The notes under the pieces: generated by a model
Told to the model about the DNA's origin: nothing
The model's input: only the letters and a program-made list of their open reading frames with translations
The model's database searches: none
Program-made: the position numbers and the translations under genes
Shown: one piece after another, positions 1-64,000 of the stretch
Numbering within the stretch: position 1 is the stretch's first letter
How the letters are laid out: every line of letters begins with the position of its first letter
NCBI GenBank assembly: GCA_965220045.1
Contig: OZ244803.1
Span: forward strand, 1,601,585 to 1,665,584
Origin: Chloroflexota bacterium
GTDB lineage: Bacteria > Chloroflexota > UBA11872 > VXOZ01
Reading direction: 5' to 3'
Length of the DNA: 64,000 bases

Positions 1-22
1 GGACAGCATTGCTTACGACATC

Positions 23-343
23 ATGCGGGCTGCGTGTGTTAAGGAATTTGAACTGGTCTTGGAGCAGAGCGGCAGTCTGCTGAGCAAACGGCTAAGGCCC
101 TACTTCGCCAGCAATCAGCAGGCTGACCGGCTTACCTTCAAGGATCGCTTTCGCCATGCCGCGAAGCACGGCTTGATTTCAGTCGAAACCTGCGAACGCT
201 GGCTCACGTACCGGGATATTCGGAACGACACAGCTCACCGCTACGGCGCGGGCTTTGCCGAGACAACGCTCAAGTCGCTGCCCGCGTACATCGTTGACGC
301 CAAAGAACTGGTGCAAGTCATCGCGGAGAATGTTGATGACTGA
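23..343 (+). CDS. HEPN-domain protein (HI0074-like nucleotidyltransferase substrate-binding protein). Putative toxin of a HEPN/MNT pair. The frame is open to the window edge, so it may be 5' partial.
   Basis: 106-aa ORF with an all-alpha, HEPN-like composition and an R-x(4-6)-H-like motif (RNDTAHRYG). Its stop overlaps the start of a downstream MNT gene by 14 nt. No stop upstream in frame before position 1. Confidence 0.55.
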   Translation: MRAACVKEFELVLEQSGSLLSKRLRPYFASNQQADRLTFKDRFRHAAKHGLISVETCERWLTYRDIRNDTAHRYGAGFAETTLKSLPAYIVDAKELVQVIAENVDD

Positions 344-686
344 ACGACTAGACCTGCCCAACCGCTACCGCCGGCAAATTGAAACGCTACTGCGCAAGCA
401 CTTGCCCGGCGTGGATGCATGGGCCTACGGCAGCCGTGTCAACGGTAGCAGCCACCCCGGCAGCGATCTCGACCTGGTGCTGCGCACGTCAACGCTGGAA
501 CCGATACCGGACAGTTCGCTCCAAGAGTTTGTCGCGGCATTGGAGCGGTCGAATATTCCCATCCTCGTCCAGGCGCACGACTGGGCGCGCTTGCCGGAGA
601 GCTTCCACCGTGAAATCGAACGCGAACACATGGCCCTTGATGTAAAGCGCAACTATCCAACGACTAAGTGTGCGGCGTCTTGGTAA
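330..686 (+). CDS. Minimal nucleotidyltransferase (MNT, Pol-beta superfamily). Putative antitoxin partner of the HEPN protein.
   Basis: Nucleotidyltransferase-fold signature G-S-x(9-13)-D-x-D (AYGSRVNGSSHPGSDLDLVL). In-frame ATGs at 330 and 336 overlap the HEPN stop at 341-343 (translational coupling). The track's 5' extension to 255 is not supported. Confidence 0.65.
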   Translation: MLMTERLDLPNRYRRQIETLLRKHLPGVDAWAYGSRVNGSSHPGSDLDLVLRTSTLEPIPDSSLQEFVAALERSNIPILVQAHDWARLPESFHREIEREHMALDVKRNYPTTKCAASW

Positions 687-832
687 AATTCAGCGTCCTT
701 GACAAAGCAAAACACGAAATTCCGAGCGGCGCGCTTGGGGGATGATACGAAATGAGAGAGTTTGCGGGCTGATAGAATGGCAGGCAATGGAATTGCAACA
801 GGGTTTTCCACTCTACATCTGAGGTAGTGTCA

Positions 833-2005
833 ATGGTTTACGACCTGATTGTCCGCAACGGCGACATCATCGACCCGGTTGAGAACCGACGTTTCGTAGG
901 CGACATCGGCGTTGCCGACGGCAAGATCGCAACTTTGACGGAGGGCACGCTCGCGGGCAGCGGTCGGCAGGAGCTCAATGTAGCCGGCCATATCGTAACG
1001 CCCGGTCTGGTGGACCTGCACGGCCACTGCTACTGGGGAGTAGGCGGCACGGGACTGGACCCGGATCTGGTAGGCGCACGCCATGGTGTAACCACCTGGA
1101 TCGATCCCGGCAGCAGCGGTGCCGCTACGTTTCCTGCCTTTCGGCGCTTCATCATCGAGCAATCGCAGGTGCGGGTGGTTCCCTTGCTCAATCTCAGCGC
1201 CAAGGGTCTCGTGCATTGTCAGGATTTCGGCGAACTTTACGACATTCGTTACATCGACTCTGATCTCACTGCCGCCACCATTGAGCGTCACCGCGACCTC
1301 ATTGCCGGTATCAAAATACGCGCGGGTCGCTCCAGCACCGGTCCGATGGGCATGACCCCGCTGTGGATCGGCCGCGAACTCTGCGACCAGCTCTCAATTC
1401 CGCTCATGGTGCATATTTCGAACGTCGCGCCCACCCTTCAGGAGTTGCTCCCCATACTGCGAAAGGGCGACATCGTCACCCATTGCTTTCACGGCAAGGT
1501 GGGAGGGGTATTAATGCGTGGCCGGGTGCGCGACGAGGCGTGGGCGGCACGCGAGCGCGGCGTGCTCTTCGACATCGGTCACGGCAATAGCAGCTTTTCG
1601 TTTCCGGTTACCGAAGCCGCGCTGGAACAGGGATTTCCGCCGGACTCCATCAGTACAGACTTGCACCAAGTGAGCATTCGCAGCACGGCCCAGAGCTTTC
1701 CCCACATAATGTCCAAGTTTCTCGCCCTCGGCATGGATATCGAGACTGTAGTCCGCCTCAGCACACTCACACCGGCTCAAGCCGTGAACCGCGACCACCT
1801 CTGCGGCCGCCTCAGCGTCGGCGCTCCCGCCGACATTGCGGTATTCGGCATCAACACCGGCCACGTCACCTTCCAAGACCCGCAGGGAGAGGAGCGCGAC
1901 GGCACGGCAAGGGTAGAAAACACGCATACAATTGCGAAAGGCGTGCTCCTCGATCGCAGCCGCGATCCGTTGGGCGACAAACCGTTTCCCATGGATACGA
2001 TTTGA
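833..2005 (+). CDS. Amidohydrolase-family metal-dependent hydrolase (dihydroorotase/deacetylase-like)
   Basis: N-terminal DLIVRNGDIID...GHIVTPGLVDLHGHCYWG (HxH metal site) and later HISN..HCFHG..DIGHG motifs typical of the amidohydrolase superfamily. ATG at 833 is preceded by GAGGT; the track start at 827 is GTG. Confidence 0.6.
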   Translation: MVYDLIVRNGDIIDPVENRRFVGDIGVADGKIATLTEGTLAGSGRQELNVAGHIVTPGLVDLHGHCYWGVGGTGLDPDLVGARHGVTTWIDPGSSGAATFPAFRRFIIEQSQVRVVPLLNLSAKGLVHCQDFGELYDIRYIDSDLTAATIERHRDLIAGIKIRAGRSSTGPMGMTPLWIGRELCDQLSIPLMVHISNVAPTLQELLPILRKGDIVTHCFHGKVGGVLMRGRVRDEAWAARERGVLFDIGHGNSSFSFPVTEAALEQGFPPDSISTDLHQVSIRSTAQSFPHIMSKFLALGMDIETVVRLSTLTPAQAVNRDHLCGRLSVGAPADIAVFGINTGHVTFQDPQGEERDGTARVENTHTIAKGVLLDRSRDPLGDKPFPMDTI

Positions 2006-2054
2006 TGCGTCGCGGGCAACTGAGCGGGCAGCTCTTCTCCCGTCCCGCAGAGTA

Positions 2055-3617
2055 ATGGGCGTCATGCAAATCAAGTTCCTCCATGCGGCCGACATTCACC
2101 TCGGTTACCAGCAATACGGCTTGCCTGAGCGCTACGACGACTTCGCTGACGCATTCCAGTGGGTAGTAAACACTGCTCTCGAAGAGCGCGTCGATTTTCT
2201 CCTGATCGCGGGAGACCTGTTTGAGAAACGCACCCTCGACCCGCGCACGTTACTTATAGCCGTCATCGAATTTGAACGGCTTCAGGAAGCAGGAATCCCC
2301 GTCGTCGCCATCGAAGGCAACCACGAGCGCTCATACGGGGACAGTTTCTCCTGGCTGGAGTACCTCAATCAGAGGGACCTTCTCTATCTGTTGGACTGCT
2401 CGCGTCGCGAAGAGAGTTGGCAGCTCCAGCTGTGGAACCAAGTAGAACGGACCGGAGGGTACGTAGATCTTGCCGGTGCGCGAGTCTACGGCCTCAGATA
2501 TCAAGGCGCTCAGACCGGCGCGGCATTGAATGAAATTGGCTCGGCAATTGCCGCTGCCCCACCACATGGCGCGGCGTTCTCCGTATTTGTCGCCCACACT
2601 TCTGTGGAAGGCTATTTCGACCAAGGTCACCCATTCGCGCGCCAGCAGGACTTGGCTTCTCTCCGGCGGTGCATAGACTATCTCGCTCTTGGGCACGTTC
2701 ACGCGCCGTACAAGGGCGTTGTCGGCAATGGGGATTGGTTCTACAATCCGGGGAGTCCGGAATCGTGGAGCAGCGAAGAGTGGCAATACCAAAGCAAGGG
2801 CGCTTTCCTCGTACAGGTCGACACCGATCGGGAGCCAACCTTCAAAGCTGAGCCGCGCAACTATCCCGGTCGCCGGCCTTTCGTGCGCATCCGGCAAGAA
2901 CTGGATGCCTGCCCGAGCCCGGGTGTGCTCATGAGACTATTGGAGGAGAAGATTCAGCGCGAACCGCTGCCGAGCGCCGTCACAGAGTCGGAGCCGGAGA
3001 ACGCCACGCCACAGGGCATTTCAGACAACCAACGCCTTGCAACAAAGTCCCCGGTGGTGGAGATCGTGCTCACTGGTGTCGCACGCTTTGCCCGCACGGA
3101 GATCGATACAGCAGCTATTGAGCAACTAGCTAGAAAACACTTCGATCCGCTGCTCGTCCGCGTTCGTTCAACCTTGCAGGAAGCCCCAACCAGCGTGGTT
3201 GAGGACGGCCATGTCCTCCCGCGAGAAGTCCTTGAACGCACGGTCATTGAAGACCTCATTCGCGCCGATGATCGCTATGCCTCAGCGGCGGGTGATCTAG
3301 GCCAAAGCGCAATTCTGCTCAAGCAAATGGTCCTCGACGGAGTACCGGCCGCCGAGATTGCAGACGAATTGCAGCGCCGCCTACGTGTGCTTTCAGGTAC
3401 TGGAAGAGACGGCGTGCAGGGACAGACCGTGGCTAGCCTGCAGGAACGCACGGCGTCCCAAGGGAGTGGTAAAGACTTGACCGAAAGCGCCCCGGCCGCG
3501 CCTCCAGAGAGTGCTGAAGAGCAGGCGCCGGAGGCACAGCCCGATGAGACCATCGCGCAAGGGTCATTAATCCGGGCCGCTACCACAAGCGATGGGCATT
3601 CCAGCTCAACGGACTAG
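2055..3617 (+). CDS. sbcD: SbcD/Mre11-family DNA double-strand-break repair nuclease
   Basis: Calcineurin-like phosphoesterase motifs in SbcD order: FLHAADIHLG, IAGDLFE, IEGNHE, GHVH. Lies immediately upstream of sbcC (7-nt gap). Start taken at the internal ATG (MGVMQIKF); 2064 is possible. The upstream track extension overlaps the amidohydrolase. Confidence 0.8.
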   Translation: MGVMQIKFLHAADIHLGYQQYGLPERYDDFADAFQWVVNTALEERVDFLLIAGDLFEKRTLDPRTLLIAVIEFERLQEAGIPVVAIEGNHERSYGDSFSWLEYLNQRDLLYLLDCSRREESWQLQLWNQVERTGGYVDLAGARVYGLRYQGAQTGAALNEIGSAIAAAPPHGAAFSVFVAHTSVEGYFDQGHPFARQQDLASLRRCIDYLALGHVHAPYKGVVGNGDWFYNPGSPESWSSEEWQYQSKGAFLVQVDTDREPTFKAEPRNYPGRRPFVRIRQELDACPSPGVLMRLLEEKIQREPLPSAVTESEPENATPQGISDNQRLATKSPVVEIVLTGVARFARTEIDTAAIEQLARKHFDPLLVRVRSTLQEAPTSVVEDGHVLPREVLERTVIEDLIRADDRYASAAGDLGQSAILLKQMVLDGVPAAEIADELQRRLRVLSGTGRDGVQGQTVASLQERTASQGSGKDLTESAPAAPPESAEEQAPEAQPDETIAQGSLIRAATTSDGHSSSTD

Positions 3618-3623
3618 CGAACC

Positions 3624-6533
3624 ATGCGCGTTACCCAAGTCTCTCTCAAGAACATTAAGAGCTACCAGGAAGCCTCGATCTGCTTGCCGCAGGGCACGAT
3701 TGCGATTTCCGGGCCGAATGGCGCCGGCAAGAGCACCATTCTCGAAGCCATTGGCTTTGCGCTTTTCGACTTCTTGCCGTACCGCAATCAGCGTGACTTC
3801 ATGCGCCACAATGCCCTGGAGGCCGATGTGCGGGTGACGTTTCTCTCGCGCTTGGATGAGTGCCGGTATCAGGCGGTGCGTACGCTCAAGCGCGCCACCG
3901 GCAGTACGGAGACCGTAACTTCGACGTACTATGTCTATAGCCTAGACAGAAGTGAGCGTGTGGCCCAGCAGAAGCAGGCAGTGCAAGACTTCCTGCGGGC
4001 GCACATCGGCCTGGAAGATTACGACGACTTGGCGCGCGTCTTCGACAATGTTCTTGGTGTGCCGCAAGGTCGCCTGACTGCAGACTTTCAGCTTACACCG
4101 GCCCAGCGCAAGAGCACTTTTGATCCCCTGCTGCACGTCGACACGTACCGCCACGCCTATGATCGACTGCGGGATGTCCTTGACACTCTGCAAGGAAGAG
4201 CCTCGGACCAGGAGCGGCGCGTCTCTGCGCTGGAGCCGGAGGCGGCGCGACTACCGGAAGCTGTTGCCGCGCTCGCGGGATTTGAAGAGCAGCAAGCGGT
4301 TGCCGCACTGGAAGCCCGCAAACTGGCCGCAACGCAAGCGGAATTGCAGGATGAATTGCAGCGCCTGGAAGCGCAGCGGCGCACACTTGAGCAACAACGA
4401 GACCTTGCCAAGCGCCTCACACAGCAGCAAGCCCTCTTGCAGAGTCGCCTTGAGGCCGAGCACGAGCATGTCAACAGCGCCAAGCACGCGGTGGCGCTCA
4501 CGGGTTCGGCCGCCCCGGGGTACGCCTCCTTTCGCCGGGCGCAAGCAGAGCTTGCCAAACTTGAAGAGGACCGCGCGTCTGCCGAAGCGCTGAGCAAAAC
4601 CGGGCACGCTGCGGAGAGAAAGCTTGTAGCCTTGCAGACCCGGCAGGAGGCACTTGAAGCGGCGGTGGAAGAGGCCAGCACAGCGGCGGCGCAAAGAGAC
4701 GCGCTCATGCCGCAAGTGGCTGAACAAGAGCGTTTGGAAGCGTTGGTGCAGGATTTCAATGTCAATCTTGGCTTCGCGCGCCAGTTTGGGGAGCAGGCAA
4801 CACAAGTGCTGGGGAGAGTTGCCGTAGACGACGAAATTCGACTAACCCATGCAGCGAGTGACCTGCCCGCAGAGACTGCGTCTGCCGCAACTGCGCGTGC
4901 CCAGCTTGAGAACCAGCACAAGCATCTGCAGGAAGTCGGGCTCTGGCTCGAACAACGCACGGATTTACGAAATCGCCACCAACGCTTGCAGTCCGAGCAA
5001 AAAGAGTTCAAGAAAGCGGTGGCGCACTGTGAATCGTTCATGCCGGCTGCAGCGCGCTTGGACGGGCTGGAGCAGCAATTGCAGGGGGTACGGGACCGGA
5101 TTAGCGCTTACGCAGCGCAACGTCGTTTCAATCAAGAATCGCAGGCGATGGCCGCCGACGGTCTATGTCCATTCTTTAGGGACACTTGCCCGAAAGTGGA
5201 TGATGGCCAAAGCCTCATTCCAGTCATCGCCCGCCTAATACGTGACTCCGCGGGTCGGGCCGAACAGGCGCAGGCTGAAAGACAAGAGCTAGAAGTAGCT
5301 GTTGCCGAGGCCGAGGCCGCGCAGAAGCAAGTGGACCGCCTTCATGATCTCACGCCCCGCTTACGGCAGCTTGAAGGAGAACTGCACGACATTGAGGCGC
5401 AGATTCAAGACCTGTCACACCGTATCGGCAAGCGCCTCCACGGCGCATGGTCGGCACCGGCTATTGCGGCGCTGCTCGCGCAACTGCAAGCTACGGGCGA
5501 GTCGCTCGAGCGGCAGCGTGCAGAACTGGGCAATCCTCGCCAGGCCGCGGAGCGTCTGTACGGTACCGCCAACGAGTACACACAACGCGCGGAAGCATTG
5601 ACTGCGGCTAAGCGCGAACACGATGCGATCGAAGGGGAAGTCAGCTCCATTGCCGAGAGACTGGCGCCGTACGCGGACCTCGAAGAACGAGTGCGAATGC
5701 AACGCCAAACAGTTGAAGCCCACCGAGCAGACTACGAGGTCTACTTGCAGCACGAGAAAACGGCCGCCGAACTGCCACGACGCGAAGAGTCATTGGCAGC
5801 CCTCGTGGCTGATACGGAAGAGAATACGCGGGCTGTGGCGGAGTCTCAACACCTTCTTGCGGAGTGCGAGGAAGCCTGGGATCCGACCGCGCTCGCGGCA
5901 GCGCAAGCGCGCCTAAACCAGACTCAGAGCCAATTAGGGGCAGCCAACGAACGGCGCCGCCTTCTCGGTGAGCAGATCGAGCGGGCTCAGCGGGAAGTCG
6001 CTGGGCTGGAAGAAGCGACGCGGGATTTAAGCGAGGCCAGACAAGCGCTGGAAGAGGCATGCAACGTGCTGGCGGTTGCGGGCTTCTTGCGCAACGTCAT
6101 TCGCGACGCCGGCCCCCACATCACGCTGCACCTTATCCAGCAGATTTCCGCGGAGGCCAATACGCTCTTCAGTGAGGTCATGGGGGACGCTTCCGCCGAA
6201 CTTTCCCTCACTGAAGACTATGACATCATCCTGGAGCAACACGGGCACCGGCGCGCATTCGCGCAGTTGTCCGGCGGCGAGCAGATGAGCGCGGCGGTCG
6301 CCGTCCGGCTTGGCTTGTTGCGGCAATTGTCCGACATCAACATTGCCTTCTTCGACGAGCCCACCCAGAATATGGATGCCGAGCGCCGCCACAATCTGGC
6401 CGAGCAACTCGAACGCGTGACGGGGTTCAACCAACTCTTCGTCATCAGCCACGACGATACCTTCGAACCTATGGTCTCCACGGTGTTGCGAGTACGCAAG
6501 GAGAATGGCGTGAGCACGGTGGAAGTGGAGTAG
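3624..6533 (+). CDS. sbcC: SbcC/Rad50-family SMC-like ATPase
   Basis: N-terminal Walker A (ISGPNGAGKSTILEAIGFALF). About 650 aa of Q/A/E/L/R-rich predicted coiled coil with a central cysteine pair (LCPFFRDTCP, candidate zinc hook). C-terminal ABC signature LSGGEQMSAAVAVRLGL and Walker B/D-loop IAFFDEPTQNMD. Confidence 0.85.
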   Translation: MRVTQVSLKNIKSYQEASICLPQGTIAISGPNGAGKSTILEAIGFALFDFLPYRNQRDFMRHNALEADVRVTFLSRLDECRYQAVRTLKRATGSTETVTSTYYVYSLDRSERVAQQKQAVQDFLRAHIGLEDYDDLARVFDNVLGVPQGRLTADFQLTPAQRKSTFDPLLHVDTYRHAYDRLRDVLDTLQGRASDQERRVSALEPEAARLPEAVAALAGFEEQQAVAALEARKLAATQAELQDELQRLEAQRRTLEQQRDLAKRLTQQQALLQSRLEAEHEHVNSAKHAVALTGSAAPGYASFRRAQAELAKLEEDRASAEALSKTGHAAERKLVALQTRQEALEAAVEEASTAAAQRDALMPQVAEQERLEALVQDFNVNLGFARQFGEQATQVLGRVAVDDEIRLTHAASDLPAETASAATARAQLENQHKHLQEVGLWLEQRTDLRNRHQRLQSEQKEFKKAVAHCESFMPAAARLDGLEQQLQGVRDRISAYAAQRRFNQESQAMAADGLCPFFRDTCPKVDDGQSLIPVIARLIRDSAGRAEQAQAERQELEVAVAEAEAAQKQVDRLHDLTPRLRQLEGELHDIEAQIQDLSHRIGKRLHGAWSAPAIAALLAQLQATGESLERQRAELGNPRQAAERLYGTANEYTQRAEALTAAKREHDAIEGEVSSIAERLAPYADLEERVRMQRQTVEAHRADYEVYLQHEKTAAELPRREESLAALVADTEENTRAVAESQHLLAECEEAWDPTALAAAQARLNQTQSQLGAANERRRLLGEQIERAQREVAGLEEATRDLSEARQALEEACNVLAVAGFLRNVIRDAGPHITLHLIQQISAEANTLFSEVMGDASAELSLTEDYDIILEQHGHRRAFAQLSGGEQMSAAVAVRLGLLRQLSDINIAFFDEPTQNMDAERRHNLAEQLERVTGFNQLFVISHDDTFEPMVSTVLRVRKENGVSTVEVE

Positions 6534-6567
6534 CGGTTAGTTTGGCGACTAATGGCCCCAATCATCG

Positions 6568-7860
6568 GTGGTCTCAATCTGCTATGGCTATGCGTGCCAC
6601 TATAGTCTTGTCCGCCAAGCGTGCAATTGGCCGACCCATCAAACAAGCGCGGAGCGATTTGTGTTCTACAGTGACAAAGTGATCAATGCGCTCAGTCAGA
6701 AGCGCGCGGAACTGACGCAGCTCGATGCAGAGCAACAGGCCCGTCTGCGGGAGCTGTTTGCCGCGTGTGATGGGCTCTCAGGCATGACCTCGGCGGACAT
6801 TCGCGCACGCCTTGCTTCCGTGGAAGCGCCGGGTGCCTTGCCAACCGAGGAGTTCGACAGTGTGCCGGGCTTCAAAGTCCAGTTTCCGGAAGTTTGGGAC
6901 AATCTCTCGGCAATGCGTCTATGGGCATCGAAAATTCTTGCGGGTGTCACCGTGTGTGCCGTAGACGGCAGTCAATTGCCCGCCAGTAAGGACTTTCCTC
7001 TGCCTGTTGCGGTTGCTCAAGTCGCCTGGTTTACCAATCCACATGCCGCAGACTCGCCGCACGAGAAAGACGCGCACGTCGAGGTGCTGACGCCGCAAGA
7101 GCTACTGAAAGAGAATGTAGACGCGAGTCTCATGGTCGCTCTGCATCGCTACGAGCTTGAAGTAGCACGGATCAACACGTTCATGCGCGAGCAGTGTTCC
7201 CGAGACGAGCGCGCGGTTGCCCTCTTCGACGGCTCGCTAACCGTGACATTCGCCGGCTCCTATTCGGATGAAGTGCGCAAACGGTATCGCGCAGCGGCAG
7301 TAAGCATGCTGCGCACGTCGGAAGAGTGTCGCATTCCGCTCGTGGCCTATATCGACCGCTCGCGTGCCAACGACTTCACGACGATGCTCTGCCATTTAGG
7401 CGGCATCAGTCGTGCCAATGCTTCACTGATCAGCGACGCGGCAGTCTTGGATAGGCTCATAGACAATGAAGGTTTTTGGCGGACTGCCGCATTCGTGTGC
7501 CAGCGTCCGGACGTGGCAAAGAGTGAGAACTACCAAGACAACCAATCCGGCGAGACCTATAGCGACCAGATTTGCTTTACGTACGTGAAACTCAACAGCG
7601 GGCGGCCCGTCCGGCTGGAGTTTCCCAGGTGGCTGCTCCGCGCCGGTCTGCTTGACAGCGTGATAGACTGGGTGCGAGCCGAGGCGATCGTTGGCGGCGG
7701 GTATCCGTACGCCATCCAAGCGGCCGACGCTGCCGCCGTGATTACTTTTCAGGACCGCCAGCGATTTATGCGCGCCCTGGAAGAGTTCGGCCGTCACCAC
7801 AACATCGGTACCTTGCAGGCATCCGCGAAGCAGGCCAGTAAAGAGCGGCGACGGGCGTGA
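6568..7860 (+). CDS. nurA: NurA-like 5'-3' nuclease (RNase H-like fold) candidate
   Basis: Sits 35 nt after sbcC on the same strand. Contains a (hydrophobic)4-D-G-S motif (VCAVDGSQLP) resembling NurA motif I. Size (about 400-430 aa) and the Mre11/Rad50/HerA neighbourhood fit NurA. The start is GTG and uncertain (other in-frame GTGs near 6661/6682). Confidence 0.45.
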   Translation: MVSICYGYACHYSLVRQACNWPTHQTSAERFVFYSDKVINALSQKRAELTQLDAEQQARLRELFAACDGLSGMTSADIRARLASVEAPGALPTEEFDSVPGFKVQFPEVWDNLSAMRLWASKILAGVTVCAVDGSQLPASKDFPLPVAVAQVAWFTNPHAADSPHEKDAHVEVLTPQELLKENVDASLMVALHRYELEVARINTFMREQCSRDERAVALFDGSLTVTFAGSYSDEVRKRYRAAAVSMLRTSEECRIPLVAYIDRSRANDFTTMLCHLGGISRANASLISDAAVLDRLIDNEGFWRTAAFVCQRPDVAKSENYQDNQSGETYSDQICFTYVKLNSGRPVRLEFPRWLLRAGLLDSVIDWVRAEAIVGGGYPYAIQAADAAAVITFQDRQRFMRALEEFGRHHNIGTLQASAKQASKERRRA

Positions 7861-7934
7861 ATTCTCAGGAGTCGGTGTGCGGGCGTGAGTGTGCAGGCCT
7901 GGATGTACACTGTATTAGCATTGTTCGCGGAGTC

Positions 7935-8060
7935 ACCGTTCGCCCCCGTATCGAGTACGGGGCAAGCTCTGAGCCTGCCTGTCCTGAGCTTGCCGAAGGG
8001 TCGCAGGGCACTTGTACATGCTTCGACAGGGCTACGGCGAAGCAGTCTCACAGTACGAAT
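7935..8060. repeat. Family-A dispersed palindromic repeat (REP/MITE-like), copy 1
   Basis: Contains CCCCGTATCGAGTACGGGG hairpin plus GCAAGCTCTGAGCCTGCCTGTCCTGAGCTTGCCGAAGGGTCG. The same modules recur near 13.3, 26.4, 29.4, 37.05, 40.78 and 53.43 kb. Confidence 0.7.
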
Positions 8061-8126
8061 GAAAAGCATAGGCTCTGCAAACACGCACCAAATGACAATA
8101 TGACCAGGCTGTAAGAGGCGGCAACC

Positions 8127-8723
8127 ATGCCAGTGATCGGGCGCATCGTCAAGTCCAATTCCCATACCGACTACGTTTGCCAAGTCTTCGCTCCACGGGA
8201 GACGGAGCACGATCCCGATCCACGCGATTACGCCTTCGGACGCTTCGTAAAGGCCCCAATTGGTCCTGCCGATGGGCGCACAGCCGTCGGTATCGTCTAC
8301 GACACCATTCTCCTCAATCCGGAATATGGCAGCCTCGGCCCCCGCTTGAATCCTCCCTCCGAGCAGGCGATGCTCGCGCCGGATTACCTTATGGAAAAGG
8401 CGACGGCAGTCGGCATCATCGTCGTTGGACTGCAGCATGGGGATGCAATCGAGCACGGGGTCATTCGGCTCTCACTCCCCGTTGACGCGGAGGTCACCAG
8501 CCTGGATGACGCGGAAACCCGCCGCTTCCACCTAGTAGACGGAAAGCTCACGCTTGGCTATCTTCCCAGCCTCGTCTCGCATTCAAGTCCCTTGGTCACA
8601 GAGCTGGGGCTCGGCGTCATTCGTCATCTTCTCACGCTCTTCGACGATCCGGGCGACCAGCGCCTGCTGCGCACGCTCGCCTCTCACTTCTCCTGGCAGG
8701 CGAGAGTCACGCCGCTTGGCTAG
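8127..8723 (+). CDS. Hypothetical protein (198 aa) embedded between the NurA-like and HerA-like genes
   Basis: ATG preceded by AGAGG and protein-like composition. No family recognised. The N-terminus (VIGRIVKSNSHTDYVCQVF...GRFVKAPIG...AVGIVYDTILLN) weakly resembles the N-terminal barrel region of the downstream HerA-like protein (IVGIAKGPGDTPNEYTFVT...). Confidence 0.4.
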   Translation: MPVIGRIVKSNSHTDYVCQVFAPRETEHDPDPRDYAFGRFVKAPIGPADGRTAVGIVYDTILLNPEYGSLGPRLNPPSEQAMLAPDYLMEKATAVGIIVVGLQHGDAIEHGVIRLSLPVDAEVTSLDDAETRRFHLVDGKLTLGYLPSLVSHSSPLVTELGLGVIRHLLTLFDDPGDQRLLRTLASHFSWQARVTPLG

Positions 8724-9051
8724 AATTCATCGAATTCATGCTCCGCTTTGTGTAGACCCGCCCATCGCCAGGCTTCGAACCTGCCACAGCGTGACCGTAC
8801 CTCGGCGCAGGCCTGCAACCGGCGCTACCGTGCCTGCAATTGGCCATGCTATGCATCTCTGCGTTTGATGTGACAGCACCGGGGCCTGGCTCCCACTTCT
8901 TGACGCGCAAAATCAATACGATCTAGGGCATGGCGGTTAGCTGTAGAAGCAACGCATGAATGCCTGTCCCATCCGCTAGTGGTGCGGTAGCTCTGGTAAA
9001 CTAAACGGGCACACGAAGACCCTCCCGCAAACAGAACGAGGCAATGAGCGT

Positions 9052-9825
9052 ATGCGCAAAAACCCTGTTAAGAACCTCCTCAAGGCGGGTAAGCCCGCTA
9101 TCGGCACCTGGCTTACTCTTGGCGATCCTCTGGCAACGGAATCTTTGGCGCACCTGGACTTCGACTGGCTCAACGTCGATATGGAGCACGGATCCATCGA
9201 CGTGCGGGAAACCCGGGCACTCTTCCAGGTTATCAACACGACCGACGTCGTACCCACGGCGCGCGTGCCCTGGAACGATCACGTGTGGATCAAGCGTGTG
9301 CTCGATGCCGGCGCATACGGCGTGGTGGTGCCGATGGTGCGCACGCGCGAGGAAGCCGAGCGCGCCGTGGCCGCCTGCCGCTATCCGCCCGACGGCATTC
9401 GCAGCATTGGCAGCGGACGCAATCACTATGCCTTTCGCGGCACGCAGGCCGACTATCTTGCCCGTGCTAACGATGAGCTTCTCGTCATCATCCAGATCGA
9501 GCACGCTGATGCCATCCGGCAACTCGACGACATCCTCAGCGTGCCCGGCATCGACGCGGCCTTCATCGGCCCCAATGACCTCTGCGCCTCCATGGGCATC
9601 CCGCCCAGCACCGATAGCGAGCATCCTGACTTTGAGTCTGCTGTCAGCCAGGTTGTCACCTCTAGCCGCAAACATGGCGTCGCGCCGGGCATCCACACGA
9701 GTTCGGGTGAGGCGCTGACCAGGCGGCTCGAGCAGGGCTTTCGCTACCTGGGCCTTGCCAACGATCAGCGCCTGCTCATCAAGGGCGCAACCGAAGAGTT
9801 AGCCGTCATTCGGCGTGAACCGTAA
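9052..9825 (+). CDS. HpcH/HpaI-family aldolase (2-keto-3-deoxy-sugar acid / 2,4-dihydroxyhept-2-enedioate aldolase-like)
   Basis: Full-length similarity pattern to class II HpcH aldolases: KAGKPAIGTWLTLGDP...DFDWLNVDMEHG...GAYGVVVPMVRTREEAE...CRYPPDGIRSIG. ATG with upstream GAGG. Confidence 0.75.
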   Translation: MRKNPVKNLLKAGKPAIGTWLTLGDPLATESLAHLDFDWLNVDMEHGSIDVRETRALFQVINTTDVVPTARVPWNDHVWIKRVLDAGAYGVVVPMVRTREEAERAVAACRYPPDGIRSIGSGRNHYAFRGTQADYLARANDELLVIIQIEHADAIRQLDDILSVPGIDAAFIGPNDLCASMGIPPSTDSEHPDFESAVSQVVTSSRKHGVAPGIHTSSGEALTRRLEQGFRYLGLANDQRLLIKGATEELAVIRREP

Positions 9826-9864
9826 ATGGTAACTTGCTTTGGAGGCCATTGCATAGCCAGGGTC

Positions 9865-9965
9865 GGAGGCGCAAAGTCCCCTTTCCATTGAGGGGACCTT
9901 TGCGTAATCCTTGCAACAGCGTGGTAGTCCCCTCTCCCTTGACGGGAGAGGGTTAGGGTGAGGGT
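9865..9965. repeat. Hairpin cluster downstream of the aldolase (family-C element; terminator-like)
   Basis: GCAAAGTCCCCTTTCCATTGAGGGGACCTTTGC and CCCTCTCCC-TTGAC-GGGAGAGGG inverted repeats, followed by GGGTTAGGGTGAGGGTG. A related inverted copy lies at about 62.94-63.01 kb and a CCCTTCTCCC-TGA-GGGAGAGG variant at about 22.80 kb. Confidence 0.5.
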
Positions 9966-10046
9966 GAATCTTCGTCAATTTGGAATGCGGCACACACAGG
10001 CATCACCGCGTAGGCGCGCAAACGGCTTAGCTGAGGATAACGATTG

Positions 10047-11921
10047 ATGATTGTTGGCATTGCCAAAGGCCCCGGCGACACACCGAACGAATACACATTC
10101 GTCACGCCCGATACCGAGCGGCGCGTAAAGACGAGCGAATTCGTCTATTACGAAGCGGATGTCGACGGCACCCAGCGGCAGATCTTGGGCCGCGTGATTC
10201 GGCGCATCCCGTTGCGACTCTACCCAGATTCATTTCTGGCGCACCCGGAAGTGGACCCGGCGCAGATGGCGGCAATGGTTGGCTACTACCAGAAGAGTGT
10301 ACCAACCGGGGAAGCTTGGGATGACGCGAACGAGGAGTCCGCCGAGCTCTTCGAAATCCATGTCAGCATCATGGGCTATCACGATGCGCAATTGAGCGCC
10401 TTCGTCAACCCACGCATTCCCCCGCGCATCGGTTGGAAAATCTACCTTGCTCCTGACAACGCGTTGGCGGAGGTGCTGAACCGCGTCGCCTTCGACTGGG
10501 ACAATGCCGAAGCGCAATCGGGTGGAGCATTTGTAGGCTCGCTGTTGTCACGTCCTGCCTTCAATCCGCGAGCGGACCAACCCGACGGTGTCCCTGTGGT
10601 CCTGGACGTCCGCTCTATCACGGCAACTCACATGGCCATCATCGCCGGCACCGGCGCGGGCAAGAGTTACTTGGCCTCGGTGCTCATTGAAGAGATGATG
10701 AAACCCATCAACCGCGCCAGTATCTTGGTAATCGATCCTCACGGCGAATACGACACACTCGAAGAGATCCGCAATGCTGGTGAGTTTGCCAGCAGCGACG
10801 GCTACAAGGCAGCAGTGAAGACCGTGCCCCAGGACCAGGTGAAGATCCGCGTCTCCGATCTCACGTTTAACGACATGCGCTTCTTGCTTGGGGCACAGTT
10901 CGGCCTCTCAGGACCTATGGAGTACGTGCTGCGAGTGGCGATGGACCGGGTAGAAGGCGAGCGCAAGGACAAGACTGCCTGGACGACGAACGATCTCTAC
11001 GCGGCATTGGCCTACATGCAGGGCGGCGAGGAAGAGCCGCAAGCGGAGGATATCCGTCATTCCCGCGCAAGCGGGAATCCATCCTCAGACGCTGCCGATC
11101 TTGGTTGGCTCGATGATGCTGGCAAGACCGAGACGCAGACTTCGAGTGCCAAGCCTGATTTCCAAATGCGCGGCAGCGCGCGGGCATTGGACTGGCGGCT
11201 CAAGAGTCTCTTTGCCGAGTCACCGAATTTCGATAACATCGAGTCCATCAACCTCCACGATGTCTTTCGACCTGGGCTATGCTCGGTCTTACAGCTCAAC
11301 GAGATCGACCGCCGCCAGCAGCAAGTGATTGTGGCGGTGCTCCTGCGCATGGTCTGGAAGGCGCGCATGAACGCCGCGAAGGGCATCGGCTCCCCACTGG
11401 ACCGGCTCGACTATCCGGTATTCATCTTGCTCGAAGAGGCCCATCACTTCGCGCCGGCAAACGAAGATGTGGTCACTACCAACATTCTGAAGACAATTCT
11501 CGCTGAGGGTCGCAAGTTCGGTGTCGGTGTCGGCCTGATCAGCCAGCGTCCGGGCAAGCTCGACTCCGACGTGCTCTCCCAGTGCATGACGCAATTCCTG
11601 CTGCGCATCGTCAACGAATACGATCAAAGCAGCGTGGCTGCCTCCGTGGAGAGCGCTAGCCATGACCTGCTGGCAGAACTGCCCGCACTATCGAAGGGCC
11701 AAGCAATCGTGGCCGGAGCCGCGGTAAACACGCCGCTCTCCATTCGTGTCAGGCAGAGGATTACGCGCCACGGCGGTGTAGAGCCCGACGCTCCAAGTGA
11801 GTGGGCGCAGTACTTCTCCGCTGAGGCGCGCCGCCGCCGGGAAGTGGACAATTCAGGACTGCCCGCTGGCCCGCCTCGCGGTCGGAGCAATATTCTGCGT
11901 AAGAGCGGAAACGGTCGCTAA
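10047..11921 (+). CDS. herA: HerA-like FtsK/HerA-superfamily ATPase/helicase (DUF87-type)
   Basis: Walker A HMAIIAGTGAGKSYLAS. Conserved acidic motifs LVIDPHGEY and FILLEEAHHFAP (Walker B). GLISQRPGKLD (arginine finger region). N-terminal barrel-like domain. ATG at 10047 is preceded by GAGGAT; the track start at 10044 is TTG. Confidence 0.75.
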   Translation: MIVGIAKGPGDTPNEYTFVTPDTERRVKTSEFVYYEADVDGTQRQILGRVIRRIPLRLYPDSFLAHPEVDPAQMAAMVGYYQKSVPTGEAWDDANEESAELFEIHVSIMGYHDAQLSAFVNPRIPPRIGWKIYLAPDNALAEVLNRVAFDWDNAEAQSGGAFVGSLLSRPAFNPRADQPDGVPVVLDVRSITATHMAIIAGTGAGKSYLASVLIEEMMKPINRASILVIDPHGEYDTLEEIRNAGEFASSDGYKAAVKTVPQDQVKIRVSDLTFNDMRFLLGAQFGLSGPMEYVLRVAMDRVEGERKDKTAWTTNDLYAALAYMQGGEEEPQAEDIRHSRASGNPSSDAADLGWLDDAGKTETQTSSAKPDFQMRGSARALDWRLKSLFAESPNFDNIESINLHDVFRPGLCSVLQLNEIDRRQQQVIVAVLLRMVWKARMNAAKGIGSPLDRLDYPVFILLEEAHHFAPANEDVVTTNILKTILAEGRKFGVGVGLISQRPGKLDSDVLSQCMTQFLLRIVNEYDQSSVAASVESASHDLLAELPALSKGQAIVAGAAVNTPLSIRVRQRITRHGGVEPDAPSEWAQYFSAEARRRREVDNSGLPAGPPRGRSNILRKSGNGR

Positions 11922-12014
11922 GCACGAGCCGCTGAGCCGTACCATACACTTCTGAAGCGTTTGCCGCCAAGATCACGCGCCATACCACATGGCTGCAGAA
12001 CAGGATTCACTCCC

Positions 12015-13070
12015 ATGCCCTTCAACTATGAATACACGCGCCACATACGCGCAGGCTTCATTGGCTGCGGCAAGCACGCCTACCAGAGTATCCTGCCCAG
12101 TTTTCAATTCGCCCCGGTAGAGTTGGTCGCCGTCTGCGACCTTATAGCAGAACGCGCCCGGTTTTGCGCGCGGCAGTTCGGTGCCCTGCGGTCGTACACC
12201 GACTATGCCGAAATGCTGGCCCAGGAAGAGCTGGACGCGGTCTTCGTGGTGCTCAATCACGATGCGCGGGGACGCCCCCAGTACGCGCCGGTGGCAATCG
12301 ACGTCCTGCGCGCGGGCGTTCACGTCTGGATTGAGAAACCGCCGGCTTCTACCCTGGCAGAGATCGAGGACATGCAAGCGGCACGGGACGAGGCGCAACG
12401 CTTCGTCCAGGTGGGCTTCAAGAAACCATTCTATCCCGCCATCCAGCACGCAAAGCAGTTGATGGCCCAACCGGAATTTGGCGCGCCCACGTCGGCGTAC
12501 GTCCATTATGCCGTGGACCTGCCGCCAGTCGCGGGACGCCCCCACAGTCCCGAGATGATGCGCTTCCTCCAAATCGGCTGCCATCCACTCTCGATCCTGC
12601 AATACCTGCTTGGTCCGGCACACACGCTCTACTTTGCCGATGAAGCGCGGTGGGGCAGTTCGCTCGGCGTCTTCACGTTTGCCAACGGCAGCATCGGCTG
12701 CCTGCATCAGGCCGCAGGAAAGGGAGAGAACGCGCCTTGGGACCGCGTGGAGGTGAACGGCGAAGGCGCCTCGCTGGTCGTCGAAAACGGCGTCGACCTC
12801 ACGTACTACCCACCGGGCGCGCCGCGTTCGCGGGAGTCCTTCGTCAGCGCTGACGCCAGCGCGCCGCGCCGCTGGCAGCCCGACTTCTCCCACGGACGCC
12901 TGGCCAACAAGGGCCTCTTTCTTCTGGGCTACGCCCCCGAAATCATCGCCTTTGCCGAAAGCGTGCTCAACGATACACCACCCACCACGGCCACCCTTGA
13001 AGACGCCCACGACGTGATCCGCATGTACCTCGGCTACACGCAGCCGGCCGGACAGGTCATAGCCCTTTAG
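12015..13070 (+). CDS. Gfo/Idh/MocA-family NAD(P)-dependent oxidoreductase
   Basis: N-terminal Rossmann region IRAGFIGCGKHAY and the family's EKP motif (VHVWIEKPPASTLAE). Internal ATG start chosen; the upstream track extension lacks coding support. Confidence 0.65.
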   Translation: MPFNYEYTRHIRAGFIGCGKHAYQSILPSFQFAPVELVAVCDLIAERARFCARQFGALRSYTDYAEMLAQEELDAVFVVLNHDARGRPQYAPVAIDVLRAGVHVWIEKPPASTLAEIEDMQAARDEAQRFVQVGFKKPFYPAIQHAKQLMAQPEFGAPTSAYVHYAVDLPPVAGRPHSPEMMRFLQIGCHPLSILQYLLGPAHTLYFADEARWGSSLGVFTFANGSIGCLHQAAGKGENAPWDRVEVNGEGASLVVENGVDLTYYPPGAPRSRESFVSADASAPRRWQPDFSHGRLANKGLFLLGYAPEIIAFAESVLNDTPPTTATLEDAHDVIRMYLGYTQPAGQVIAL

Positions 13071-13184
13071 GTTCCCCAGTGCAAGGGTTGCTTTCAGACA
13101 CTATGTGGATGCCGCAACGCACGAACGTATCGCCAAAGCATGGCAAAGTTGACGCTCTCTTTGTGCTGGATGCCAGTGTCGCCC

Positions 13185-13372
13185 ACCTCTTGTAGCGCAG
13201 GGGCTTGTCCCCCCGCCTCTTCTATTCCCCCTTGGCTTAGACCAATGGTGAGCTCAGAAAACGGCCGAACTGTGACAAGGAATTCCACACCCCGTTCACC
13301 CTGAGCCTGCCTGTCCTGAGCTAGTCGAAGGGTCGAAGAGCGTACACGGTTCGACAAGCTCACCGCGAACGG
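13185..13372. repeat. Composite repeat region between convergent genes: a family-B copy (GTAGCGCAGGGGCTTGTCCCCCCGC) plus a family-A copy
   Basis: The same sequence modules recur at 36.0/36.2 kb (family B) and at the family-A sites. Confidence 0.6.
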
Positions 13373-13408
13373 AAAATAAGTACGGAAACGAGAAAAACCC
13401 ACACGTCC

Positions 13409-14368
13409 TCAAACAGGCGGTGGAATCGGCGGCAGGTCGTAGTCGCGGGCTTCTAAAGCCATAATCTCCGCCATCTCCTCTGCGGTTATGGGATTTCCCC
13501 CGGACGCCCGCACATTGTCCTCAACCTCGGCAACCGTCATGGCTCCAGGAATGACCCCATGCACACCGGGTGTCGCGAGCACAAATTGCAGCGCAGCTTG
13601 CGTCATGGTTCTCTCTTTTATAAGAAAATCCAGTTTCTCTACCCGCGTGAGCACAGCGTCAATGAAGTCTGCCCTAAACTTGCGCCGGTCGTCATGATCG
13701 TCAAAGACCGTCTTGCGCGTAATCGCACCGGTGAGAAAGCCGAAGTAAAAGTTCTCCCGCGCGATTACTCCCACGTCTCTTGCCACAGCTAATGGGAAGA
13801 GCTCCTGCGACGGCAGTGTGTACAGCAGCCGATAGGCCTGCTGAATGACATCCACGTCGCCCTGCTCGATGAGACGCATTGCCATCGGTATGCCCTCGTC
13901 CACCGACATGACGGAAAACCCCGTTGCCCGGATCTTGCCCTGCTCCTTCAAGCGTACGAGCGCCTCCAGCCCGTCGTCGCGGTAGAGATCCTCATCGGGA
14001 CTATGGAGGAAGTAGATGTCGAGATAGTCCGTGCGCAGGCGGCGCAGGCTCTCCTCGACTTCGCGCATGACCGTGGCCCCGGAGTAGTCGAAACTCGTGC
14101 GGCCGCCGGGAAACATGCCTACCTTCGTCGCCAGCACGACCTCGTGCCGCCGTCCCGCAATGGCCTTTCCCACAACCTCTTCACTGCGGCCGTTACCATA
14201 GACTGGCGCGGTATCGATGTGATTGACGCCCAGCTCCAGCGCCCGCAGGACCGCCCGCTCTGACTCCTCATCGTCCGCGTAACCGTAGCGGTCGCCGCCC
14301 ATCCCCCATGTGCCCAACCCCACCTCCGAGATGCGTATGCCTGTTCTCCCCAGAGTCCGGTAACGCAC
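13409..14368 (-). CDS. Aldo/keto reductase family oxidoreductase
   Basis: N-terminal MRYRTLGRTGIRISEVGLGTWGMGG...LELGVNHIDTAPVYGNGRSEE is the classic AKR signature. GTG start with GGGAGG RBS. Confidence 0.8.
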   Translation of the reverse strand: MRYRTLGRTGIRISEVGLGTWGMGGDRYGYADDEESERAVLRALELGVNHIDTAPVYGNGRSEEVVGKAIAGRRHEVVLATKVGMFPGGRTSFDYSGATVMREVEESLRRLRTDYLDIYFLHSPDEDLYRDDGLEALVRLKEQGKIRATGFSVMSVDEGIPMAMRLIEQGDVDVIQQAYRLLYTLPSQELFPLAVARDVGVIARENFYFGFLTGAITRKTVFDDHDDRRKFRADFIDAVLTRVEKLDFLIKERTMTQAALQFVLATPGVHGVIPGAMTVAEVEDNVRASGGNPITAEEMAEIMALEARDYDLPPIPPPV

Positions 14369-14591
14369 GAGTCAACCTCCCTGTCCCATATGCATCATTT
14401 CGCTTATTCTGAGACATCGAGTACCTGCAGTCCATCACCCACCCGTACAGACGTGGCGGCAGCAACCGAAGATGGCCGATTGCAGTCCGACCGTGACCCG
14501 CCAATCCAAATGTGCATTCGACAGATGGCCGGGATTTCCGGTATTCTGTTGCTGGTTTTTGTAACACTTAACAGTCTGGCTCTTACCTGAA

Positions 14592-15725
14592 ATGAAGATT
14601 CACGAGTATCAAGCAAAAGAGATTCTAGCAAAGTACGGCTTGCCTATTCCGCCCGGGCACGTCGTCACCACGCCGGATGGGGCACGGGCAGCGGCGGCCC
14701 AGATTGGTGGCACTGTGGTCGTCAAAGCGCAGGTACTGGTAGGCGGGCGCGGCAAGGCCGGCGGCGTGAAGCTGGCCGCCACACCGGACGAGGCTGCCGA
14801 AGAGGCGGCGGACATTCTGGGCATGGACATCAAGGGCATCACCGTACAGCGGGTATTGGTAGCGCAGGCGGTGGACATTGCCACGGAGATCTATCTCGGC
14901 GTAATACTCGACAGGACATCCAAAGCCATTACCATCATGGCCAGTGCTGAAGGCGGTGTGGAGATTGAGGAAGTCGCTCGCGAGACGCCGAAGAAGATTC
15001 ATCGCGTGCACGTACATCCGTTGGCAGGATACGCCGACTACCAGGGCCGCCAATTGGCCTTCGACATCGGCATACCGCCGGATCTCAGCCGAGACTTTGC
15101 GCGCATCGTCCGTACGCTTGTCCAAGCCCTCACGGAGAACGACGGCGAATTGGTGGAAATCAACCCGCTAGTCATCACCGAGGACGGCACGATCCAGTGC
15201 ATCGACGCTAAGATCAACCTCGACGACAACGCGCTCTACCGCCACAAGGATCTGGCGGAACTGCGCGACCATGCTGAAGAAGAACCCGCCGAACGCGCGG
15301 CCCGCGAGGCGGGACTCTCATTTGTTAAGCTCGACGGCACCATCGGTTGCGTCGTCAACGGCGCCGGCCTCGCCATGGCAACCATGGATACCATCAAGCT
15401 AAGCGGTGGCAGCCCGGCCAATTTTCTGGACATTGGGGGCGGCGCCCGCGCGGAGAGCGTCGAGAACGCGCTGCGCATCATTCTCGACGACGAAAACGTG
15501 AACGCCGTCCTCTTCAACATCTTCGGCGGCATCACCCGCTGCGATGAAGTAGCGCGCGGTATCGTCAGCGCCTTGCCCTCGCTCCCCCGCCGGGTCCCGA
15601 TGGTGGTGCGCCTTGTCGGTACGAATCAGGAAGAGGGACGCGCCATCCTGCAGGAAGCGGGGCTTGTTGCTGCGGATTCCATGCAAGCCGCATCGCAAGA
15701 GGTAGTAAGGGTGGCTGACGCATGA
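14592..15725 (+). CDS. sucC: Succinate--CoA ligase (ADP-forming) beta subunit
   Basis: [12 protein letters not shown]...[21 protein letters not shown]-grasp N-terminus. Its stop overlaps the sucD start (ATGA). Confidence 0.9.
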
Positions 15726-16594
15726 GCATCCTCGTAGATGAAAACACGCGCTTGCTCGTCCAAGGCATCACCGGCCGCGAAGGCACGTTCCACACGGAAC
15801 AGATGGTGCACTACGGTACGAACGTGGTAGCCGGTGTGACGCCGGGCCGCGGCGGACAGGAGGCGTGCGGCGCGCCGGTGTTCAATACCGTTGCGCAGGC
15901 GGTGCGCGAGACCGGCGCAAATGTCTCGATCATCTTTGTGCCGGGTCCTTTTGCCCCTGATGCTGTTATCGAAGCCGTAGACGCCGGCATTCCCCTCGTG
16001 GTCTGCATCAGCGAGCACATCCCCGTGCAGGACATGCTGCGCGTGTATCATTATGTAAATATAAAGGGCGCGCGATTACAAGGACCGAACTGCCCCGGCC
16101 TCATTTCGCCGGGCAAGGCCAAAGTGGGCATTATGGCGGGCGACATTCATATCCCCGGTCCCGTGGGCGTGGTCAGCCGCTCCGGCACTCTCACATACGA
16201 AGTCGTTTCTCACCTCACGGGACAGGGCGTGGGACAGTCCACCGTCGTCGGCATTGGCGGCGATCCGGTCATCGGCACCGGCTTCATTGACGTGCTGCGC
16301 ATGTTCGAGCAGGACCCTGAAACGGAAGCGGTAGTCATGATTGGTGAAATCGGTGGCACTGATGAGGAGGATGCCGCCGCTTTCATCAAGGCGCACATGA
16401 CCAAGCCCGTCGTTGGCTTCATCGCCGGACGCACCGCTCCTCCCGAGAAACGCATGGGACACGCCGGCGCTATCGTCTCCGGGGGCATCGGCACGGCCGA
16501 ATCCAAAATCGAGGCGCTCCAGGCAGCAGGCGTGCACGTCGCAGACTTCCCCCGCGAAGCGGCGCTGCTGGCAGCCGAGCGCACTTCGTCTTAA
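15722..16594 (+). CDS. sucD: Succinate--CoA ligase alpha subunit
   Basis: [16 protein letters not shown]...[10 protein letters not shown]...[11 protein letters not shown]...active-site His region [11 protein letters not shown]. Confidence 0.9.
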
Positions 16595-16633
16595 GCATGG
16601 GAAAATATAACGTAGCGTAAGGGGAGAAGAGCG

Positions 16634-17947
16634 ATGGCACTCTCAATCGGCGCGGCGCAACGCAACATCTCACCGCCCTTGGGCACGCACATGGCCGGGT
16701 ATTACCACGTACGCCCTGCCAGCGCAATTCATGACGACCTCTTTGCGCGAGCAATGGTGATCGACGACGGTACCACCACAATCGCGCTAGTCACGTGCGA
16801 TCTGGTGTCTATCCGTGAAGAGAGCGTTATCAACGCGCGGGAGCAGGTGGCGGAAAATTCCGACATCCCCGGCGGCAATGTGCTCATCTGCTGCACCCAT
16901 ACCCACACCGGGCCCATCACACGCGGCGACCGCAGTTCAGCAACGTTTGGCAGCATGAGCGACTCGTACATGGAAACTTTGGAGAAGCAGATTGCCGCGG
17001 CGGTGACGGAGGCCTGGGAGACCCGCACGCCGGGCACGCTGCGAATCGGCAAGTCGCAAGAGACCCGCATCGCATTCAACCGCCGCTTTCACATGCGCGA
17101 CGGCAGCGTGAAGACCAACCCGGGCAAGAACAATCCCGATGTCATACGACCGGTTGGCCCCATCGACCCCGACGTCTATGTGCTTCTCGCGGAATCCGAC
17201 CAGGGAGATCCGATTGGCGTGCTCGTGAATTACTCCCTGCATGCGGACACGACCGGCGGCGACCAGATCTCTGCCGACTACTCCGGCTGGATGGAAAAGC
17301 ACCTCAGGAACATGTCGCCGGAGTTGGATGAAGCAGTGGTCCTCTATGCCAATGGCTATTGCGGCGATATCAACCACGTCAACGTAAACGATCCGGACCA
17401 ACTGAAGGGTTTTGAGGAGTCCGAACGCATTGGCCGCGCGCTTGCCGAAAGCGCCACGCAGTCACTCTCAAACTTGGAGCCGCTAGCAGGCGAAACCGTG
17501 CACGCATCCCAGCGCAGCGAGGCGCTGCCGGCCGTCGTGCCGACTGCGGAGGACATTGCCTGGGCACGAGAGGCGGTGGAGGCTTCTCCGCGGGGCGGCG
17601 GTCCCGGACGAGACGACTTGGTGAAGGCGCATCGCGACCTCGCGCTGCAGGAATTGAACAAACAACACTTCGATACGGAAGTGCAGGTGCTCTCCGTCGG
17701 CAACGTGGCAATTACGGCGCTGCCGGGCGAAATGTTCGTCGAGCTTGGGCTTTCCATCAAAGCACACTCGCCGTTTGAGCACAATCTGCTGGCGGAGCTT
17801 GCCAACGGCAATTTGGGCTATATCTGTACGGAAGCGGCGTATCCGCAGGGTGCCTACGAACCCACCTCGAGCCGCGTTTTGCCCGGCTCCGGGGAGCAAC
17901 TCGTACGCGCTGCGCTCGCTATGCAGCGGGAAATCGCCGGAGACTGA
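16634..17947 (+). CDS. Neutral/alkaline ceramidase-like hydrolase (N-terminal ceramidase_alk-type domain)
   Basis: ICCTHTHTGP motif matches the HTHSGP-type catalytic signature of neutral ceramidase-family hydrolases. About 437 aa with a GGGGAGAAG RBS. Confidence 0.5.
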   Translation: MALSIGAAQRNISPPLGTHMAGYYHVRPASAIHDDLFARAMVIDDGTTTIALVTCDLVSIREESVINAREQVAENSDIPGGNVLICCTHTHTGPITRGDRSSATFGSMSDSYMETLEKQIAAAVTEAWETRTPGTLRIGKSQETRIAFNRRFHMRDGSVKTNPGKNNPDVIRPVGPIDPDVYVLLAESDQGDPIGVLVNYSLHADTTGGDQISADYSGWMEKHLRNMSPELDEAVVLYANGYCGDINHVNVNDPDQLKGFEESERIGRALAESATQSLSNLEPLAGETVHASQRSEALPAVVPTAEDIAWAREAVEASPRGGGPGRDDLVKAHRDLALQELNKQHFDTEVQVLSVGNVAITALPGEMFVELGLSIKAHSPFEHNLLAELANGNLGYICTEAAYPQGAYEPTSSRVLPGSGEQLVRAALAMQREIAGD

Positions 17948-18039
17948 ATGACGATATACAGGGGCAGACAGCGTCCCGTGCAAGAGTAAATTTGCACACA
18001 CGCGTCGGCACGCAGAGCCCTGAATCTCGAGCCTGCTGT

Positions 18040-18080
18040 ATTGATATGCCCTGCTGGTGTATAATTGAGAAAGAATATAG
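18040..18080 (+). promoter_or_regulatory. Candidate sigma70-type promoter in an AT-rich island upstream of korA
   Basis: TTGATA...TGTATAATTGAG: a perfect -10 hexamer TATAAT in a locally AT-rich (about 45% GC) 240-bp intergenic region. The spacer to the candidate -35 is short, so the assignment is tentative. Confidence 0.3.
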
Positions 18081-18188
18081 AAAACTAATCTAGTGCTAAT
18101 GCACAGCGCTTATAGCGGCGTATCTTTCAATGGCGAAGCCGCTGTCGAAAAAACATGAGGTATCTACAGGAAGTAAAGTCTTAGATCT

Positions 18189-19931
18189 ATGACGAGAAAC
18201 GACCTAGTCATCCGCGTCGCGGGTGAGGCTGGCGAAGGCATAGTCTCAACCGGACAATTGCTCACCCAGGCCGCCTTGCGGGGCGGATTTCATGTGCTTA
18301 CCTACTCTCAGCCACCGTCCGAGATCAAGGGTGGACACGCCTTCTATCAGATTAGACTTAGTGCGGATCGCTCCTACAGTAAGGGTGATTCGGTAGACAT
18401 CCTGCTCGCCTTCAACCAGGAAGCCTACGACCGCAACGCGGCGGAGACCAAAGACGACGGATTGCTGGTCTACGATCCCTCCGAGGTAACCCCGTCTGCC
18501 GACAGCCACTTTGTGCAGGTGGAGTTCCCGCTAAACGACATTGCCAAGAACCAACTCAAGTTTCCCATCGCGAAGAACGTCGTTGCCGTCGGGGCGCTGG
18601 CGGAACTCTTCGACCTGCCGACAAAGCACCTTGATTCCCTCATCGAAGAGCGGTGGTTGCGCAAGGGCGAAGCGGTTGTGCAGAAGAACCTGGACGCGCT
18701 CCGGGCCGGCATCGATTACGTCATCGAACATGTGCCGCAGCGCGATAACTTTGCGCTCTATCCGGAGAAGTCCCATGCCGGCGAGATCATGGTGAGCGGT
18801 AGCGAAGCAATCGGCCTGGGCGCCATTGCCGCCGGTTGCAGCTTCATGGCGGGGTATCCGATTACGCCTGCCAGCGACATCAAGGAGTTTCTGGAGGTAA
18901 ATCTGCCGAAGACGGGCGGTCACGCGCTGCAAGCGGAAGACGAACTTGCGGCCATCGGCATGGTGCTGGGCGCTTCCTATGCCGGCGCGAAAGCCATGAC
19001 GGCGACCTCCGGTCCCGGCTTCAGTCTGATGATTGAAATGCTCGGGCTTGCCGCGATGGCTGAACTCCCGTGCGTTATCGTTGACGCGCAACGGGCGGGA
19101 CCCTCCACCGGCATGCCGACCCGGCACGAGCAGGGCGACTTGTACCAAGCCGCCTTCGCCGGTCATGGCGAATGTCCGCGTATCGTGCTGGCGCCGACGT
19201 CGGTTAGAGACTGCTTCTATCAGACAGTCAATGCCTTCAACCTCGCCGAAAAATACCAGACGCCCGTAGTCTTGCTTGGCGACACGCTCCTCAACGTACG
19301 TGCCGAGAGTGTGCCCCGGCCAATTCTCAATGAAGTCAAGGTTGTTGATCGTCTCCTGTTCTCTGAGAACGGCAATGGAAGTATGAATGGCGAATACAAT
19401 CGCTACGTCCTTACCGAGAACGGCGTTTCGCCGATGTCCATTCCCGGCCAGGCAGGCGGTCAGTACATCGCTACCGGCCTCGAGCACAACGAAGAGGGAC
19501 TTCATCGCTATGATGAAGCAACACATACCATCATGACGCAGAAGCGGTACCGCAAACTTGAGCGCGCCGCTCTGGAGGCGCCGGAGGCTGACCGCTTTGG
19601 CGATCCCGACGCGGAGATCGGCATTCTCACGTGGGGTTCTACCGTTGGTTCCGTCATAGAGGTTATTCGCCAAGCCGAGCAGGAAGGCTTGCAACTAGAT
19701 ATGCTGGCGCCGAGAATGCTCATGCCGCTGGCGGACCATGAGGTGCGCCCCTTCATCGAGAGCAAACGCGTCATCATCATTCCGGAAGTGAATTACGTCG
19801 GTCAATTTGCCAACATCATCACGAGCCAGTACCCGCGCGAATACGTGCGGATTAACATTTTCGGCGGTATGCCGTTCCGCGTCGACTGGCTCCTGGAGAA
19901 GATTAGGGAGGAAGTGGCGCAGTATGTCTAG
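18189..19931 (+). CDS. korA: 2-oxoglutarate (2-oxoacid):ferredoxin oxidoreductase alpha subunit (fused alpha/gamma type)
   Basis: 580-aa protein. N-terminal gamma-like domain (IRVAGEAGEGIVSTGQLL) followed by an alpha domain with the GYPITPASD pyruvate:ferredoxin oxidoreductase signature. Followed by an overlapping TPP-binding beta subunit. Confidence 0.8.
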   Translation: MTRNDLVIRVAGEAGEGIVSTGQLLTQAALRGGFHVLTYSQPPSEIKGGHAFYQIRLSADRSYSKGDSVDILLAFNQEAYDRNAAETKDDGLLVYDPSEVTPSADSHFVQVEFPLNDIAKNQLKFPIAKNVVAVGALAELFDLPTKHLDSLIEERWLRKGEAVVQKNLDALRAGIDYVIEHVPQRDNFALYPEKSHAGEIMVSGSEAIGLGAIAAGCSFMAGYPITPASDIKEFLEVNLPKTGGHALQAEDELAAIGMVLGASYAGAKAMTATSGPGFSLMIEMLGLAAMAELPCVIVDAQRAGPSTGMPTRHEQGDLYQAAFAGHGECPRIVLAPTSVRDCFYQTVNAFNLAEKYQTPVVLLGDTLLNVRAESVPRPILNEVKVVDRLLFSENGNGSMNGEYNRYVLTENGVSPMSIPGQAGGQYIATGLEHNEEGLHRYDEATHTIMTQKRYRKLERAALEAPEADRFGDPDAEIGILTWGSTVGSVIEVIRQAEQEGLQLDMLAPRMLMPLADHEVRPFIESKRVIIIPEVNYVGQFANIITSQYPREYVRINIFGGMPFRVDWLLEKIREEVAQYV

Positions 19932-20790
19932 CGTGGTGACCGTAGAGCAGCGTAAGGTCAACGACTACAAGGGCGATGAACGCCCCACCTGGTGCCCGGG
20001 TTGTGGTGACTTTGGTGTTCTCAACGCCGTATTCAAGGCGTTGAGCGAGCACAATTTCGATCCCAAGAACGTGATCATCGTCTCCGGTATCGGGTGTTCC
20101 AGTCGCCTGCCGTTCTTTACCGACGCTTACGGCTTCCATACGGTGCACGGGCGCGCCATGCCCGTGGCCGCCGGTATTCGCGCGGTGCAGCCGGACATGC
20201 CGGTCTTGGCCATGGGCGGCGACGGCGACGCGTTCGCCATCGGTGTGGGACATCTCATTCACGCCATCCGGCGCAATCTCAACATCTGCTATGTGGTGAT
20301 GGACAACGCCGTGTACGGCCTCACGAAAGGCCAGACCTCTCCGACGGCGGAACGCGGTCTCGCTACGAAAGCCACACCGCAGGGCGCCAGCGATCCGGCG
20401 GTGAATCCTCTGCTTCTTGCTCTTGCCACAGGCTGCACGTTCGTGGCCCGCGGCTTTTCCAGCAAGCCGAAAGAGCTGGCCGACCTTATCGCCCGCGGCA
20501 TAGCGCACGAGGGGTTTGCCTTCATCGATACGTACAGCCCGTGCCCGACGTTCAACACGGTCAACACATTCAAATACTATCGTGACGCGACCGAAGACCT
20601 GCCGGCAGATTTCGACCCCAGCGACTTCAGTACGGCGTTGCAATATGCCGCCAGTGAAGACCCGCTCTACTTGGGACTGTACTATCAAGCGGAACAGCCA
20701 ACCTTCGAAGACCATATCAGGAACAATAAGCCGGAAATGACGAATAGCGCCATGACGGTGGTGGAGAATCTCTTCGACCAGATGAGCTAG
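19924..20790 (+). CDS. korB: 2-oxoglutarate:ferredoxin oxidoreductase beta subunit (TPP-binding)
   Basis: WCPGCGDFGVL and GIGCSSR motifs and the GGDGD TPP-binding motif. ATG overlaps the korA stop by 8 nt. The upstream track extension is an out-of-context overlap. Confidence 0.8.
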   Translation: MSSVVTVEQRKVNDYKGDERPTWCPGCGDFGVLNAVFKALSEHNFDPKNVIIVSGIGCSSRLPFFTDAYGFHTVHGRAMPVAAGIRAVQPDMPVLAMGGDGDAFAIGVGHLIHAIRRNLNICYVVMDNAVYGLTKGQTSPTAERGLATKATPQGASDPAVNPLLLALATGCTFVARGFSSKPKELADLIARGIAHEGFAFIDTYSPCPTFNTVNTFKYYRDATEDLPADFDPSDFSTALQYAASEDPLYLGLYYQAEQPTFEDHIRNNKPEMTNSAMTVVENLFDQMS

Positions 20791-20825
20791 CAACCGGTCG
20801 GCGTTTCTCGGCAATTGCATCTTTC

Positions 20826-20862
20826 AAGCGGACTCCGATTAATTGGAGTTCGCTGTTTTAAG
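20826..20862 (+). terminator. Rho-independent terminator after korAB
   Basis: GCGGACTCCGATTAATTGGAGTTCGC (13-bp stem with two G-U wobbles and a UUAA loop) followed immediately by TGTTTTAA. Confidence 0.55.
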
Positions 20863-21028
20863 CCCAGCGGCGCACGCCAAGGTCCGGCTTAACATTCAGG
20901 CCGCTTGGGCGGTATACTAGTGGCTGAGGGCTGGTAAGCCGCCAAGTCTGGAGTGCGCAAAGCGCCGTGCCTGGCGAGGCAACTATCCAGCCTATTTTGC
21001 GGCAAAGGTTGCGATAGCATCGACGCCA

Positions 21029-22747
21029 ATGCGCCGACGCTCAAGGGCAATTGCATGGGAGTCCACAATCTTGCTCGAGCATGATGTCTTAGTGGTGGGT
21101 GCCGGTCTGGCCGGTATGCAGGCCGCGTTGCACGCGGCCAAGCAAGGCGTTAGCGTTGCCATTCTCACCAAGGTACATCCCGTGCGCAGCCACTCGAATG
21201 CCGCGCAAGGCGGTATCAATGCTGCCATGGAAGAAGACGATCCCTGGGAAGACCACGCCTACGATACGGTGAAGGGCAGTGACTACCTGGGCGACCAAGA
21301 CGCCATCGAGGTGCTGTGCAGCGAAGCTCCTGAGACGATAATCGAACTTGAGCACATGGGCGTCATCTTTAATCGCGGCTCTCGCGGCCAGATCGACCTC
21401 CGCGCCTTTGGCGGCCAAGCGCGCAAGCGCACCTGCTACGTGGCGGACATTACCGGTCAGGTGATGCTTCACGTCATTTACGAGCAACTCATGAAGGCGG
21501 GAACCCAGGTCTATGAAGAGTGGTTCGTGACCTCGCTTGTCCGCCAGAATGACGCCGTCAGCGGTGTAATTGCCATGGACTTGCGCACTCGCGAGCTTCA
21601 CCTCATCAAGGCGAAAGCCGTGATTCTCTGTACCGGCGGCTCCGGCCGCGTCTACGAGCCCAGCAGCAATGCCCTCATCTGCACCGGCGACGGCTATGCG
21701 CAAGCCTACCGGGTGGGCGCGCCTCTCATGGACATGGAGATGGTGCAATACCACCCCACCACGCTGCCCGGCAACGGCGCGCTCATGACCGAGGGCGCGC
21801 GCGGTGAGGGCGCGTATCTCATCAACGCCAACGGCGACCGCTTCATGGAGCGCTACGCGCCGAATATGATGGAACTCGCTTCCAGAGACGTGGTCTCTCG
21901 CGCCGAGCAGACCGAGATCAATGAAGGACGAGACATCAACGGCTGCGTCCTGTTGGATGTCCGCCATCTCGACCGCAATACCATCATGCAGAAGCTCAGC
22001 CAAATTCGGGAGCTCGGGCTTGAATACGAAGGCATAGACATCATAGAAGAGCCCTGCCCTGTGCGGCCCGGCATGCACTATATGATGGGCGGGATCAAGA
22101 CTGACATCGAAGGGGCCACCTTCGTGAAGGGCCTCTACTCCGCTGGCGAAGCGGCCTGCGTCTCGGTACACGGCGGCAACCGTCTCGGTGCCAACTCATT
22201 GCTCGATACCCTGGTCTATGGCAAGCGGGCTGGCACGTCCGCGGTGCTCTACGCGGATAGCATCTCTTCTCCCGACATCCCGGATGCGCGTTTGGAGGAA
22301 GATCGGGAGCACATCAACGGCATCTTGTCGCGCAACGGCGAACAGGGCGAGCGCGCCGCAGCGCTCCGTCTCGCCATGGGACAGACGATGCACCAGCATG
22401 TGGGCGTCTTCCGCGATCACGCGGGTTTACAGAAGGCGCAGGGCATCATCGCCACCCTTAAAGAGCGCTATCGGAATGTCAGCGTTGACGACAAGGGCAA
22501 AGTCTTCAACACCGACGTGTTGTTCGCCCTGGAAATAGGTCTCATGCTCGACGTTGCCGAGGCAATCGTCGCAAGTGCGCTGTTCCGCACCGAGAGCAGA
22601 GGCGCCCACTATCGCACCGACTATCCCGATCGCAACGACGATGACTGGTTGAAGCACACGTTGGTCTTCCGCGAGGAAAGTGGACCGCGTCTCGAGACCC
22701 TGCCGGTCACGATCACCCAGTGGCAGCCCGCGAGGAGAACATATTAG
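21029..22747 (+). CDS. sdhA: Succinate dehydrogenase/fumarate reductase flavoprotein subunit
   Basis: DVLVVGAGLAGM FAD-binding fold, HSNAAQGGINAA (covalent FAD His region), HPTTLPG and GGNRLGANSLLD motifs. Confidence 0.85.
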   Translation: MRRRSRAIAWESTILLEHDVLVVGAGLAGMQAALHAAKQGVSVAILTKVHPVRSHSNAAQGGINAAMEEDDPWEDHAYDTVKGSDYLGDQDAIEVLCSEAPETIIELEHMGVIFNRGSRGQIDLRAFGGQARKRTCYVADITGQVMLHVIYEQLMKAGTQVYEEWFVTSLVRQNDAVSGVIAMDLRTRELHLIKAKAVILCTGGSGRVYEPSSNALICTGDGYAQAYRVGAPLMDMEMVQYHPTTLPGNGALMTEGARGEGAYLINANGDRFMERYAPNMMELASRDVVSRAEQTEINEGRDINGCVLLDVRHLDRNTIMQKLSQIRELGLEYEGIDIIEEPCPVRPGMHYMMGGIKTDIEGATFVKGLYSAGEAACVSVHGGNRLGANSLLDTLVYGKRAGTSAVLYADSISSPDIPDARLEEDREHINGILSRNGEQGERAAALRLAMGQTMHQHVGVFRDHAGLQKAQGIIATLKERYRNVSVDDKGKVFNTDVLFALEIGLMLDVAEAIVASALFRTESRGAHYRTDYPDRNDDDWLKHTLVFREESGPRLETLPVTITQWQPARRTY

Positions 22748-22928
22748 TGTTGTTTTCAGTTGGATACGGCAGATAGGAAGCCCTGGAATCCGTTGATGAG
22801 ACGCTTCATCTTGTCCCTTCTCCCTGAGGGAGAGGTTTAGAGCCTGCCCCGTACGCCGATACATAGTATCGGATGATACGGGGGTGAAGGTGAGGCATTA
22901 GAGCAGAGTAAAGTTGAAAGCGCAATAG

Positions 22929-23894
22929 ATGCAGTTCAAGCTCAACGTGCGGCGGTACGACCCGGAGGCGGAGAACCCGGCGCCCTACTGGCGTGAGTAT
23001 ACGGTCGATGTGCCCGAGAACGCCACAGTGTTGGACTGTCTCATACACGTCCGCGAGTATGTCGACGGTTCGCTGGCGGTGCGGTGCTCGTGCCGGTCTG
23101 CCATCTGCGGCTCGTGCATGATGCGCGTCAACGGCCAGGCACGCCTGGCGTGCGCTACCAAAGCCAAAGACATGCAGGACACGAACGAAACCATCACCGT
23201 TGAGCCGGGCGGCAACATGCCGGTGCTCAAAGACCTCATCGTCGACATGGATGTCTTCTGGAGCAAGATCCGCCAGGTCAAGCCCTGGCTGGAGCCGGTG
23301 CAACCGGTACCGGAGCGGGAATACCTGGTGCCCAACGAGACCATCCTTGATCTCACCGTGGCCATGAACTGCGTCATGTGCGGCGCATGTGTTTCCGACT
23401 GCACGTCACTGGAAGTGGACAAGAACTTCATCGGCCCGGCGGCGCTGGCCAAGGCGTACCGCTTTGTTGACGACCCGCGCGACGATGCCAGGGAAGAGCG
23501 GCTGCAGGATCTCAGCGACTACGGCGGCGTGTATGACTGCACTCACTGCTTCTTCTGTGTCGAAGTTTGTCCGAAAGACGTGGCGCCGCTGGAACGCATC
23601 GTGGAAATCCGCGGGCGAGCCCAAAGTGCAGGAGTTGAGAATAACGCCGGAACGCGCCACGCGAAGGCGTTTGAGGGGATCATCCGCGACAGCGGTATTC
23701 TGGACGAACCGATGTTGCTGCTGAAATCAATTGGCATGAATCCGGTCGAACAGATGAAGAATGTGCCCGGCGGCGTGCGGCTGCTGCGCGCAGGCAAGCT
23801 GCCGTTGGCATCCGGCCCATTCCATCACAAGATTCCGGGCCATGGCAACGTGAAACGCCTCTTTGATAAGGTAGAAGCTGGCCAAGAAGTGTAG
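22929..23894 (+). CDS. sdhB: Succinate dehydrogenase/fumarate reductase iron-sulfur subunit (with C-terminal extension)
   Basis: 2Fe-2S ferredoxin-like N-terminus (CRSAICGSCMMRVNG) and two Cys clusters (CVMCGACVSDC, CTHCFFCVEVCP). Confidence 0.8.
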   Translation: MQFKLNVRRYDPEAENPAPYWREYTVDVPENATVLDCLIHVREYVDGSLAVRCSCRSAICGSCMMRVNGQARLACATKAKDMQDTNETITVEPGGNMPVLKDLIVDMDVFWSKIRQVKPWLEPVQPVPEREYLVPNETILDLTVAMNCVMCGACVSDCTSLEVDKNFIGPAALAKAYRFVDDPRDDAREERLQDLSDYGGVYDCTHCFFCVEVCPKDVAPLERIVEIRGRAQSAGVENNAGTRHAKAFEGIIRDSGILDEPMLLLKSIGMNPVEQMKNVPGGVRLLRAGKLPLASGPFHHKIPGHGNVKRLFDKVEAGQEV

Positions 23895-23956
23895 ACGGTG
23901 CACGGAGCGCCGGCGGCGCAAGCAGCGCCCTGCGCTCAAGGAGTGAGGTCCTCACA

Positions 23957-24847
23957 GTGAAGTACGCCTTCTTTCCCGGTTGTGTCTCGCGCGGCGCATG
24001 CCCCGAACTCATGCAGTCTCTTACCGCCGTGGCAGACCACATCGGCATGGAACTCGAACTCATGGAGACCGCGTCCTGCACGGGAGCGGGCGTGATCAGC
24101 GAGCGCAATCAGAAGCTGGCCGATGCGCTCAACGCGCGCAACTTTGCTCTGGCCGAACAGACCGGTCTGCCGCTCTTGAATATCTGCAGCACCTGCCAGG
24201 GCGTGATGAGCGGGGTCAATGAGCGACTCAAGGCGCGGCCGGAATACCTGGCCGAGATCAACGAGGTGCTGGCCGAAGAGGGCTTGTCGTATTCCGGCAA
24301 GGCCGAGCCGCGCAACTTCATGTGGGTGTTGGTGGAAGACTTCGGCCTGGACAATCTGCGCAAGCTCGTGAAGCGGCCTTTAGCGGAATTGAACGTCGCT
24401 CCCTTCTATGGCTGCTACATCTCGCGTCCGACCGATGTCCTGGGCTACCACGACTTTCCTCAGCGCGGAGTCTACCTGGAAATGATAATAGAGGCCTGCG
24501 GCGCCACGCCGGTGGACTACTCCGGCAAGAAGAAGTGCTGCGGGTTCCCGATCATCACGATAAACCGCGAGAATTCCCTCACCATGGCCGGCAACCACGT
24601 GGGTGAAGCTACGGAGAAGGGCGCCGACTTTATGGTCACGCCCTGTCCGCTCTGCCACTTGAACCTGGACGCGCAGCAGCCTGACGCCGCGAGAGTGGTG
24701 AAGACGCCGCTCAACCTGCCGATACTCCACCTTTCCCAGCTCATCGGCATGGCGCTGGGCATTGACGACAAGTACCTCGGCCTCAATCGGCACGTCGTCT
24801 CCACCAATCCGGTGCGAGAACGGGTGCATGCGCTGCCGCTGGCGTAG
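23957..24847 (+). CDS. Heterodisulfide-reductase-B-like CCG-domain protein. Probable membrane-anchor/electron-transfer subunit of a type-E succinate dehydrogenase.
   Basis: Two cysteine-rich CCG-type repeats (FFPGCVSRGACPE...C...CTGAG and FYGCY...KKCCGFP...PCPLCHLN). Located directly downstream of sdhAB. GTG start with AAGGAGTGAGG RBS. Confidence 0.65.
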   Translation: MKYAFFPGCVSRGACPELMQSLTAVADHIGMELELMETASCTGAGVISERNQKLADALNARNFALAEQTGLPLLNICSTCQGVMSGVNERLKARPEYLAEINEVLAEEGLSYSGKAEPRNFMWVLVEDFGLDNLRKLVKRPLAELNVAPFYGCYISRPTDVLGYHDFPQRGVYLEMIIEACGATPVDYSGKKKCCGFPIITINRENSLTMAGNHVGEATEKGADFMVTPCPLCHLNLDAQQPDAARVVKTPLNLPILHLSQLIGMALGIDDKYLGLNRHVVSTNPVRERVHALPLA

Positions 24848-24919
24848 CGGCATGGAAATGGCAGTCCTAGGAGTGCCGGCGCAAACGGCATGTCACGCAG
24901 GGTTTATTCCCCACTGTGG

Positions 24920-24945
24920 ACGAGGTGGGGGCGGTTCGCGAACCG
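24920..24945. other. Perfect 22-bp palindrome GGGGCGGTTCGCGAACCGCCCC between the SDH genes and mdh
   Basis: Self-complementary over its full length and not followed by a T-tract. A second near-palindrome TTGCGCGAGCGCGCAA lies about 120 bp downstream. Confidence 0.4.
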
Positions 24946-25153
24946 CCCCTACGGCAAATCCCTGGTGGCGGGGGAATGCCGGTCTAATTTGTAGCTTAAT
25001 CCCGCAGCGCTGATGCATGCAGTCAACCGCTCAGCGCTGAATAGGCTGCTTGCATTGCGCGAGCGCGCAAACGACGCTGAAACTGGCGCAATCACAATTA
25101 TGTTACGTCACTTTAGTTTGAGTACATAGAAGGAACTTGGAGGCTCTCAATAA

Positions 25154-26080
25154 ATGCGTAAGAAGGTAACGATTGTTGGCGCCGGTCAAGTCGGCGGCTC
25201 CTGCGCCCGGCGGCTTGCCGAGCGCGACTATGCCGACATTGTACTCATAGATATCGTCGAGGGTCTGCCGCAGGGCAAGGCGCTGGACATTCAACAGGCG
25301 GCGCCAATCGTCAACTATGATTCACAAGTCACCGGCACCAACGACTACGCCGACACGGCCGGATCTGATCTCGTGGTCATCACCAGCGGCAGCCCCCGCA
25401 AACCCGGGATGAGCCGCGACGACCTGCTGGCAGTCAATCAGAAGGTCATCACCGCCGTTACCAGCGAAATCGTCAAGCACTCGCCCGAGTGCATCATTCT
25501 GGTCGTTACCAACCCGGTAGACGCCATGACGCAGCTCGCCTGGAAGGTGAGCGGTTTTCCCACGAACCGCGTCGTGGGACAGGGCGGCGTCCTTGACTCC
25601 GCGCGCTATCGCACGTTTCTCGCGCAAGAGCTCGGCGTCTCCATGCGCGACATTACCGGCTACGTGCTCGGCGGCCACGGCGACCAGATGGTGCCTCTGC
25701 CGCGCTACACCAGCGTTTCCGGTAAGCCGATCACGGACTTCATTGCGCCTGATCGCTTGGAGGAGATAATCCAGCGCACTCGCGACGGCGGCGCCGAAAT
25801 CGTCAATCTGCTGCAGCTCGGCAGCGCTTACGAAGCGCCGGGGGCCGCGCTCGTAGAGATGATAGACGCGATCCTGCTTGATCAAAAGCGCGTTTTGCCG
25901 TGTGCGGCATACCTAGAAGGCGAATACGGCATTAGCGGTGTCTACGTCGGCGTGCTCATTCAGCTCGGCGCCGGCGGCGTGGAGAGCATCGTGGAACTCG
26001 ATCTCACCGCCGAGGAGAGCGGCTTGCTCAACCAGTCTGCGGACGCCGTACGCGAGTTGGTGGATGTGATGGGCATTTAG
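25154..26080 (+). CDS. mdh: Malate dehydrogenase (LDH-like family)
   Basis: KVTIVGAGQVGG Rossmann motif, catalytic region GQGGVLDSARYRTF, GGHGDQMVP. GGAGG RBS 9 nt upstream. Confidence 0.9.
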   Translation: MRKKVTIVGAGQVGGSCARRLAERDYADIVLIDIVEGLPQGKALDIQQAAPIVNYDSQVTGTNDYADTAGSDLVVITSGSPRKPGMSRDDLLAVNQKVITAVTSEIVKHSPECIILVVTNPVDAMTQLAWKVSGFPTNRVVGQGGVLDSARYRTFLAQELGVSMRDITGYVLGGHGDQMVPLPRYTSVSGKPITDFIAPDRLEEIIQRTRDGGAEIVNLLQLGSAYEAPGAALVEMIDAILLDQKRVLPCAAYLEGEYGISGVYVGVLIQLGAGGVESIVELDLTAEESGLLNQSADAVRELVDVMGI

Positions 26081-26129
26081 GCGGCTGAATTCGCACCGGC
26101 TCTCGCTTGGATATCGCATCCCTCCCAAA

Positions 26130-26475
26130 TACCCGCTAACTCCGGTAGCGCAGGTTTGCAACCCGCGCTTACCTGGCAGAAGCGCGATACGTGCTGTGCG
26201 ACTCTCTTCTTCGACTGAACGAGGCAAGCATGCCGAATCCGGTCCTGATGGGAAACGTGGAGCTGAAGTAGACCAGAGATTGTCTCAGAAGTGCAACGCT
26301 AAGTGCTAACCTACCCTTCAACAGGCTCAGGGCGAACGTAAGTGCTAACCTGCCCTGCGACCCTTCGGCAAGCTCCGGACAGGCAGGCTCAGAGCTTGCC
26401 CCGTACTCGATACGGGGGCTAACGAAAGTGGTTGAAACCCCTTCGACAGGCTCAGGGCGAACGATACTGAGTGTA
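26130..26475. repeat. Repeat-dense convergent intergenic region: one family-B copy (CCGGTAGCGCAGGTTTGCAACCCGCGC) followed by two family-A copies
   Basis: Contains GCCCCGTACTCGATACGGGGGC, GACAGGCAGGCTCAGAGCTTGCC and CTTCGACAGGCTCAGGGCGAACG modules. No ORF of protein-like composition. Confidence 0.7.
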
Positions 26476-26555
26476 AACCGTGCGAGCGGAGTGGGCTTGA
26501 CAAATCGCCTGTCGAAGCACTAATCGGCACTTCGAGACGAGTTATTCAATAGCCC

Positions 26556-27515
26556 TTAGTGTGATGCCGTCCGCGCAACTTGCGGCGCGCCTTCAGCAAG
26601 TGAGGCGAGACGCTTACGCAAGTCCGACCGTATGCCAACAAGATCCGGTTCAAGGACAAACATCCCATCCACGAATCGGGGGTCAACCAGCCCCGACGCC
26701 TCATCGATGGCGAAAGAGCCTATATCTGCTGCATCCACGCTGCGGGCAACCCGAGCCAACTGCACAACCATCTGGACGGAGACATTGGTCTGTACCGCGT
26801 GACGGAAGTCATTGTAAAGCGCGGGAATGCGGAGTACGGTGCGCGGCGTTAGGGCTTGCGCCTTAAGCGCCTGCAGTACCTGTTGCTGGCGGTACATACG
26901 ACCGAAGTCGCCGGTAGGACTGGACTTGCGCGTCCGTGCATATTTTAACGCGGTTTCACCGTCGAGATGCTGCACGCCGGCCTTGAGCTCAAACGGTTCG
27001 TGGTTGACTCCGTCCGCCGCCGGAAACTCCATGTCCACAATGTCCGCCGGCACGTCGATGGTGACGCCGCCAAACGTATCGACAATGCGCGCAAATCCCG
27101 AGAAGTTAACTACCGCATAGTAGGGAATATCAACGTCGAGCACTTGCGCAAGCTTGGCGCGCGCAAGGTCGGCGCCGCCGTGCGCGTAGGCAGCGTTGAT
27201 GCGCTGCGGCTGAGAGAGCCCATCCAGGCTCACGCGCAAGTCTCGCGGCACAGACGTGACCAGCACGCGCTTGTGGACCGTGTCTATGCTGAGCACCACG
27301 ATGGCGTCGCTGCGACCGGAGTGCGTCTCCCACGAATCTACGCCAAGGAGGAGAATATTCACTATCTGGGATGTCTCATTGGCGCGCTCATCGCTCGGAT
27401 CCACAGCCGGATTGGGACTGGATACGCTGTTGGCCGGTGCGCATCCCACGAGTAGAACGGTCAGCAAAAAGAACAAGAGAAACTGCAACCGGCTACTCGG
27501 GCACTCCCATACCAT
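26556..27515 (-). CDS. LytR-CpsA-Psr (LCP) family cell-envelope phosphotransferase
   Basis: N-terminal signal/TM (LLFFLLTVLLVGC) and the LCP core NILLLGVDS...RSDAIVVLSID...TSVPRDL. Confidence 0.75.
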   Translation of the reverse strand: MVWECPSSRLQFLLFFLLTVLLVGCAPANSVSSPNPAVDPSDERANETSQIVNILLLGVDSWETHSGRSDAIVVLSIDTVHKRVLVTSVPRDLRVSLDGLSQPQRINAAYAHGGADLARAKLAQVLDVDIPYYAVVNFSGFARIVDTFGGVTIDVPADIVDMEFPAADGVNHEPFELKAGVQHLDGETALKYARTRKSSPTGDFGRMYRQQQVLQALKAQALTPRTVLRIPALYNDFRHAVQTNVSVQMVVQLARVARSVDAADIGSFAIDEASGLVDPRFVDGMFVLEPDLVGIRSDLRKRLASLAEGAPQVARTASH

Positions 27516-27835
27516 CCGTTGTCTTCCTCCTGCGCGCTCTGTCTGCTATGCCGGACACTCTCTCCATCATGGCCCAGCAACATGAAGAATATCTGAGAAG
27601 AGAGCGTCCCAAGGCTCCGGCATTCGCCAGCGTCAAAGCATTCGGCTCAGCTCAGCGGAACACAAGCTCCCATTGCATGGGCCAAGCAAGTTCGTCCCAT
27701 GGCGCAAGGGTCACCCTAGCACAAACGTATCATGAGAGCCAATTTCCCATTCATGGTCTCAGTGCACGCAAAGATGAAACAGTGCTTGGCTCGGAGTATG
27801 ATTGTTCTAGGTAATCAGCACATAGGAACTTCAGT

Positions 27836-29287
27836 GTGAACGTCTCCATCAAAGACATCGGCCTCAACGTACTCAATATGAAGACGCGCATGCCGTTTCG
27901 CTACGGCATTGCGTCACTGGAGTCCGTGCCTCACCTCTTCCTGCGCGTGACTGCCGACGTTGATGGCGCTGCCGCTGTGGGGGTTGCGGCTGAAGGCTTG
28001 CCGCCGAAGTGGTTTACGAAGAACCCCGACACGTCTTTTGCCGAAGACCTGGATGGAATGCTCGCTGTCATTCGGCAAGCCGTGTCATTGGCCCTGGTTT
28101 CGCCTGTGGCGGAGAGCCCATTCGACTTCTGGCGCCATCTCCATGTGAGCCAAGAGGCCTGGGCCGCCGAGACGAGCTATCCGCCCTTGTTGTGGGGCTT
28201 TGGTGTGAGCATGGTTGAACGCGCGCTGATCGATGCCTTCTGCCGCGCGACCGGCCGCACTTTCGAACAGGCAGTGCGCGACAACTCCCTCGGCATACAG
28301 CTCGGCGTCTTCCATGCAGAGCTGGCAGACTACGAGCCTGCGGCGCTGCTGCCGGCACACGCCAACCGCACGATGACTATCCGGCACACGGTAGGCCTGG
28401 CAGACCCGCTCACCGACGATGATGTCCCGCTAGACGAGCGCCTGACTGACGGTTTGCCCCAGTCACTGGAAGCCAGCGTCCAATTCTACGGCCTGACCCA
28501 CCTGAAGATCAAGCTATCGGGGGAAGCATCGGCCGATATTGAGCGGCTGCAGCGCATCGCACAGATCATGGCAGCGCATGCGCCGGGCAGTTATGCCCAC
28601 ACGCTTGACGGCAATGAGTTCTATACCGAGGTCGGCCCGTTTCAGCACTTCTGGGAGACTATTCAAGACGAGCCCACGCTCCGCTCCTTCCTTGACCGCG
28701 CGCTGTTCGTGGAGCAACCGTTCCATCGCGACGTCGCACTCAGCGCGGCCGTACAGTCAGACCTGCAGAAGTGGCACGAGCGGCCCCCGCTCATTATCGA
28801 TGAATCCGACGGTGAATTGAGCAGCCTCGCCAATGCGCTTGCCTGTGGGTATGCCGGCGGCAGCCACAAGAACTGCAAGGGCGTATTTCGCGGTATTCTG
28901 AACGCCTGTCTGCTCGCACACTATCGGCGGCGCGATCCCTCTCAAGCTTACATTTTGAGCAGTGAAGACCTTTGTAGCGTGGGCCCGGTCGCGATGATAC
29001 AAGACCTTACGGTCGCGGCAAACTTAGGCATCGCGCATGCGGAGCGCAACGGCCATCACTATTTTGCGGGCCTCAGCATGTACCCACAGCGAGTCCAGGA
29101 GCAGGTGTTGGCTTGCCACGGCACGTTCTATCGCCGCCACGAGGAAGGGTACCCGGCGCTCGACGTACGCCAAGGCCGTGTTGACGTTTCCAGCATTGTC
29201 AATGCGCCTTTTGGTTACGACTTTGAGTTGGACACGACGCAGTTCACGCCGTTGGATGAGTGGACGGCGGAGTCGTTAGACGATTGA
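27836..29287 (+). CDS. Enolase-superfamily (mandelate racemase/muconate lactonizing enzyme-like) protein, atypically long (483 aa)
   Basis: N-terminal capping-domain pattern (IKDIGLNVLNMKTRMPFRYG...LFLRVTADVDGAAAVG). Barrel-domain metal-ligand-like motifs in the order LKIKL ... LDGN ... FVEQPF ... IDESDG. GTG start. Confidence 0.45.
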   Translation: MNVSIKDIGLNVLNMKTRMPFRYGIASLESVPHLFLRVTADVDGAAAVGVAAEGLPPKWFTKNPDTSFAEDLDGMLAVIRQAVSLALVSPVAESPFDFWRHLHVSQEAWAAETSYPPLLWGFGVSMVERALIDAFCRATGRTFEQAVRDNSLGIQLGVFHAELADYEPAALLPAHANRTMTIRHTVGLADPLTDDDVPLDERLTDGLPQSLEASVQFYGLTHLKIKLSGEASADIERLQRIAQIMAAHAPGSYAHTLDGNEFYTEVGPFQHFWETIQDEPTLRSFLDRALFVEQPFHRDVALSAAVQSDLQKWHERPPLIIDESDGELSSLANALACGYAGGSHKNCKGVFRGILNACLLAHYRRRDPSQAYILSSEDLCSVGPVAMIQDLTVAANLGIAHAERNGHHYFAGLSMYPQRVQEQVLACHGTFYRRHEEGYPALDVRQGRVDVSSIVNAPFGYDFELDTTQFTPLDEWTAESLDD

Positions 29288-29349
29288 CCCGCTTGCCGCT
29301 GGGGCGCAGCAGTGCCCTCAGCGGATGGGGGCGCAGTACACAACACCGC

Positions 29350-29515
29350 TCGTGCTGAGCTTGTCGAAGCATGGGCTGAGCTTGTCGAAACATGGACGGT
29401 GTTGCGCGCGTTGGCTCGGTCTCACGTCCTTCGACCCTTCGACAGGCTCAGGGCGAACGGATAGTGATCGTCACCGGGTGAGGGGATGATGATCGTCGCC
29501 GGGTGAACGGATAGT
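29350..29515. repeat. Family-A dispersed repeat copy with internal tandem sub-duplications
   Basis: GCTGAGCTTGTCGAAGCATGG / GCTGAGCTTGTCGAAACATGG and GAACGGATAGTGATCGTCACCGGGTGAGGG / GATGATGATCGTCGCCGGGTGAACGGATAG flank CCTTCGACCCTTCGACAGGCTCAGGGCGAACGG. Confidence 0.65.
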
Positions 29516-29543
29516 TAGCAAGAGCGCCTCTGTAAACGTCCTG

Positions 29544-29993
29544 TTATCCCCCTTCCTGGGCAAAGACGAGAATGTGGCCGTTGCAGTCTTCGATTTCGAA
29601 CTCGCGCAGACCCCATGGCTTCTTGATCGGGCCGCGCTCATACTCCGGTCGCATCGTCACCCCTCTCCGCCGGTATTCTGCGTGGAGTTCATCGATCCGG
29701 CCACAGTGGAGGTAGGTGTATCCCGCAGTAGTCGGCTCGGTGCCATGGCGCCGCCGGTAGCCCGTGAAGCGCATCCGCTGCGGGCTCTTGCCACCGCCGC
29801 CGCCAATAGAAACTCTGGCGTGACCGCCCCGTGTCATGTCTACAAAGTCGAGCGTGAATCCCAGGACTTCGCAATACCATAAGGCTGTAGCTTCAACGTC
29901 GGCAACTTCCAAAACGGGTTGCAGGCCGTAGAATGCATGCTTCTCAGCCCACCGAGATTCGTCCATAGTGCTCCTTCGAGACTTTCCACTCAT
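29544..29993 (-). CDS. VOC (glyoxalase/bleomycin-resistance/dioxygenase) family protein
   Basis: The beta-alpha-beta-beta-beta module pattern (VLEVADVEATALWYCEVLGFTLDF...HL...IDELHAEYRRRGV) is typical of the VOC superfamily. Confidence 0.6.
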   Translation of the reverse strand: MSGKSRRSTMDESRWAEKHAFYGLQPVLEVADVEATALWYCEVLGFTLDFVDMTRGGHARVSIGGGGGKSPQRMRFTGYRRRHGTEPTTAGYTYLHCGRIDELHAEYRRRGVTMRPEYERGPIKKPWGLREFEIEDCNGHILVFAQEGG

Positions 29994-30025
29994 AGAGGTC
30001 TCAATCTATCTCCAAAACTACCTTC

Positions 30026-31102
30026 CTATAATCGGAACGGTTTGCCCAATCGTAGAGTGCGCTCCGCCTTGGCATACCAGCCCTGCGGCGCGTAGTCGGA
30101 GGTGTGGAGATAGCACTGCACCCGCACCTCGTCGCTGCCTGCCGTGAATGTCAGCAGGCGGCTCATGGCGATTGTTGTGCGACCGGCGTGATGGCGGGCC
30201 AGGGCCGCGCAGTTTATGAAGTTCACGTCCCACTTGCGCTCCACGTGCGAACGGCCGCCGTAGCGATCATCGGGATGGGTGTGGGTATGGCCGCCGAGCC
30301 AGAGATCGATCGCACCCGGGTGGGCCGCCAGATAGCGCTCAAACGCCTGGGCGTCAGGCCTATCGTCCACGAAGTAGAGGTAAGAAGACCCTTCCGGTCC
30401 GCCGTCGGCAAAGTAGCCGTGGTAGTGCCCGCGCCACGTGCCGTCTTCATGCTGGCGGTGTCCCTCCCACGGTCCGGACGCCACGGTGGTCGCTTTCAGC
30501 ATGTGGTGGTGGGCGGAGACGATGACGCAGTCGGGATTCGCTTCCACCTGCGCTTGCCACCATGCGAACGTCTCTCCGGTCACCGCACCCGACGGGTAGC
30601 CGCCGCCCTTGGGATTGCGCCCCACCGGCGGCGGCAGGTCGTTACGGTCGCTCATCATCAGAAAGAGCACGTTGCCTACGCGAAAGGCGTAGCGTTCCCA
30701 GGTGCCTGCCACCGGATAGGGACGCCGGGACGGGTCTACACCGGAGAACTGCGTATGCTCACCTGTGGGGTCCACCCACTTGCGGAACCACCACTGGGTC
30801 GGCTCCGTGTAGAAGGTAGCGTCGTGATTACCCGCCAGATTGTAGAAGTGCTCCCGAGGATGCTCGCGGGACGTGCCGAACTGCCGCGCCACTTCCACGC
30901 CTTCTTCATCGTCAGGCGACTTCTGGTTTCCGGAGAGGTCGCCAAGGTGCAGCATGATGTCCCAATGGAACGGCGGACCGCCCTCGTCGCCGCCGACTTC
31001 TGAATGGCGAATCGACTCTGTCAAACTCTCGCGGCCGAACCTCTTCTCGGTGCCTACGTGGGCACAGCCGGTTGCCCACACTGCGAACGTCTCTGCCGGC
31101 AT
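30026..31102 (-). CDS. Calcineurin-like metallophosphoesterase
   Basis: Phosphoesterase motifs GDLSGN, GNHDA and GHTHTHPDD. Start reassigned to the internal ATG (MPAETF) preceded by GGTGGAGGGGAA. The track's 5' extension to 31471 overlaps the divergent CoA-transferase gene. Confidence 0.65.
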   Translation of the reverse strand: MPAETFAVWATGCAHVGTEKRFGRESLTESIRHSEVGGDEGGPPFHWDIMLHLGDLSGNQKSPDDEEGVEVARQFGTSREHPREHFYNLAGNHDATFYTEPTQWWFRKWVDPTGEHTQFSGVDPSRRPYPVAGTWERYAFRVGNVLFLMMSDRNDLPPPVGRNPKGGGYPSGAVTGETFAWWQAQVEANPDCVIVSAHHHMLKATTVASGPWEGHRQHEDGTWRGHYHGYFADGGPEGSSYLYFVDDRPDAQAFERYLAAHPGAIDLWLGGHTHTHPDDRYGGRSHVERKWDVNFINCAALARHHAGRTTIAMSRLLTFTAGSDEVRVQCYLHTSDYAPQGWYAKAERTLRLGKPFRL

Positions 31103-31385
31103 GAGTTCCCCTCCACCTGGCGCTATCAAGTGAGACCGTACTGTCCCCGTAGTCTTGGCATTATGTAACTGAGATTGGATCGATTGGCAGCCCCTGTTAG
31201 TGCCGACCTTACTGCCTCGCTTGCGCCGCCTGTGCGAACGCGCTGCTGCTCGGCCCTTCCATACTAATCGCGGCCCCGCCGACCGGCAAAGACATGACTT
31301 TCGGGAATCGCTATGATAGGGGTCAGCACACGGCCCGTGTAGCTGCTCACCAGTGCACGTGCCATCTGTCGTGGAGCGAGCGCGT

Positions 31386-33008
31386 ATGACTTCACAACAC
31401 TCAGACAAGCGGTCCGAGGGAAGCCGTGATGAGGCACGAGGAGGATGGATGGGGGGCAAGTTTCTTTCCATCGATCAAGCGGTGTGGCTCATTCAGGATG
31501 GCGCTGCCATCGGCGTGGGCGGCTTTGTCGGCATTGGGCACCCGGAGGCGCTCTCCGCGGCCGTAGAACGGCGCTTCCTGCAGACCGGCGAACCACGAGA
31601 CCTCACGCTTATGTATGGCGCCGGTCAAGGCGACCGCCAGACGCGCGGCCTCAATCACTTCGGTCACGAGGGACTCGTAAAGCGCATCATCGGTGGGCAC
31701 TGGGGCCTGGCGCCAAAGCTGTGCCAGCTCGTGCTCGACGGCAAGATCGAAGGGTATAACTTCCCTCAGGGCGTGATCGTCCATCTCTTTCGCGACATCG
31801 CCGCCGGCAAGCCCGGCACCATCACGCACGTGGGTCTCAATTCGTTTGTAGACCCGCGCCTGGAAGGTGGTCGCGTCAATCCGGCATCCACTCCGGAGGA
31901 ACTCGTGCAGTTGATCGAGTTGAATGGCGATGAGTATCTCTTCTATCCGCGGCTGCAGCTCGACGTAGGGTTCATTCGGGGCACGACTGCAGACCCCGAC
32001 GGAAACATTAGCATGGAACGAGAAGCCGTCTACGGCGAAATGCTCAGCGTCGCGCAGGCCGTGCACAATTGCGGCGGCATGGTGATCGCGCAAGTGGAAC
32101 GGACGATACCCACTCCTCTACCCACGCGGCAAATCAGGATTCCGGGGATTCTCGTGGACGTCGTCGCGGTCGCCGACCCCGCCGAGCACTGGCAGACGTT
32201 TAGCGAAGATTTCAATGCAGCGTACGTTTCTGAAACGCGCGATGAGGTACCGGAGTTCCCGCCGCATGCGCTCGACGAGCGCAAAGTCATAGCCCGCCGC
32301 GCGGCCATAGAACTGCAACGGGGCGACATTGTCAATCTCGGTATTGGCTTACCCGAAAGTGTCGCGGCAGTGGCGGCGGAAGAGGGCATCATCGACGACC
32401 TGGTGATGACAGTTGAAAGCGGCGCCATCGGCGGCATACCGGCGGGCGGCCTCTCGTTCGGCGCCTCATTTATGCCCACGGCCCTCATCGATTCGCCCTA
32501 CATGTTCGACTTCTACGACGGCGGCGGTCTGGAGATCGCCTGTCTGGGCGCCGCGCAGATCGATGCCGCCGGCAATGTGAACGTGAGCCGCTTTGGCAGC
32601 ATCGTACCGGGCGCCGGTGGATTTGTGAACATCAGCCACAACGCGAAGCGCATCGTCTTCTGCGGTACGTTCACGGCCGGCGGTCTGGAGATCGAGGTGC
32701 AAGACGACGCACTGAACATCGTCCGGGAGGGCAAGCATCCCAAGCTCGTGGAAGCAGTGGAGCAAGTCACCTTCAACGGCGCATACGCGCGCTCGCTGGG
32801 CCGTGACATCACCTACGTTACCGAACGCGCGGTCTTCACGCTCACCGATCACGGCCTGACGCTCACGGAGCTCGCTCCCGGTGTGGACTTACAGCGAGAC
32901 CTGCTCGCCCACATGGCATTCAGGCCCCAAATTGCACCCGATTTGCGCCGGATGGACCCGCGCCTGTTTCGCGAGGCGCCGATGGGTCTTGCGCAGCAAT
33001 TCACGTAG
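31386..33008 (+). CDS. Acyl-CoA:carboxylate CoA-transferase (propionate/acetate CoA-transferase, YdiF-like family)
   Basis: N-terminal LSIDQAVWLIQDGAAIGVGGFVGIGHPE fits the N-terminus of propionate CoA-transferase-type enzymes. About 540 aa, with glycine-rich motifs throughout. Alternative ATG start at 31449. Confidence 0.7.
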   Translation: MTSQHSDKRSEGSRDEARGGWMGGKFLSIDQAVWLIQDGAAIGVGGFVGIGHPEALSAAVERRFLQTGEPRDLTLMYGAGQGDRQTRGLNHFGHEGLVKRIIGGHWGLAPKLCQLVLDGKIEGYNFPQGVIVHLFRDIAAGKPGTITHVGLNSFVDPRLEGGRVNPASTPEELVQLIELNGDEYLFYPRLQLDVGFIRGTTADPDGNISMEREAVYGEMLSVAQAVHNCGGMVIAQVERTIPTPLPTRQIRIPGILVDVVAVADPAEHWQTFSEDFNAAYVSETRDEVPEFPPHALDERKVIARRAAIELQRGDIVNLGIGLPESVAAVAAEEGIIDDLVMTVESGAIGGIPAGGLSFGASFMPTALIDSPYMFDFYDGGGLEIACLGAAQIDAAGNVNVSRFGSIVPGAGGFVNISHNAKRIVFCGTFTAGGLEIEVQDDALNIVREGKHPKLVEAVEQVTFNGAYARSLGRDITYVTERAVFTLTDHGLTLTELAPGVDLQRDLLAHMAFRPQIAPDLRRMDPRLFREAPMGLAQQFT

Positions 33009-33035
33009 TGCGCGTATGGTAGTCTCGCCGCTTTC

Positions 33036-33851
33036 ATGAGTGGTCAATGGGTTAATGAGGCAGGAAGAGCCACGATACAGCAAGGGCGTGTAAAAGCACT
33101 TCTACTCGACCTGGACGGTACGCTCTACTTTAGAGGCGAGCCGATCCCGCGGGCCGACCAGGCCATTGCGGCTTTGCGAGAGATGGGATTCCAGCTACGT
33201 TTCCTTACGAATACCGACTCCAAAACTGCGAGCACGCTCCGTCGTGAGTTAGGCAAAATGGGGCTAGCGGTCGCGGAAGCAGAGATATTCAGCGCCGCCA
33301 CTGCCGCTCTGCGGTTTTTGCAAGAACAGCCGGGCAAACGTTACTATTGCTTGGTTTCCCAGGACCTTACCGCCGCCTTTGCGCCTTTTCATGCCGCGGA
33401 GGGTGCCGTAGACTATGTAATTGTCGGAGACTTTCGCGATTCCGTCAGCTATGACCTGCTGAATACGGCATTCAGGCACGTCAAGGCAGGCGCGGAGATT
33501 GTTGCTCTGCAGAAAGGCCGGTACTTTGTGAGCAACGAAGGGTACAACCTAGATACCGGAGCGTTCGTACAACTCCTGGAATATAGTTCGGGCAAGACGG
33601 CAAAAGTCCTTGGAAAGCCATCGGCAGAATTCTTCAGCTTGGTAATCGAGCAGTTGGCTTGCTCGCCCGATCAAGTGGTCGTAGTCGGTGATGACGTAAC
33701 AACGGACATCGTCGGAGCGCGGGCGGTCGGCGCCCGTAGCGTGCTGGTACGAACGGGAAAATACGCAGATGAATCACTGGAGCGTTCTCCCGTCAAGCCC
33801 GATTATGTCGTTGATTCCATTGCCGATGTGCCGCAATTGCTCGTGGAATGA
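33036..33851 (+). CDS. HAD-superfamily hydrolase, subfamily IIA-like
   Basis: Motif I LLLDLDGTL, motif II LTNTDS, C-terminal VVVGDDVTTDI. Confidence 0.7.
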   Translation: MSGQWVNEAGRATIQQGRVKALLLDLDGTLYFRGEPIPRADQAIAALREMGFQLRFLTNTDSKTASTLRRELGKMGLAVAEAEIFSAATAALRFLQEQPGKRYYCLVSQDLTAAFAPFHAAEGAVDYVIVGDFRDSVSYDLLNTAFRHVKAGAEIVALQKGRYFVSNEGYNLDTGAFVQLLEYSSGKTAKVLGKPSAEFFSLVIEQLACSPDQVVVVGDDVTTDIVGARAVGARSVLVRTGKYADESLERSPVKPDYVVDSIADVPQLLVE

Positions 33852-33907
33852 AACAATCTCAGGACCATTAACGACGAGAACCCCATTTTGGAAGGTGAGG
33901 TCAGATA

Positions 33908-35101
33908 GTGAGCACGCGAACGCCGGTAATCCTCGGGGCTGCCCGCACGCCAATCGGCAAGTTTGGCGGCGCCTTTAGCGAGCTTTCGGCGCCGGACCTT
34001 GGTGTCGTCGCAGCGGAAGCGGCGCTAGCCCGCGCCGGTGTAGGGCCGGACGCCGTGCAGGTGTCGATATTCGGTCAGGTCCTACAGGGCGGCAGCGGCA
34101 TGAACCCCGCCCGTCAGGTGAGCATACGTTCCGGCGTGCCCGAAACCGTACCTGCCATGACCCTAAACCAGGTCTGCGCTTCAGGCTTGCAGGCCGTGGG
34201 GCTGGCGGGGCAGCACATCCGGCTGGGTGAGATAGACGTAGCGCTGGTAGGCGGCATGGAGAGTATGAGCAATGCGCCCTACGTGCTGCCCGGGGCTCGT
34301 TGGGGGAGCAAATTGGGTCATGCCAACGTGGTGGATACGCTCATCGGCGACGGACTCTGGGACGCTTTTGAGGACTGCCACATGGCGAACACCGCGGACT
34401 CGCTAGCGCAAGAGTATGGGATATCACGCGAGGCGCAGGACCAATTCGCGTACGAGAGCCAGCGGCGCTATGCGGCTGCGGCGGGAGCCTGTCATGTTTC
34501 TGCTGAAGTTGTGCCGGTGTCGGTGCCGCAGCGCCGGGGACCGCCCACGATTGTCAGCGATGATGAGTACCCCCGCCCAGACACGACTCTGGCAGCCTTG
34601 GCGTCGCTCCGTCCTGCGTTTAAAGGCGTGAACGCAATCACCGCAGGCAACGCATCCGGCATCAATGATGGCGCCGCGGCGCTGGTTGTCGCGTCAGCGG
34701 AATGGGCCGAGGCCCGGCAGTGCAAGCCCCTGGCTACCCTCGCGGCAGTAGCAACCACCGGGGTTGCGCCCATGCGCATGGGCATCGGTCCGGCCAAGGC
34801 AATTCGCATTCTCCTGGATAGAACCGGTCTTAAGTTAGACGACATCGACCTGTTCGAAATCAATGAAGCCTTCGCCGCGCAAGTCCTGGCGGTGGAAGCT
34901 GAACTCAAGTGGGACCGCGCGCGCGTCAACGTGAACGGCGGCGCAATCGCCGTCGGCCATCCTATTGGCGCCAGCGGCGCCCGTGTCTTGGTCACCCTGA
35001 TCCACGCAATGCAACGGAGAAACGTGCGGCGAGGCATTGCCGCACTGTGCGCCGGCGGGGGCATGGGCATCGCCGCCTTGGTGGAACGCGAGGCTCACTG
35101 A
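33908..35101 (+). CDS. Acetyl-CoA C-acetyltransferase (thiolase II)
   Basis: VILGAARTPIGKFGG, active-site Cys region NQVCASGLQAV, C-terminal GGAIAVGHPIGASGAR and CAGGGMG. GTG start with GGTGAGG RBS. Confidence 0.9.
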   Translation: MSTRTPVILGAARTPIGKFGGAFSELSAPDLGVVAAEAALARAGVGPDAVQVSIFGQVLQGGSGMNPARQVSIRSGVPETVPAMTLNQVCASGLQAVGLAGQHIRLGEIDVALVGGMESMSNAPYVLPGARWGSKLGHANVVDTLIGDGLWDAFEDCHMANTADSLAQEYGISREAQDQFAYESQRRYAAAAGACHVSAEVVPVSVPQRRGPPTIVSDDEYPRPDTTLAALASLRPAFKGVNAITAGNASGINDGAAALVVASAEWAEARQCKPLATLAAVATTGVAPMRMGIGPAKAIRILLDRTGLKLDDIDLFEINEAFAAQVLAVEAELKWDRARVNVNGGAIAVGHPIGASGARVLVTLIHAMQRRNVRRGIAALCAGGGMGIAALVEREAH

Positions 35102-35105
35102 TTCC

Positions 35106-35864
35106 ATGCGACTGCAAGGCAAGACTGCTCTCATCACCGGCGCTTCGCAGGGCATCGGCCGTGCCACGGCGCTCACGCTTGCTCGTGAAGGCGCTGACAT
35201 TGCCATAAACCACTATCCTGACGCAGAGGGCGTGCACCGGCAGAACGCGGAAAACGTGTCTAAGGAGATCGAAGAATTGGGACGCCGTGCGCTGTCCATC
35301 GGCGCGGACGTGGCGCAAGAAGCGCCATGTGAGGCGATGGTCGAACAGGCCGTCGCCGCGTTTGGGTGCCTTGACATCCTGGTCAACAATGCCGGCATTC
35401 TACGGGACGCGACTCTGCGCAACTTGAGCCGCGAGCACTGGGATGAAGTGCTCGACGTGAACCTGGGCAGCATGTTCAATTGCGCCAAGCCCGCGGCCAT
35501 CCACATGCGGGAGCGCAAAACGGGCAGCATAGTCAACATTGCTTCAGTGATCGGCCTCACCGGCAACTTCGGCCAAACGAACTACGCGGCAGCGAAAGCC
35601 GGCGCCATCGGCTTCACCAAGTCATTGGCCAGAGAATTGGCGCGCTATGGCGTCCGCGTCAATGCCGTGGCGCCCGGCTTCATGGACACCGACATGACCC
35701 GCACCATCGACCCCGAAATCAAGGAAGACATACGCAAGCAGATTCCAATGGGGCATTTCGGAACGGCAGAAGACATCGCCGACGCCATCCTCTTTCTCGT
35801 CTCGGACGAGGCGCGCTATATCACCGGCGAGGTGCTGAGCGTCAACGGCGGCTGGTACATGTGA
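35106..35864 (+). CDS. SDR-family 3-oxoacyl-ACP/acetoacetyl-CoA reductase (FabG/PhaB-like)
   Basis: GKTALITGASQGIGRA cofactor motif, NNAGI, catalytic YAAAKAG (YxxxK). Directly follows the thiolase. The track's 5' extension overlaps the thiolase. Confidence 0.85.
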   Translation: MRLQGKTALITGASQGIGRATALTLAREGADIAINHYPDAEGVHRQNAENVSKEIEELGRRALSIGADVAQEAPCEAMVEQAVAAFGCLDILVNNAGILRDATLRNLSREHWDEVLDVNLGSMFNCAKPAAIHMRERKTGSIVNIASVIGLTGNFGQTNYAAAKAGAIGFTKSLARELARYGVRVNAVAPGFMDTDMTRTIDPEIKEDIRKQIPMGHFGTAEDIADAILFLVSDEARYITGEVLSVNGGWYM

Positions 35865-35984
35865 GAGATAGTCACCCGTCGCTACGTCGGCGTACCGCGA
35901 GGGGAGGTTTCTCCATTAACACTGAGCCGACAATTGAGCGCAGAAGGGGGCAAGGGGCTAGTCTGCAGACCGGCCGTTTGCCAT

Positions 35985-36245
35985 TGACGCGCAGGTTTCA
36001 AACCTGCGCTACCGAGGATCAGACGCAAGTCCTGGTAGCGCGGGGGCTTGTCCCCCGCTTTTCATCAGCTCAATATGCTCAGACACGATGGAAGCGCGGA
36101 GACCTATATCTTGCTAGTCCCTATGCCATTGAGGTGCAGGTTGCAAACCTGCGCTACCGAGGATCGGACGCGAGTCCTGGTAGCGCGGGGGCTTGTCCCC
36201 CGCTCTTCATCAGCTCAATATGCTCAGACACGAATGGAGTATTCC
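35985..36245. repeat. Tandem direct duplication (about 145 bp x 2) of a family-B composite palindromic element upstream of the isochorismatase-like gene
   Basis: Unit: CCATTGA(C/G)G(C/T)GCAGGTT(T/G)CAAACCTGCGCTACCGAGGATC(A/G)GACGC(A/G)AGTCCTGGTAGCGCGGGGGCTTGTCCCCCGCT(T/C)TTCATCAGCTCAATATGCTCAGACACGA. The two units are about 93% identical. Each contains two hairpins. Confidence 0.8.
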
Positions 36246-36246
36246 C

Positions 36247-36909
36247 ATGCTCATCGACACCGCCCAATTCAAGACCAAAAGTCTTGATGATGAAGCCGTA
36301 CTACCGGCCGAAAAGACCGCCCTCGTCATCGTCGACATGATGCGGCGCTTCTGCGACCCGGCCTGGCTATCGGGGGGCAATGCCGAGAGCGAGCGCTGGT
36401 TCTCTTCGGAACTCAAGACCGTGATCCCGAACCTGCGGTCGATCCTCGACGCTTTTCGCGCCTCCGGCGGGCTGGTGGTCCACGTCGTCAATGCCAAATG
36501 GACGGCCGAGGCCCGCGAAGCGGTGCCCTACCAGCGCGGTCGCGACTATGATTATTTCGACTCTCATGCCATGTCTGTAGTCGACGACCTCGCTCCCCAG
36601 CGTGATGAAATCATCGTTCGGAAGCTCACGAGTTCAACCTTCACCGGCACCGGCCTCGACTACATGCTCAACAACGCGGGAATCAAGAATGTCGTGCTCA
36701 CGGGACAGTACGGCGGGGCGTGCGTCTTCTACAGCCTCATCCAGAGCCGCGAATACGGCTTTACCAACTACTGGCCCAGTGACGCCATTCTCCATGCCTC
36801 AGCCCTCGACCAAGCCATGATCACGCCGCTGGTTGGCACGCGCTGGGCGACTCTGGCGACTTCAGCGCAAATCGTGCGAGCAGTCACCGGTCAACGCGCC
36901 TTGGCTTGA
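36247..36909 (+). CDS. Isochorismatase-family cysteine hydrolase
   Basis: TALVIVDMMRRF (catalytic Asp) ... NAKW ... NVVLTGQYGGACV (catalytic Cys), typical of the isochorismatase/YcaC family. Start reassigned to ATG MLIDTAQ; the track's upstream extension runs into the tandem repeat. Confidence 0.7.
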   Translation: MLIDTAQFKTKSLDDEAVLPAEKTALVIVDMMRRFCDPAWLSGGNAESERWFSSELKTVIPNLRSILDAFRASGGLVVHVVNAKWTAEAREAVPYQRGRDYDYFDSHAMSVVDDLAPQRDEIIVRKLTSSTFTGTGLDYMLNNAGIKNVVLTGQYGGACVFYSLIQSREYGFTNYWPSDAILHASALDQAMITPLVGTRWATLATSAQIVRAVTGQRALA

Positions 36910-37004
36910 GTGAATTTGTCATTCTCCGGTCAAGGATACCGACTATGAGGCGAATGGTATGGCCGACCGGCCCCTCAATTCCCTGAAAATAGCGTGACCA
37001 GGCC

Positions 37005-37100
37005 GTTCGCCCCCGTATCTTTCGATACGCTGTATCGGTCGATACTCCTATCGAGTACGGGGCAGGCTCTGAGCATCGTCGAAGGGTGAACGGCGAAGGT
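37005..37100. repeat. Family-A dispersed repeat copy
   Basis: GCCCCCGTATCTTTCGATACGCTGTATCGGTCGATACTCCTATCGAGTACGGGGCAGGCTCTGAGCATCGTCGAAGGGTGAACGG. Confidence 0.65.
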
Positions 37101-37219
37101 AGTGGGTAACAACTCCGCACCCTATCCTCTCCGTTCATGCTTCGACAAGGGCTTCTATAAAGCCCAGGCTTCGCGCAGCCCTCAGCACGTACGGAGAGAT
37201 GTGCATTCATTATCATTCC

Positions 37220-37370
37220 CATGTGTGGCCGGCAGACGGCCATGGTCATTCTCGCGAAAGCGGGAATCCCAATGCTGCGGGCGGGATGTCCACGTTCCCA
37301 GACATGCGGGCGGGACGCCCGCGATCCCAGATGGTGTCATTCCCGCTTTCGCGGAAGTCCATATACTTTT
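37220..37370. other. Structured palindromic element: 18-bp inverted arms (TCTCGCGAAAGCGGGAAT / ATTCCCGCTTTCGCGGAA) enclosing internal direct repeats
   Basis: Arms lie about 75 bp apart and enclose ATGCTGCGGGCGGGATG and ATGCGGGCGGGACGCCCGC sub-repeats. A further hairpin TGGCCGGCAGACGGCCA lies just upstream. No ORF with coding character. The half-site motif recurs upstream of genes at 60.63 and 63.10 kb. Confidence 0.5.
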
Positions 37371-37510
37371 CACGGTGTGATGCGCTGCTGTCGCCAAATC
37401 CGTGCTTTCAGGCTTTGAGGTGCGACTCTCCCGCAAGAGGTGCGCGGCAGCGAAGAAGCCTCACTTGCGTTGCCCGTTGGATCTGGCGATTTACTCAATT
37501 AAACACCACC

Positions 37511-37548
37511 TTGACACTCGCCGCACCCACTGCTAATCTGCTAGCATC
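37511..37548 (+). promoter_or_regulatory. Candidate sigma70-type promoter for the substrate-binding-protein gene
   Basis: TTGACA, 17-bp spacer, TAATCT, about 35 bp upstream of the AAGGAG RBS. Confidence 0.45.
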
Positions 37549-37582
37549 CGGTTGACTGGAACATCCACAAAGGAGCTTTCCA

Positions 37583-38968
37583 ATGACTCGAAGAAAAGTC
37601 CTACTCGGAATGGGATCAGGTGCCAGCTTGGCGCTCTTGGCGGCCTGCGGCCAAGCAACAACGACGATGACCGACGAGGCGCCCAAGGCCGAAGAGAAGA
37701 TGGAGCCCAAGGCGGAAGAGAAGCCTGCCGAGCCGGAAACCTACGAAATTCGGGTTTTCACGACTTCCCGGTGGGACCTCAGTCAGGGCATTGGCTTGGA
37801 AGTGATGCAGGAACTTGAGGAAGCTAACCCGGGCATTACCGTTAACGCCACCGTTGAATCCGGCAACCGCATGGACAAGATGGTGACATCTGTTGCCGCC
37901 GGTTTCGGCCTTGACATCGGCCAGGCAGGCTCGTGGCAGTCGCAGACCCTCGCCGTTCTCAAGGTGCCGGTGGGACTCGACTCCTACATGGCGACCTCGA
38001 ACATCATCAAGAAAGAGGAGATTTGGGAATCGCTGCGTGGCGACCTGGAGTATAAGAGCGTGGTGCAGGGCATGCCGTTCGGCCCTGACATCCGTTTCCT
38101 CTATGTCGGCAATAAAGCCTACCTTGATGCGGGACTTGATCCCGAGAGTCCACCTGCAACGTGGACGGAACTCGAGGACGGAATCGCCAAAATCTATACC
38201 GTCAGCGGCGACAAGATTGAGAAGCTCGGCTTCGACCCGTTGCGCGGCACCGGCGGCAACCATCTTTGGATGGTGCCCATGTGGCAGTTGGGTGGAGATA
38301 CGACCTCACCGGAGGGCAGGGTCACTCTCAACACGCCCGAGGCGGAAGCAGCCCTCAACTGGCAGAAGAGCAACATCTTTGACGCCCAGGGCGGCTACAA
38401 CCAGGTGATGGAATTCTGGGGCGAGGCGGCGCGCTATCCCGCCTACTTCCAGCCGTTCTTCCAAGGTGTGGTCGGTAATATGCACCTGACCAATTCTGAG
38501 CGTGCCGGCCAAATCCTGCCTAACCAACCGGACTTTGAGTTTTCTTACGGGCCGTATCCCATACCTGAAGGTGGCAAGCAGGCCGGTTACGGCGGCTGCC
38601 ATACGTGGTTCATCACGGTGGACTCAGCCCAACCCGACAAAGCGTGGTTGTTCATGGAGCACTTCGGCAGCCGAGACGTGAACATCCGCTGGGCGCTGCA
38701 CTTTGACCGTCTGCCCATTCGCTCTGACGTGGCCAACTCCGAAGAATACCACCAGGGCGACGACTTTGTGCGCTTCTCCGCCAACATGATGCAACACCGC
38801 AATTTTGTCATCCCCTTGCCGGGCGCACCGTCAGTGCTGCGGTATGTGAACGGCTTTGTTCCGGACGTCATGGCCGGCAATATTACGATCCCCGAAGCGC
38901 TCAAGGATGCCAACGAGCAGGTCCAGACCATTCTCGACGAATTCCTGGCAGAGCACGGCGAAGCGTAA
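37583..38968 (+). CDS. ABC transporter substrate-binding lipoprotein (family 1, carbohydrate-type); no adjacent permease/ATPase genes
   Basis: Signal peptide with lipobox (LALLAACGQ), low-complexity linker (KAEEKMEPKAEEKP), about 460 aa, family-1 SBP-like composition. Confidence 0.75.
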   Translation: MTRRKVLLGMGSGASLALLAACGQATTTMTDEAPKAEEKMEPKAEEKPAEPETYEIRVFTTSRWDLSQGIGLEVMQELEEANPGITVNATVESGNRMDKMVTSVAAGFGLDIGQAGSWQSQTLAVLKVPVGLDSYMATSNIIKKEEIWESLRGDLEYKSVVQGMPFGPDIRFLYVGNKAYLDAGLDPESPPATWTELEDGIAKIYTVSGDKIEKLGFDPLRGTGGNHLWMVPMWQLGGDTTSPEGRVTLNTPEAEAALNWQKSNIFDAQGGYNQVMEFWGEAARYPAYFQPFFQGVVGNMHLTNSERAGQILPNQPDFEFSYGPYPIPEGGKQAGYGGCHTWFITVDSAQPDKAWLFMEHFGSRDVNIRWALHFDRLPIRSDVANSEEYHQGDDFVRFSANMMQHRNFVIPLPGAPSVLRYVNGFVPDVMAGNITIPEALKDANEQVQTILDEFLAEHGEA

Positions 38969-39054
38969 TTGCGCATTTCGGCCCAATTGGCAGTTAGAAT
39001 TGAAGGAGGAGGTCAGGTGGCCTCCTCCTTCTGCACTTTTGAGAAAGGTGTCTT

Positions 39055-40200
39055 GTGCCTGACGCAGATCCCAAACTCACCGGCGCCGAGGTCGACCCGC
39101 TGCGGCGGCAACTCTTCGAGGCGTACGACAACTGGCTTATGCGCCAATGCCGCGAGCGTTACGACGCGCGCGGCGAGCGCTGGCAGCGGGACTACACAAG
39201 CCTAGAGGCGTACTCCCACTCGGTCGCACCCAACCGCGAGCGCCTGCTCGCCATGATCGGCGGCTGGCCCTGGGAACGCGGGCCGCTGGAGCCGACCAGT
39301 GAAGAGATTGCCACCACAGATGCCTACACGGCATCCCGCGTCTGGTACACGTCGTTCGACGACGTGCGGGTGGACGCCATTCTCATCCGCCCCCACGGCG
39401 ACGGGCCGTTTCCGGCTGTGCTGGCCCAGCACGGAGTCAACCACACGCCGGAGCAGATCTGCGGTTTCTGCGACCCGGAATACAGCGCCGCCTATCACGA
39501 GATTGGCGTGCGCCTTGCACGGCACGGCTACGTGGTAATTGCGCCTCGGATGATTGGCGGCTACGGCGCAGACCGCTTCAACGTGCCCAACATCCCATCG
39601 CTGCGCACACAGGAACAAGGCCGCTCCCAGAACCAGATCCATCGCAAGGCCATCCTCATCGGTCAGACGATTCAGGCCCTGGAGTATTTTTCCCTTTCCA
39701 GGTCCGTTGACTACTTGGAATCGTTGCCGGAAGTCGATAACGACCGCATCGGCCTTTATGGCCTCTCACGAGGAGGTCGCGCAGCACTCTGGCTGGGAGC
39801 ATTGGAGCAACGGCTGCAAGCAGTGGTCTCGTCGGCTTGGTTCAACGAACGCTTCAGCAAGATGCTGCAGCCTGAAATCATCAAAGTCGGCGCCTTCATC
39901 GAAACCTCTTCCGAGTTCCAATTCATACCTGGCCTTTTCCATGAGTTTGGCGACGCCGACATTGCCTCCCTCATCTGCCCCCGCGCCTTCTTTGTCGAGG
40001 ACGGCAAGCACGACGGTGCGGTGTGGTGGCCCCATGCCGTCCAGGAATTCGAACTCGTCAAGGAATTTTACGGAAATCTGGGCATCCCGGAGAAGTGCGG
40101 CATTCGCATCCATGAGCAAGGCCACGAGACGGAACCGGAAGAGGAAGTCACGGACATCCAAGCGGTGGCGTTTCTCGACCGCTGGCTGAAGAGCGAGTAA
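39055..40200 (+). CDS. Alpha/beta-hydrolase (dienelactone hydrolase / acetyl-xylan-esterase-like)
   Basis: Nucleophile elbow GLSRGG within RIGLYGLSRGGRAALWLGALE. C-terminal acid/His region (EDGKHDGAVWWPHAVQE). Confidence 0.65.
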   Translation: MPDADPKLTGAEVDPLRRQLFEAYDNWLMRQCRERYDARGERWQRDYTSLEAYSHSVAPNRERLLAMIGGWPWERGPLEPTSEEIATTDAYTASRVWYTSFDDVRVDAILIRPHGDGPFPAVLAQHGVNHTPEQICGFCDPEYSAAYHEIGVRLARHGYVVIAPRMIGGYGADRFNVPNIPSLRTQEQGRSQNQIHRKAILIGQTIQALEYFSLSRSVDYLESLPEVDNDRIGLYGLSRGGRAALWLGALEQRLQAVVSSAWFNERFSKMLQPEIIKVGAFIETSSEFQFIPGLFHEFGDADIASLICPRAFFVEDGKHDGAVWWPHAVQEFELVKEFYGNLGIPEKCGIRIHEQGHETEPEEEVTDIQAVAFLDRWLKSE

Positions 40201-40224
40201 AACCGGCGCTTGCGGGAGCAACGA

Positions 40225-40415
40225 TCTGGTAGCGCAGGTTTGCAACCTGCGCCCACGCGCGAGCCTGCGCTCTGCTGTTGCCAGGCTAGGATGCAACGTA
40301 GTTTCGGAGTGCAATCATGCCGCGACTGCTAAACGTCTTCATCGATCCTCGAGCAATCCTGCGACGCAATGAAACCCTGCGCGACGAATCCGGTAGCGCA
40401 GGTTTGCAACCTGCG
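40225..40415. repeat. Two family-B repeat copies (GGTAGCGCAGGTTTGCAACCTGCGC) about 160 bp apart
   Basis: Exact 25-bp palindromic cores at about 40229 and about 40388. The second copy lies inside the reading frame of the HMA-like pseudogene candidate. Confidence 0.75.
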
Positions 40416-40684
40416 CCGTCCCGGGAGCTTGAAGTCCACGTTGCCGGTCTAGCCTGCACGAGCATATGAGCACGGCGCACACAGGAGGGCCTTGCGTCAC
40501 TCCCGGGCGTCGAGGATGTAAGCTTTAACCCGGAAGACGACACCTTTACCGTTCGCTACCACGGGGACGAGCTTGATCTTGCGCGTGTCAACGAAGCAGT
40601 GCGCGGAAAGGTGATTGCTAAGCCGCTGCGCAAGTTACTTGATTGGATCGGACGCCCGTTCCGGCGGTCTACCCACACTTGAGC
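40317..40684 (+). pseudogene. Disrupted heavy-metal-associated (HMA/CopZ-like) domain gene
   Basis: One frame reads ...ELEVHVAGLACTSI*ARRTQEGLASLPGVEDVSFNPEDDTFTVRYHGDELDLARVNEAVRGKV..., matching the HMA consensus (V-x-V-x-G-M-x-C-x-x-C ... LPGVEDVSVNL...TV.Y......I..AV...GY). An in-frame TGA replaces the second Cys codon of the CxxC motif. A family-B repeat is inserted in the 5' part. Confidence 0.45.
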
Positions 40685-40764
40685 CAAAGCCGCGCGCCGC
40701 TTCCCGCCGCTCTGCTCAGGAAAGACTTCAGATTGGGTGCCTTGAATCAATTATCACACTCTCC

Positions 40765-40812
40765 CGTTCGCACTTCGACGGGCTCAGTGCGAACGGGAGA
40801 GTATGACGGATT
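40765..40812. repeat. Short family-A-related palindromic element
   Basis: CTCTCCCGTTCGCA-CTTCGACGGGCTCAG-TGCGAACGGGAGAG: a perfect 14-bp inverted repeat around the family-A core TTCGACGGGCTCAG. Confidence 0.6.
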
Positions 40813-40998
40813 GTACATCTGCCCGGCTTCGTTGCGTTGTAAACGGCACTTCTTCGAGACCACATGCTACGCCGCGCCGCTCTCGCTTGTGTCTCCTAAC
40901 AGTAACGGCTACAGTGAGGCTATCGTTGCCGTAGACTCGCGTGCAGCGAAACAGTTCAGCAGTATACTCCCAGTCTCAGACAGTGAGTGAGAGGACAT

Positions 40999-42060
40999 AT
41001 GGCCGTGCCGGCAGACGCAACTGAGCCCGCACCCAAGACCTCGCAAGAGTACGCAGTTCCTCCAATTCTGACCACAGTGGTCGGCAGCTACCCGGCGCCG
41101 GCCTGGCTGCTTGCCATGCCCAGCCGGCCCGCGCTGCGTGACGCCATGCTCACGGTCTTCAAGACCCAGGAGCTTGCCGGCATCGACGTAGTGACAGACG
41201 GTGAGTTCTCGCGCTTCGACGTCAGTCACCCGGAGACTCAAGGCATGATTGAGTATTTTGTCTCTCCTTTGGCAGGCGTAGAAACGGCATTCAGTCGTGC
41301 CGACGTGGCGGCTTTTCGCCAGCAGACCGGCATGCAATTTCGCAGGCAGCCCGCCGGTGTGGTAAGAGATGCCGTCGGGGAGGGCACGCTCGACCTCCCA
41401 ATCGCTGCAGCCGCAGGTGACTTGACCGCGCAGGCGTACAAGTTTACCGTGACCAGTCCTTACATGCTGGCGAAATCCCTCCTGGACCTCCACTACCGAG
41501 ACATACGCGGACTCACCTTCGCGATTGCCGACGTCTTGGGAGATCAAGCCGCCAATATTAGGGCCGATGTCCTCCAAATCGATGAGGCAAACTTGGTCGG
41601 GTCTCCCCAAGATGGCGCATGGGCAGCCGACGCACTCAACCGCGTGTTTGCGGGATTTCAGGGAAGAAAGGCCGTGCATCTCTGCTTCGGCAACTATGGC
41701 GGCCAGACAATCCAACAGGGCCTCTTCAAGGATCTGCTGCCCTTTTTCAACAGGCTGGCGTGCGACCATCTCATACTGGAATTCGCACGCCCCGGCGACG
41801 CAGAACTGCCGGTCTTCAAAGACCTGCGACCGGAGATAGCCCTCGGCATCGGCGTCATTGACATCAAGGACAACGTCGTGGAAACAGCGGACCTCATCGC
41901 CCGCCGCATTGAGCGCGCCGTGAGCGTGCTGGGCGCGGAACGCGTCAAGTGGGTGCACCCGGACTGCGGCTTCTGGATGCTCTCCCGCATCGTGGCCGAC
42001 CGGAAGATGGCTGCGCTGGTCCAAGGCCGCGATCTCTATCTCGGACAGAAGAGCACATAA
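40999..42060 (+). CDS. Cobalamin-independent methionine synthase (MetE) C-terminal-domain-like protein
   Basis: ILTTVVGSYPAPAWL N-terminal motif, GIDVVTDGEF, C-terminal IDEAN...HLCFGNYG...VHPDCGF (zinc/homocysteine-binding region pattern). ATG preceded by GAGAGGA; the track start at 40987 is GTG. Confidence 0.6.
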   Translation: MAVPADATEPAPKTSQEYAVPPILTTVVGSYPAPAWLLAMPSRPALRDAMLTVFKTQELAGIDVVTDGEFSRFDVSHPETQGMIEYFVSPLAGVETAFSRADVAAFRQQTGMQFRRQPAGVVRDAVGEGTLDLPIAAAAGDLTAQAYKFTVTSPYMLAKSLLDLHYRDIRGLTFAIADVLGDQAANIRADVLQIDEANLVGSPQDGAWAADALNRVFAGFQGRKAVHLCFGNYGGQTIQQGLFKDLLPFFNRLACDHLILEFARPGDAELPVFKDLRPEIALGIGVIDIKDNVVETADLIARRIERAVSVLGAERVKWVHPDCGFWMLSRIVADRKMAALVQGRDLYLGQKST

Positions 42061-42070
42061 GGAGCAAGCA

Positions 42071-43129
42071 ATGGGCGATCAAGCACGCGTAGCCGTTATC
42101 ACCGCCCCCTCGGGCACCATGCACGTGGCCGGCTTTCTGGAGATTCTGGCGGCGTTGCCGGAGGTCGCCCAGGTAGCGTTGGTGACGGACGGCGCGGATG
42201 ACATTGAGTCTCATGCGCGCGATCAGCTTGGTGCGCGACTGGTTGGCACGTATCCCGACGCGGATGCTATGTTTCGTTCATTCGAGGCTGACCTCAGCAT
42301 AGTCAGCCTGGAGCCGCGCACCGCACCGCCAACCATCGCCGCCTGTTTGCGCCACGGCAGCCACGTGCTCGCCGAGAAACCCGCCTGCCTGCAGTGGGAA
42401 GAGTTTGCTGAGCTTGCGTCGCTTGCGGATGAGCACCAGCGCAATCTCGGTTTGGCCTTTGCCGCGCGGGGTTTTCCTTTCTTACAGGATGCCCGTCGCT
42501 TGGTTGCGCGTGGCCGCCTCGGCAAGCTCTACGGTGTCGACACCTACTTCATCGCCGATCAAACACGCGTGCAGCAAGCGGAGTGGCAGGCCTCGTGGTT
42601 TTCTCAGAAAGCCTACGCCGGTGGTGGGCACCTCATGTGGCTGGGCATTCATTATGTAGACTTACTGCACCACCTTACCGGACAGCGCATCGTGGAAGTT
42701 GGCGGGCTCACCGCGGTCGTCGGCGGCGCGCCCATCGATACGGAAGACGCCGCCGTGGCCGTGCTGCGTTTCGAGGACGGCATGGTCGGCTCCCTGACCT
42801 CGGCGTATTACGTGGACCGCAACAAGCAGTCCCATCTCCATCTTTGGGGCTCCCAGGGCTGGCTGCGCGGACGACCCAACGACTGGGAGAGCCTGGAGTG
42901 GTATAGCGCCCATCCCGCCGAGCAATCCGCGCCCTACCGTACTATTCACTACGACACGCCTAAGTCCGAGGTAAAGCCAACCTACTACGGCCTCGTGCGC
43001 GCCGCCGTGCACGGCGCCCAGGGCATCGCCCCGCATCCGGTGGCCACGGCCGAGGCCCTCCACGTGCTCAAGGTCGTCCACGCCATTTATCGCGCCGCTG
43101 AGACGGGCCAAACCCAGCAGATTGGGTGA
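42071..43129 (+). CDS. Gfo/Idh/MocA-like oxidoreductase (divergent)
   Basis: N-terminal Rossmann-like region and the EKP motif (HVLAEKPACLQ). AAGGAG RBS. Confidence 0.5.
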   Translation: MGDQARVAVITAPSGTMHVAGFLEILAALPEVAQVALVTDGADDIESHARDQLGARLVGTYPDADAMFRSFEADLSIVSLEPRTAPPTIAACLRHGSHVLAEKPACLQWEEFAELASLADEHQRNLGLAFAARGFPFLQDARRLVARGRLGKLYGVDTYFIADQTRVQQAEWQASWFSQKAYAGGGHLMWLGIHYVDLLHHLTGQRIVEVGGLTAVVGGAPIDTEDAAVAVLRFEDGMVGSLTSAYYVDRNKQSHLHLWGSQGWLRGRPNDWESLEWYSAHPAEQSAPYRTIHYDTPKSEVKPTYYGLVRAAVHGAQGIAPHPVATAEALHVLKVVHAIYRAAETGQTQQIG

Positions 43130-43382
43130 CGATTTCCGCGATTGCGTAAGCCAAGTTTCGTAGGGAAGCAGTGCAATTCCTGCACTTAACCCATACACGA
43201 CAGACACTCATTGGAGTGCTTGTGTAGACACCGCTTCAGTTCACGCGGGTCTAGGCCGGGCTATGGGTGAATTGAGCGCAGCGAATTACCACCGCGGAAT
43301 CTCGATCTACCCTGGATTCCGGTACCCGCCGGAATGGCGGAAAGACTAGTGGTTCTCCTTTGGTAAGAGAGGTTAGAAGAGT

Positions 43383-44486
43383 ATGAAACGCTACCGGGCG
43401 GCACTGATCGGCTGCGGAGGCATGAGCAAATCGCATCTTCCCGCGCTCATCGAAGTACCGGAAATAGACGTCGTCGCCATCTGCGACATTGACGAAGATC
43501 GTCTTGCCGCAATTGGCGACCTCTTCGGCGTGGAGAAGCGCTACATCGACTACCACGCCATGCTGGCGGCGGAGAAGCCGGACATTGTAGCCATCGCAAC
43601 CCAGGGACCCCAGCATTGCGCGGCTACCGTCGCTGCCGCTGAGCACGGCGCGCACGTGCTCTGCGAGAAGCCCATGGCGCTCGACCTCGCTGAGGCCGAC
43701 CGCATGATCGAGGCCTGTGAGAGGGCCGGCGTCAAGCTCGCCATCAATCACCAAGCCACGGTGCGTCCGTCGCTCAAGCGCATGCGGGACATGATCGAGA
43801 ATGGCGACATCGGTGACGTGATTCTCGTGCGGGGCAACAACAAGAGCGGGCGCAAGGCCGGCAACGAACTCATGGAGATGGGCACGCACGTCTTCGACCG
43901 CATGCAATTCCTCGGCGGCGCGCCGCAGTGGTGTCTCGCGCATCTCACATGGGAAGGGAAAGCCGCTACCATTGACGATGCCATGGACTCGCAAGAAATG
44001 AGCCCCAGAGACCGCGCTTCCGGTCCAGTGCTGGGCGAACGAGCCTATGCTCTGTTCGGTATGTCACGCGCGCCGGTGGGAGAATGCCAGTTCCTCGCCT
44101 ATGAGAAGACCGACAGCCGTCTCTACAGCGTGGATGTGCTCGGCACCAAAGGACAGCTTTCATTGCGCGGCACCGGCACGCGGGGTGGCGATAGCGACCT
44201 CTTCCACCTGCCCGTGCCCGCGTTCTATCCAGCCGACTTGCAGGAACAACCGCTCTGGCAGCGAATCGAGGTGCCGGCAGAACTCGACCCACGACTTGGC
44301 GAGCAGAGCATTACCCCAATCCTGCAAGAGCTGATCAAGTCCATCGAGACCGGCAGTGAACATCCCTGCAGCGGCGAAGCGGGGCGCCTGAACCTGGAAA
44401 TGGTGATGGCCATGTATGCCTCTCACTTGTCCGGCCAACGTGTTAGCATCCCGCTAGCCGAACGAAAACACCCACTCTCTCAATAG
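43383..44486 (+). CDS. Gfo/Idh/MocA-family oxidoreductase
   Basis: YRAALIGCGGMSKSHL, HVLCEKPMAL, LAINHQ motifs. AGAGG RBS. Confidence 0.75.
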   Translation: MKRYRAALIGCGGMSKSHLPALIEVPEIDVVAICDIDEDRLAAIGDLFGVEKRYIDYHAMLAAEKPDIVAIATQGPQHCAATVAAAEHGAHVLCEKPMALDLAEADRMIEACERAGVKLAINHQATVRPSLKRMRDMIENGDIGDVILVRGNNKSGRKAGNELMEMGTHVFDRMQFLGGAPQWCLAHLTWEGKAATIDDAMDSQEMSPRDRASGPVLGERAYALFGMSRAPVGECQFLAYEKTDSRLYSVDVLGTKGQLSLRGTGTRGGDSDLFHLPVPAFYPADLQEQPLWQRIEVPAELDPRLGEQSITPILQELIKSIETGSEHPCSGEAGRLNLEMVMAMYASHLSGQRVSIPLAERKHPLSQ

Positions 44487-44508
44487 AGTCTACCCACGCG
44501 AATCAAAG

Positions 44509-44540
44509 AGCCCCGGGCAGGTATGGGATTTGCCCAGGGC
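44509..44540. terminator. Hairpin between convergent genes (possible bidirectional terminator)
   Basis: GCCCCGGGCA-(11-nt loop)-TGCCCAGGGC, a 10-bp stem with one mismatch. No strong T-tract. Confidence 0.35.
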
Positions 44541-44667
44541 TTCTCTGCTTCCAGAGTTAATTTCACTCGGTCAGCGCGCAGGCCGTTCTGAGCGTATTGC
44601 CGCTAATCTTGGACGTGCCTTGGCGGATTCGCTGTCCGGCAACCTGCTCATTCAAGAGACCAAGACT

Positions 44668-45501
44668 CTACGGCCAGTAGACGCGCACGGGTGCACTTTC
44701 AACCACCGTGTTGTTTGTCGTTCGTGCTCGCACCGTCACGATGAGAGAGTTACTACCTTCCAAGGTATCAAGTCTGCGCAAGGCGAAAGTACCGCCGGCA
44801 TTGGTAACTCCGGTAGGCGCTTGAGCGCTGCCCAAGACTTTACCATCCGCCCGGACCACTTCAATGCCCACCGCATTCGTGGCCAGCACACTCAGGTAAA
44901 CGGGGTCTTGAGCGGCTCGATAGGAGCCCTGGTTGTCCACCGTTGCCGAATTCTGTGCGGCGATGAGGGTAAATTCCACGCCGCCAGTGTCCGCGGGCGC
45001 TCCTGTGCCTGGCGTCGGAGTCGGGAAGAACGGCGACTGGGTTGCGGCAGGCGCAGCAGTTGGCGTTGTATCTTGGGTAGCGGGCTGCTGGGGCACACGC
45101 AATTCCTGGCCTTCGAAGATCTTGTTGGGATCCGATAGGCAGTTTGCCGCCTGAAGCACCTCTGCCGTCGAGTCGGTGCGTGTGGCAATGCTATACAGCG
45201 TGTCGCCGGATTGCACGGTGTATTGCGGCCAATCGGTGCGCGGCGTACATGATGGCGGAGCGGTCGTGGCCTGCGGCCCCCGCGTCGGTAGAGGGACGAG
45301 CGTCGGAATCGGAGAGGCAGCCACAGGCGCCTGTGAAGCCTCTTGCGTCGGTCGAATCACTGTTGGAATGACATCGGGAGTCGGCGTTTCGTCGTCGGGC
45401 CCGTCCCCGACAAATGGGACGCATGCTGACGCAACAAGGGCAACTCCCAGCAACAATGGCATGACCCGCAGGCACTTAAGGGGCGTTTTCACTGGCGACA
45501 C
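44668..45501 (-). CDS. Secreted/lipoprotein LysM (peptidoglycan-binding) domain protein with a Pro/Thr-rich linker
   Basis: LysM core YTVQSGDTLYSIATRTDSTAEVLQAANCL. Signal peptide with Lys/Arg n-region and LVASAC lipobox-like site. PT-rich low-complexity linkers. GTG start. Confidence 0.7.
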   Translation of the reverse strand: MSPVKTPLKCLRVMPLLLGVALVASACVPFVGDGPDDETPTPDVIPTVIRPTQEASQAPVAASPIPTLVPLPTRGPQATTAPPSCTPRTDWPQYTVQSGDTLYSIATRTDSTAEVLQAANCLSDPNKIFEGQELRVPQQPATQDTTPTAAPAATQSPFFPTPTPGTGAPADTGGVEFTLIAAQNSATVDNQGSYRAAQDPVYLSVLATNAVGIEVVRADGKVLGSAQAPTGVTNAGGTFALRRLDTLEGSNSLIVTVRARTTNNTVVESAPVRVYWP

Positions 45502-45745
45502 TCCTCCTCTGGCGCAATACCTTCGTCACAGCCCGATAGGTGCGCAGAGAATACGTATATCGGGGCTGATTGGGTGAGACAGATCTACCAACATAAGCCA
45601 CGCTGAATCCAAGACAAGAGGGAATTGAGTGCAGCGCAACTGAACAGGTGCTCGGTGGGTCTGAAGAACTCAGAGAGCTACACTTAATAATGCCTGCAAT
45701 GGCCGTAGAATTCAAGCGCCCGTCAATTCGCGGAGCGAGGCTGCC

Positions 45746-46687
45746 CTAGAGTAAGGATCGGGCCTTTGCCTCGATGTGTTGAGCAGTCAGACCGTATTTC
45801 TGCAGGAGAGCAGCAGCATCTCCCGATTCCGCATAGGTATTCTCGACACCAACAAATGCCATGGCGCACGGGGCGTGTTCAGCGGCAGCCATTGCCACGA
45901 CGCTGCCCAACCCGCCCTGGACCAGATGCTCTTCGGCTACGACGATCTTTCCAGTCTCCCGTGAGGCCCTTACCACCGCATCCGTATCCAGCGGCCGTAC
46001 AGTGTGCATATCGAGCACGCGGGCCTGTATTCCATCTGCCGCCAGGGCGTGCGCCGCATCCAATGCGGCAGCCACCATGATGCCGTTGGCGATAAGGGTC
46101 ACATCATTGCCGCTGCGCAGTTCATTGGCCGTGCCCAAAGTGATCGCGGGATCGTCACCGTAGACAATCGGCACGTCCGGACGGCCCACGCGCATGTAGG
46201 CTGGGCCCTCGGCTGCCAGCATCGCCGCTACGGCCTTGTGTGTGGAAGGTTCATCGGCAGGCACGATGACCGCGAAGGTCGGCAAGCCCAATGCCAGTGC
46301 GACATCTTCGATAGCCATCTGTGACGGGCCGTCTTCTCCGATACTGATACCGGCGTGGCTGCCCACGACCTTGACATTGAGGTTGGGGAAGGCAATCGAC
46401 ATGCGTAACTGATCGTAGCCGTTGCACATAATGAAGCAAGCGAAACTGGCAATCACCGGCAGCTTGCCGCACGCCGCCAGTCCGGCGCCGATGCCAACCA
46501 AGTTCGATTCTGCAATGCCGACATTGATGAAACGCTCAGGAAAATCCTGGGCGAACCATTCGGTGCGCGTTGAGTTGTTTACGTCACCGTCCACGACGAC
46601 AATTTCCGGATTAGTCTTACCGGCCTCGCGCAGGGCGGTGCCAAATGCGTCTCGGGTGGCTTTGCCCACTTTGCGTTCTACTGCCAT
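45746..46687 (-). CDS. Transketolase, C-terminal (pyrimidine-binding) subunit of a split transketolase
   Basis: Transketolase Pyr and C-terminal domain pattern (FINVGIAESNLVGIGAGLA...). Overlaps the upstream N-terminal subunit gene by 10 nt. Confidence 0.85.
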   Translation of the reverse strand: MAVERKVGKATRDAFGTALREAGKTNPEIVVVDGDVNNSTRTEWFAQDFPERFINVGIAESNLVGIGAGLAACGKLPVIASFACFIMCNGYDQLRMSIAFPNLNVKVVGSHAGISIGEDGPSQMAIEDVALALGLPTFAVIVPADEPSTHKAVAAMLAAEGPAYMRVGRPDVPIVYGDDPAITLGTANELRSGNDVTLIANGIMVAAALDAAHALAADGIQARVLDMHTVRPLDTDAVVRASRETGKIVVAEEHLVQGGLGSVVAMAAAEHAPCAMAFVGVENTYAESGDAAALLQKYGLTAQHIEAKARSLL

Positions 46688-47502
46688 CCCAGTTCCTCCA
46701 GGGCGCGTTGCTCTTCGTCCTTCGTAAGCGCCTTACCGTGATATCCGTAGTCTGCTTCGACAAACGAGACCCCCTTGCCCTTCACCGTGTGGGCAATGAT
46801 GCATGAGGGGCGTCCCTCGGTGGCCTTCGCGCGCTGCAAGGCGGCTGCCACCGTTCCCATGTCGTGTCCGTCTATCTCCTGAACGTCCCACTGGAAGGCC
46901 TCCCACTTGGCCGCAAGCGGGGAATAGTCCAGCACGTCCCGGACCCAGCCGGTCTGCTGCGCCTTGTTGTGGTCGACAATGGCCGTGACGTTATCGAGAT
47001 TGTAATGAGCGGCGGTCATGGCCGCTTCCCAAATCTGGCCCTCGTCCTGCTCGCCGTCACCCAGGATAACGAACACATGGAAGTCTCGCTTCTCGATTTG
47101 GGCCGCAAAGGCGTGGCCCAAGCCAATCGAGAGCCCTTGGCCCAGCGATCCGGTGCTCGCCTCCACTCCGGGCAACCGCGACATGTTGGGGTGCCCTTCG
47201 AGCGGGCTTTCGATCTGCCGCAGCGTCGGCAGCAGGTCGGTGGAGAAGTACCCGGCCTGCGCCAGCACCACGTACAGTAACGGGCTCGCGTGACCCTTGC
47301 TCATTATCAGACGGTCACGGTCCGGCCACTGCGGATTAGCGGGATCAAACTCCATGATGCCGCCAAAGTAGAGGGCCGCCATGATCTCTACGCCAGAGAG
47401 CGAACTGGACGGATGCCCCGATCCCGCGACGGTCGTGCACGTAATTATGTCGCGTCGAATGACCCGCGCCTGCTCTTCAAGTTCCTTAATTGACATCTTC
47501 AT
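46678..47502 (-). CDS. Transketolase, N-terminal (TPP-binding) subunit of a split transketolase
   Basis: SGHPSSSLS and GDGEQDEGQIWEA TPP-binding motifs. Confidence 0.85.
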   Translation of the reverse strand: MKMSIKELEEQARVIRRDIITCTTVAGSGHPSSSLSGVEIMAALYFGGIMEFDPANPQWPDRDRLIMSKGHASPLLYVVLAQAGYFSTDLLPTLRQIESPLEGHPNMSRLPGVEASTGSLGQGLSIGLGHAFAAQIEKRDFHVFVILGDGEQDEGQIWEAAMTAAHYNLDNVTAIVDHNKAQQTGWVRDVLDYSPLAAKWEAFQWDVQEIDGHDMGTVAAALQRAKATEGRPSCIIAHTVKGKGVSFVEADYGYHGKALTKDEEQRALEELGWQ

Positions 47503-48021
47503 CGTTGTCCTACAGTCTTCAGCTTCCTTCTGCTACGTTCGCCCGAGATTGCAAACAATGTGCGGGCTCTATTCCCATGGGAGCAAAGTCCCTCAAGATT
47601 GTGTAGCGGTTGCCCCACTCCTACAGGCCCCAAACCACACTCACACTATTGTACCGTCTACGCACCGCAGGCGCGAATGAAGCTGAGTTCATCTCTCTTA
47701 ATGGCAGAAGGCTGCCGCTGCATGCCCGTTGAATTGCTTGCCTGCGCACCCATTCAGGACACAATTCTACGAATAAATTGGTTGACACGACCATAAATCA
47801 AGTATTTGGGCGCTTCTCACAAGCCGGTGCTATACTTCCTCAAGGCACGTCAGCGAACAGGATGACGTCCTTTGCGGCTTTGGACAGGAGATCAGTCAAG
47901 CAAGCAAGTTTCAGCCCACTATCGGTTGCACGTGTTGTCGTGACCTCTGAGCAAACAAGCGCCGCCTGCGCACCTCAATTCAGAAGTCAATACCCGCAGT
48001 AGACCATAAGAAGGCCGAAAT

Positions 48022-48864
48022 ATGTCCCGTACATTTCCTACTGTATGGCAAGCGTTGCTCTTGCTTGTCCTGCTCGTTGTCCTGCAGTTGGGAGCTACTG
48101 TAGTCGTCGGCCTCTATCAAGCGCTTCAGTCTATTCCAATCGATGAGCTCACGACCCTGATGGCAATTGTGAGTGTGTCCACGTTTGGCGCGGTCATCAT
48201 CATCGGCGTCGCGTGGTCTCGGGCTCCAATACGCGAAACCCTCTACCTCCGGGGTTTCTCGCCTGTCCTTGTCCTGCCTATGCTTGTGATGATGCTCGGC
48301 CTCATCGTTGTGGTGTCGGAAATCGACAATGTCCTGCAGCGTTTTCTGCCGATACCGGACTGGTTCTTGGAGATGCTCGCCGAGCTCGGCCTTGGCGAAG
48401 GCTTCGCCATTGGCACCTTCATCGTGCTCGTAATTGTCGCCCCCCTGACCGAGGAACCGCTCTTTCGCGGCATTCTGCTCCGAGGTTTCACGCGCAATTA
48501 CGGTACATGGATCGGAGTCTTGGGAACGGCATTTCTCTTCGGCGCCATCCATTTGAACCCGTGGCAATTCGTAGGCGCCTTCTTTCTTGGCATCGTGTTT
48601 GCGTGGTGGACACTGCACACGCGGTCGATTCTGCCGGCTCTTCTCGGCCACGCGTTGAATAACGGCATGGTCATCGTTTCGGCTGACCTCTTGAGTATCG
48701 AGATTCAAGGCTTCAACGCGTGGGAGGAGGGGGTTCAGGTGCACCAGCCGTGGTGGTTTACGCTGACGGGGGTCGTACTGTTCCTCGTTGGCACGGGAGT
48801 CTTGTACAAGCTGTGGTCGCCGGGAAGCGATCCACTGGCCGATCTGCCCCTGCAGAGCGACTGA
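48022..48864 (+). CDS. CPBP-family (CAAX/Abi) intramembrane metalloprotease
   Basis: Multiple TM helices. Conserved EEPLFRG and FGAIHL motifs of the CPBP family. Confidence 0.75.
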   Translation: MSRTFPTVWQALLLLVLLVVLQLGATVVVGLYQALQSIPIDELTTLMAIVSVSTFGAVIIIGVAWSRAPIRETLYLRGFSPVLVLPMLVMMLGLIVVVSEIDNVLQRFLPIPDWFLEMLAELGLGEGFAIGTFIVLVIVAPLTEEPLFRGILLRGFTRNYGTWIGVLGTAFLFGAIHLNPWQFVGAFFLGIVFAWWTLHTRSILPALLGHALNNGMVIVSADLLSIEIQGFNAWEEGVQVHQPWWFTLTGVVLFLVGTGVLYKLWSPGSDPLADLPLQSD

Positions 48865-48982
48865 TCCTGTCCCGCCCGGCGCTTTCAACGGCCTGGATGC
48901 GCATCGCCACAGGGCCGCCAAGCCTACCCAAGCGCCCAATCCCAGCCACCACGCCTAGAGCACGGACCAACTACAATCTCTG

Positions 48983-49339
48983 TTAGCGTGAACGCAAGAG
49001 CCACATGCCGTTGATGAGAATGATCATCACGAGCACGGCGTAGAAGCCGCCCGCTCCGACCGCCCCCGCCCCAATTGCAAGTAGGGGAATGCCGAGACCC
49101 ATCGTCGGCATCGCCACAGCAAGAAAAGTCTTCGCATCTGACTTCGATCGCTTGCGTGACTTCCCCAACTCGGCCTGCACCCGCTCTTTAATGAGCGAGT
49201 CGATACGTTCAGCCAGCGCTTCGACGACTTCGTCGTCATACTGCGCGCCCAACTCATGCCGCGCACTAACCGCAAGCCTAAGCTCATCCTTCAGGCCGTC
49301 GGCTTTTGCCGCATCCTTAGGGCGTGTCTTCTTTGCCAT
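48983..49339 (-). CDS. Small single-pass membrane protein, paralog 2 (charged helical N-domain plus C-terminal TM)
   Basis: 118 aa, ATG start, Gly/Ala-rich C-terminal TM (LGIPLLAIGAGAVGAGGFYAVLVMIILINGMWLLRSR). About 50% identical to the adjacent upstream paralog. Confidence 0.5.
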   Translation of the reverse strand: MAKKTRPKDAAKADGLKDELRLAVSARHELGAQYDDEVVEALAERIDSLIKERVQAELGKSRKRSKSDAKTFLAVAMPTMGLGIPLLAIGAGAVGAGGFYAVLVMIILINGMWLLRSR

Positions 49340-49364
49340 CCAAATGTCCCCTTGAGCGGTATAG

Positions 49365-49721
49365 CTAGCGCGAGCGCCACAGCCAGAGCACGTTGATTAA
49401 GAATATCATCCCAAGCACTGCCAAGAAGCCGTTCGATCCGGCGACGATGGCGCCCACTATCGCGAGGGGTATGCCGAAGCCCAGCACGGGCATCGCCACC
49501 TTTAGAAAGGCTTCGGAGTCCGACTTTGCCTGCCTGCGCGTCCGTTCCATCGCGGCTTCGACACGCTCGTCTATAAACGTCTCGATGCGCTGGGCAAGCG
49601 CCGCGGCAACGTGGTCCTCATACTGCTCTCCCAGCTCACGGCGAGCGGCCACTGCAGCCGCCAGGTCTTCTTTCACGCGCTCCGTTTCCCGATAGCCCCT
49701 TGACCGGAAATTGCTCGCCAT
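49365..49721 (-). CDS. Small single-pass membrane protein, paralog 1
   Basis: 118 aa with the same architecture as 48983-49339 (ELGEQYEDHVAAALAQRIETFIDERVEAAMER ... TM). Confidence 0.5.
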   Translation of the reverse strand: MASNFRSRGYRETERVKEDLAAAVAARRELGEQYEDHVAAALAQRIETFIDERVEAAMERTRRQAKSDSEAFLKVAMPVLGFGIPLAIVGAIVAGSNGFLAVLGMIFLINVLWLWRSR

Positions 49722-49831
49722 CGACAGAATTCCCCTGTGCTTCCTTCTGGCGTGATTCCAGGGCCGACTACGAATTCATCATACCGCAATTGACGGTGCA
49801 CAATGCCATTGCCCTATCGAGTCGGCATCAA

Positions 49832-50965
49832 TCACATCAAGAGGCCGTCGTCGTGCAACCGCCACGCGGCATCCACCAGCGCCCACAGGCCGCCGCTCAC
49901 CGCCGCGTTGCCGCCCATCACCACCGGAATGCCGGCTCCCCAAGCGGCGCCTGCAAGCTCACGGATAGATCCGTCGCGGACCTCGTCAATGAGACCCATG
50001 TCGGCGGCAAACCGGTCATGGCCGCTGACTTCTCGCCCCGCATGGGCAAAGAGCACGCGCGTATCGAGAAAGAGCGCGTCGCCCATCTGACAAAATGCCT
50101 CGAAGAAGCCCTGGGGACCTACCTCTGCCAAGTAGAAGCCCAGTAAAGACCGCACCTGCCGCGCGCTTGTGCTCATGCCGCGTTCTTCAGAAAAGACGCG
50201 GATACGGCACGCCATGTCTCTCCTCAGCAACGGCCAGAGCTGGGCACTGACACGTCCGGCCAGAATGACCTCTTCGTGCGGGCGCACAAAGGTCGGCATA
50301 GCCTCCCGGAGCCGGGCAGCCAGCCGCGCCAATGGGTGCGCTACCTCACTCCGGTCCAGGTAGGCACGCGCATGAGGGCCGCAGAGGGGATGGAGGGCCA
50401 GCATCGCAAGATCGGTTGGCGTGTCGATGTCGAACATCGCGGCGATGGCCGGATCCTGGGGCTCATGCTCGAGATTTGCCTCCTGGACCAATTGGCGCGC
50501 TAAACCGTTGTCGCGCTTCTGCGGCAGATTGACTGCGGTCAAGGCGCCAGCGGGATGAAAGCCAATAAAGTCTGCAGAGAAAAAGTTATTTGCAGTCACA
50601 CTGTGGTCTAGCTGCGCAACGGCATTGCGCAGAGCAGCGAGTTCGGCGACGGAAAGCAGCGGACTACTGCCGCCACCGATGTAAAGGACGCGAGAAAGCT
50701 TGTGACGAGCTACGATGTCGGCCAGCGTATTGCCAAAATGGAAGTCACTCGCGCATGTCGTTGGCTCTAAGGCAACCCCAGGGGCAACGTCATCGAATGA
50801 CTCGAGCTGAGACGTTGCCACAATGACTGGCGAAAAACCGCCTGCGGCCTGCGCTTCGGCAAGAATGTCCTTGGCGATAGCCACGTGAGAGTCATAGACC
50901 AGCCGCTCCAAGGCAGAATTGCCTTGCTTGCCGGCAAACAGTATGAGACCTACGTCGTCAGCCAT
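49832..50965 (-). CDS. Hypothetical protein (377 aa), family not recognised
   Basis: Long ORF with coherent amino-acid composition and an ATG start. The N-terminus (GLILFAGKQG...) is vaguely nucleotidyltransferase-like, but no firm motif. Confidence 0.4.
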   Translation of the reverse strand: MADDVGLILFAGKQGNSALERLVYDSHVAIAKDILAEAQAAGGFSPVIVATSQLESFDDVAPGVALEPTTCASDFHFGNTLADIVARHKLSRVLYIGGGSSPLLSVAELAALRNAVAQLDHSVTANNFFSADFIGFHPAGALTAVNLPQKRDNGLARQLVQEANLEHEPQDPAIAAMFDIDTPTDLAMLALHPLCGPHARAYLDRSEVAHPLARLAARLREAMPTFVRPHEEVILAGRVSAQLWPLLRRDMACRIRVFSEERGMSTSARQVRSLLGFYLAEVGPQGFFEAFCQMGDALFLDTRVLFAHAGREVSGHDRFAADMGLIDEVRDGSIRELAGAAWGAGIPVVMGGNAAVSGGLWALVDAAWRLHDDGLLM

Positions 50966-51119
50966 ACTGCAGTGCGCCTTGCGGTCGTTGCATCATGGTT
51001 TCTCGACTCTATAGCGTTCTTCAATTACACAAGAAGCCGCCAGACGAGCGACTATGCTACCCATCTAGCGGCTGAGCCGAGTCCCTGTGTCAAGGGACTC
51101 ACAAGCAGGTAAACCTCAT

Positions 51120-51431
51120 CTACATGTAGCCGTATTCCATGCGAATCTCTTCGGACATCATCTCCGGCGACCACGCAGGATCCCAGACGATTTCCACGTC
51201 CACGTCCTCCACGCCCTCGAGGTCTTCGACCACCTGATGGACCTGGGCAATGATGTACGGCCCTGCCGGGCACCCAGGGAACGTGAGCGTCATCTTGATG
51301 TCCACGTTGTTGTCATCTTCAGAAGTGTTGACTTCGTAGATGAGGCCCAAGTCCACAATGTTTACCCCTAATTCAGGGTCGATTACTTCCTTCAAGCCTT
51401 CGCGAATTACGTCCGGTTCAATTACTGCCAT
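51120..51431 (-). CDS. DUF59 / SufT-like (MIP18-family) Fe-S cluster assembly factor
   Basis: VIEPDVIREGLKEVIDPELGVNIVDLGLIYEV...MTLTFPGCP is the DUF59 signature. Start reassigned to the internal ATG; the upstream track extension has no coding character. Confidence 0.7.
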   Translation of the reverse strand: MAVIEPDVIREGLKEVIDPELGVNIVDLGLIYEVNTSEDDNNVDIKMTLTFPGCPAGPYIIAQVHQVVEDLEGVEDVDVEIVWDPAWSPEMMSEEIRMEYGYM

Positions 51432-51522
51432 GTTTTTCTCCTGGCTCCGATTGCTATCGTGCCTCCACATACAATGGTACCAACCGCAAGCTCGCTCTCG
51501 CAATGCCGTGCGCGCAAGCGGC

Positions 51523-52230
51523 CTAGTCCACTTCGCGCGCGTAGAGTTCCAGGATGCTGCCCGCGAAACCCGAAGCCTCCGGTGAGGCGAGAAATACGAG
51601 CGCGTTGGCAAACTCGTCGAGCGTGACGGCATTATGGAAGTCTTTGGCGTCGAGGTACTGTCTCGCTTCATCTGTCGCAATTGCGCCCGCCACGAGGCAC
51701 GTCGGCACAATGCCGAGCTGCTTGTAGTCGCGGGCCACGCCTTTCGTGAACGTGATTACCGCGGCCTTGCTCGCGCCAAAGAGCGCCCGTCCCGGCGCGG
51801 GGTCGAGGCCGCTGCCGCCCGCAATGGTGATGATGTGGCCGTGCCCTTGGTCCAACATGACAGGAAGAGCAGCGCGGACGAGATTGTAGCTCGTATAGAG
51901 GTTTGCCTCAATTTGATGCTGGAGCACTTCCAGGGTCGTTTCGGTCACCTCACGCTGATCGAAACTGCCGGAGAGCAGTGTAGCTGCGTCGAGAACGCCA
52001 AACCCAGCGCACGTCTCTTCAACCGCCTGCGCGGCATCTTCCGGCTTTGTGAGGTCTGCTTCGATTGCAAGCGCTCTGTCCCCGTGGGGAATGCGGCCCA
52101 GAGTCGCCTGCAAAGCGTCGCGATTGCGGCTCGTGGTCGCGACACGGTAGCCCGCGTCAAGGAATGCCGAGATGACCGCTTCACCGGTGCGCGCGGTACC
52201 GCTGCCGATCAGTATTGTGCGAGAATCCAT
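51523..52230 (-). CDS. SDR-family (atypical/short) NAD(P)-dependent oxidoreductase
   Basis: ILIGSGTARTGEA glycine-rich N-terminus and a Rossmann-fold layout. Lacks a classical YxxxK motif, so it may be an atypical SDR. Confidence 0.6.
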   Translation of the reverse strand: MDSRTILIGSGTARTGEAVISAFLDAGYRVATTSRNRDALQATLGRIPHGDRALAIEADLTKPEDAAQAVEETCAGFGVLDAATLLSGSFDQREVTETTLEVLQHQIEANLYTSYNLVRAALPVMLDQGHGHIITIAGGSGLDPAPGRALFGASKAAVITFTKGVARDYKQLGIVPTCLVAGAIATDEARQYLDAKDFHNAVTLDEFANALVFLASPEASGFAGSILELYAREVD

Positions 52231-52255
52231 GCTTCACCAATCTATAAGGAAGAGT

Positions 52256-53224
52256 CTATTCTGTCGCCAAAGCATAGCAGGCATCAACGAGCACCATCGC
52301 GCGGTGCATGTCTTCCAGAGTTGCGAGGGGTTGCCCTCCCTCGCGATACGCCTGCAGCGTGTCCCTGACAAAGTCCTGGTAGAGACCCGGCACGGAGTGT
52401 CCGCCGCGTTCCTCTACGCCGTCCTCTGTGATGATGCACGTTTGTCCATCGCGATAGGTGACGTACGTTGTGCCGTCGCTGACGTTCCAGACCACGTCGG
52501 CGGAGTCGGCGGGATACGTGTACGCAATCTCCACAGTGGTAAAGGCGCCGTCGTCGCCGCAGAATGACACACTAGCGTACTCTTCAACCGGAATCCCCGG
52601 CGTAACACGCCGCAGGTGCGCCGAGCCCACGCGCACCTCTTGGCTGCCCGTGAACCAGGAAAACAGGTCGGCGTAGTGCACGCCCAGATTGCGCAGCGCG
52701 CCACCTCCGGACTCTTCAGCCTTCAGCATCCAGGGACAGCCGGAATCGACGTAGCGTTGTACCGGCCCGCCCGCGTAGCGGAAATGCCCGTGCCGTATTT
52801 GCCCCAGCCGTCCGTCGTCGCGCATTTCTTTCACTGCTTGCGAAAATGGCGCGGCGCGATTTGTAAGCGGAATGGCGACAAACACCTCATTCTGCTTCGC
52901 CAACGCGATCAATCGTGCGAATTGGCTCGCGTCGGTGCCGAGCGGTTTCTCGATGACGAAAGGAATGCGTCGTTCAAGCAGATTCGTTGCGATTTCAGGC
53001 TGCAACCGGTAGCGCCCGAAGGAAAAGACAAAATCGGGCTTCTCTTTTTCCAACAGTTCCACGTAGTCCACATACGGCGTGCAGCCGGAGTACTGCCCGG
53101 CGAAACGCTCGGCATAGCCCGGCTGCTCGTCCGATACTGCCACCGGCGTGATGCCAAGATCGACAAACGCCGGCAAGTAGAGCGGCACGTGCCAGTGGCT
53201 GATTTCTAAAATCGCGATACGCAT
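52256..53224 (-). CDS. Gfo/Idh/MocA-family oxidoreductase
   Basis: MRIAILEISHWH N-terminus, IEKPLG motif. Confidence 0.7.
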   Translation of the reverse strand: MRIAILEISHWHVPLYLPAFVDLGITPVAVSDEQPGYAERFAGQYSGCTPYVDYVELLEKEKPDFVFSFGRYRLQPEIATNLLERRIPFVIEKPLGTDASQFARLIALAKQNEVFVAIPLTNRAAPFSQAVKEMRDDGRLGQIRHGHFRYAGGPVQRYVDSGCPWMLKAEESGGGALRNLGVHYADLFSWFTGSQEVRVGSAHLRRVTPGIPVEEYASVSFCGDDGAFTTVEIAYTYPADSADVVWNVSDGTTYVTYRDGQTCIITEDGVEERGGHSVPGLYQDFVRDTLQAYREGGQPLATLEDMHRAMVLVDACYALATE

Positions 53225-53394
53225 TGGTTGAATTAGCTCCCAAAAAACCGTCTTGTCTATGGGTCTCTAGCGATAGATGCGACTTCAGTTCTCAAGTGCA
53301 TGGGCCTCCGCCACACGTGGAATAGCCAAGAGAGACGCTGGCAATGCTCACCAAAGTCGTTCGTGGAGAGGCGGCTATGCTAACAATCTGCCGC

Positions 53395-53485
53395 ACTACA
53401 AACGGCCCTTCGACCCTTCGGCAAGCTCAGGACAGGCAGGCTCAGAGCTTGCCCCGTACTCGATACGGGGGCGAACGGACAACAG
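53395..53485. repeat. Family-A dispersed repeat copy
   Basis: CCTTCGACCCTTCGGCAAGCTCAGGACAGGCAGGCTCAGAGCTTGCCCCGTACTCGATACGGGGGCGAACGG, nearly identical to the 26.4-kb copy. Confidence 0.7.
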
Positions 53486-53519
53486 AGCTATTCAGCATAG
53501 CGCAAGTGCCCACGAAGCC

Positions 53520-56300
53520 CTAACTCTCCACCACACTCCCCTTGTCCGCTAGCAAATTGCGCAGCACGTATTGCAGCACACCGCCATGGCGATAGTAGTC
53601 CACCTCAATCGGTGTATTGATGCGCGCCGTCGCCGTGAAGGTCTTCTCGCTACCGTCAGCATCACGCGCGCGGACGGTCACCGTCTTGCGTGGCGACAAG
53701 CCTTCCGCAATGCCTTCTATCGTGAAGGTCTCGTGCCCGCTCAGCCCCAACGACTCCGCGGTCTCCCCTTCGCTGTACTGCAAGGGCAGCACACCCATGC
53801 CTATGAGGTTGCTGCGATGTATGCGCTCATAGCTTTCGGCAATTACGGCGCGCACGCCGAGGAGTACCGGACCCTTGGCCGCCCAGTCGCGGCTCGAACC
53901 CATGCCATAGTCCTTGCCTGCCAGGAGTATGAGAGGCACGCCATCTGCCTGGTATTGCACGGACGCATCGTAGATTGTCGTTTCGGTCTCATCGGGGAAG
54001 TGCAGCGTCCAGCCGCCTTCTCTCGACACGAGTTGGTTGCGCAGCCGCACGTTCGCGAACGTGCCGCGCATCATCACTTCGTGATTGCCACGCCGCGAGC
54101 CGTACGAGTTGAAATCTCTGGACTGCACCCCCTGCGCGACGAGGTACTTGCCGGCAGGGCTATCTTTGGCGATGGAACCCGCGGGCGAAATGTGGTCGGT
54201 GGTTACCGAGTCACCGAGCACTGCCAAGACGCGAGCGTCAGCTATGTCCGCCAACGATCCCGGCTCCGCCTCCATACCGTCAAAGAACGGCGGCTGGCGC
54301 ACATAGGTTGAGTACTCGTCCCAGGCAAAGAGCGTACCTTCCGGCACTTCCAGTGTTTCCCACTCCGCCATGCCCTCGAACACCTTGTCATATTGCTCGC
54401 GGAACATCTCCGCATCCACCACCTGTGCCATGGCGTCGGCGATCTCGCGCTGGCTCGGCCAAATGTCGCGGAGATAGATTGGCTGACCCGTCTCGCCATG
54501 ACCAATCGGATCGTTCGTGAGGTCGGTGTTGACCGTTCCCGCCAGCGCGTAGGCCACGACCAGCGGCGGAGAAGCAAGATAGGAGGCGCGCACCAGCGCG
54601 TGGATTCTGCCTTCGAAGTTTCGGTTGCCGCTAAGCACGGCCGCCACCGCCAACTCATGGTCGCTGATCGTCTCTTCCAACGGCTCTGCCAAGGGGCCGC
54701 TGTTACCGATACAGGTCGTGCAGCCGTAGCCGACGAGATGGAAGCCCAGCGCTTCCAGATGCGGCACCAGGTCGAGTTTCTCCAAATAATCCATTACCAC
54801 CCGGGAGCCGGGGGCCAGGCTCGTCTTGACCCAGGGCTTGCGCCCGATTCCTGCCGCCACGGCGTTCTTCGCCAGGAGGCCGGCGCCAATCATGACGGCT
54901 GGATTGGAGGTGTTCGTGCAGCTCGTAATGGCCGCGATCACCACGGCGCCCTCGCCAATTCTGGCGGGTACGCCGTCCAGCGAAACATCGACGGTCGCGG
55001 CCGGATCCGCGATAACGACCGAACTGTCACTCCCCGTAGCAGTGGCCGCGGTGGGGCTGTCATTTGCGGTACCGTTGCCGTTAGTCCCGGCAAACTTCTC
55101 GGGATAGGCATCGATAAAGCTCTGTCGCACGCCCTGCAAAGCCACGCGGTCCTGCGGGCGCTTCGGCCCGGCGAGGCTCGGCTCGACTGTGGCTAAGTCA
55201 AGCTCCAAGGTACTTGTGAACATCGGCTCCGGTTCCGCAGGCCGATAGAACATCCCTTGTTCCTTGCAATAGGCCTCAACGAGTTGGACCAACTCTTCGT
55301 CGCGTCCGGTGAGGCGCAGGTAACGGAGCGTTTCGTCGTCCACGGGAAACATGCCCACGGTGGCTCCGTATTCCGGCGCCATGTTGGAGATCGTCGCCCG
55401 ATCCGGCAAGCTCAAAGAGGCCATACCCGGCCCGCAGAATTCAACGAACTTGCCCACTACACCGTGCTGACGCAGCATCTGCGTTACCGTGAGCACGAGG
55501 TCGGTGGCGGTCGCGCCCTCCGGGAGTTGGCCGTTCAAGCGAAAGCCGACGACTTCCGGCAAGAGCAGCGAGATCGGCTGGCCGAGCATTACGGCCTCCG
55601 CTTCGATGCCGCCCACACCCCAGCCGAGCACACCGAGACCATTGATCATCGTCGTATGTGAGTCGGTGCCCACGAGCGAATCCGGATAGGCCGCGAGCTC
55701 GCCGTCGCGTGTGTCGGCAAAGACGACCCGGCCGAGGTACTCCAGATTCACCTGGTGCACGATACCCGTATCGGGCGGCACAATGCTGAAGTTGTCAAAA
55801 GCCTTCTGCCCCCAGCGGAGAAAAGCGTAGCGCTCCTGATTGCGGGCAAATTCGCGCTGGGCATTGATGGCAAAGGCTTCCGGCATGCCGTATACGTCCA
55901 CCTGCACCGAGTGATCGATGATGAGATCGGCGGGTTGCAGGGGATTGATGCGGTCGGGATCGCCGCCCAAAGCGCCAATCGCTTCCCGCATTGCCGCAAG
56001 GTCAACAACGGACGGCACGCCGGTAAAATCCTGCAGGATTACGCGGGCGGGAGTAAAGTTGATTTCGCGTGCCGCCGTCTGTTGCGGCGTCCAATTCGCC
56101 GCCGCGACCACGTCATCCCGCATCACCGAGCGTCCGTCTTCAGTACGCAGTAAGCTCTCCAACAGTACCTTGATGGAGAAGGGAAGCCGCGCCACGTTGC
56201 CGATTCCTGCTCGCTCTAGCGCGGCAAGACGGTGGATTGCGTAGGCGCTCTCACCGACCTTCAGTATGGACTTACTATCGAAGCTGTTCGCAGTGCTCAT
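53520..56300 (-). CDS. acnA: Aconitate hydratase A
   Basis: 927 aa, full-length aconitase pattern (Fe-S ligand Cys regions, [22 protein letters not shown]-terminus, SGNRNFEGR). Start reassigned to the internal ATG (MSTANSF) with GAGGAA RBS. The track's 5' extension overlaps the divergent gene region. Confidence 0.9.
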
Positions 56301-56519
56301 CCAATTCCTCAATCCCGTAACAAGGACCAATCGCAGATACCATGAATTCGTCGCGTTCTGACTAGAGGATACTATATTGCGTGCTTTCCAACACGCGGCC
56401 GCGGCTGCGACCGGCCGCCAGCAAGCCTCACCGTACGCCGGTTGTAGCGGACAAGCTTGAGGAGTATAGTTTTCCCAGGCAAGGCACACGCATTGCAAAT
56501 GTATGACAAGGTACCTTCT

Positions 56520-57347
56520 ATGCAACTTTCGCTTTCGGGACGAATCGTCGAAGCCGAACACATCAAGACAAACGCGTCACTCGACTTTACGGAATTTGCC
56601 GAACTCGCCGCCCGTGTGGGGTTCCACGCCGTTTGTGTCCGCTCCACGCACCTGAATAGCGCGACTCCGCTGGAACGCGCGCGGGAGATGCGCGGTATCT
56701 TGGAGAACAACGGGCTCGTGGCTTCGATGGTCATGCTGGATTCCCGCGTGGCGAACCAGGGCACGGCTCCCGATGCGGCTGCGCCGCTGCGCAATATCAC
56801 GCCGACACTCGAACGCGCTACCGCGATTGGCGCCGACATGATTCGCGTGGCAATTAAAAGCGCTGAGGACATCCCAGTGGCGCAACGCGCCGCCGATGAA
56901 TCGCGCGAGCACGGCATCCAGCTTGCCCATCAGAATCACACGAAGACTCCCTTCGAGACCGTTGCCGACTGTATGGAAATGTTCGAGCGCATTAACCGAC
57001 CAAACATCGGGCTCATCGCCGAACCGGCGAATTTCATGCTATGCGGCGAAGCGTATGATGCGGAAGCTCTCAGACCCCTCGCCGCTTCCATCTTCAACGT
57101 CTATGTGCAAAACCTGAGCGTTTCGGAATCCGGTTCATCTACCATTGAGACCAATCGCGGCGCCGTGCGCTACGACCGTCTCGTCATCGGCGATCCGGGC
57201 GGCGTCGATATGGCGCTCTTTTGCGACGGGCTGCGGGCGATTGGCTACGACGGTTTCCTCACCTCAAACCAACCGGCAATCGCGGAAGCTTCAGCGGATG
57301 AGCTGGTTGAGCAAGTGTATGCCGCCCTTGCGAGTTGCGTCCACTAG
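56520..57347 (+). CDS. Sugar phosphate isomerase/epimerase (xylose-isomerase-like TIM barrel)
   Basis: TIM-barrel AP-endonuclease-2-like pattern (FHAVCVRS...GADMIRV...QLAHQNH...IAEPANF). An alternative start at 56499 is possible. Confidence 0.6.
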
Positions 57348-57599
57348 CGGTCAGCGCTGCGCACCAAGTGCTCGATTGCATCCAGCATGCCATGTGTTGC
57401 CCTTGGGCCCCTCTGCCGGAACTGCGACCGCGACAAACTGCGCTCGCGAGGACCTGTCGATGTAAAAAGGGGCGAAAGGCCTCGACAATTACGGCGCGCT
57501 TGTACAGACGCTGTCGGGTAACGCTATACTATCGGCAACAGACATGCGTAGCGCTTCAAGAAAGAACATCAGCAATTCTCGCAATGGAAGGGAACAACC

Positions 57600-58016
57600 A
57601 TGGCATCGACACTCGTCCACATTGGTGTGCGCGCCAGCGACATTGACAAAACTATTCGCTTCTGGCGCGATGCGCTCGGGCTCGAAGTGGTCAACGAGCT
57701 CCACCACGGTTACGATCTGAGCGACGGCTACCACAACTTTCGCGTCTTTCAGCACGAGGGGCCGGACCGACCCGCGCACGTGTCCGGCATGTTGGACTAC
57801 CTGCACATCGGCGTAAAGGTCGCGGACCTGGCGGAAGCGGCCACGCGGCTCGACGACATGGGTTACGAGATCTTCTGGGAAGGCGTGAGCTCAGGTCATG
57901 AGTACGAATATGATCCCTCCAAGCCGCCTTCCGGTTCGTTCAAAGTGGAAGACCCTGACGGCATCGTGGTGGACGTCACCGCCAGCGATGATCAATGGCC
58001 GGGGGTGGAACTTTGA
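57600..58016 (+). CDS. VOC-family (glyoxalase-like) protein
   Basis: LVHIGVRASDIDKTIRFWRDALGLEV ... LHIGVKVADL, the paired betaalphabetabetabeta modules of the VOC fold. Confidence 0.65.
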   Translation: MASTLVHIGVRASDIDKTIRFWRDALGLEVVNELHHGYDLSDGYHNFRVFQHEGPDRPAHVSGMLDYLHIGVKVADLAEAATRLDDMGYEIFWEGVSSGHEYEYDPSKPPSGSFKVEDPDGIVVDVTASDDQWPGVEL

Positions 58017-59110
58017 GCAACCAATACCGGGTCGCCATCATCGGCACCGGCCGCATGGGCGGCCTTATAGAGGACGAGCAAGACATCCGGGGCTACATGA
58101 CGCCCTATGGCCACTTTCCCAGCTATGACGCCATGCCCGAAACCACGGTGGTCGCCGTAGCAAACCGGGGCAAAGAGCGCCTGGAACGGTTTTGCCGGCG
58201 CTTCGGCGTGACCAATGCCTATCTCGACTATCGCGAGATGATTGAGAAAGAGAAACCGGACATCGTCAGCGTGACCACGCCGTCGTTTGCTCGGGCCGAA
58301 CCAATCATCTTCTGCGCGGAGCACGGCGTAAAGGGCATCTTCGCCGAGAAGGGCCTGTGCGCGTCGCTGGAGGAGGCCGACCGCATCCATGAGGCAGTAA
58401 CCCGTAACAACGTCGCCTTCAACTGGGGCGCCATGCGGCGCCACCACGACGCCTATAAGCGCCTGCGCGCCGCCATACTTGACGGCGCCATCGGCAAGCC
58501 GCTGCATGCTGTTATGTACTATTGGACAGACATCATCAAGCACCACCCGCACACCATAGACCTCGTCAGCATGCTGCTGGGCGATCCTAAGCCGACGTGG
58601 GTCGAGGGACGGTTAGTCGATCCGAACGATCCTCGCGTGATAGGCAACGAAAAGGCAACCGCACCCTATGATGCCGAGAAGCACGCCTTCGTGCCGAATC
58701 CTGGACAGGAAATCGCTGATCCCCAGGTGGATTTTTTCCGCGTTGGCTACGAGACCGGGCAGGAAGGCTTTTTCATTCCGACGCCGAGATCGTTTGACGT
58801 GGAAGTTCGCGGCACGGAAGGGCGGGCGCTTGCCTTTGACAACGGCATCAACACGCGCATTCAGCGGCCCTTGCGGCGCGGTGACGAATTGGAAGAGACG
58901 ACCATCCATGCCACCGGTTATGCCCCAGGCATAACGAACATTCGCAACATCATCCGCGAAGTCGAGACCGGCGAGAGAACCGACGGCAATATCGACGTTA
59001 CGCTGCAAGCCGTGGAAGCGCAATTTGGTATCGCGTATTCGTCCTTACAGGGCGGCGCGCGCGTTACTGTGCCAGTAACAGATCGGAGCCTTTATATTCC
59101 AGGTGGCTAG
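58010..59110 (+). CDS. Gfo/Idh/MocA-family oxidoreductase
   Basis: YRVAIIGTGRMGG Rossmann motif, FAEKGLCAS (EKP-equivalent). Start tentatively at the TTG giving LSNQYRV; the track's ATG at 57995 would overlap the VOC gene by 22 nt. Confidence 0.65.
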   Translation, partial: TLSNQYRVAIIGTGRMGGLIEDEQDIRGYMTPYGHFPSYDAMPETTVVAVANRGKERLERFCRRFGVTNAYLDYREMIEKEKPDIVSVTTPSFARAEPIIFCAEHGVKGIFAEKGLCASLEEADRIHEAVTRNNVAFNWGAMRRHHDAYKRLRAAILDGAIGKPLHAVMYYWTDIIKHHPHTIDLVSMLLGDPKPTWVEGRLVDPNDPRVIGNEKATAPYDAEKHAFVPNPGQEIADPQVDFFRVGYETGQEGFFIPTPRSFDVEVRGTEGRALAFDNGINTRIQRPLRRGDELEETTIHATGYAPGITNIRNIIREVETGERTDGNIDVTLQAVEAQFGIAYSSLQGGARVTVPVTDRSLYIPGG

Positions 59111-59362
59111 TACAGTCGATGTGCCTCGTCCACCTTGCGAAGACTCAAGGCAGGTGGTCAACGACACTGGCGTGAGGGTCCGCCAAGAATGGTGCTGACA
59201 GGAAACCATAGAGCACCGATAAAGATGGATTTCCAATCTCACTGGAATCAAGGTTTCAATCACACCCGCACAATAACGGCCTCAGTCAGGTACTGGGACC
59301 AATGGATTGGCAGTAGCTAGCGTTGCGTGAGCCGCACATCACAGACAAAAGGAGATAGAAAC

Positions 59363-60439
59363 ATGGCAGAGACGTACCGCGCGGCGCTTATCGGCTGCAG
59401 CCGCATGGGGGCGTTCATTGACAACGAGGTGACAAAGAATCACGCGATCCGGTTGCCGTATTCCCATGCCGCCGGCTATGAAGCCTGCGAGCGCACCGAT
59501 CTCGTTGCGGGAGCGGACTTGCGCGGAGACGTGCTGGAGAGGTTCGGCGCGCGGTACAACGTGGAATCAGACCATTGGTATACCAACTACCGCGATCTCA
59601 TTGCTCAAGAGCAACCGGACATTGTCAGCATAGCCACGCAGCCGGAGCAGCGCTGCGAGATCATCCTTCACGCTATCGAGCAGGGCGTCCGTGCGCTTTA
59701 TGTCGAAAAGCCGCTCTGTGCCTCCGTTGCCGAGGCCGAGGCCATTCGGGATGCCGTCAAAGCAAATAACGTTGCCTTCAACATGGGTACCAACCGGCGC
59801 TATCACAATGGTTATGCGGCCATGCGCGCGAAAATTGAATCCGGTGACTTCGGCAATCTCCGTTCCGTGATCTCGTTCTCAACGGGTAATTTTTTCAACA
59901 CGTCGAGCCACTTCTTCGACGTGCTTGTGTACCTAAACGGCGACGTGCCGCCGCAGTGGGTGCAGGGCTATGTGTTCAAGTTCGATGAGTTGGTAGTGGG
60001 ATCTGAGGTCTTGGACGACCCTGCGGGCACCGGCATCATCGGGTTTCAGAACGACGTATTCGGCTATGCCGTGGACAGTTCCCGGCGCACCGAGTTTGAG
60101 GCTATCTGCGCCAGCGGCGTTATCACAGGCTACAACAACGGCATGGAATTCCGTACGCGCACACACGATCGTGACGAGTCCGAGGATGCGCCAAGTCTCG
60201 TCTTTGACAACACCAGTTCAACCTTGAATCTTGTAAAGGACCTCGTGCACGCGCTAGACACCGGCGAACCGACCCGCGGCGGCGCGGAAGTGGCGTACTG
60301 GAATACCCAGATCATCTTCGGCTTTATCGAGTCCCATCGTCGCGGCGGAGCCCGCGTAGAACTGCCCTTGACGGATCACGACCTCCGTTTCATCCGGCGC
60401 GACCATGTAGCACGCCAGCCTAAGTACCAGCCCGGCTAG
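59363..60439 (+). CDS. Gfo/Idh/MocA-family oxidoreductase, tandem paralog A
   Basis: YRAALIGCSRMGAF, YVEKPLCAS. About 75% identical at protein level to 60758-61834. Confidence 0.75.
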   Translation: MAETYRAALIGCSRMGAFIDNEVTKNHAIRLPYSHAAGYEACERTDLVAGADLRGDVLERFGARYNVESDHWYTNYRDLIAQEQPDIVSIATQPEQRCEIILHAIEQGVRALYVEKPLCASVAEAEAIRDAVKANNVAFNMGTNRRYHNGYAAMRAKIESGDFGNLRSVISFSTGNFFNTSSHFFDVLVYLNGDVPPQWVQGYVFKFDELVVGSEVLDDPAGTGIIGFQNDVFGYAVDSSRRTEFEAICASGVITGYNNGMEFRTRTHDRDESEDAPSLVFDNTSSTLNLVKDLVHALDTGEPTRGGAEVAYWNTQIIFGFIESHRRGGARVELPLTDHDLRFIRRDHVARQPKYQPG

Positions 60440-60624
60440 GGCCTTGCAGCCGGCCTTCGTCATTTCCCGCTGTAGCGGGGGATCTCGGCCGGTCAAGCAA
60501 TATGTCGTTGAAACCTCATTGGTAGCGTAGAATGGAGGCAATGCTCTCCTGGGTCCAGTAGCCCTTGTTTTTTGGGCGCTCATCCGCGGTCGAAATTCAG
60601 CCTGAATTGAGGATAGGATGGGTT

Positions 60625-60650
60625 CCCGCTTTCGCGGGAACGACGGTCTC
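60625..60650. other. Palindrome GTTCCCGCTTTCGCGGGAAC about 110 bp upstream of paralog B (candidate operator)
   Basis: 8-bp arms around a TTTC centre. The same half-sites (CGCGAAAGCGGGAAT / ATTCCCGCTTTCGCG) occur in the 37.2-37.4 kb element. A partial copy (CTTCGCGGGAATGAC) lies about 100 bp upstream of the 63203 gene. Confidence 0.4.
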
Positions 60651-60757
60651 CGAGTTTACACATTCCTTAGACAATAGCGATCAGTAGCCAAGGCACCGGT
60701 GCAATGAAATCCACAATTGCCGGTACTGAAGCATTGCTTACATGAGGAGTTTCCATT

Positions 60758-61834
60758 ATGGCAATAGTGTACCGCGCCGCACTTATCGGCTGCAGCCGCA
60801 TGGGAGCGTTCATTGACAATGAACACCAAGACTATCGCCCGATACCGCTGCCGTATTCCCATGCCGCCGGCTATGAGGCCTGTCCGCGCACCGATCTCGT
60901 AGCGGGGGCCGAACTCCGACCGGAAGTGCTGGAGAAGTTTGGTGAACGCTACAATGTGGGGCCCGATCATCGGTATACCGATTACTGCGAGTTAATTGAC
61001 AACGAACAGCCCGATATCCTCAGTATCACCACGCAGCCGGAGCAGCGCTGCGAGATAATCCTGCATGCCATCGAGGCCGGCGTTCGTGCGCTTTATGTTG
61101 AGAAGCCCCTCTGTGCCTCGGTCGCGGAGGCGGAAGCCATTCGCGATGCTGTGCGCGCCAACAACGTCGCCTTCAGCATGGGCACCAACCGCCGCTGGCA
61201 CAATGGATTCACGGCTATGCGCGCCAAGATTCACTCTGGAGATTTCGGCGAGTTGCGCACACTCATAAATTACTGTACCGGCTCATTCTTCAATGGGTTC
61301 AGTCACTCCATCGACCTCTTCATGTACCTCAATAACGACGTGACGCCGCAATGGGTACAGGCCTATGTCTTTGAATTCGATGAGCTCGTTGTAGGCAGCG
61401 AAGTACTGGAAGACCCGGCGGGCACAGGCACCATAATGTACGCAAACGGGGTCTTCGGCTATGGCCTGGTTAGTCCCAGGCGCGCCGAGGTCGAGGCGGT
61501 ATGCGACACCGGTATGATTGAGGCGTTGGACAACGGCGTGGAATTTCGTACGCGCAGCAAAGAAATGGATTCATCCGAGGACGGGCCAAATCTCGCATAC
61601 GAGCAGAAGAGTTCGACGCTGCTCCTCATTGAAGATCTCGTCCACGCGCTCGACACGGGCAAGCCAACCCGCGGCGGCGCGGAAGTGGCGTATTGGAATA
61701 CCCAGGTCATCTTTGGCTTGATCGAATCGCACCGGCAGGGAGGCGCGCGGGTGGAGCTACCCCTCACCAATCACGATTTGCGCTTCATTCGCCACGGTCG
61801 CGCCGCTAGCCAACCGACGTACACGCCAAATTAG
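60758..61834 (+). CDS. Gfo/Idh/MocA-family oxidoreductase, tandem paralog B
   Basis: Same motifs as paralog A. GAGGAG RBS. Confidence 0.75.
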   Translation: MAIVYRAALIGCSRMGAFIDNEHQDYRPIPLPYSHAAGYEACPRTDLVAGAELRPEVLEKFGERYNVGPDHRYTDYCELIDNEQPDILSITTQPEQRCEIILHAIEAGVRALYVEKPLCASVAEAEAIRDAVRANNVAFSMGTNRRWHNGFTAMRAKIHSGDFGELRTLINYCTGSFFNGFSHSIDLFMYLNNDVTPQWVQAYVFEFDELVVGSEVLEDPAGTGTIMYANGVFGYGLVSPRRAEVEAVCDTGMIEALDNGVEFRTRSKEMDSSEDGPNLAYEQKSSTLLLIEDLVHALDTGKPTRGGAEVAYWNTQVIFGLIESHRQGGARVELPLTNHDLRFIRHGRAASQPTYTPN

Positions 61835-61931
61835 CGGCAATCTAGCAGCGACCCATCAAGAGCCGGACAGCGACTACAAAGCCAGTTCAGAGTGACGACA
61901 AGTCTCATCGAAGCGAAAGGCGTTAAGGACT

Positions 61932-62909
61932 ATGTCTGACATGATGTGGCGGGTTGGCAAGCATGAGGGTCTGGGCAACATCGTGATGGAGCAGGTGCCC
62001 ATTCCCGATCCCGGCCCTAAAGAAGTGCTCGTGCGCGTCCATAGGAGCCTTATCAGCCGCGGCTCGGAGCTGTGGAGACGCTATGTCATGCCCGGGCCGG
62101 TGGACCCCCGCAGCATGGGATATTCGACAGCGGGCGTCGTCGAGAAAGTCGGCACTGACGTAACCTGGTTTGCGCCCGGCGACCGCGTCTCCTGCACGGC
62201 GCCCCACGCGGAGTATGCGATTGGCGAAGCGAGTGCCGCCGCAAAGCGGCGGTTAGTGCATCTCCCGGACGACGTGCCATTTGTTGACGGGACGTTTCAG
62301 CCCCTTGTCACCAGCTCCATTGGCTGGACTGCCGCCGCCGGCATTCAACCGCAGCACACGGTGGTTATTCTGGGACTTGGCTTGGTCGGCAATCTCGTCA
62401 TGCAAGCCGCGACCCGCTTCATGTCCGGGCAGCTCTGCGGCATCGACATGTTGCCGATTCGCCGCCGGCTGGCCGAAGAGCGAAACATGGGGACTATCAT
62501 CGACGGCGCCGCGCGCGATCCGGTTGAGTCTGTCCTGGAGATTACGGACGGAAAAGGCGCGGACATTGTGATCGATTGCGTCGGCGGACGCGCGGGCGTC
62601 AAGTCATTTGAGCAAGCCCAGGACATGCTGGTTCTCGGGGGCTTGCTGCAGATCATCGGCCTCTACCACGACGGCCCGCTACCGCTGGACGCCAGCAAAA
62701 TGCAGCGCAAGCGCCTGATTGGCGGCTATCTGGCCGAAACTGACGTAGATGCCATGGCCCGCGCGGCGATGGAGGCGCTCTCCAACGGCCTTGAGCAAGT
62801 AGCGCCGCTTGTTACCCATCACTTCCCGGGTAACCGGGCGAAAGAAGCGTTTGACCTGCTCTACGAACACCCTGAAGACGCCATGGGCGTCATTCTGGAG
62901 TGGTCGTAA
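61932..62909 (+). CDS. MDR-superfamily (zinc-type alcohol dehydrogenase-like / quinone oxidoreductase-like) dehydrogenase, paralog 1
   Basis: GroES-like N-domain (VLVRVHRSLISRGSE), Rossmann GLGLVGNLVMQAA. AAGGA RBS. Confidence 0.7.
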   Translation: MSDMMWRVGKHEGLGNIVMEQVPIPDPGPKEVLVRVHRSLISRGSELWRRYVMPGPVDPRSMGYSTAGVVEKVGTDVTWFAPGDRVSCTAPHAEYAIGEASAAAKRRLVHLPDDVPFVDGTFQPLVTSSIGWTAAAGIQPQHTVVILGLGLVGNLVMQAATRFMSGQLCGIDMLPIRRRLAEERNMGTIIDGAARDPVESVLEITDGKGADIVIDCVGGRAGVKSFEQAQDMLVLGGLLQIIGLYHDGPLPLDASKMQRKRLIGGYLAETDVDAMARAAMEALSNGLEQVAPLVTHHFPGNRAKEAFDLLYEHPEDAMGVILEWS

Positions 62910-62934
62910 CTGGAAAGAGACCGGTTGCGCGTCG

Positions 62935-63012
62935 GCTCCGGTAGCGCTGGTTTGCAACCCGCGGAGAAGCACCCTCACCCTAATCCTTTGCCTTGAGGGG
63001 CCTTTGCGCAAC
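62935..63012. repeat. Family-B/C composite repeat between the duplicated MDR genes
   Basis: CCGGTAGCGCTGGTTTGCAACCCGCGG followed by CACCCTCACCCTAATCC and TTGCCTTGAGGGGCCTTTGCGCAACC: an inverted version of the 9.87-9.96 kb element. Confidence 0.6.
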
Positions 63013-63202
63013 CCAATCCCCATGATGGAGGAAGGCCGGGAGTGGAAAGGCTAGGGACGGACAATATGCTAGCTAGTAGTGTAAGCACTCCTCTGGCTTC
63101 GCGGGAATGACGGCCATGTCACTTTGCCTTCCCATTTCCAATTCCGCAGAGCGAAAACTAGCAGTCGAATTGTGCTTTTCGTAACTAAAGGATGGGAATT
63201 CG

Positions 63203-64000
63203 ATGTCTGACATGATGTGGCGAGTTGCCAAACATGAAGGTCTGGGCAATGTCGTGATGGAGCAGGTACCCATACCCGATATCGGCCCCAATGAGGTGCT
63301 CGTGCGCGTCCATAGGAGCCTGATCAGCCGCGGCTCGGAACTTTGGAAGCGCTACGTCGACCCCGGGCCGATCGATCCCGGCAGGATGGGGTATTCAACC
63401 GCGGGCGTCATAGAGAAAGTGGGCAGCGAAGTAACCTGGTTTGCGCCCGGGGACCGCGTCTCCTGCGCCGCGCCTCACGCGGAGTTCGCCGTTGAGGACG
63501 CCGGGGCCGCCGTCAGCAGGCGTTTGGCGCGACTGCCGGATGACGTGCCTTTTGTCGACGGCACCTTTCAAATCCTCGTTACGAGTTCCCTTTGCTGGAC
63601 TGCCGCCGCCGGCATTCAACCGCAACACACGGTGGTTATTTTGGGGCTCGGCTTGGTCGGCAACCTCGTCATGCAAGCCGCGACCCGCTTCATGTCGGGG
63701 CAGCTCTGCGGCATCGACATGTTGCCGATTCGCCGCAGGCTGGCCGAAGAGCGAAACATGGGAATCATCATCGACGGCGCCGCCCGCGATCCGGTGGAGT
63801 CCGTGCTGGAACTCACGGACGGGAAGGGCGCGGACATCGTCATCGATTGCGTGGGTGGGCGGGCCGGAGTGAAGTCTTTTGCGCAGGCGCAAGATATGCT
63901 AGTTGCCGGCGGCTTACTACAAGTAATCGGCCTCTACCACGACGGCCCGCTGCCGCTGGACGCCAGCAAAATACAGGGCAGGCGCCTGCTTGGCGGCCAC
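63203..64000 (+). CDS. MDR-superfamily dehydrogenase, paralog 2 (3' end beyond the window)
   Basis: ATG with AAAGGATGGG RBS. Translation MSDMMWRVAKHEGLGNVVMEQVPIPD... is about 85% identical to paralog 1. A 170-nt stretch (about 63565-63745) is about 95% identical at nucleotide level to 62300-62480. The frame is open to the window end. Confidence 0.7.
   Translation, partial: MSDMMWRVAKHEGLGNVVMEQVPIPDIGPNEVLVRVHRSLISRGSELWKRYVDPGPIDPGRMGYSTAGVIEKVGSEVTWFAPGDRVSCAAPHAEFAVEDAGAAVSRRLARLPDDVPFVDGTFQILVTSSLCWTAAAGIQPQHTVVILGLGLVGNLVMQAATRFMSGQLCGIDMLPIRRRLAEERNMGIIIDGAARDPVESVLELTDGKGADIVIDCVGGRAGVKSFAQAQDMLVAGGLLQVIGLYHDGPLPLDASKIQGRRLLGGH

Follow-up and report, generated by a model that had tools for sequence, protein, structure and literature searches.

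What is an archaeal-type set of Mre11, Rad50, NurA and HerA genes doing in a bacterial chromosome, and do these genes specify a single machine? We addressed this for a locus of a Chloroflexota bacterium lying in the window, i.e., the whole 64,000-nucleotide stretch of DNA that was analyzed. A sequence-only reading had placed the four genes on one strand, with two further genes inserted among them and a HEPN/MNT pair upstream; all four are indeed on the plus strand, close to where it had put them and with strong profile matches, and the HEPN/MNT pair is real. The features of the locus, with the Mre11 and HerA starts at 2064 and 10047 as assigned by the gene callers, are as follows.

23-686: HEPN/MNT pair, by profile match
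2064..3617, plus strand: Mre11-like metallophosphoesterase nuclease, 517 aa from the called start (another ATG lies at 2055)
3624..6533, plus strand: Rad50-like SMC ATPase, 969 aa, whose long coiled coil carries a non-canonical hook
6661..7860, plus strand: NurA nuclease, 399 aa, GTG start
7857..8111, no strand: ~255-nt insertion separating the nurA stop from the DUF8166 start, with a 75-nt REP-like dispersed repeat inside
8127..8723, plus strand: DUF8166 (PF26500) protein, 198 aa, predicted HAS-barrel plus helical hairpin
9052..9825, plus strand: HpcH/HpaI-family aldolase, 257 aa (Pfam HpcH_HpaI, 5e-39)
9826..10046, no strand: aldolase-herA spacer with two strong GC-rich hairpins
10047..11921, plus strand: HerA hexameric translocase/ATPase, 624 aa (Pfam DUF87, 6.4e-34)

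The ORFs for mre11, rad50, nurA, DUF8166 and herA are all intact in the window. The first two genes are tightly linked, as had been noted, although the gap measures 6 nt and not 7. The Mre11 product (ORF 2055-3617) has a calcineurin-like phosphoesterase domain (Pfam Metallophos, 3e-13) with the conserved motifs DIH (residue 10), GD (50), GNHE (85) and GHVH (210), and a long, low-complexity C-terminal tail; Rad50 has a split ABC-type head around a long coiled coil, with Walker A, signature, Walker B and H-loop motifs (GPNGAGKS at 30, LSGGE at 882, FFDEP at 909 and ISHD at 941) and Pfam matches to SMC_N (3.3e-20, covering residues 3-964) and AAA_23 (2.3e-19). Bacterial SbcCD is likewise an adjacent pair of a metallophosphoesterase nuclease and an SMC-type ATPase; however, the best NCBIfam match of Mre11 was to the archaeal model Mre11_Pyroc (6.8e-33, versus 1.1e-14 for sbcD), Rad50 matched archaeal Rad50 ahead of sbcC (9.2e-47 versus 3.1e-22), the respective scores being 114 versus 55 and 160 versus 78 bits, and the window pair sits inside a NurA-HerA cassette. 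A sequence scan of the whole window Rad50 found no CxxC zinc hook; its hook is CPFFRDTC (C-x6-C, residues 515-522), the conserved apex motif in the clade being GLCPFFxDxCPKV, and CxxC is present in the cassette Rad50s of two other loci (L076 and L038) and of haloarchaeal plasmids.

The NurA-like gene claimed to follow rad50 gave a full-length match to the NurA profile PF09376 (8e-34; 117.7 bits, the cutoff being 21; positions 2-254 of the 254 in the profile), a domain carried by all of its homologs. Its start at 6568, and with it a 35-nt gap to rad50, did not stand: the homologs are all 398–403 aa and begin at the GVG-equivalent Met, the window counterpart of which is the GTG at 6661, so the ORF 6568-7860 is over-long by 31 codons and the gap is 127 nt, matching the relatives. 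The hydrophobic-DGS motif is VCAVDGSQ, and its D102, together with E167, D190 and D356, does not vary among 26 sequences with identities as low as 37%; these four residues are probably placed in the active site. The predicted fold is RNase H-like/PIWI-like and closest to solved NurA structures.

HerA (ORF 10044-11921) was likewise as clear as had been claimed, with its match to PF01935, "Helicase HerA central domain", and the motifs GTGAGKS (Walker A, residue 201), DPHGEY (230) and LLEEAH (461). Its best NCBIfam match was helicase_HerA (4.5e-52), ahead of the antiphage HerA model (2.7e-27) and CedD (1.4e-17), and the protein classifies as a HerA, not as a conjugative-type ATPase, with far weaker matches to TraD (8.9e-5), VirB4 (1e-4) and FtsK_SpoIIIE (9e-3). 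When its profile was searched against the PDB, the best matches were T. kodakarensis TkoHerA (9e-69) and SsoHerA (1e-53), with defense HerAs at 1e-36 or weaker and DrHerA at 1e-5. The first 180 residues drew no Pfam match at a cutoff as loose as E ≤ 10; from ~residue 88-102 onward the profile runs colinear with TkoHerA and SsoHerA, and the N-terminal region is of equivalent length. The archaeal-type set in a bacterium is genuine, and Mre11, Rad50, NurA and HerA are all closer to the archaeal than to the bacterial (SbcCD, Deinococcus) versions. All NCBIfam matches of Mre11 (Mre11_Pyroc, 114 bits versus an equivalog cutoff of 600), as well as those of Rad50 and HerA (helicase_HerA, 177 bits versus 970), fell far below the equivalog cutoffs; these proteins thus form a separate lineage, and their function could differ.

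Comparison with relatives recovered this gene set, in an unchanged order, from dozens of genomes spanning two domains of life, a recurrence that puts the cluster far beyond chance on gene-order grounds. Contiguous five-gene operons, with gaps of 3–90 nt or overlaps, were found at L090, L019, L022, L025, L030, L038, L039, L042, L062, L076 and L079, and plasmids of Natrinema zhouii, halophilic archaeon DL31 and Halobaculum marinum share this arrangement; matches to NurA and DUF8166 were also found on another haloarchaeal plasmid, that of Halorussus salilacus, the fourth in all. All five products of the Natrinema and DL31 plasmids are homologous to those of the window by tblastn (28–40% identity). 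Across relatives the proteins other than Mre11 align over approximately their full lengths with 56–97% identity, the coverage of Mre11 being 85–100%. Gene order points to an ancestral unit that is one tight operon, mre11-rad50-nurA-DUF8166-herA, every complete cassette having DUF8166 between nurA and herA.

A strictly contiguous four-gene operon is not what the window holds, as DUF8166 is extra and the aldolase gene and the 255-nt insertion are also present. Only one of the two genes described as inserted fits that description. The aldolase is confined to the clade of the window, and the contiguous five-gene operons seen in haloarchaea and other Chloroflexota lack it; this distribution marks it as a lineage-specific insertion that separates DUF8166 from herA and is no part of the machine. 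The 198-aa gene, however, encodes the conserved module member DUF8166, found directly after nurA in 29 of 30 Chloroflexota loci (with Rad50 upstream in 22 of 26). The 255-nt insertion is absent from the closest relative, L001, in which nurA and DUF8166 are ~13 nt apart, as in close relatives generally, and the alignment breaks exactly at 7856/8112; on this alignment the insertion is specific to the window genome or strain. The intergenic repeats and hairpins that had been reported are present: a 75-nt repeat lies at 7936-8010, its core recurring at 53405-53478, 26351-26424, 13301-13335 and 37003-37074, and the aldolase-herA spacer, which does not align to L001, forms hairpins at ~9868-9900 and 9929-9955 (RNA fold z = -3.2; none of 200 shuffles was as stable). 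No T-run or terminator was called in that spacer. The two insertions imply at least two units, mre11-rad50-nurA(-DUF8166) and aldolase-herA. Separate transcription of herA, as the sequence-only reading had proposed, is plausible since sister genomes hold herA ~600 kb from the rest of the cassette, the aldolase gene moving along with it.

We then considered what the fifth protein might be. In precomputed Pfam annotations the identical protein P0121 and all 65 homologs carry PF26500, and our literature search found no paper mentioning DUF8166. Two independent structure-comparison methods matched its predicted fold only to HerA N-terminal (HAS-barrel) regions, and because of this we regard DUF8166, on the strength of the model, as a free-standing HAS-barrel protein and the conserved fifth member of the cassette. 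No similarity between DUF8166 and the cognate HerA N-terminus is detectable by sequence, and the model places its most conserved motif, YDTxLLNPxFGxxGPRL...PDYxxEK (residues 58-91), in a loop of low confidence. As it combines the predicted fold of the NurA-docking domain with genetic coupling to nurA and then herA, we propose that DUF8166 may be a structural subunit of the NurA-HerA interface, a role suggested by predicted fold and gene order.

Taken together, we consider it probable that the locus encodes an intact five-component, ATP-driven machine that processes linear dsDNA ends, and that its role is the processing of chromosomal break ends for recombination and repair. By analogy with archaeal and Deinococcus systems, Mre11-Rad50 would recognize, tether and clip DNA ends, and a HerA hexamer would thread the DNA via its central channel into a NurA dimer which, docked on the HAS-barrel face of HerA, would digest one or both strands; DUF8166 might recruit or gate NurA, acting as an additional or detachable HAS-barrel collar or adaptor. 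A role in break-end processing is suggested by the stable inheritance of the locus amid housekeeping genes in the clade. We favor repair and recombination because housekeeping or metabolic genes flank the cassette and because no phage or viral copy of the cassette was found in 50,697 phage records or IMG/VR contigs. An amidohydrolase gene upstream and genes for a GFO oxidoreductase, an aldo-keto reductase and sucCD downstream are common to ~11 genomes of the clade, seven more genomes share the upstream flank alone, and the flanks in other lineages include relA, rpsF-ssb-rpsR, dnaB, H+-PPase and similar genes. No LexA-type box was found upstream of the cassette. As a separate observation, patchiness, a location on haloarchaeal megaplasmids and fast evolution are also compatible with accessory or conflict systems. 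A study from 2026 on the HerA-NurA of T. kodakarensis casts doubt on a role in end resection even in archaea (PMC12977600), where the cooperation of HerA-NurA with Mre11-Rad50, and resection versus plain degradation, are debated (PMC12977600).

More speculatively, and only as a tentative possibility, DUF8166 could be an unrecognized subunit of a distinct HerA-NurA class and, as a detachable HAS-barrel ring or adaptor, might couple or gate the NurA dimer on HerA or bridge HerA-NurA to Mre11-Rad50; the cassette could be a horizontally mobile, cross-domain module (Chloroflexota, cyanobacteria and haloarchaeal megaplasmids) whose role might be the destruction of linear foreign DNA, instead of or besides break repair.

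An outright immune system, in which Mre11-Rad50 would sense the ends of an invader, HerA-NurA would shred its DNA and DUF8166 would act as regulator, strikes us as rather unlikely, although we keep it as a rival since the cassette also lies on haloarchaeal megaplasmids and evolves fast. The model for it is the group of HerA-based anti-phage complexes Sir2-HerA/Nezha, DUF4297-HerA and TdpAB, in which the HAS-barrel face of a HerA hexamer docks a nuclease or NADase effector, TdpB being NurA-like. TdpB is the third-best structural match of the window NurA, and the predicted DUF8166 fold matches TdpA and the N-termini of defense HerAs as well as it does repair HerAs. In PADLOC, HerA also hits HerA models (1.6e-46 at best) and Rad50 those of LmuB and mad3; however, these are matches to generic ATPase cores, PADLOC returned no match for NurA or DUF8166, and repair HerAs outrank defense HerAs (177 versus 95 bits in NCBIfam, and the PDB matches above), the window HerA being much less related to the latter. 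The genes called within ±10 kb include no Sir2, DUF4297 or dnd/PT gene. Across phyla and domains the cassette occurs patchily, and its nuclease and SMC genes (those of Mre11, Rad50 and NurA) show 57–69% identity versus 80–93% for flanking genes, i.e., they evolve faster. Haloarchaea are otherwise without HerA/NurA (H. volcanii, PMC7776575), and their cassettes adjoin genes for a DEAD/UvrD helicase, a PLD-family protein, a methyltransferase and a transposase. An antiviral role has also been suggested for archaeal HerA-NurA (PMC12977600). Set against this, the chromosomal cassettes, linked to Mre11-Rad50, keep a stable synteny with metabolic and housekeeping genes in ~18 genomes and other lineages, unlike a variable defense island. 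The nearby HEPN/MNT pair, which the sequence-only reading had invoked for immunity, is variably present and absent from L001. With these neighborhoods and the lack of phage copies, the context lends that alternative little support.

It is also highly improbable that DUF8166 is a functionally unlinked hitch-hiker between nurA and herA in what is otherwise a classical four-component system. The protein resembles no characterized protein in sequence and had no match in a Pfam copy that lacks the PF26500 model, its flanking junctions tolerate insertions (the 255-nt element, the aldolase gene and, at L089, EamA), and it is missing beside many NurAs of the same subfamily in Acidobacteria. However, the nurA-herA position is kept from Chloroflexota to Halobacteria at ~32% identity, often with genes overlapping or ~13 nt apart; in this small family of 342 clusters 31 residues are invariant; the predicted fold is that of the HerA domain that docks NurA; and all 38 copies in loci gathered via NurA sit directly after nurA, the sole copy seen without an adjoining nurA (L089) being one gene upstream of herA. 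Finally, we give scant credence to DNA transfer or segregation by HerA and its partners (conjugation- or transjugation-like export, Ced-like import or plasmid partition), for although CedD, TraD and VirB4 match HerA weakly, HerA-NurA operons were once viewed as related to plasmid partition by comparative genomics (PMC2588523) and PLSDB flags the haloarchaeal plasmids as MPF_T, those matches are much weaker than the HerA matches, no membrane, pilus or relaxase gene adjoins any locus examined, and the tightly linked genes encode two nucleases and a Rad50-type SMC protein.

For the end-processing machine that we favor, the nearest known counterpart is the herA-mre11-rad50-nurA operon of thermophilic archaea (Sulfolobus/Saccharolobus, Pyrococcus and Thermococcus), which holds the same four families; among solved structures the window HerA and NurA are closest to T. 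kodakarensis and S. solfataricus proteins, and like that operon the cassette has all genes on one strand and was ancestrally a single operon. It differs in its order (mre11-rad50-nurA-DUF8166-herA), in the extra conserved gene, in its hosts (mesophilic-type Chloroflexota MAGs and haloarchaeal plasmids), in scores far under the equivalog cutoffs, in the C-x6-C hook of the window clade and in the two interruptions of the window operon. Deinococcus radiodurans and Thermus thermophilus also have a bacterial NurA-HerA pair, with a NurA that likewise has an N-terminal extension; in the literature that we retrieved bacterial HerA-NurA was limited to Deinococcus-Thermus, as a two-gene operon unlinked to Mre11-Rad50 (PMC9960219, PMC12977600). 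Here, all four genes of a separate lineage are linked in bacteria and on haloarchaeal plasmids, and its complete cassettes carry a fifth, uncharacterized protein with the predicted fold of the NurA-docking HerA domain. This lineage represents a system outside the thermophiles, and its natural "split" variants (herA 600 kb away, NurA-DUF8166 pairs and solo NurAs) would be useful for dissecting the assembly and regulation of HerA-NurA and could probe whether HerA-NurA coupled to Mre11-Rad50 serves repair or defense.

ORF scanning and profile searches confirmed four genes, all on the + strand, from which a sequence-only reading of this DNA had proposed an archaeal-type Mre11-Rad50-NurA-HerA module; by both profiles and motifs this four-component assignment is right. 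All the motifs quoted in that reading were found, with DIH, GD, GNHE and GHVH in Mre11, the Walker A, signature, Walker B and H-loop in Rad50, VCAVDGSQ in NurA, and GTGAGKS, DPHGEY and LLEEAH in HerA. The genes of the region are arranged as follows:

2055/2064-3617, + strand: calcineurin-type phosphoesterase (Mre11); Metallophos 3e-13
3624-6533, + strand: SMC-type ATPase (Rad50), 969 aa; SMC_N 3.3e-20, AAA_23 2.3e-19
6661-7860, + strand: NurA; PF09376 8e-34, full-length profile match
8127-8723, + strand: DUF8166 protein, 198 aa; PF26500 by precomputed Pfam
9052-9825, + strand: HpcH/HpaI aldolase, between NurA and HerA
10044/10047-11921, + strand: HerA ATPase; DUF87 'Helicase HerA central domain' 6.4e-34

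Archaeal NCBIfam models ranked first for three of these proteins, Mre11 (Mre11_Pyroc 6.8e-33, ahead of sbcD 1.1e-14), Rad50 (archaeal Rad50 9.2e-47, ahead of sbcC 3.1e-22) and HerA (helicase_HerA 4.5e-52, ahead of anti-phage HerA 2.7e-27); as all three score far under the equivalog cutoffs, they represent a separate lineage. The HerA candidate matched conjugative-type ATPases of the TraD/VirB4 kind at only ~1e-4, and the PF09376 match covers the full NurA profile, so both identifications stand. Against the PDB, the HerA profile ranked the HerAs of T. kodakarensis (9e-69) and S. solfataricus (1e-53) at the top, with far weaker matches to defence-system HerAs (1e-36 to 1e-23) and the weakest to TdpA (6e-7) and D. 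radiodurans HerA (1e-5). NurA does lie just downstream of the gene previously called sbcC, as had been noted, but not at the 35-nt distance given: the 430-aa ORF has the wrong start (an exact-sequence lookup gave no match), and since the 204 NurA homologs found (~399 aa) begin at the residue matching GTG 6661, where the same genome's own gene calls also place the start, NurA spans 6661-7860, which leaves 127 nt between rad50 and nurA, the spacing also seen in relatives. At the apex of the Rad50 coiled coil (5166-5189, residues 515-522) we found a conserved GLCPFFxDxCPKV motif, i.e., C-x6-C, and no CxxC zinc hook anywhere in the protein; the C-x6-C form recurs in the related Chloroflexota loci L022, L026, L030, L039 and L042, and CxxC is kept in loci L076 and L038 and in haloarchaeal plasmid cassettes. 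The genomes closest to this one come from uncultured Chloroflexota (MAGs, chromosomes of 3.3-3.7 Mb).

The 198-aa gene had been taken for inserted filler. This was not borne out, as its position beside nurA is conserved across Chloroflexota and haloarchaeal plasmids; it is a component of the cassette (mre11-rad50-nurA-DUF8166-herA) and not an insertion. Precomputed Pfam annotation puts the protein and all 65 homologs found in PF26500 (DUF8166), a family of which we found no mention in the published literature searched; our own Pfam search (E ≤ 10), made with a local copy that holds no PF26500 model, returned nothing on DUF8166, the HerA N-terminus or the Mre11 tail. When 1.84 billion representatives were searched exhaustively by HMM, only 342 DUF8166 clusters were identified, and among the matches listed these are stand-alone proteins of ~200 aa, barring fragments and a few longer outliers (≤448 aa). 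As sequence-profile searches of the PDB gave no match to NurA (E ≤ 0.01) or DUF8166 (E ≤ 10), the folds of both were obtained by prediction. The AF2 model of DUF8166, built from a 25-sequence alignment (pLDDT 80, pTM 0.77), has a beta-barrel at the N-terminus and a helical hairpin at the C-terminus, and its best 50 Foldseek matches were all HerA chains (E 2e-5 to 5e-4, probability 1.00), which identifies DUF8166, at the level of the predicted fold, as a free-standing protein of the type of the HAS-barrel, the N-terminal domain of HerA. An origin by recent splitting or duplication of herA is unsupported, since hhalign detected no similarity between DUF8166 and the N-terminus of its cognate HerA (probability 0.3%); that HerA, itself colinear with its archaeal counterparts, already possesses a normal-length N-terminal region, making DUF8166 an extra module rather than a herA fragment. 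The most conserved DUF8166 motif, YDTxLLNPxFGxxGPRL...PDYxxEK, falls in a low-confidence loop of the model (about residues 63-90), which suggests an interaction loop.

A scan of 81 related loci with tblastn and iterated profiles showed how far the arrangement extends. DUF8166 is directly 3' of nurA in 29 of the 30 Chloroflexota loci with enough sequence; in the same scan Rad50 was upstream in 22 of 26, and HerA was no more than 10 kb downstream in 17 of 24. Contiguity of all five genes outside the window's clade is seen in, e.g., L019, L022, L025, L030, L038, L039, L042, L062, L076 and L079, and the cassette of a further locus, L090, has intergenic gaps of 3-86 nt. The same five-gene order also occurs, as metallophosphoesterase, SMC ATPase, NurA, hypothetical protein and DUF87 ATPase, on the megaplasmids of Natrinema zhouii, halophilic archaeon DL31 and Halobaculum marinum, where overlaps between neighbouring cassette genes are common; by tblastn all five products of the Natrinema and DL31 plasmids are homologous to those of the window (28-40% identity). 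A fourth haloarchaeal megaplasmid, from Halorussus salilacus, was counted with these by its NurA and DUF8166 matches. As H. volcanii is reported to be without HerA and NurA (PMC7776575), the haloarchaeal cassette looks accessory. On the first three plasmids (L085-L087; NZ_CP084885.1, CP002989.1 and NZ_CP119991.1) the cassette is preceded by genes for an ATP-binding protein and a DEAD/DEAH helicase (Natrinema, DL31) or a PLD-family protein (Halobaculum), with a UvrD helicase, an adenine methyltransferase, a transposase and a second Mre11/Rad50-like pair in the vicinity; Chloroflexota do not share the DEAD helicase and ATP-binding genes found upstream, barring one weak generic SF2 match.

Variants of the cassette include nurA-DUF8166-herA without Mre11-Rad50 (Anaerolineae, cyanobacteria), the nurA-DUF8166 pair alone (two Blastocatellia) and solo nurA (most Acidobacteria, Leptolyngbya). 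The C-terminus of this NurA subfamily (window 7828-7857; L020-L081) carries a nearly invariant basic tail, S-x-K-x-x-S-K-x-R-R-R, which persists even where Blastocatellia and cyanobacteria encode NurA alone, with neither DUF8166 nor HerA adjacent, and which may serve as a peptide that binds DNA or a partner.

The comparison also revealed where the cassette comes apart. The aldolase between DUF8166 and herA is confined, among the 81 loci, to the window's clade, and in a sister sub-clade (L008, L010, L012, L014-L017) the locus stops after DUF8166; in one genome of that sub-clade (L015) a 77% identical herA lies ~600 kb from the rest of the locus, with the aldolase still before it and GFO, AKR and sucCD still after it. 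In the Anaerolineae locus L089 (8179-11719) DUF8166, an EamA transporter and herA follow in that order, the EamA gene being an independent insertion at the same junction as the aldolase. Taken together, the aldolase, the distant herA and the EamA insertion mark herA as a separable unit and the DUF8166/herA junction as a recurrent breakpoint, and these breakpoints support the earlier proposal that herA is separately transcribed better than any promoter signal does. L089 has no adjacent nurA, such that DUF8166 is there linked to herA without it. Separately, a 1708-aa protein with DEAD/Helicase_C and UvrD helicase domains is encoded after DUF8166 in L008 (12710-17836; also in the L010 and L014-L017 types and in L084).

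Scans of 1900-12200 for sigma-70 promoters and intrinsic terminators gave no more than expected from shuffled sequence, and none in the spacers; operon boundaries were consequently drawn from comparative breakpoints. DNA colinearity with the closest complete relative, L001 (OZ244814.1; NurA 89% identical), breaks exactly at 7856/8112, where an insertion of ~255 nt separates the nurA stop from the DUF8166 start; the two genes are only ~13 nt apart in relatives. Within the insert is a dispersed 75-nt repeat that resembles REP/MITE elements and contains two hairpins (7936-8010, + strand; CCGTTCGCCCCCGTATCGAGTACGGGGCAAGCTCTGAGCCTGCCTGTCCTGAGCTTGCCGAAGGGTCG); its other copies, 97-99% identical, are at 53405-53478 (-) and 26351-26424 (-), and parts of it are found at 13301-13335 and 37003-37074. 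The aldolase-herA spacer has two strong GC-rich hairpins (9868-9900 and 9929-9955; fold z = -3.2) with the sequences GCAAAGTCCCC...GGGGACCTTTGC and CCCCTCTCCC...GGGAGAGGG, followed by TTAGGGTGAGGGTG; they have no T-run, and their sequence is not repeated elsewhere within the window. A 95-nt 'tRNA-Cys' called by ARAGORN in the DUF8166-aldolase spacer (8760-8854, - strand) is probably a false positive, since Rfam does not recover a tRNA there even with the threshold relaxed to E ≤ 1 and none of 14 relatives has a tRNA call at the corresponding site. At gathering thresholds Rfam identified no RNA family in the whole window, and the spacers gave chance-level matches only.

As to function, we lean towards DNA-end processing in repair or recombination over defence. 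In ~11 genomes, down to a NurA identity of 56%, the chromosomal genes flanking the cassette are the same (an amidohydrolase upstream; GFO oxidoreductase, aldo-keto reductase and succinyl-CoA synthetase downstream), with the upstream flank alone kept in seven more, and in other lineages the cassette sits among relA, rpsF-ssb-rpsR, dnaB, H+-PPase and cofactor genes. PADLOC gave no match for NurA or DUF8166, and neither was found in phage database records or IMG/VR contigs. The HEPN-type (NTase_sub_bind)/minimal nucleotidyltransferase toxin-antitoxin-like pair at 23-686, the first gene of which is cut by the window start, occurs at the same site in the related loci L002, L003 and L082 (preceded by a HicB-like gene in L002 and L003) but is missing from L001, which we also count towards housekeeping. 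The conflict or defence role raised as an alternative in the sequence-only reading strikes us as rather unlikely, although several observations speak for it: the taxonomic spread is patchy and crosses domains; the haloarchaeal cassettes are on megaplasmids beside helicases, a PLD-family protein, a methyltransferase and a transposase; Mre11, Rad50 and NurA evolve faster than any other gene of the neighbourhood (57-69% amino-acid identity vs 80-93% for the flanks); a scan for LexA/Cheo boxes (GAAC-N4-GTTC, ≤1 mismatch) was at chance level with no match upstream of the module; and recent work doubts resection by archaeal HerA-NurA and points to an antiviral function (PMC12977600). In the related locus L013, NurA is 56% and Rad50 69% identical to that of the window, which suggests that its nurA allele was replaced by recombination.

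What the sequence shows is that all five cassette genes are intact and conserved: two encode nucleases and two encode ATPases, each with its catalytic motifs, and the fifth encodes a protein of the HAS-barrel type. By analogy with the Sulfolobus, Thermococcus and Deinococcus complexes (PMC3326311, PMC9960219, PMC12977600), Mre11-Rad50 would bind and clip DNA ends, and a HerA hexamer would feed the DNA by translocation into a NurA dimer that sits on its HAS-barrel face. Given its predicted docking fold and translational adjacency to nurA, DUF8166 would most likely be part of the NurA-HerA interface, as an additional collar, adaptor or gate; alternatively, it might bridge to Mre11-Rad50.

The closest known system is the herA-mre11-rad50-nurA operon of thermophilic archaea, from which the present cassette differs in gene order, in hosts, in its obligatory fifth gene and, in this clade, in a Rad50 hook of the form C-x6-C (CPFFxDxCP) instead of CxxC. 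In the literature we found, bacterial herA-nurA is described in Deinococcus-Thermus only, and that NurA-HerA pair, with neither Mre11-Rad50 linkage nor DUF8166, is a distant relative only. Beyond the four components recognized at the outset, the more valuable result is thus a conserved, uncharacterised fifth subunit and a cassette that is shared across domains.

Follow-up and report, generated by a model that had tools for sequence, protein, structure and literature searches.

Introduction

HerA hexamers have been studied as two-component machines, in which the ATPase is joined by NurA in repair and by Sir2, DUF4297 or TdpB in phage defence. Cryo-EM of the Deinococcus NurA–HerA complex showed that six HAS (HerA–ATP synthase) barrels form a putative DNA exit, and that their acidic surface is the docking site of the basic NurA dimer, each NurA contacting four of them (PMC9960219). 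The 64-kb stretch of DNA analysed here (the window) encodes the same ATPase and nuclease families as the archaeal and Deinococcus–Thermus NurA–HerA resection complex, and in the same mre11–rad50 neighbourhood. Between its nurA and herA genes lies a further gene, encoding a 198-aa protein of the DUF8166 family. Combining comparative genomics with structure prediction, we propose that DUF8166 is probably a third subunit, so far unstudied, of the machine that HerA and NurA form for DNA-end processing.

Results

ORF 8127–8723 is a real gene of the DUF8166 family

The ORF at 8127–8723 on the plus strand starts with ATG and is supported by the ORF listing, by homologues and by public gene calls. Direct reading of the sequence shows a Shine–Dalgarno-like AAGAGG motif at 8113–8118 on the same strand, 8 nt before the ATG. 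Comparison with six orthologues by the Nei–Gojobori method gave dN/dS values of 0.07–0.13, with dS up to 1.27. Among 5.8 billion proteins searched, 65 homologues of ~200–250 aa each were recovered, at 35–100% identity, and independent public gene calls give the same 198-aa product. Since the low dN/dS, the homologues and the gene calls all indicate that the ORF is coding, it is a real gene under purifying selection. In agreement with these data, a preceding reading of the locus, made from the sequence alone (the sequence-only reading), had described an ORF with good coding composition and an AGAGG ribosome-binding site.

The same reading had assigned the ORF to no recognisable family. This is true for local scans with Pfam (at E<=1), NCBIfam and PADLOC, none of which matched the ORF, but not in general, since the family is PF26500 (DUF8166). 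This is the precomputed Pfam label of P0001, a 100%-identical protein, and of 64 other homologues, and it also marks the called gene in the source record of the 198-aa protein. The lack of a local Pfam match is explained by the PF26500 model being newer than the Pfam copy scanned. A full-text literature search for "DUF8166" found no paper; the family is catalogued and functionally blank.

To define the family more broadly, its profile was searched against 1.84 billion representatives clustered at 50% identity, which yielded 342 DUF8166 clusters at E<=1e-3. Nearly all of these ~340 clusters are stand-alone proteins of 190–230 aa. Where a source is named, it is almost always Chloroflexota (Anaerolineae, Caldilineaceae, Ktedonobacteria, Thermogemmatispora, Chloroflexia-type MAGs and Thermobaculum), together with a few MAGs labelled otherwise (Rubrobacter, Verrucomicrobiota). 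An alignment of 38 sequences, reaching down to ~41% identity, contains 29 invariant columns. These cluster in the first hairpin (S10, H13, V17 and Q19) and again in residues 58–90 (Y58, T60, L62, N64, P65, G68, G71–L74, P85–Y87 and E90).

A repeat and an aldolase gene are insertions in the gene row

In the window, DUF8166 belongs to a co-directional row, mre11–rad50–nurA–DUF8166–aldolase–herA, all on the plus strand. The row comprises genes for an Mre11-like phosphoesterase (1932–3617; PF00149), a Rad50/SbcC-like ATPase (3624–6533; PF02463/PF13476), a NurA-domain nuclease that is the upstream neighbour of DUF8166 (6568–7860; PF09376, E 8e-34), an HpcH/HpaI aldolase between DUF8166 and herA (9052–9825; PF03328, E 5e-39) and a HerA translocase with its own N-terminal barrel at residues 1–145 (10044–11921; PF01935, E 6e-34; NCBIfam helicase_HerA, E 4.5e-52). 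PADLOC gave no match for the ORF or for NurA, and the HerA gene was matched only by generic HerA models. A promoter and terminator scan of 7800–10100 found none.

The aldolase gene is found between DUF8166 and herA only in close relatives of the window (L006–L011, L015 and L017), and is a clade-specific insertion. It is a metabolic gene lodged within a DNA-repair operon, on the same strand as its neighbours. The spacer between nurA and DUF8166 holds a 74-nt dispersed repeat (7936–8010), identified by its copies within the window. Copies with 97–99% identity lie on the minus strand at 26351–26424 and 53405–53478, and partial copies at 13301–13335 and 37049–37074. The repeat is intergenic and contains an internal CCCCGTA...TACGGGG hairpin; its folding was no better than that of shuffled sequence (z = -1.4). 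According to the local REARRANGEMENT, the nurA–DUF8166 spacer is 266 nt long in the window, compared with 12 nt in the closest relatives (L006–L019), so we conclude that the repeat was inserted into this spacer.

The order nurA–DUF8166–herA recurs in Anaerolineae-type and Chloroflexia-type lineages and in the window's own lineage, and is probably ancestral in all three. We therefore rejected the idea that the ORF itself is an insertion, given this common order and the 12-nt spacer in the closest relatives. These observations revise the sequence-only reading on several points. It had placed the ORF between the NurA-like and HerA-like genes, which is correct, except that the ORF is not directly beside herA because the aldolase gene (9052–9825) intervenes. 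It had framed the ORF as inserted, whereas it is the repeat and the aldolase gene that are insertions. It had also reported a REP-like repeat upstream: the repeat is genuine, as its copies in the window confirm, but the idea that it signals rearrangement affecting the DUF8166 gene is not supported.

The link of DUF8166 to herA is tighter than that of nurA

Scanning one genome for each GTDB species identified 159 DUF8166 loci, and the best 80 of these 159 were compared by tblastn with the window's six proteins, combined with ORF delimitation. Of these 80 loci, 78 are informative, and 71 of the 78 have herA downstream of DUF8166 and on its strand; the other seven lack herA nearby, and two further loci are truncated. 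The distance to herA is at most 300 nt in 54 loci, 14 of which show a 4-nt stop/start overlap, an arrangement typical of translational coupling. Another 17 loci have a gap of 0.3–2.3 kb that contains an inserted gene or spacer, such as the aldolase gene in the window's clade or a DUF433 gene in Caldilineaceae locus L028 (10512–10868). In contrast, 32 loci have nurA within 400 nt upstream of DUF8166, and in 40 of 76 informative loci it is missing from as much of the upstream flank as was available, so that it adjoins DUF8166 in only ~40% of loci. By these counts, DUF8166 has a tighter link to herA than nurA does. The sequence-only reading had asked whether homologues co-occur with HerA and NurA in other genomes, and had considered that they might never be co-located; they are, in most informative loci for herA and in the smaller share just given for nurA.

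The surroundings of the pair differ widely. Anaerolineae metagenomic contigs carry mre11–rad50–nurA–DUF8166–herA with 18-nt and -4-nt junctions, and the mre11–rad50 order of the window is also seen in L001–L004 and many other loci. In Ktedonobacter racemifer and in Caldilineaceae, the DUF8166–herA pair stands by itself amid housekeeping genes that are unrelated to it: in the former, its flanks encode MoxR, glycosyltransferases, a response regulator and a transcription regulator, and in the latter they carry amidase, glyoxalase and YceI genes. A Caldilineaceae contig has a solitary nurA of the window's NurA subfamily beside a methyltransferase gene (Methyltransf_1N and DNA_binding_1 domains), and acidobacterial nurA is likewise solitary. 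NurA and HerA had been described as an obligate pair; with solitary nurA genes in the Caldilineaceae contig and in Acidobacteriota, this pairing turns out to be loose in these phyla. A Blastocatellia herA of the same subfamily as the window's has no DUF8166 upstream, indicating that HerA does not need DUF8166 in principle, and DUF8166 seems to be something that Chloroflexota in particular have added to this HerA subfamily. These nurA and herA genes come from loci L088 (8001–9215), L089 (8001–9221) and L090 (1358–2019).

The link is not absolute in the other direction either. A sister clade of the window's lineage (L012–L014, L016 and L018–L020) has kept mre11–rad50–nurA–DUF8166 with no herA within 10 kb, and in addition to these seven genomes, one Ktedonobacteria-like locus lacks herA. 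Taken together, the DUF8166–herA pair is therefore the conserved core, and nurA and mre11–rad50 are frequent but separable neighbours.

Three of the loci contain other genes worth recording. Downstream of DUF8166 in L012 (10588–17008) are a minus-strand cupin gene, a gene for a 687-aa protein and two BrxD-like ATPase genes; the 687-aa protein has an NgoFVII/PLD-like nuclease domain and weak P-loop NTPase matches. In the Ktedonobacteria-like contig L005 (188–2665), a 230-aa DUF8166 gene that is not beside herA lies between an ECF-type sigma-70 gene and one whose product weakly resembles spore-photoproduct lyase, with DUF1643, DUF488 and DNA polymerase III beta genes further downstream. Possibly, this copy is a second paralogue that belongs to another DNA-damage setting. 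In L001, one of the Anaerolineae metagenomic contigs, two IS605 OrfB/TnpB-like genes (1052–4116) lie upstream of the mre11–rad50–nurA–DUF8166–herA row, and a gene for a 2159-aa protein with a faint NACHT match lies downstream of it (12601–19080).

The same loci bear on whether DUF8166 could be a partner of NurA rather than of HerA, acting as an acidic mimic of the HAS-barrel collar that would bind NurA at its HerA-docking face, and serving as a chaperone, inhibitor or loading factor that keeps hold of the nuclease until HerA engages. In the window's lineage and in the sister clade, 12 nt separate the gene from the nurA upstream of it, and the seven genomes mentioned above keep nurA and DUF8166 together with no nearby herA. 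The protein is also acidic (pI 5.5, with 4.9 for its N-domain and a family median of 5.0), as is the HerA N-domain (4.9), and in Deinococcus the face of the HerA barrels that contacts the basic interface of NurA is acidic too (PMC9960219). However, herA stays beside DUF8166 in the 40 of 76 informative loci without upstream nurA, a Caldilineaceae nurA is solitary while DUF8166 and herA are paired, and the 4-nt overlaps are typically with herA, L034 alone also overlapping nurA. For these reasons, we regard a NurA-directed role as unlikely.

The predicted fold of DUF8166 resembles the N-terminal barrel of HerA

An AlphaFold2 model of DUF8166, built with the 38-sequence alignment, reached a mean pLDDT of 84.8 and a pTM of 0.81. 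It predicts a beta-barrel domain at residues 1–127 (8127–8507, plus strand), supported by Foldseek and with pLDDT ~90 in the strands, of which there are seven (3–10, 15–20, 40–44, 51–64, 92–104, 107–110 and 122–125). The loop at residues 65–91, between strands 4 and 5, carries two short helices. This loop is the least confident part of the model (pLDDT 61–63) and yet the most conserved: judged by alignment columns, conservation peaks at residues 58–90 (8298–8396, plus strand; YDTxLxNPxxGxxGPRL...PDYxxEK), which we infer to be a candidate interaction surface. DSSP analysis of the model assigns residues 128–198 (8508–8720, plus strand) to a helical C-terminal region, with a linker helix at 128–135 and further helices at 146–150, 155–171 and 175–197. 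These helices occupy the place of HerA's RecA-like ATPase core. No P-loop, DUF87/PF01935 or AAA match was found in the 198-aa protein with Pfam, NCBIfam or PADLOC. The RecA-like core with Walker A and B motifs that defines HerA/FtsK-type ASCE ATPases is thus missing from DUF8166, whose post-barrel region is purely helical.

A Foldseek search with an AlphaFold model had been suggested as a check of the sequence-only reading. Run against the PDB, it returned 67 matches with E-values of 1e-3 or below, the best being 2.3e-6 with a probability of 1.00, and the best 50 of these 67 are all HerA-family ATPase chains. They include chains from Thermococcus kodakarensis HerA–NurA (9x1l/9x1m), SIR2/HerA (8wld/8wod) and HerA–DUF4297 (9c1m/8zis/8zit), as well as TdpA (8wet/8wfd), Nezha (8j4u/8sub) and the Sulfolobus (4d2i) and Deinococcus (7wrw) proteins. 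The best 50 alignments span 127–188 columns (mostly 130–165) at 8–21% identity, with TMq of 0.36–0.48, so that the query-normalised TM-scores against HerA chains are modest. The viral structure library gave no fold match to the model at E<=1e-3, which argues against promiscuous matching of small barrels. Neither the sequence searches nor the best 50 fold matches included a confident match to an unrelated family without a barrel, an outcome that had been named as evidence against a HAS-barrel-like protein.

As a control, we modelled residues 1–199 of the window HerA with AlphaFold2, using 27 database HerA N-terminal fragments. The overall pLDDT was 68.5, rising to 77–89 in the barrel blocks. 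Strands were predicted at 3–10, 16–22, 33–40, 43–56, 102–114, 119–121 and 132–135, with a helix-bearing loop at 57–101 and a helix at 138–145 after the last strand. Both models thus share the element order b1-b2-b3-b4-[helical loop]-b5-b6-b7-helix. In Foldseek, the control matched these PDB HerA chains as well, with E-values spanning the same range (best 2.8e-6). From the parallel in secondary structure and from the control search, we deduce that it is the N-domain of HerA that DUF8166 matches; both comparisons concern predicted models, with target ranges unreported. By these comparisons, the predicted DUF8166 model has the HAS-barrel fold of solved HerA N-domains, and residues 1–135 appear to be the structural counterpart of the N-terminal HAS barrel of HerA and its linker helix.

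The HerA subfamily of the window has a highly conserved insertion of its own, LRLYPDSFLAxPxVxPxxVAAxxGY, between strands 4 and 5 (encoded within 10044–10640, residues 57–101). This loop and the invariant loop of DUF8166 occupy the same topological position, without significant sequence similarity, and may be functionally related surfaces.

By sequence, the two proteins could not be matched. BLASTP of the 198-aa ORF against the operon's own HerA gave a non-significant E of 2, hhalign of the DUF8166 profile against HerA profiles gave probabilities of 1% and 0.2% (full-length and N-terminal profiles were tried), and hmmsearch of the profile against all PDB sequences returned nothing at E<=10. Sequence and profile comparison thus do not place DUF8166 among HAS barrels, and its common descent with HerA is argued from fold and position only, because similarity at these levels is undetectable. 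The earlier suggestion that the N-terminus loosely parallels the HerA barrel consequently stands for the fold, as seen in the model and in Foldseek, but not for the sequence; the pairwise alignment with HerA N-termini proposed at the time is the BLASTP comparison above, in which any resemblance is statistically undetectable.

Two other ways of tying DUF8166 to HerA were considered and rejected. When Rosetta-stone fusions were sought, the only long match was P0151 (448 aa), which consists of a DUF8166 N-part, a low-complexity stretch rich in Arg, Gly and Pro, then a HerA N-terminus and, at the C-terminal end, an unrelated tail; this protein has the look of a chimeric or frameshifted gene call, not of a true DUF8166–HerA fusion. 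A "split HerA", in which the ORF would supply a missing barrel, is contradicted by the AlphaFold2 model and Foldseek search of HerA, which keeps its own N-terminal barrel.

The fold data also bear on a second alternative, in which DUF8166 is an effector, either an enzyme or a sensor of ligand or DNA, that is powered or regulated by HerA, much as Sir2, DUF4297, TdpB and NurA serve other HerA hexamers as catalytic partners, and uses the barrel as a scaffold only. HerA ATPases are usually paired with an effector gene, as in the solved complexes among the Foldseek matches, and DUF8166 is the sole conserved herA neighbour in Ktedonobacteria and Caldilineaceae. Its invariant polar residues (S10, H13, Q19, E25, T60, N64, R73, D86, E90 and H135) are unusually numerous and would also fit a catalytic or ligand-binding site. 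We consider an effector role quite unlikely all the same: sequence searches gave no match to a nuclease, NADase or other enzyme family, the best 50 of 67 fold matches are to HerA-family chains throughout, the protein is small and acidic, and in many lineages NurA already gives the operon a bona fide nuclease.

DUF8166 as a candidate accessory subunit of HerA

The fold match and the co-location with herA favour the first option of the sequence-only reading, a HAS-barrel-like accessory subunit. In our judgement it is reasonably probable that DUF8166 is a stand-alone, ATPase-less HAS-barrel paralogue acting as a dedicated accessory subunit that binds the HerA hexamer; this estimate covers the real gene, the HAS-barrel-like fold and the functional linkage to HerA jointly with the proposed binding. 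From fold and gene order, we infer physical binding of DUF8166 to HerA, the site of binding and a regulatory or adaptor effect. DUF8166 would be made in step with HerA, from the same gene row and often through translational coupling. Its barrel, its invariant loop (58–90) or both would then dock on or beside the barrel collar of HerA, and this could tune how the ring assembles, how the nuclease docks or how DNA passes through while DNA ends are processed.

A bolder version of the accessory-subunit proposal is possible, and we offer it tentatively: DUF8166 would be the first free-standing HAS-barrel subunit, forming its own ring or intercalating in the HerA collar, where it would gate the DNA exit or select the docked nuclease, making the Chloroflexota HerA machine a three-component one. 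On this view, the DUF8166–HerA pair may have a NurA-independent function in lineages with an unlinked nurA. At the other extreme, it is highly improbable that DUF8166 is a decaying partial herA duplication, or an unrelated hitch-hiking gene without a role in HerA function, even though a tandem partial duplication would account for its place immediately before herA, its sequence similarity to HerA is gone and no copy precedes the related Blastocatellia herA, because strong purifying selection (dN/dS ~0.1), 29 invariant positions across Chloroflexota lineages, a length of ~200 aa kept in ~340 clusters, and herA synteny kept in very different genomic surroundings with translational-coupling overlaps all speak against decay.

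Discussion

Our literature search found no description of a conserved free-standing barrel paralogue coupled to herA. A gene that copies the docking domain of HerA and is translationally coupled to herA throughout a bacterial phylum points to a further layer of regulation or assembly, not yet described, at the nuclease-binding face. DUF8166, with the mechanism proposed here, is mainly confined to Chloroflexota. The family gains a concrete, testable functional hypothesis, and structural biology a defined three-protein complex to study.

Among known systems, the anti-phage HerA systems Sir2–HerA/Nezha, DUF4297–HerA and TdpAB share with the lone DUF8166–herA pair a two-gene logic, in which a small partner is encoded with herA. 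Their HerA chains are among the best fold matches of DUF8166, whereas their effector chains are not, and unlike these anti-phage partners, DUF8166 has no effector-like domain. The genomic context also differs, since the window shows a repair-type mre11–rad50–nurA row and not a defence island.

The HAS barrel of HerA itself (4d2i from Sulfolobus, 7wrw/7f6d from Deinococcus and 9x1l from Thermococcus) is the closest structural parallel. According to the predicted model, it has the beta-barrel fold in common with DUF8166. Both are acidic and have a helix after the last strand, and DUF8166 shares with the neighbouring HerA a helix-containing loop between strands 4 and 5; moreover, DUF8166 is encoded in the herA/nurA/mre11/rad50 gene row. 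In contrast to the HAS barrel, which is a domain of an ATPase, DUF8166 is a free-standing protein of ~200 aa with its own set of invariant residues and without detectable sequence similarity. It also differs from HerA as a whole in having a ~70-residue helical C-terminus in place of the RecA-like core, Walker motifs and helix bundle. Finally, the described NurA–HerA systems are two-component, whereas the window has a third conserved gene between nurA and herA.
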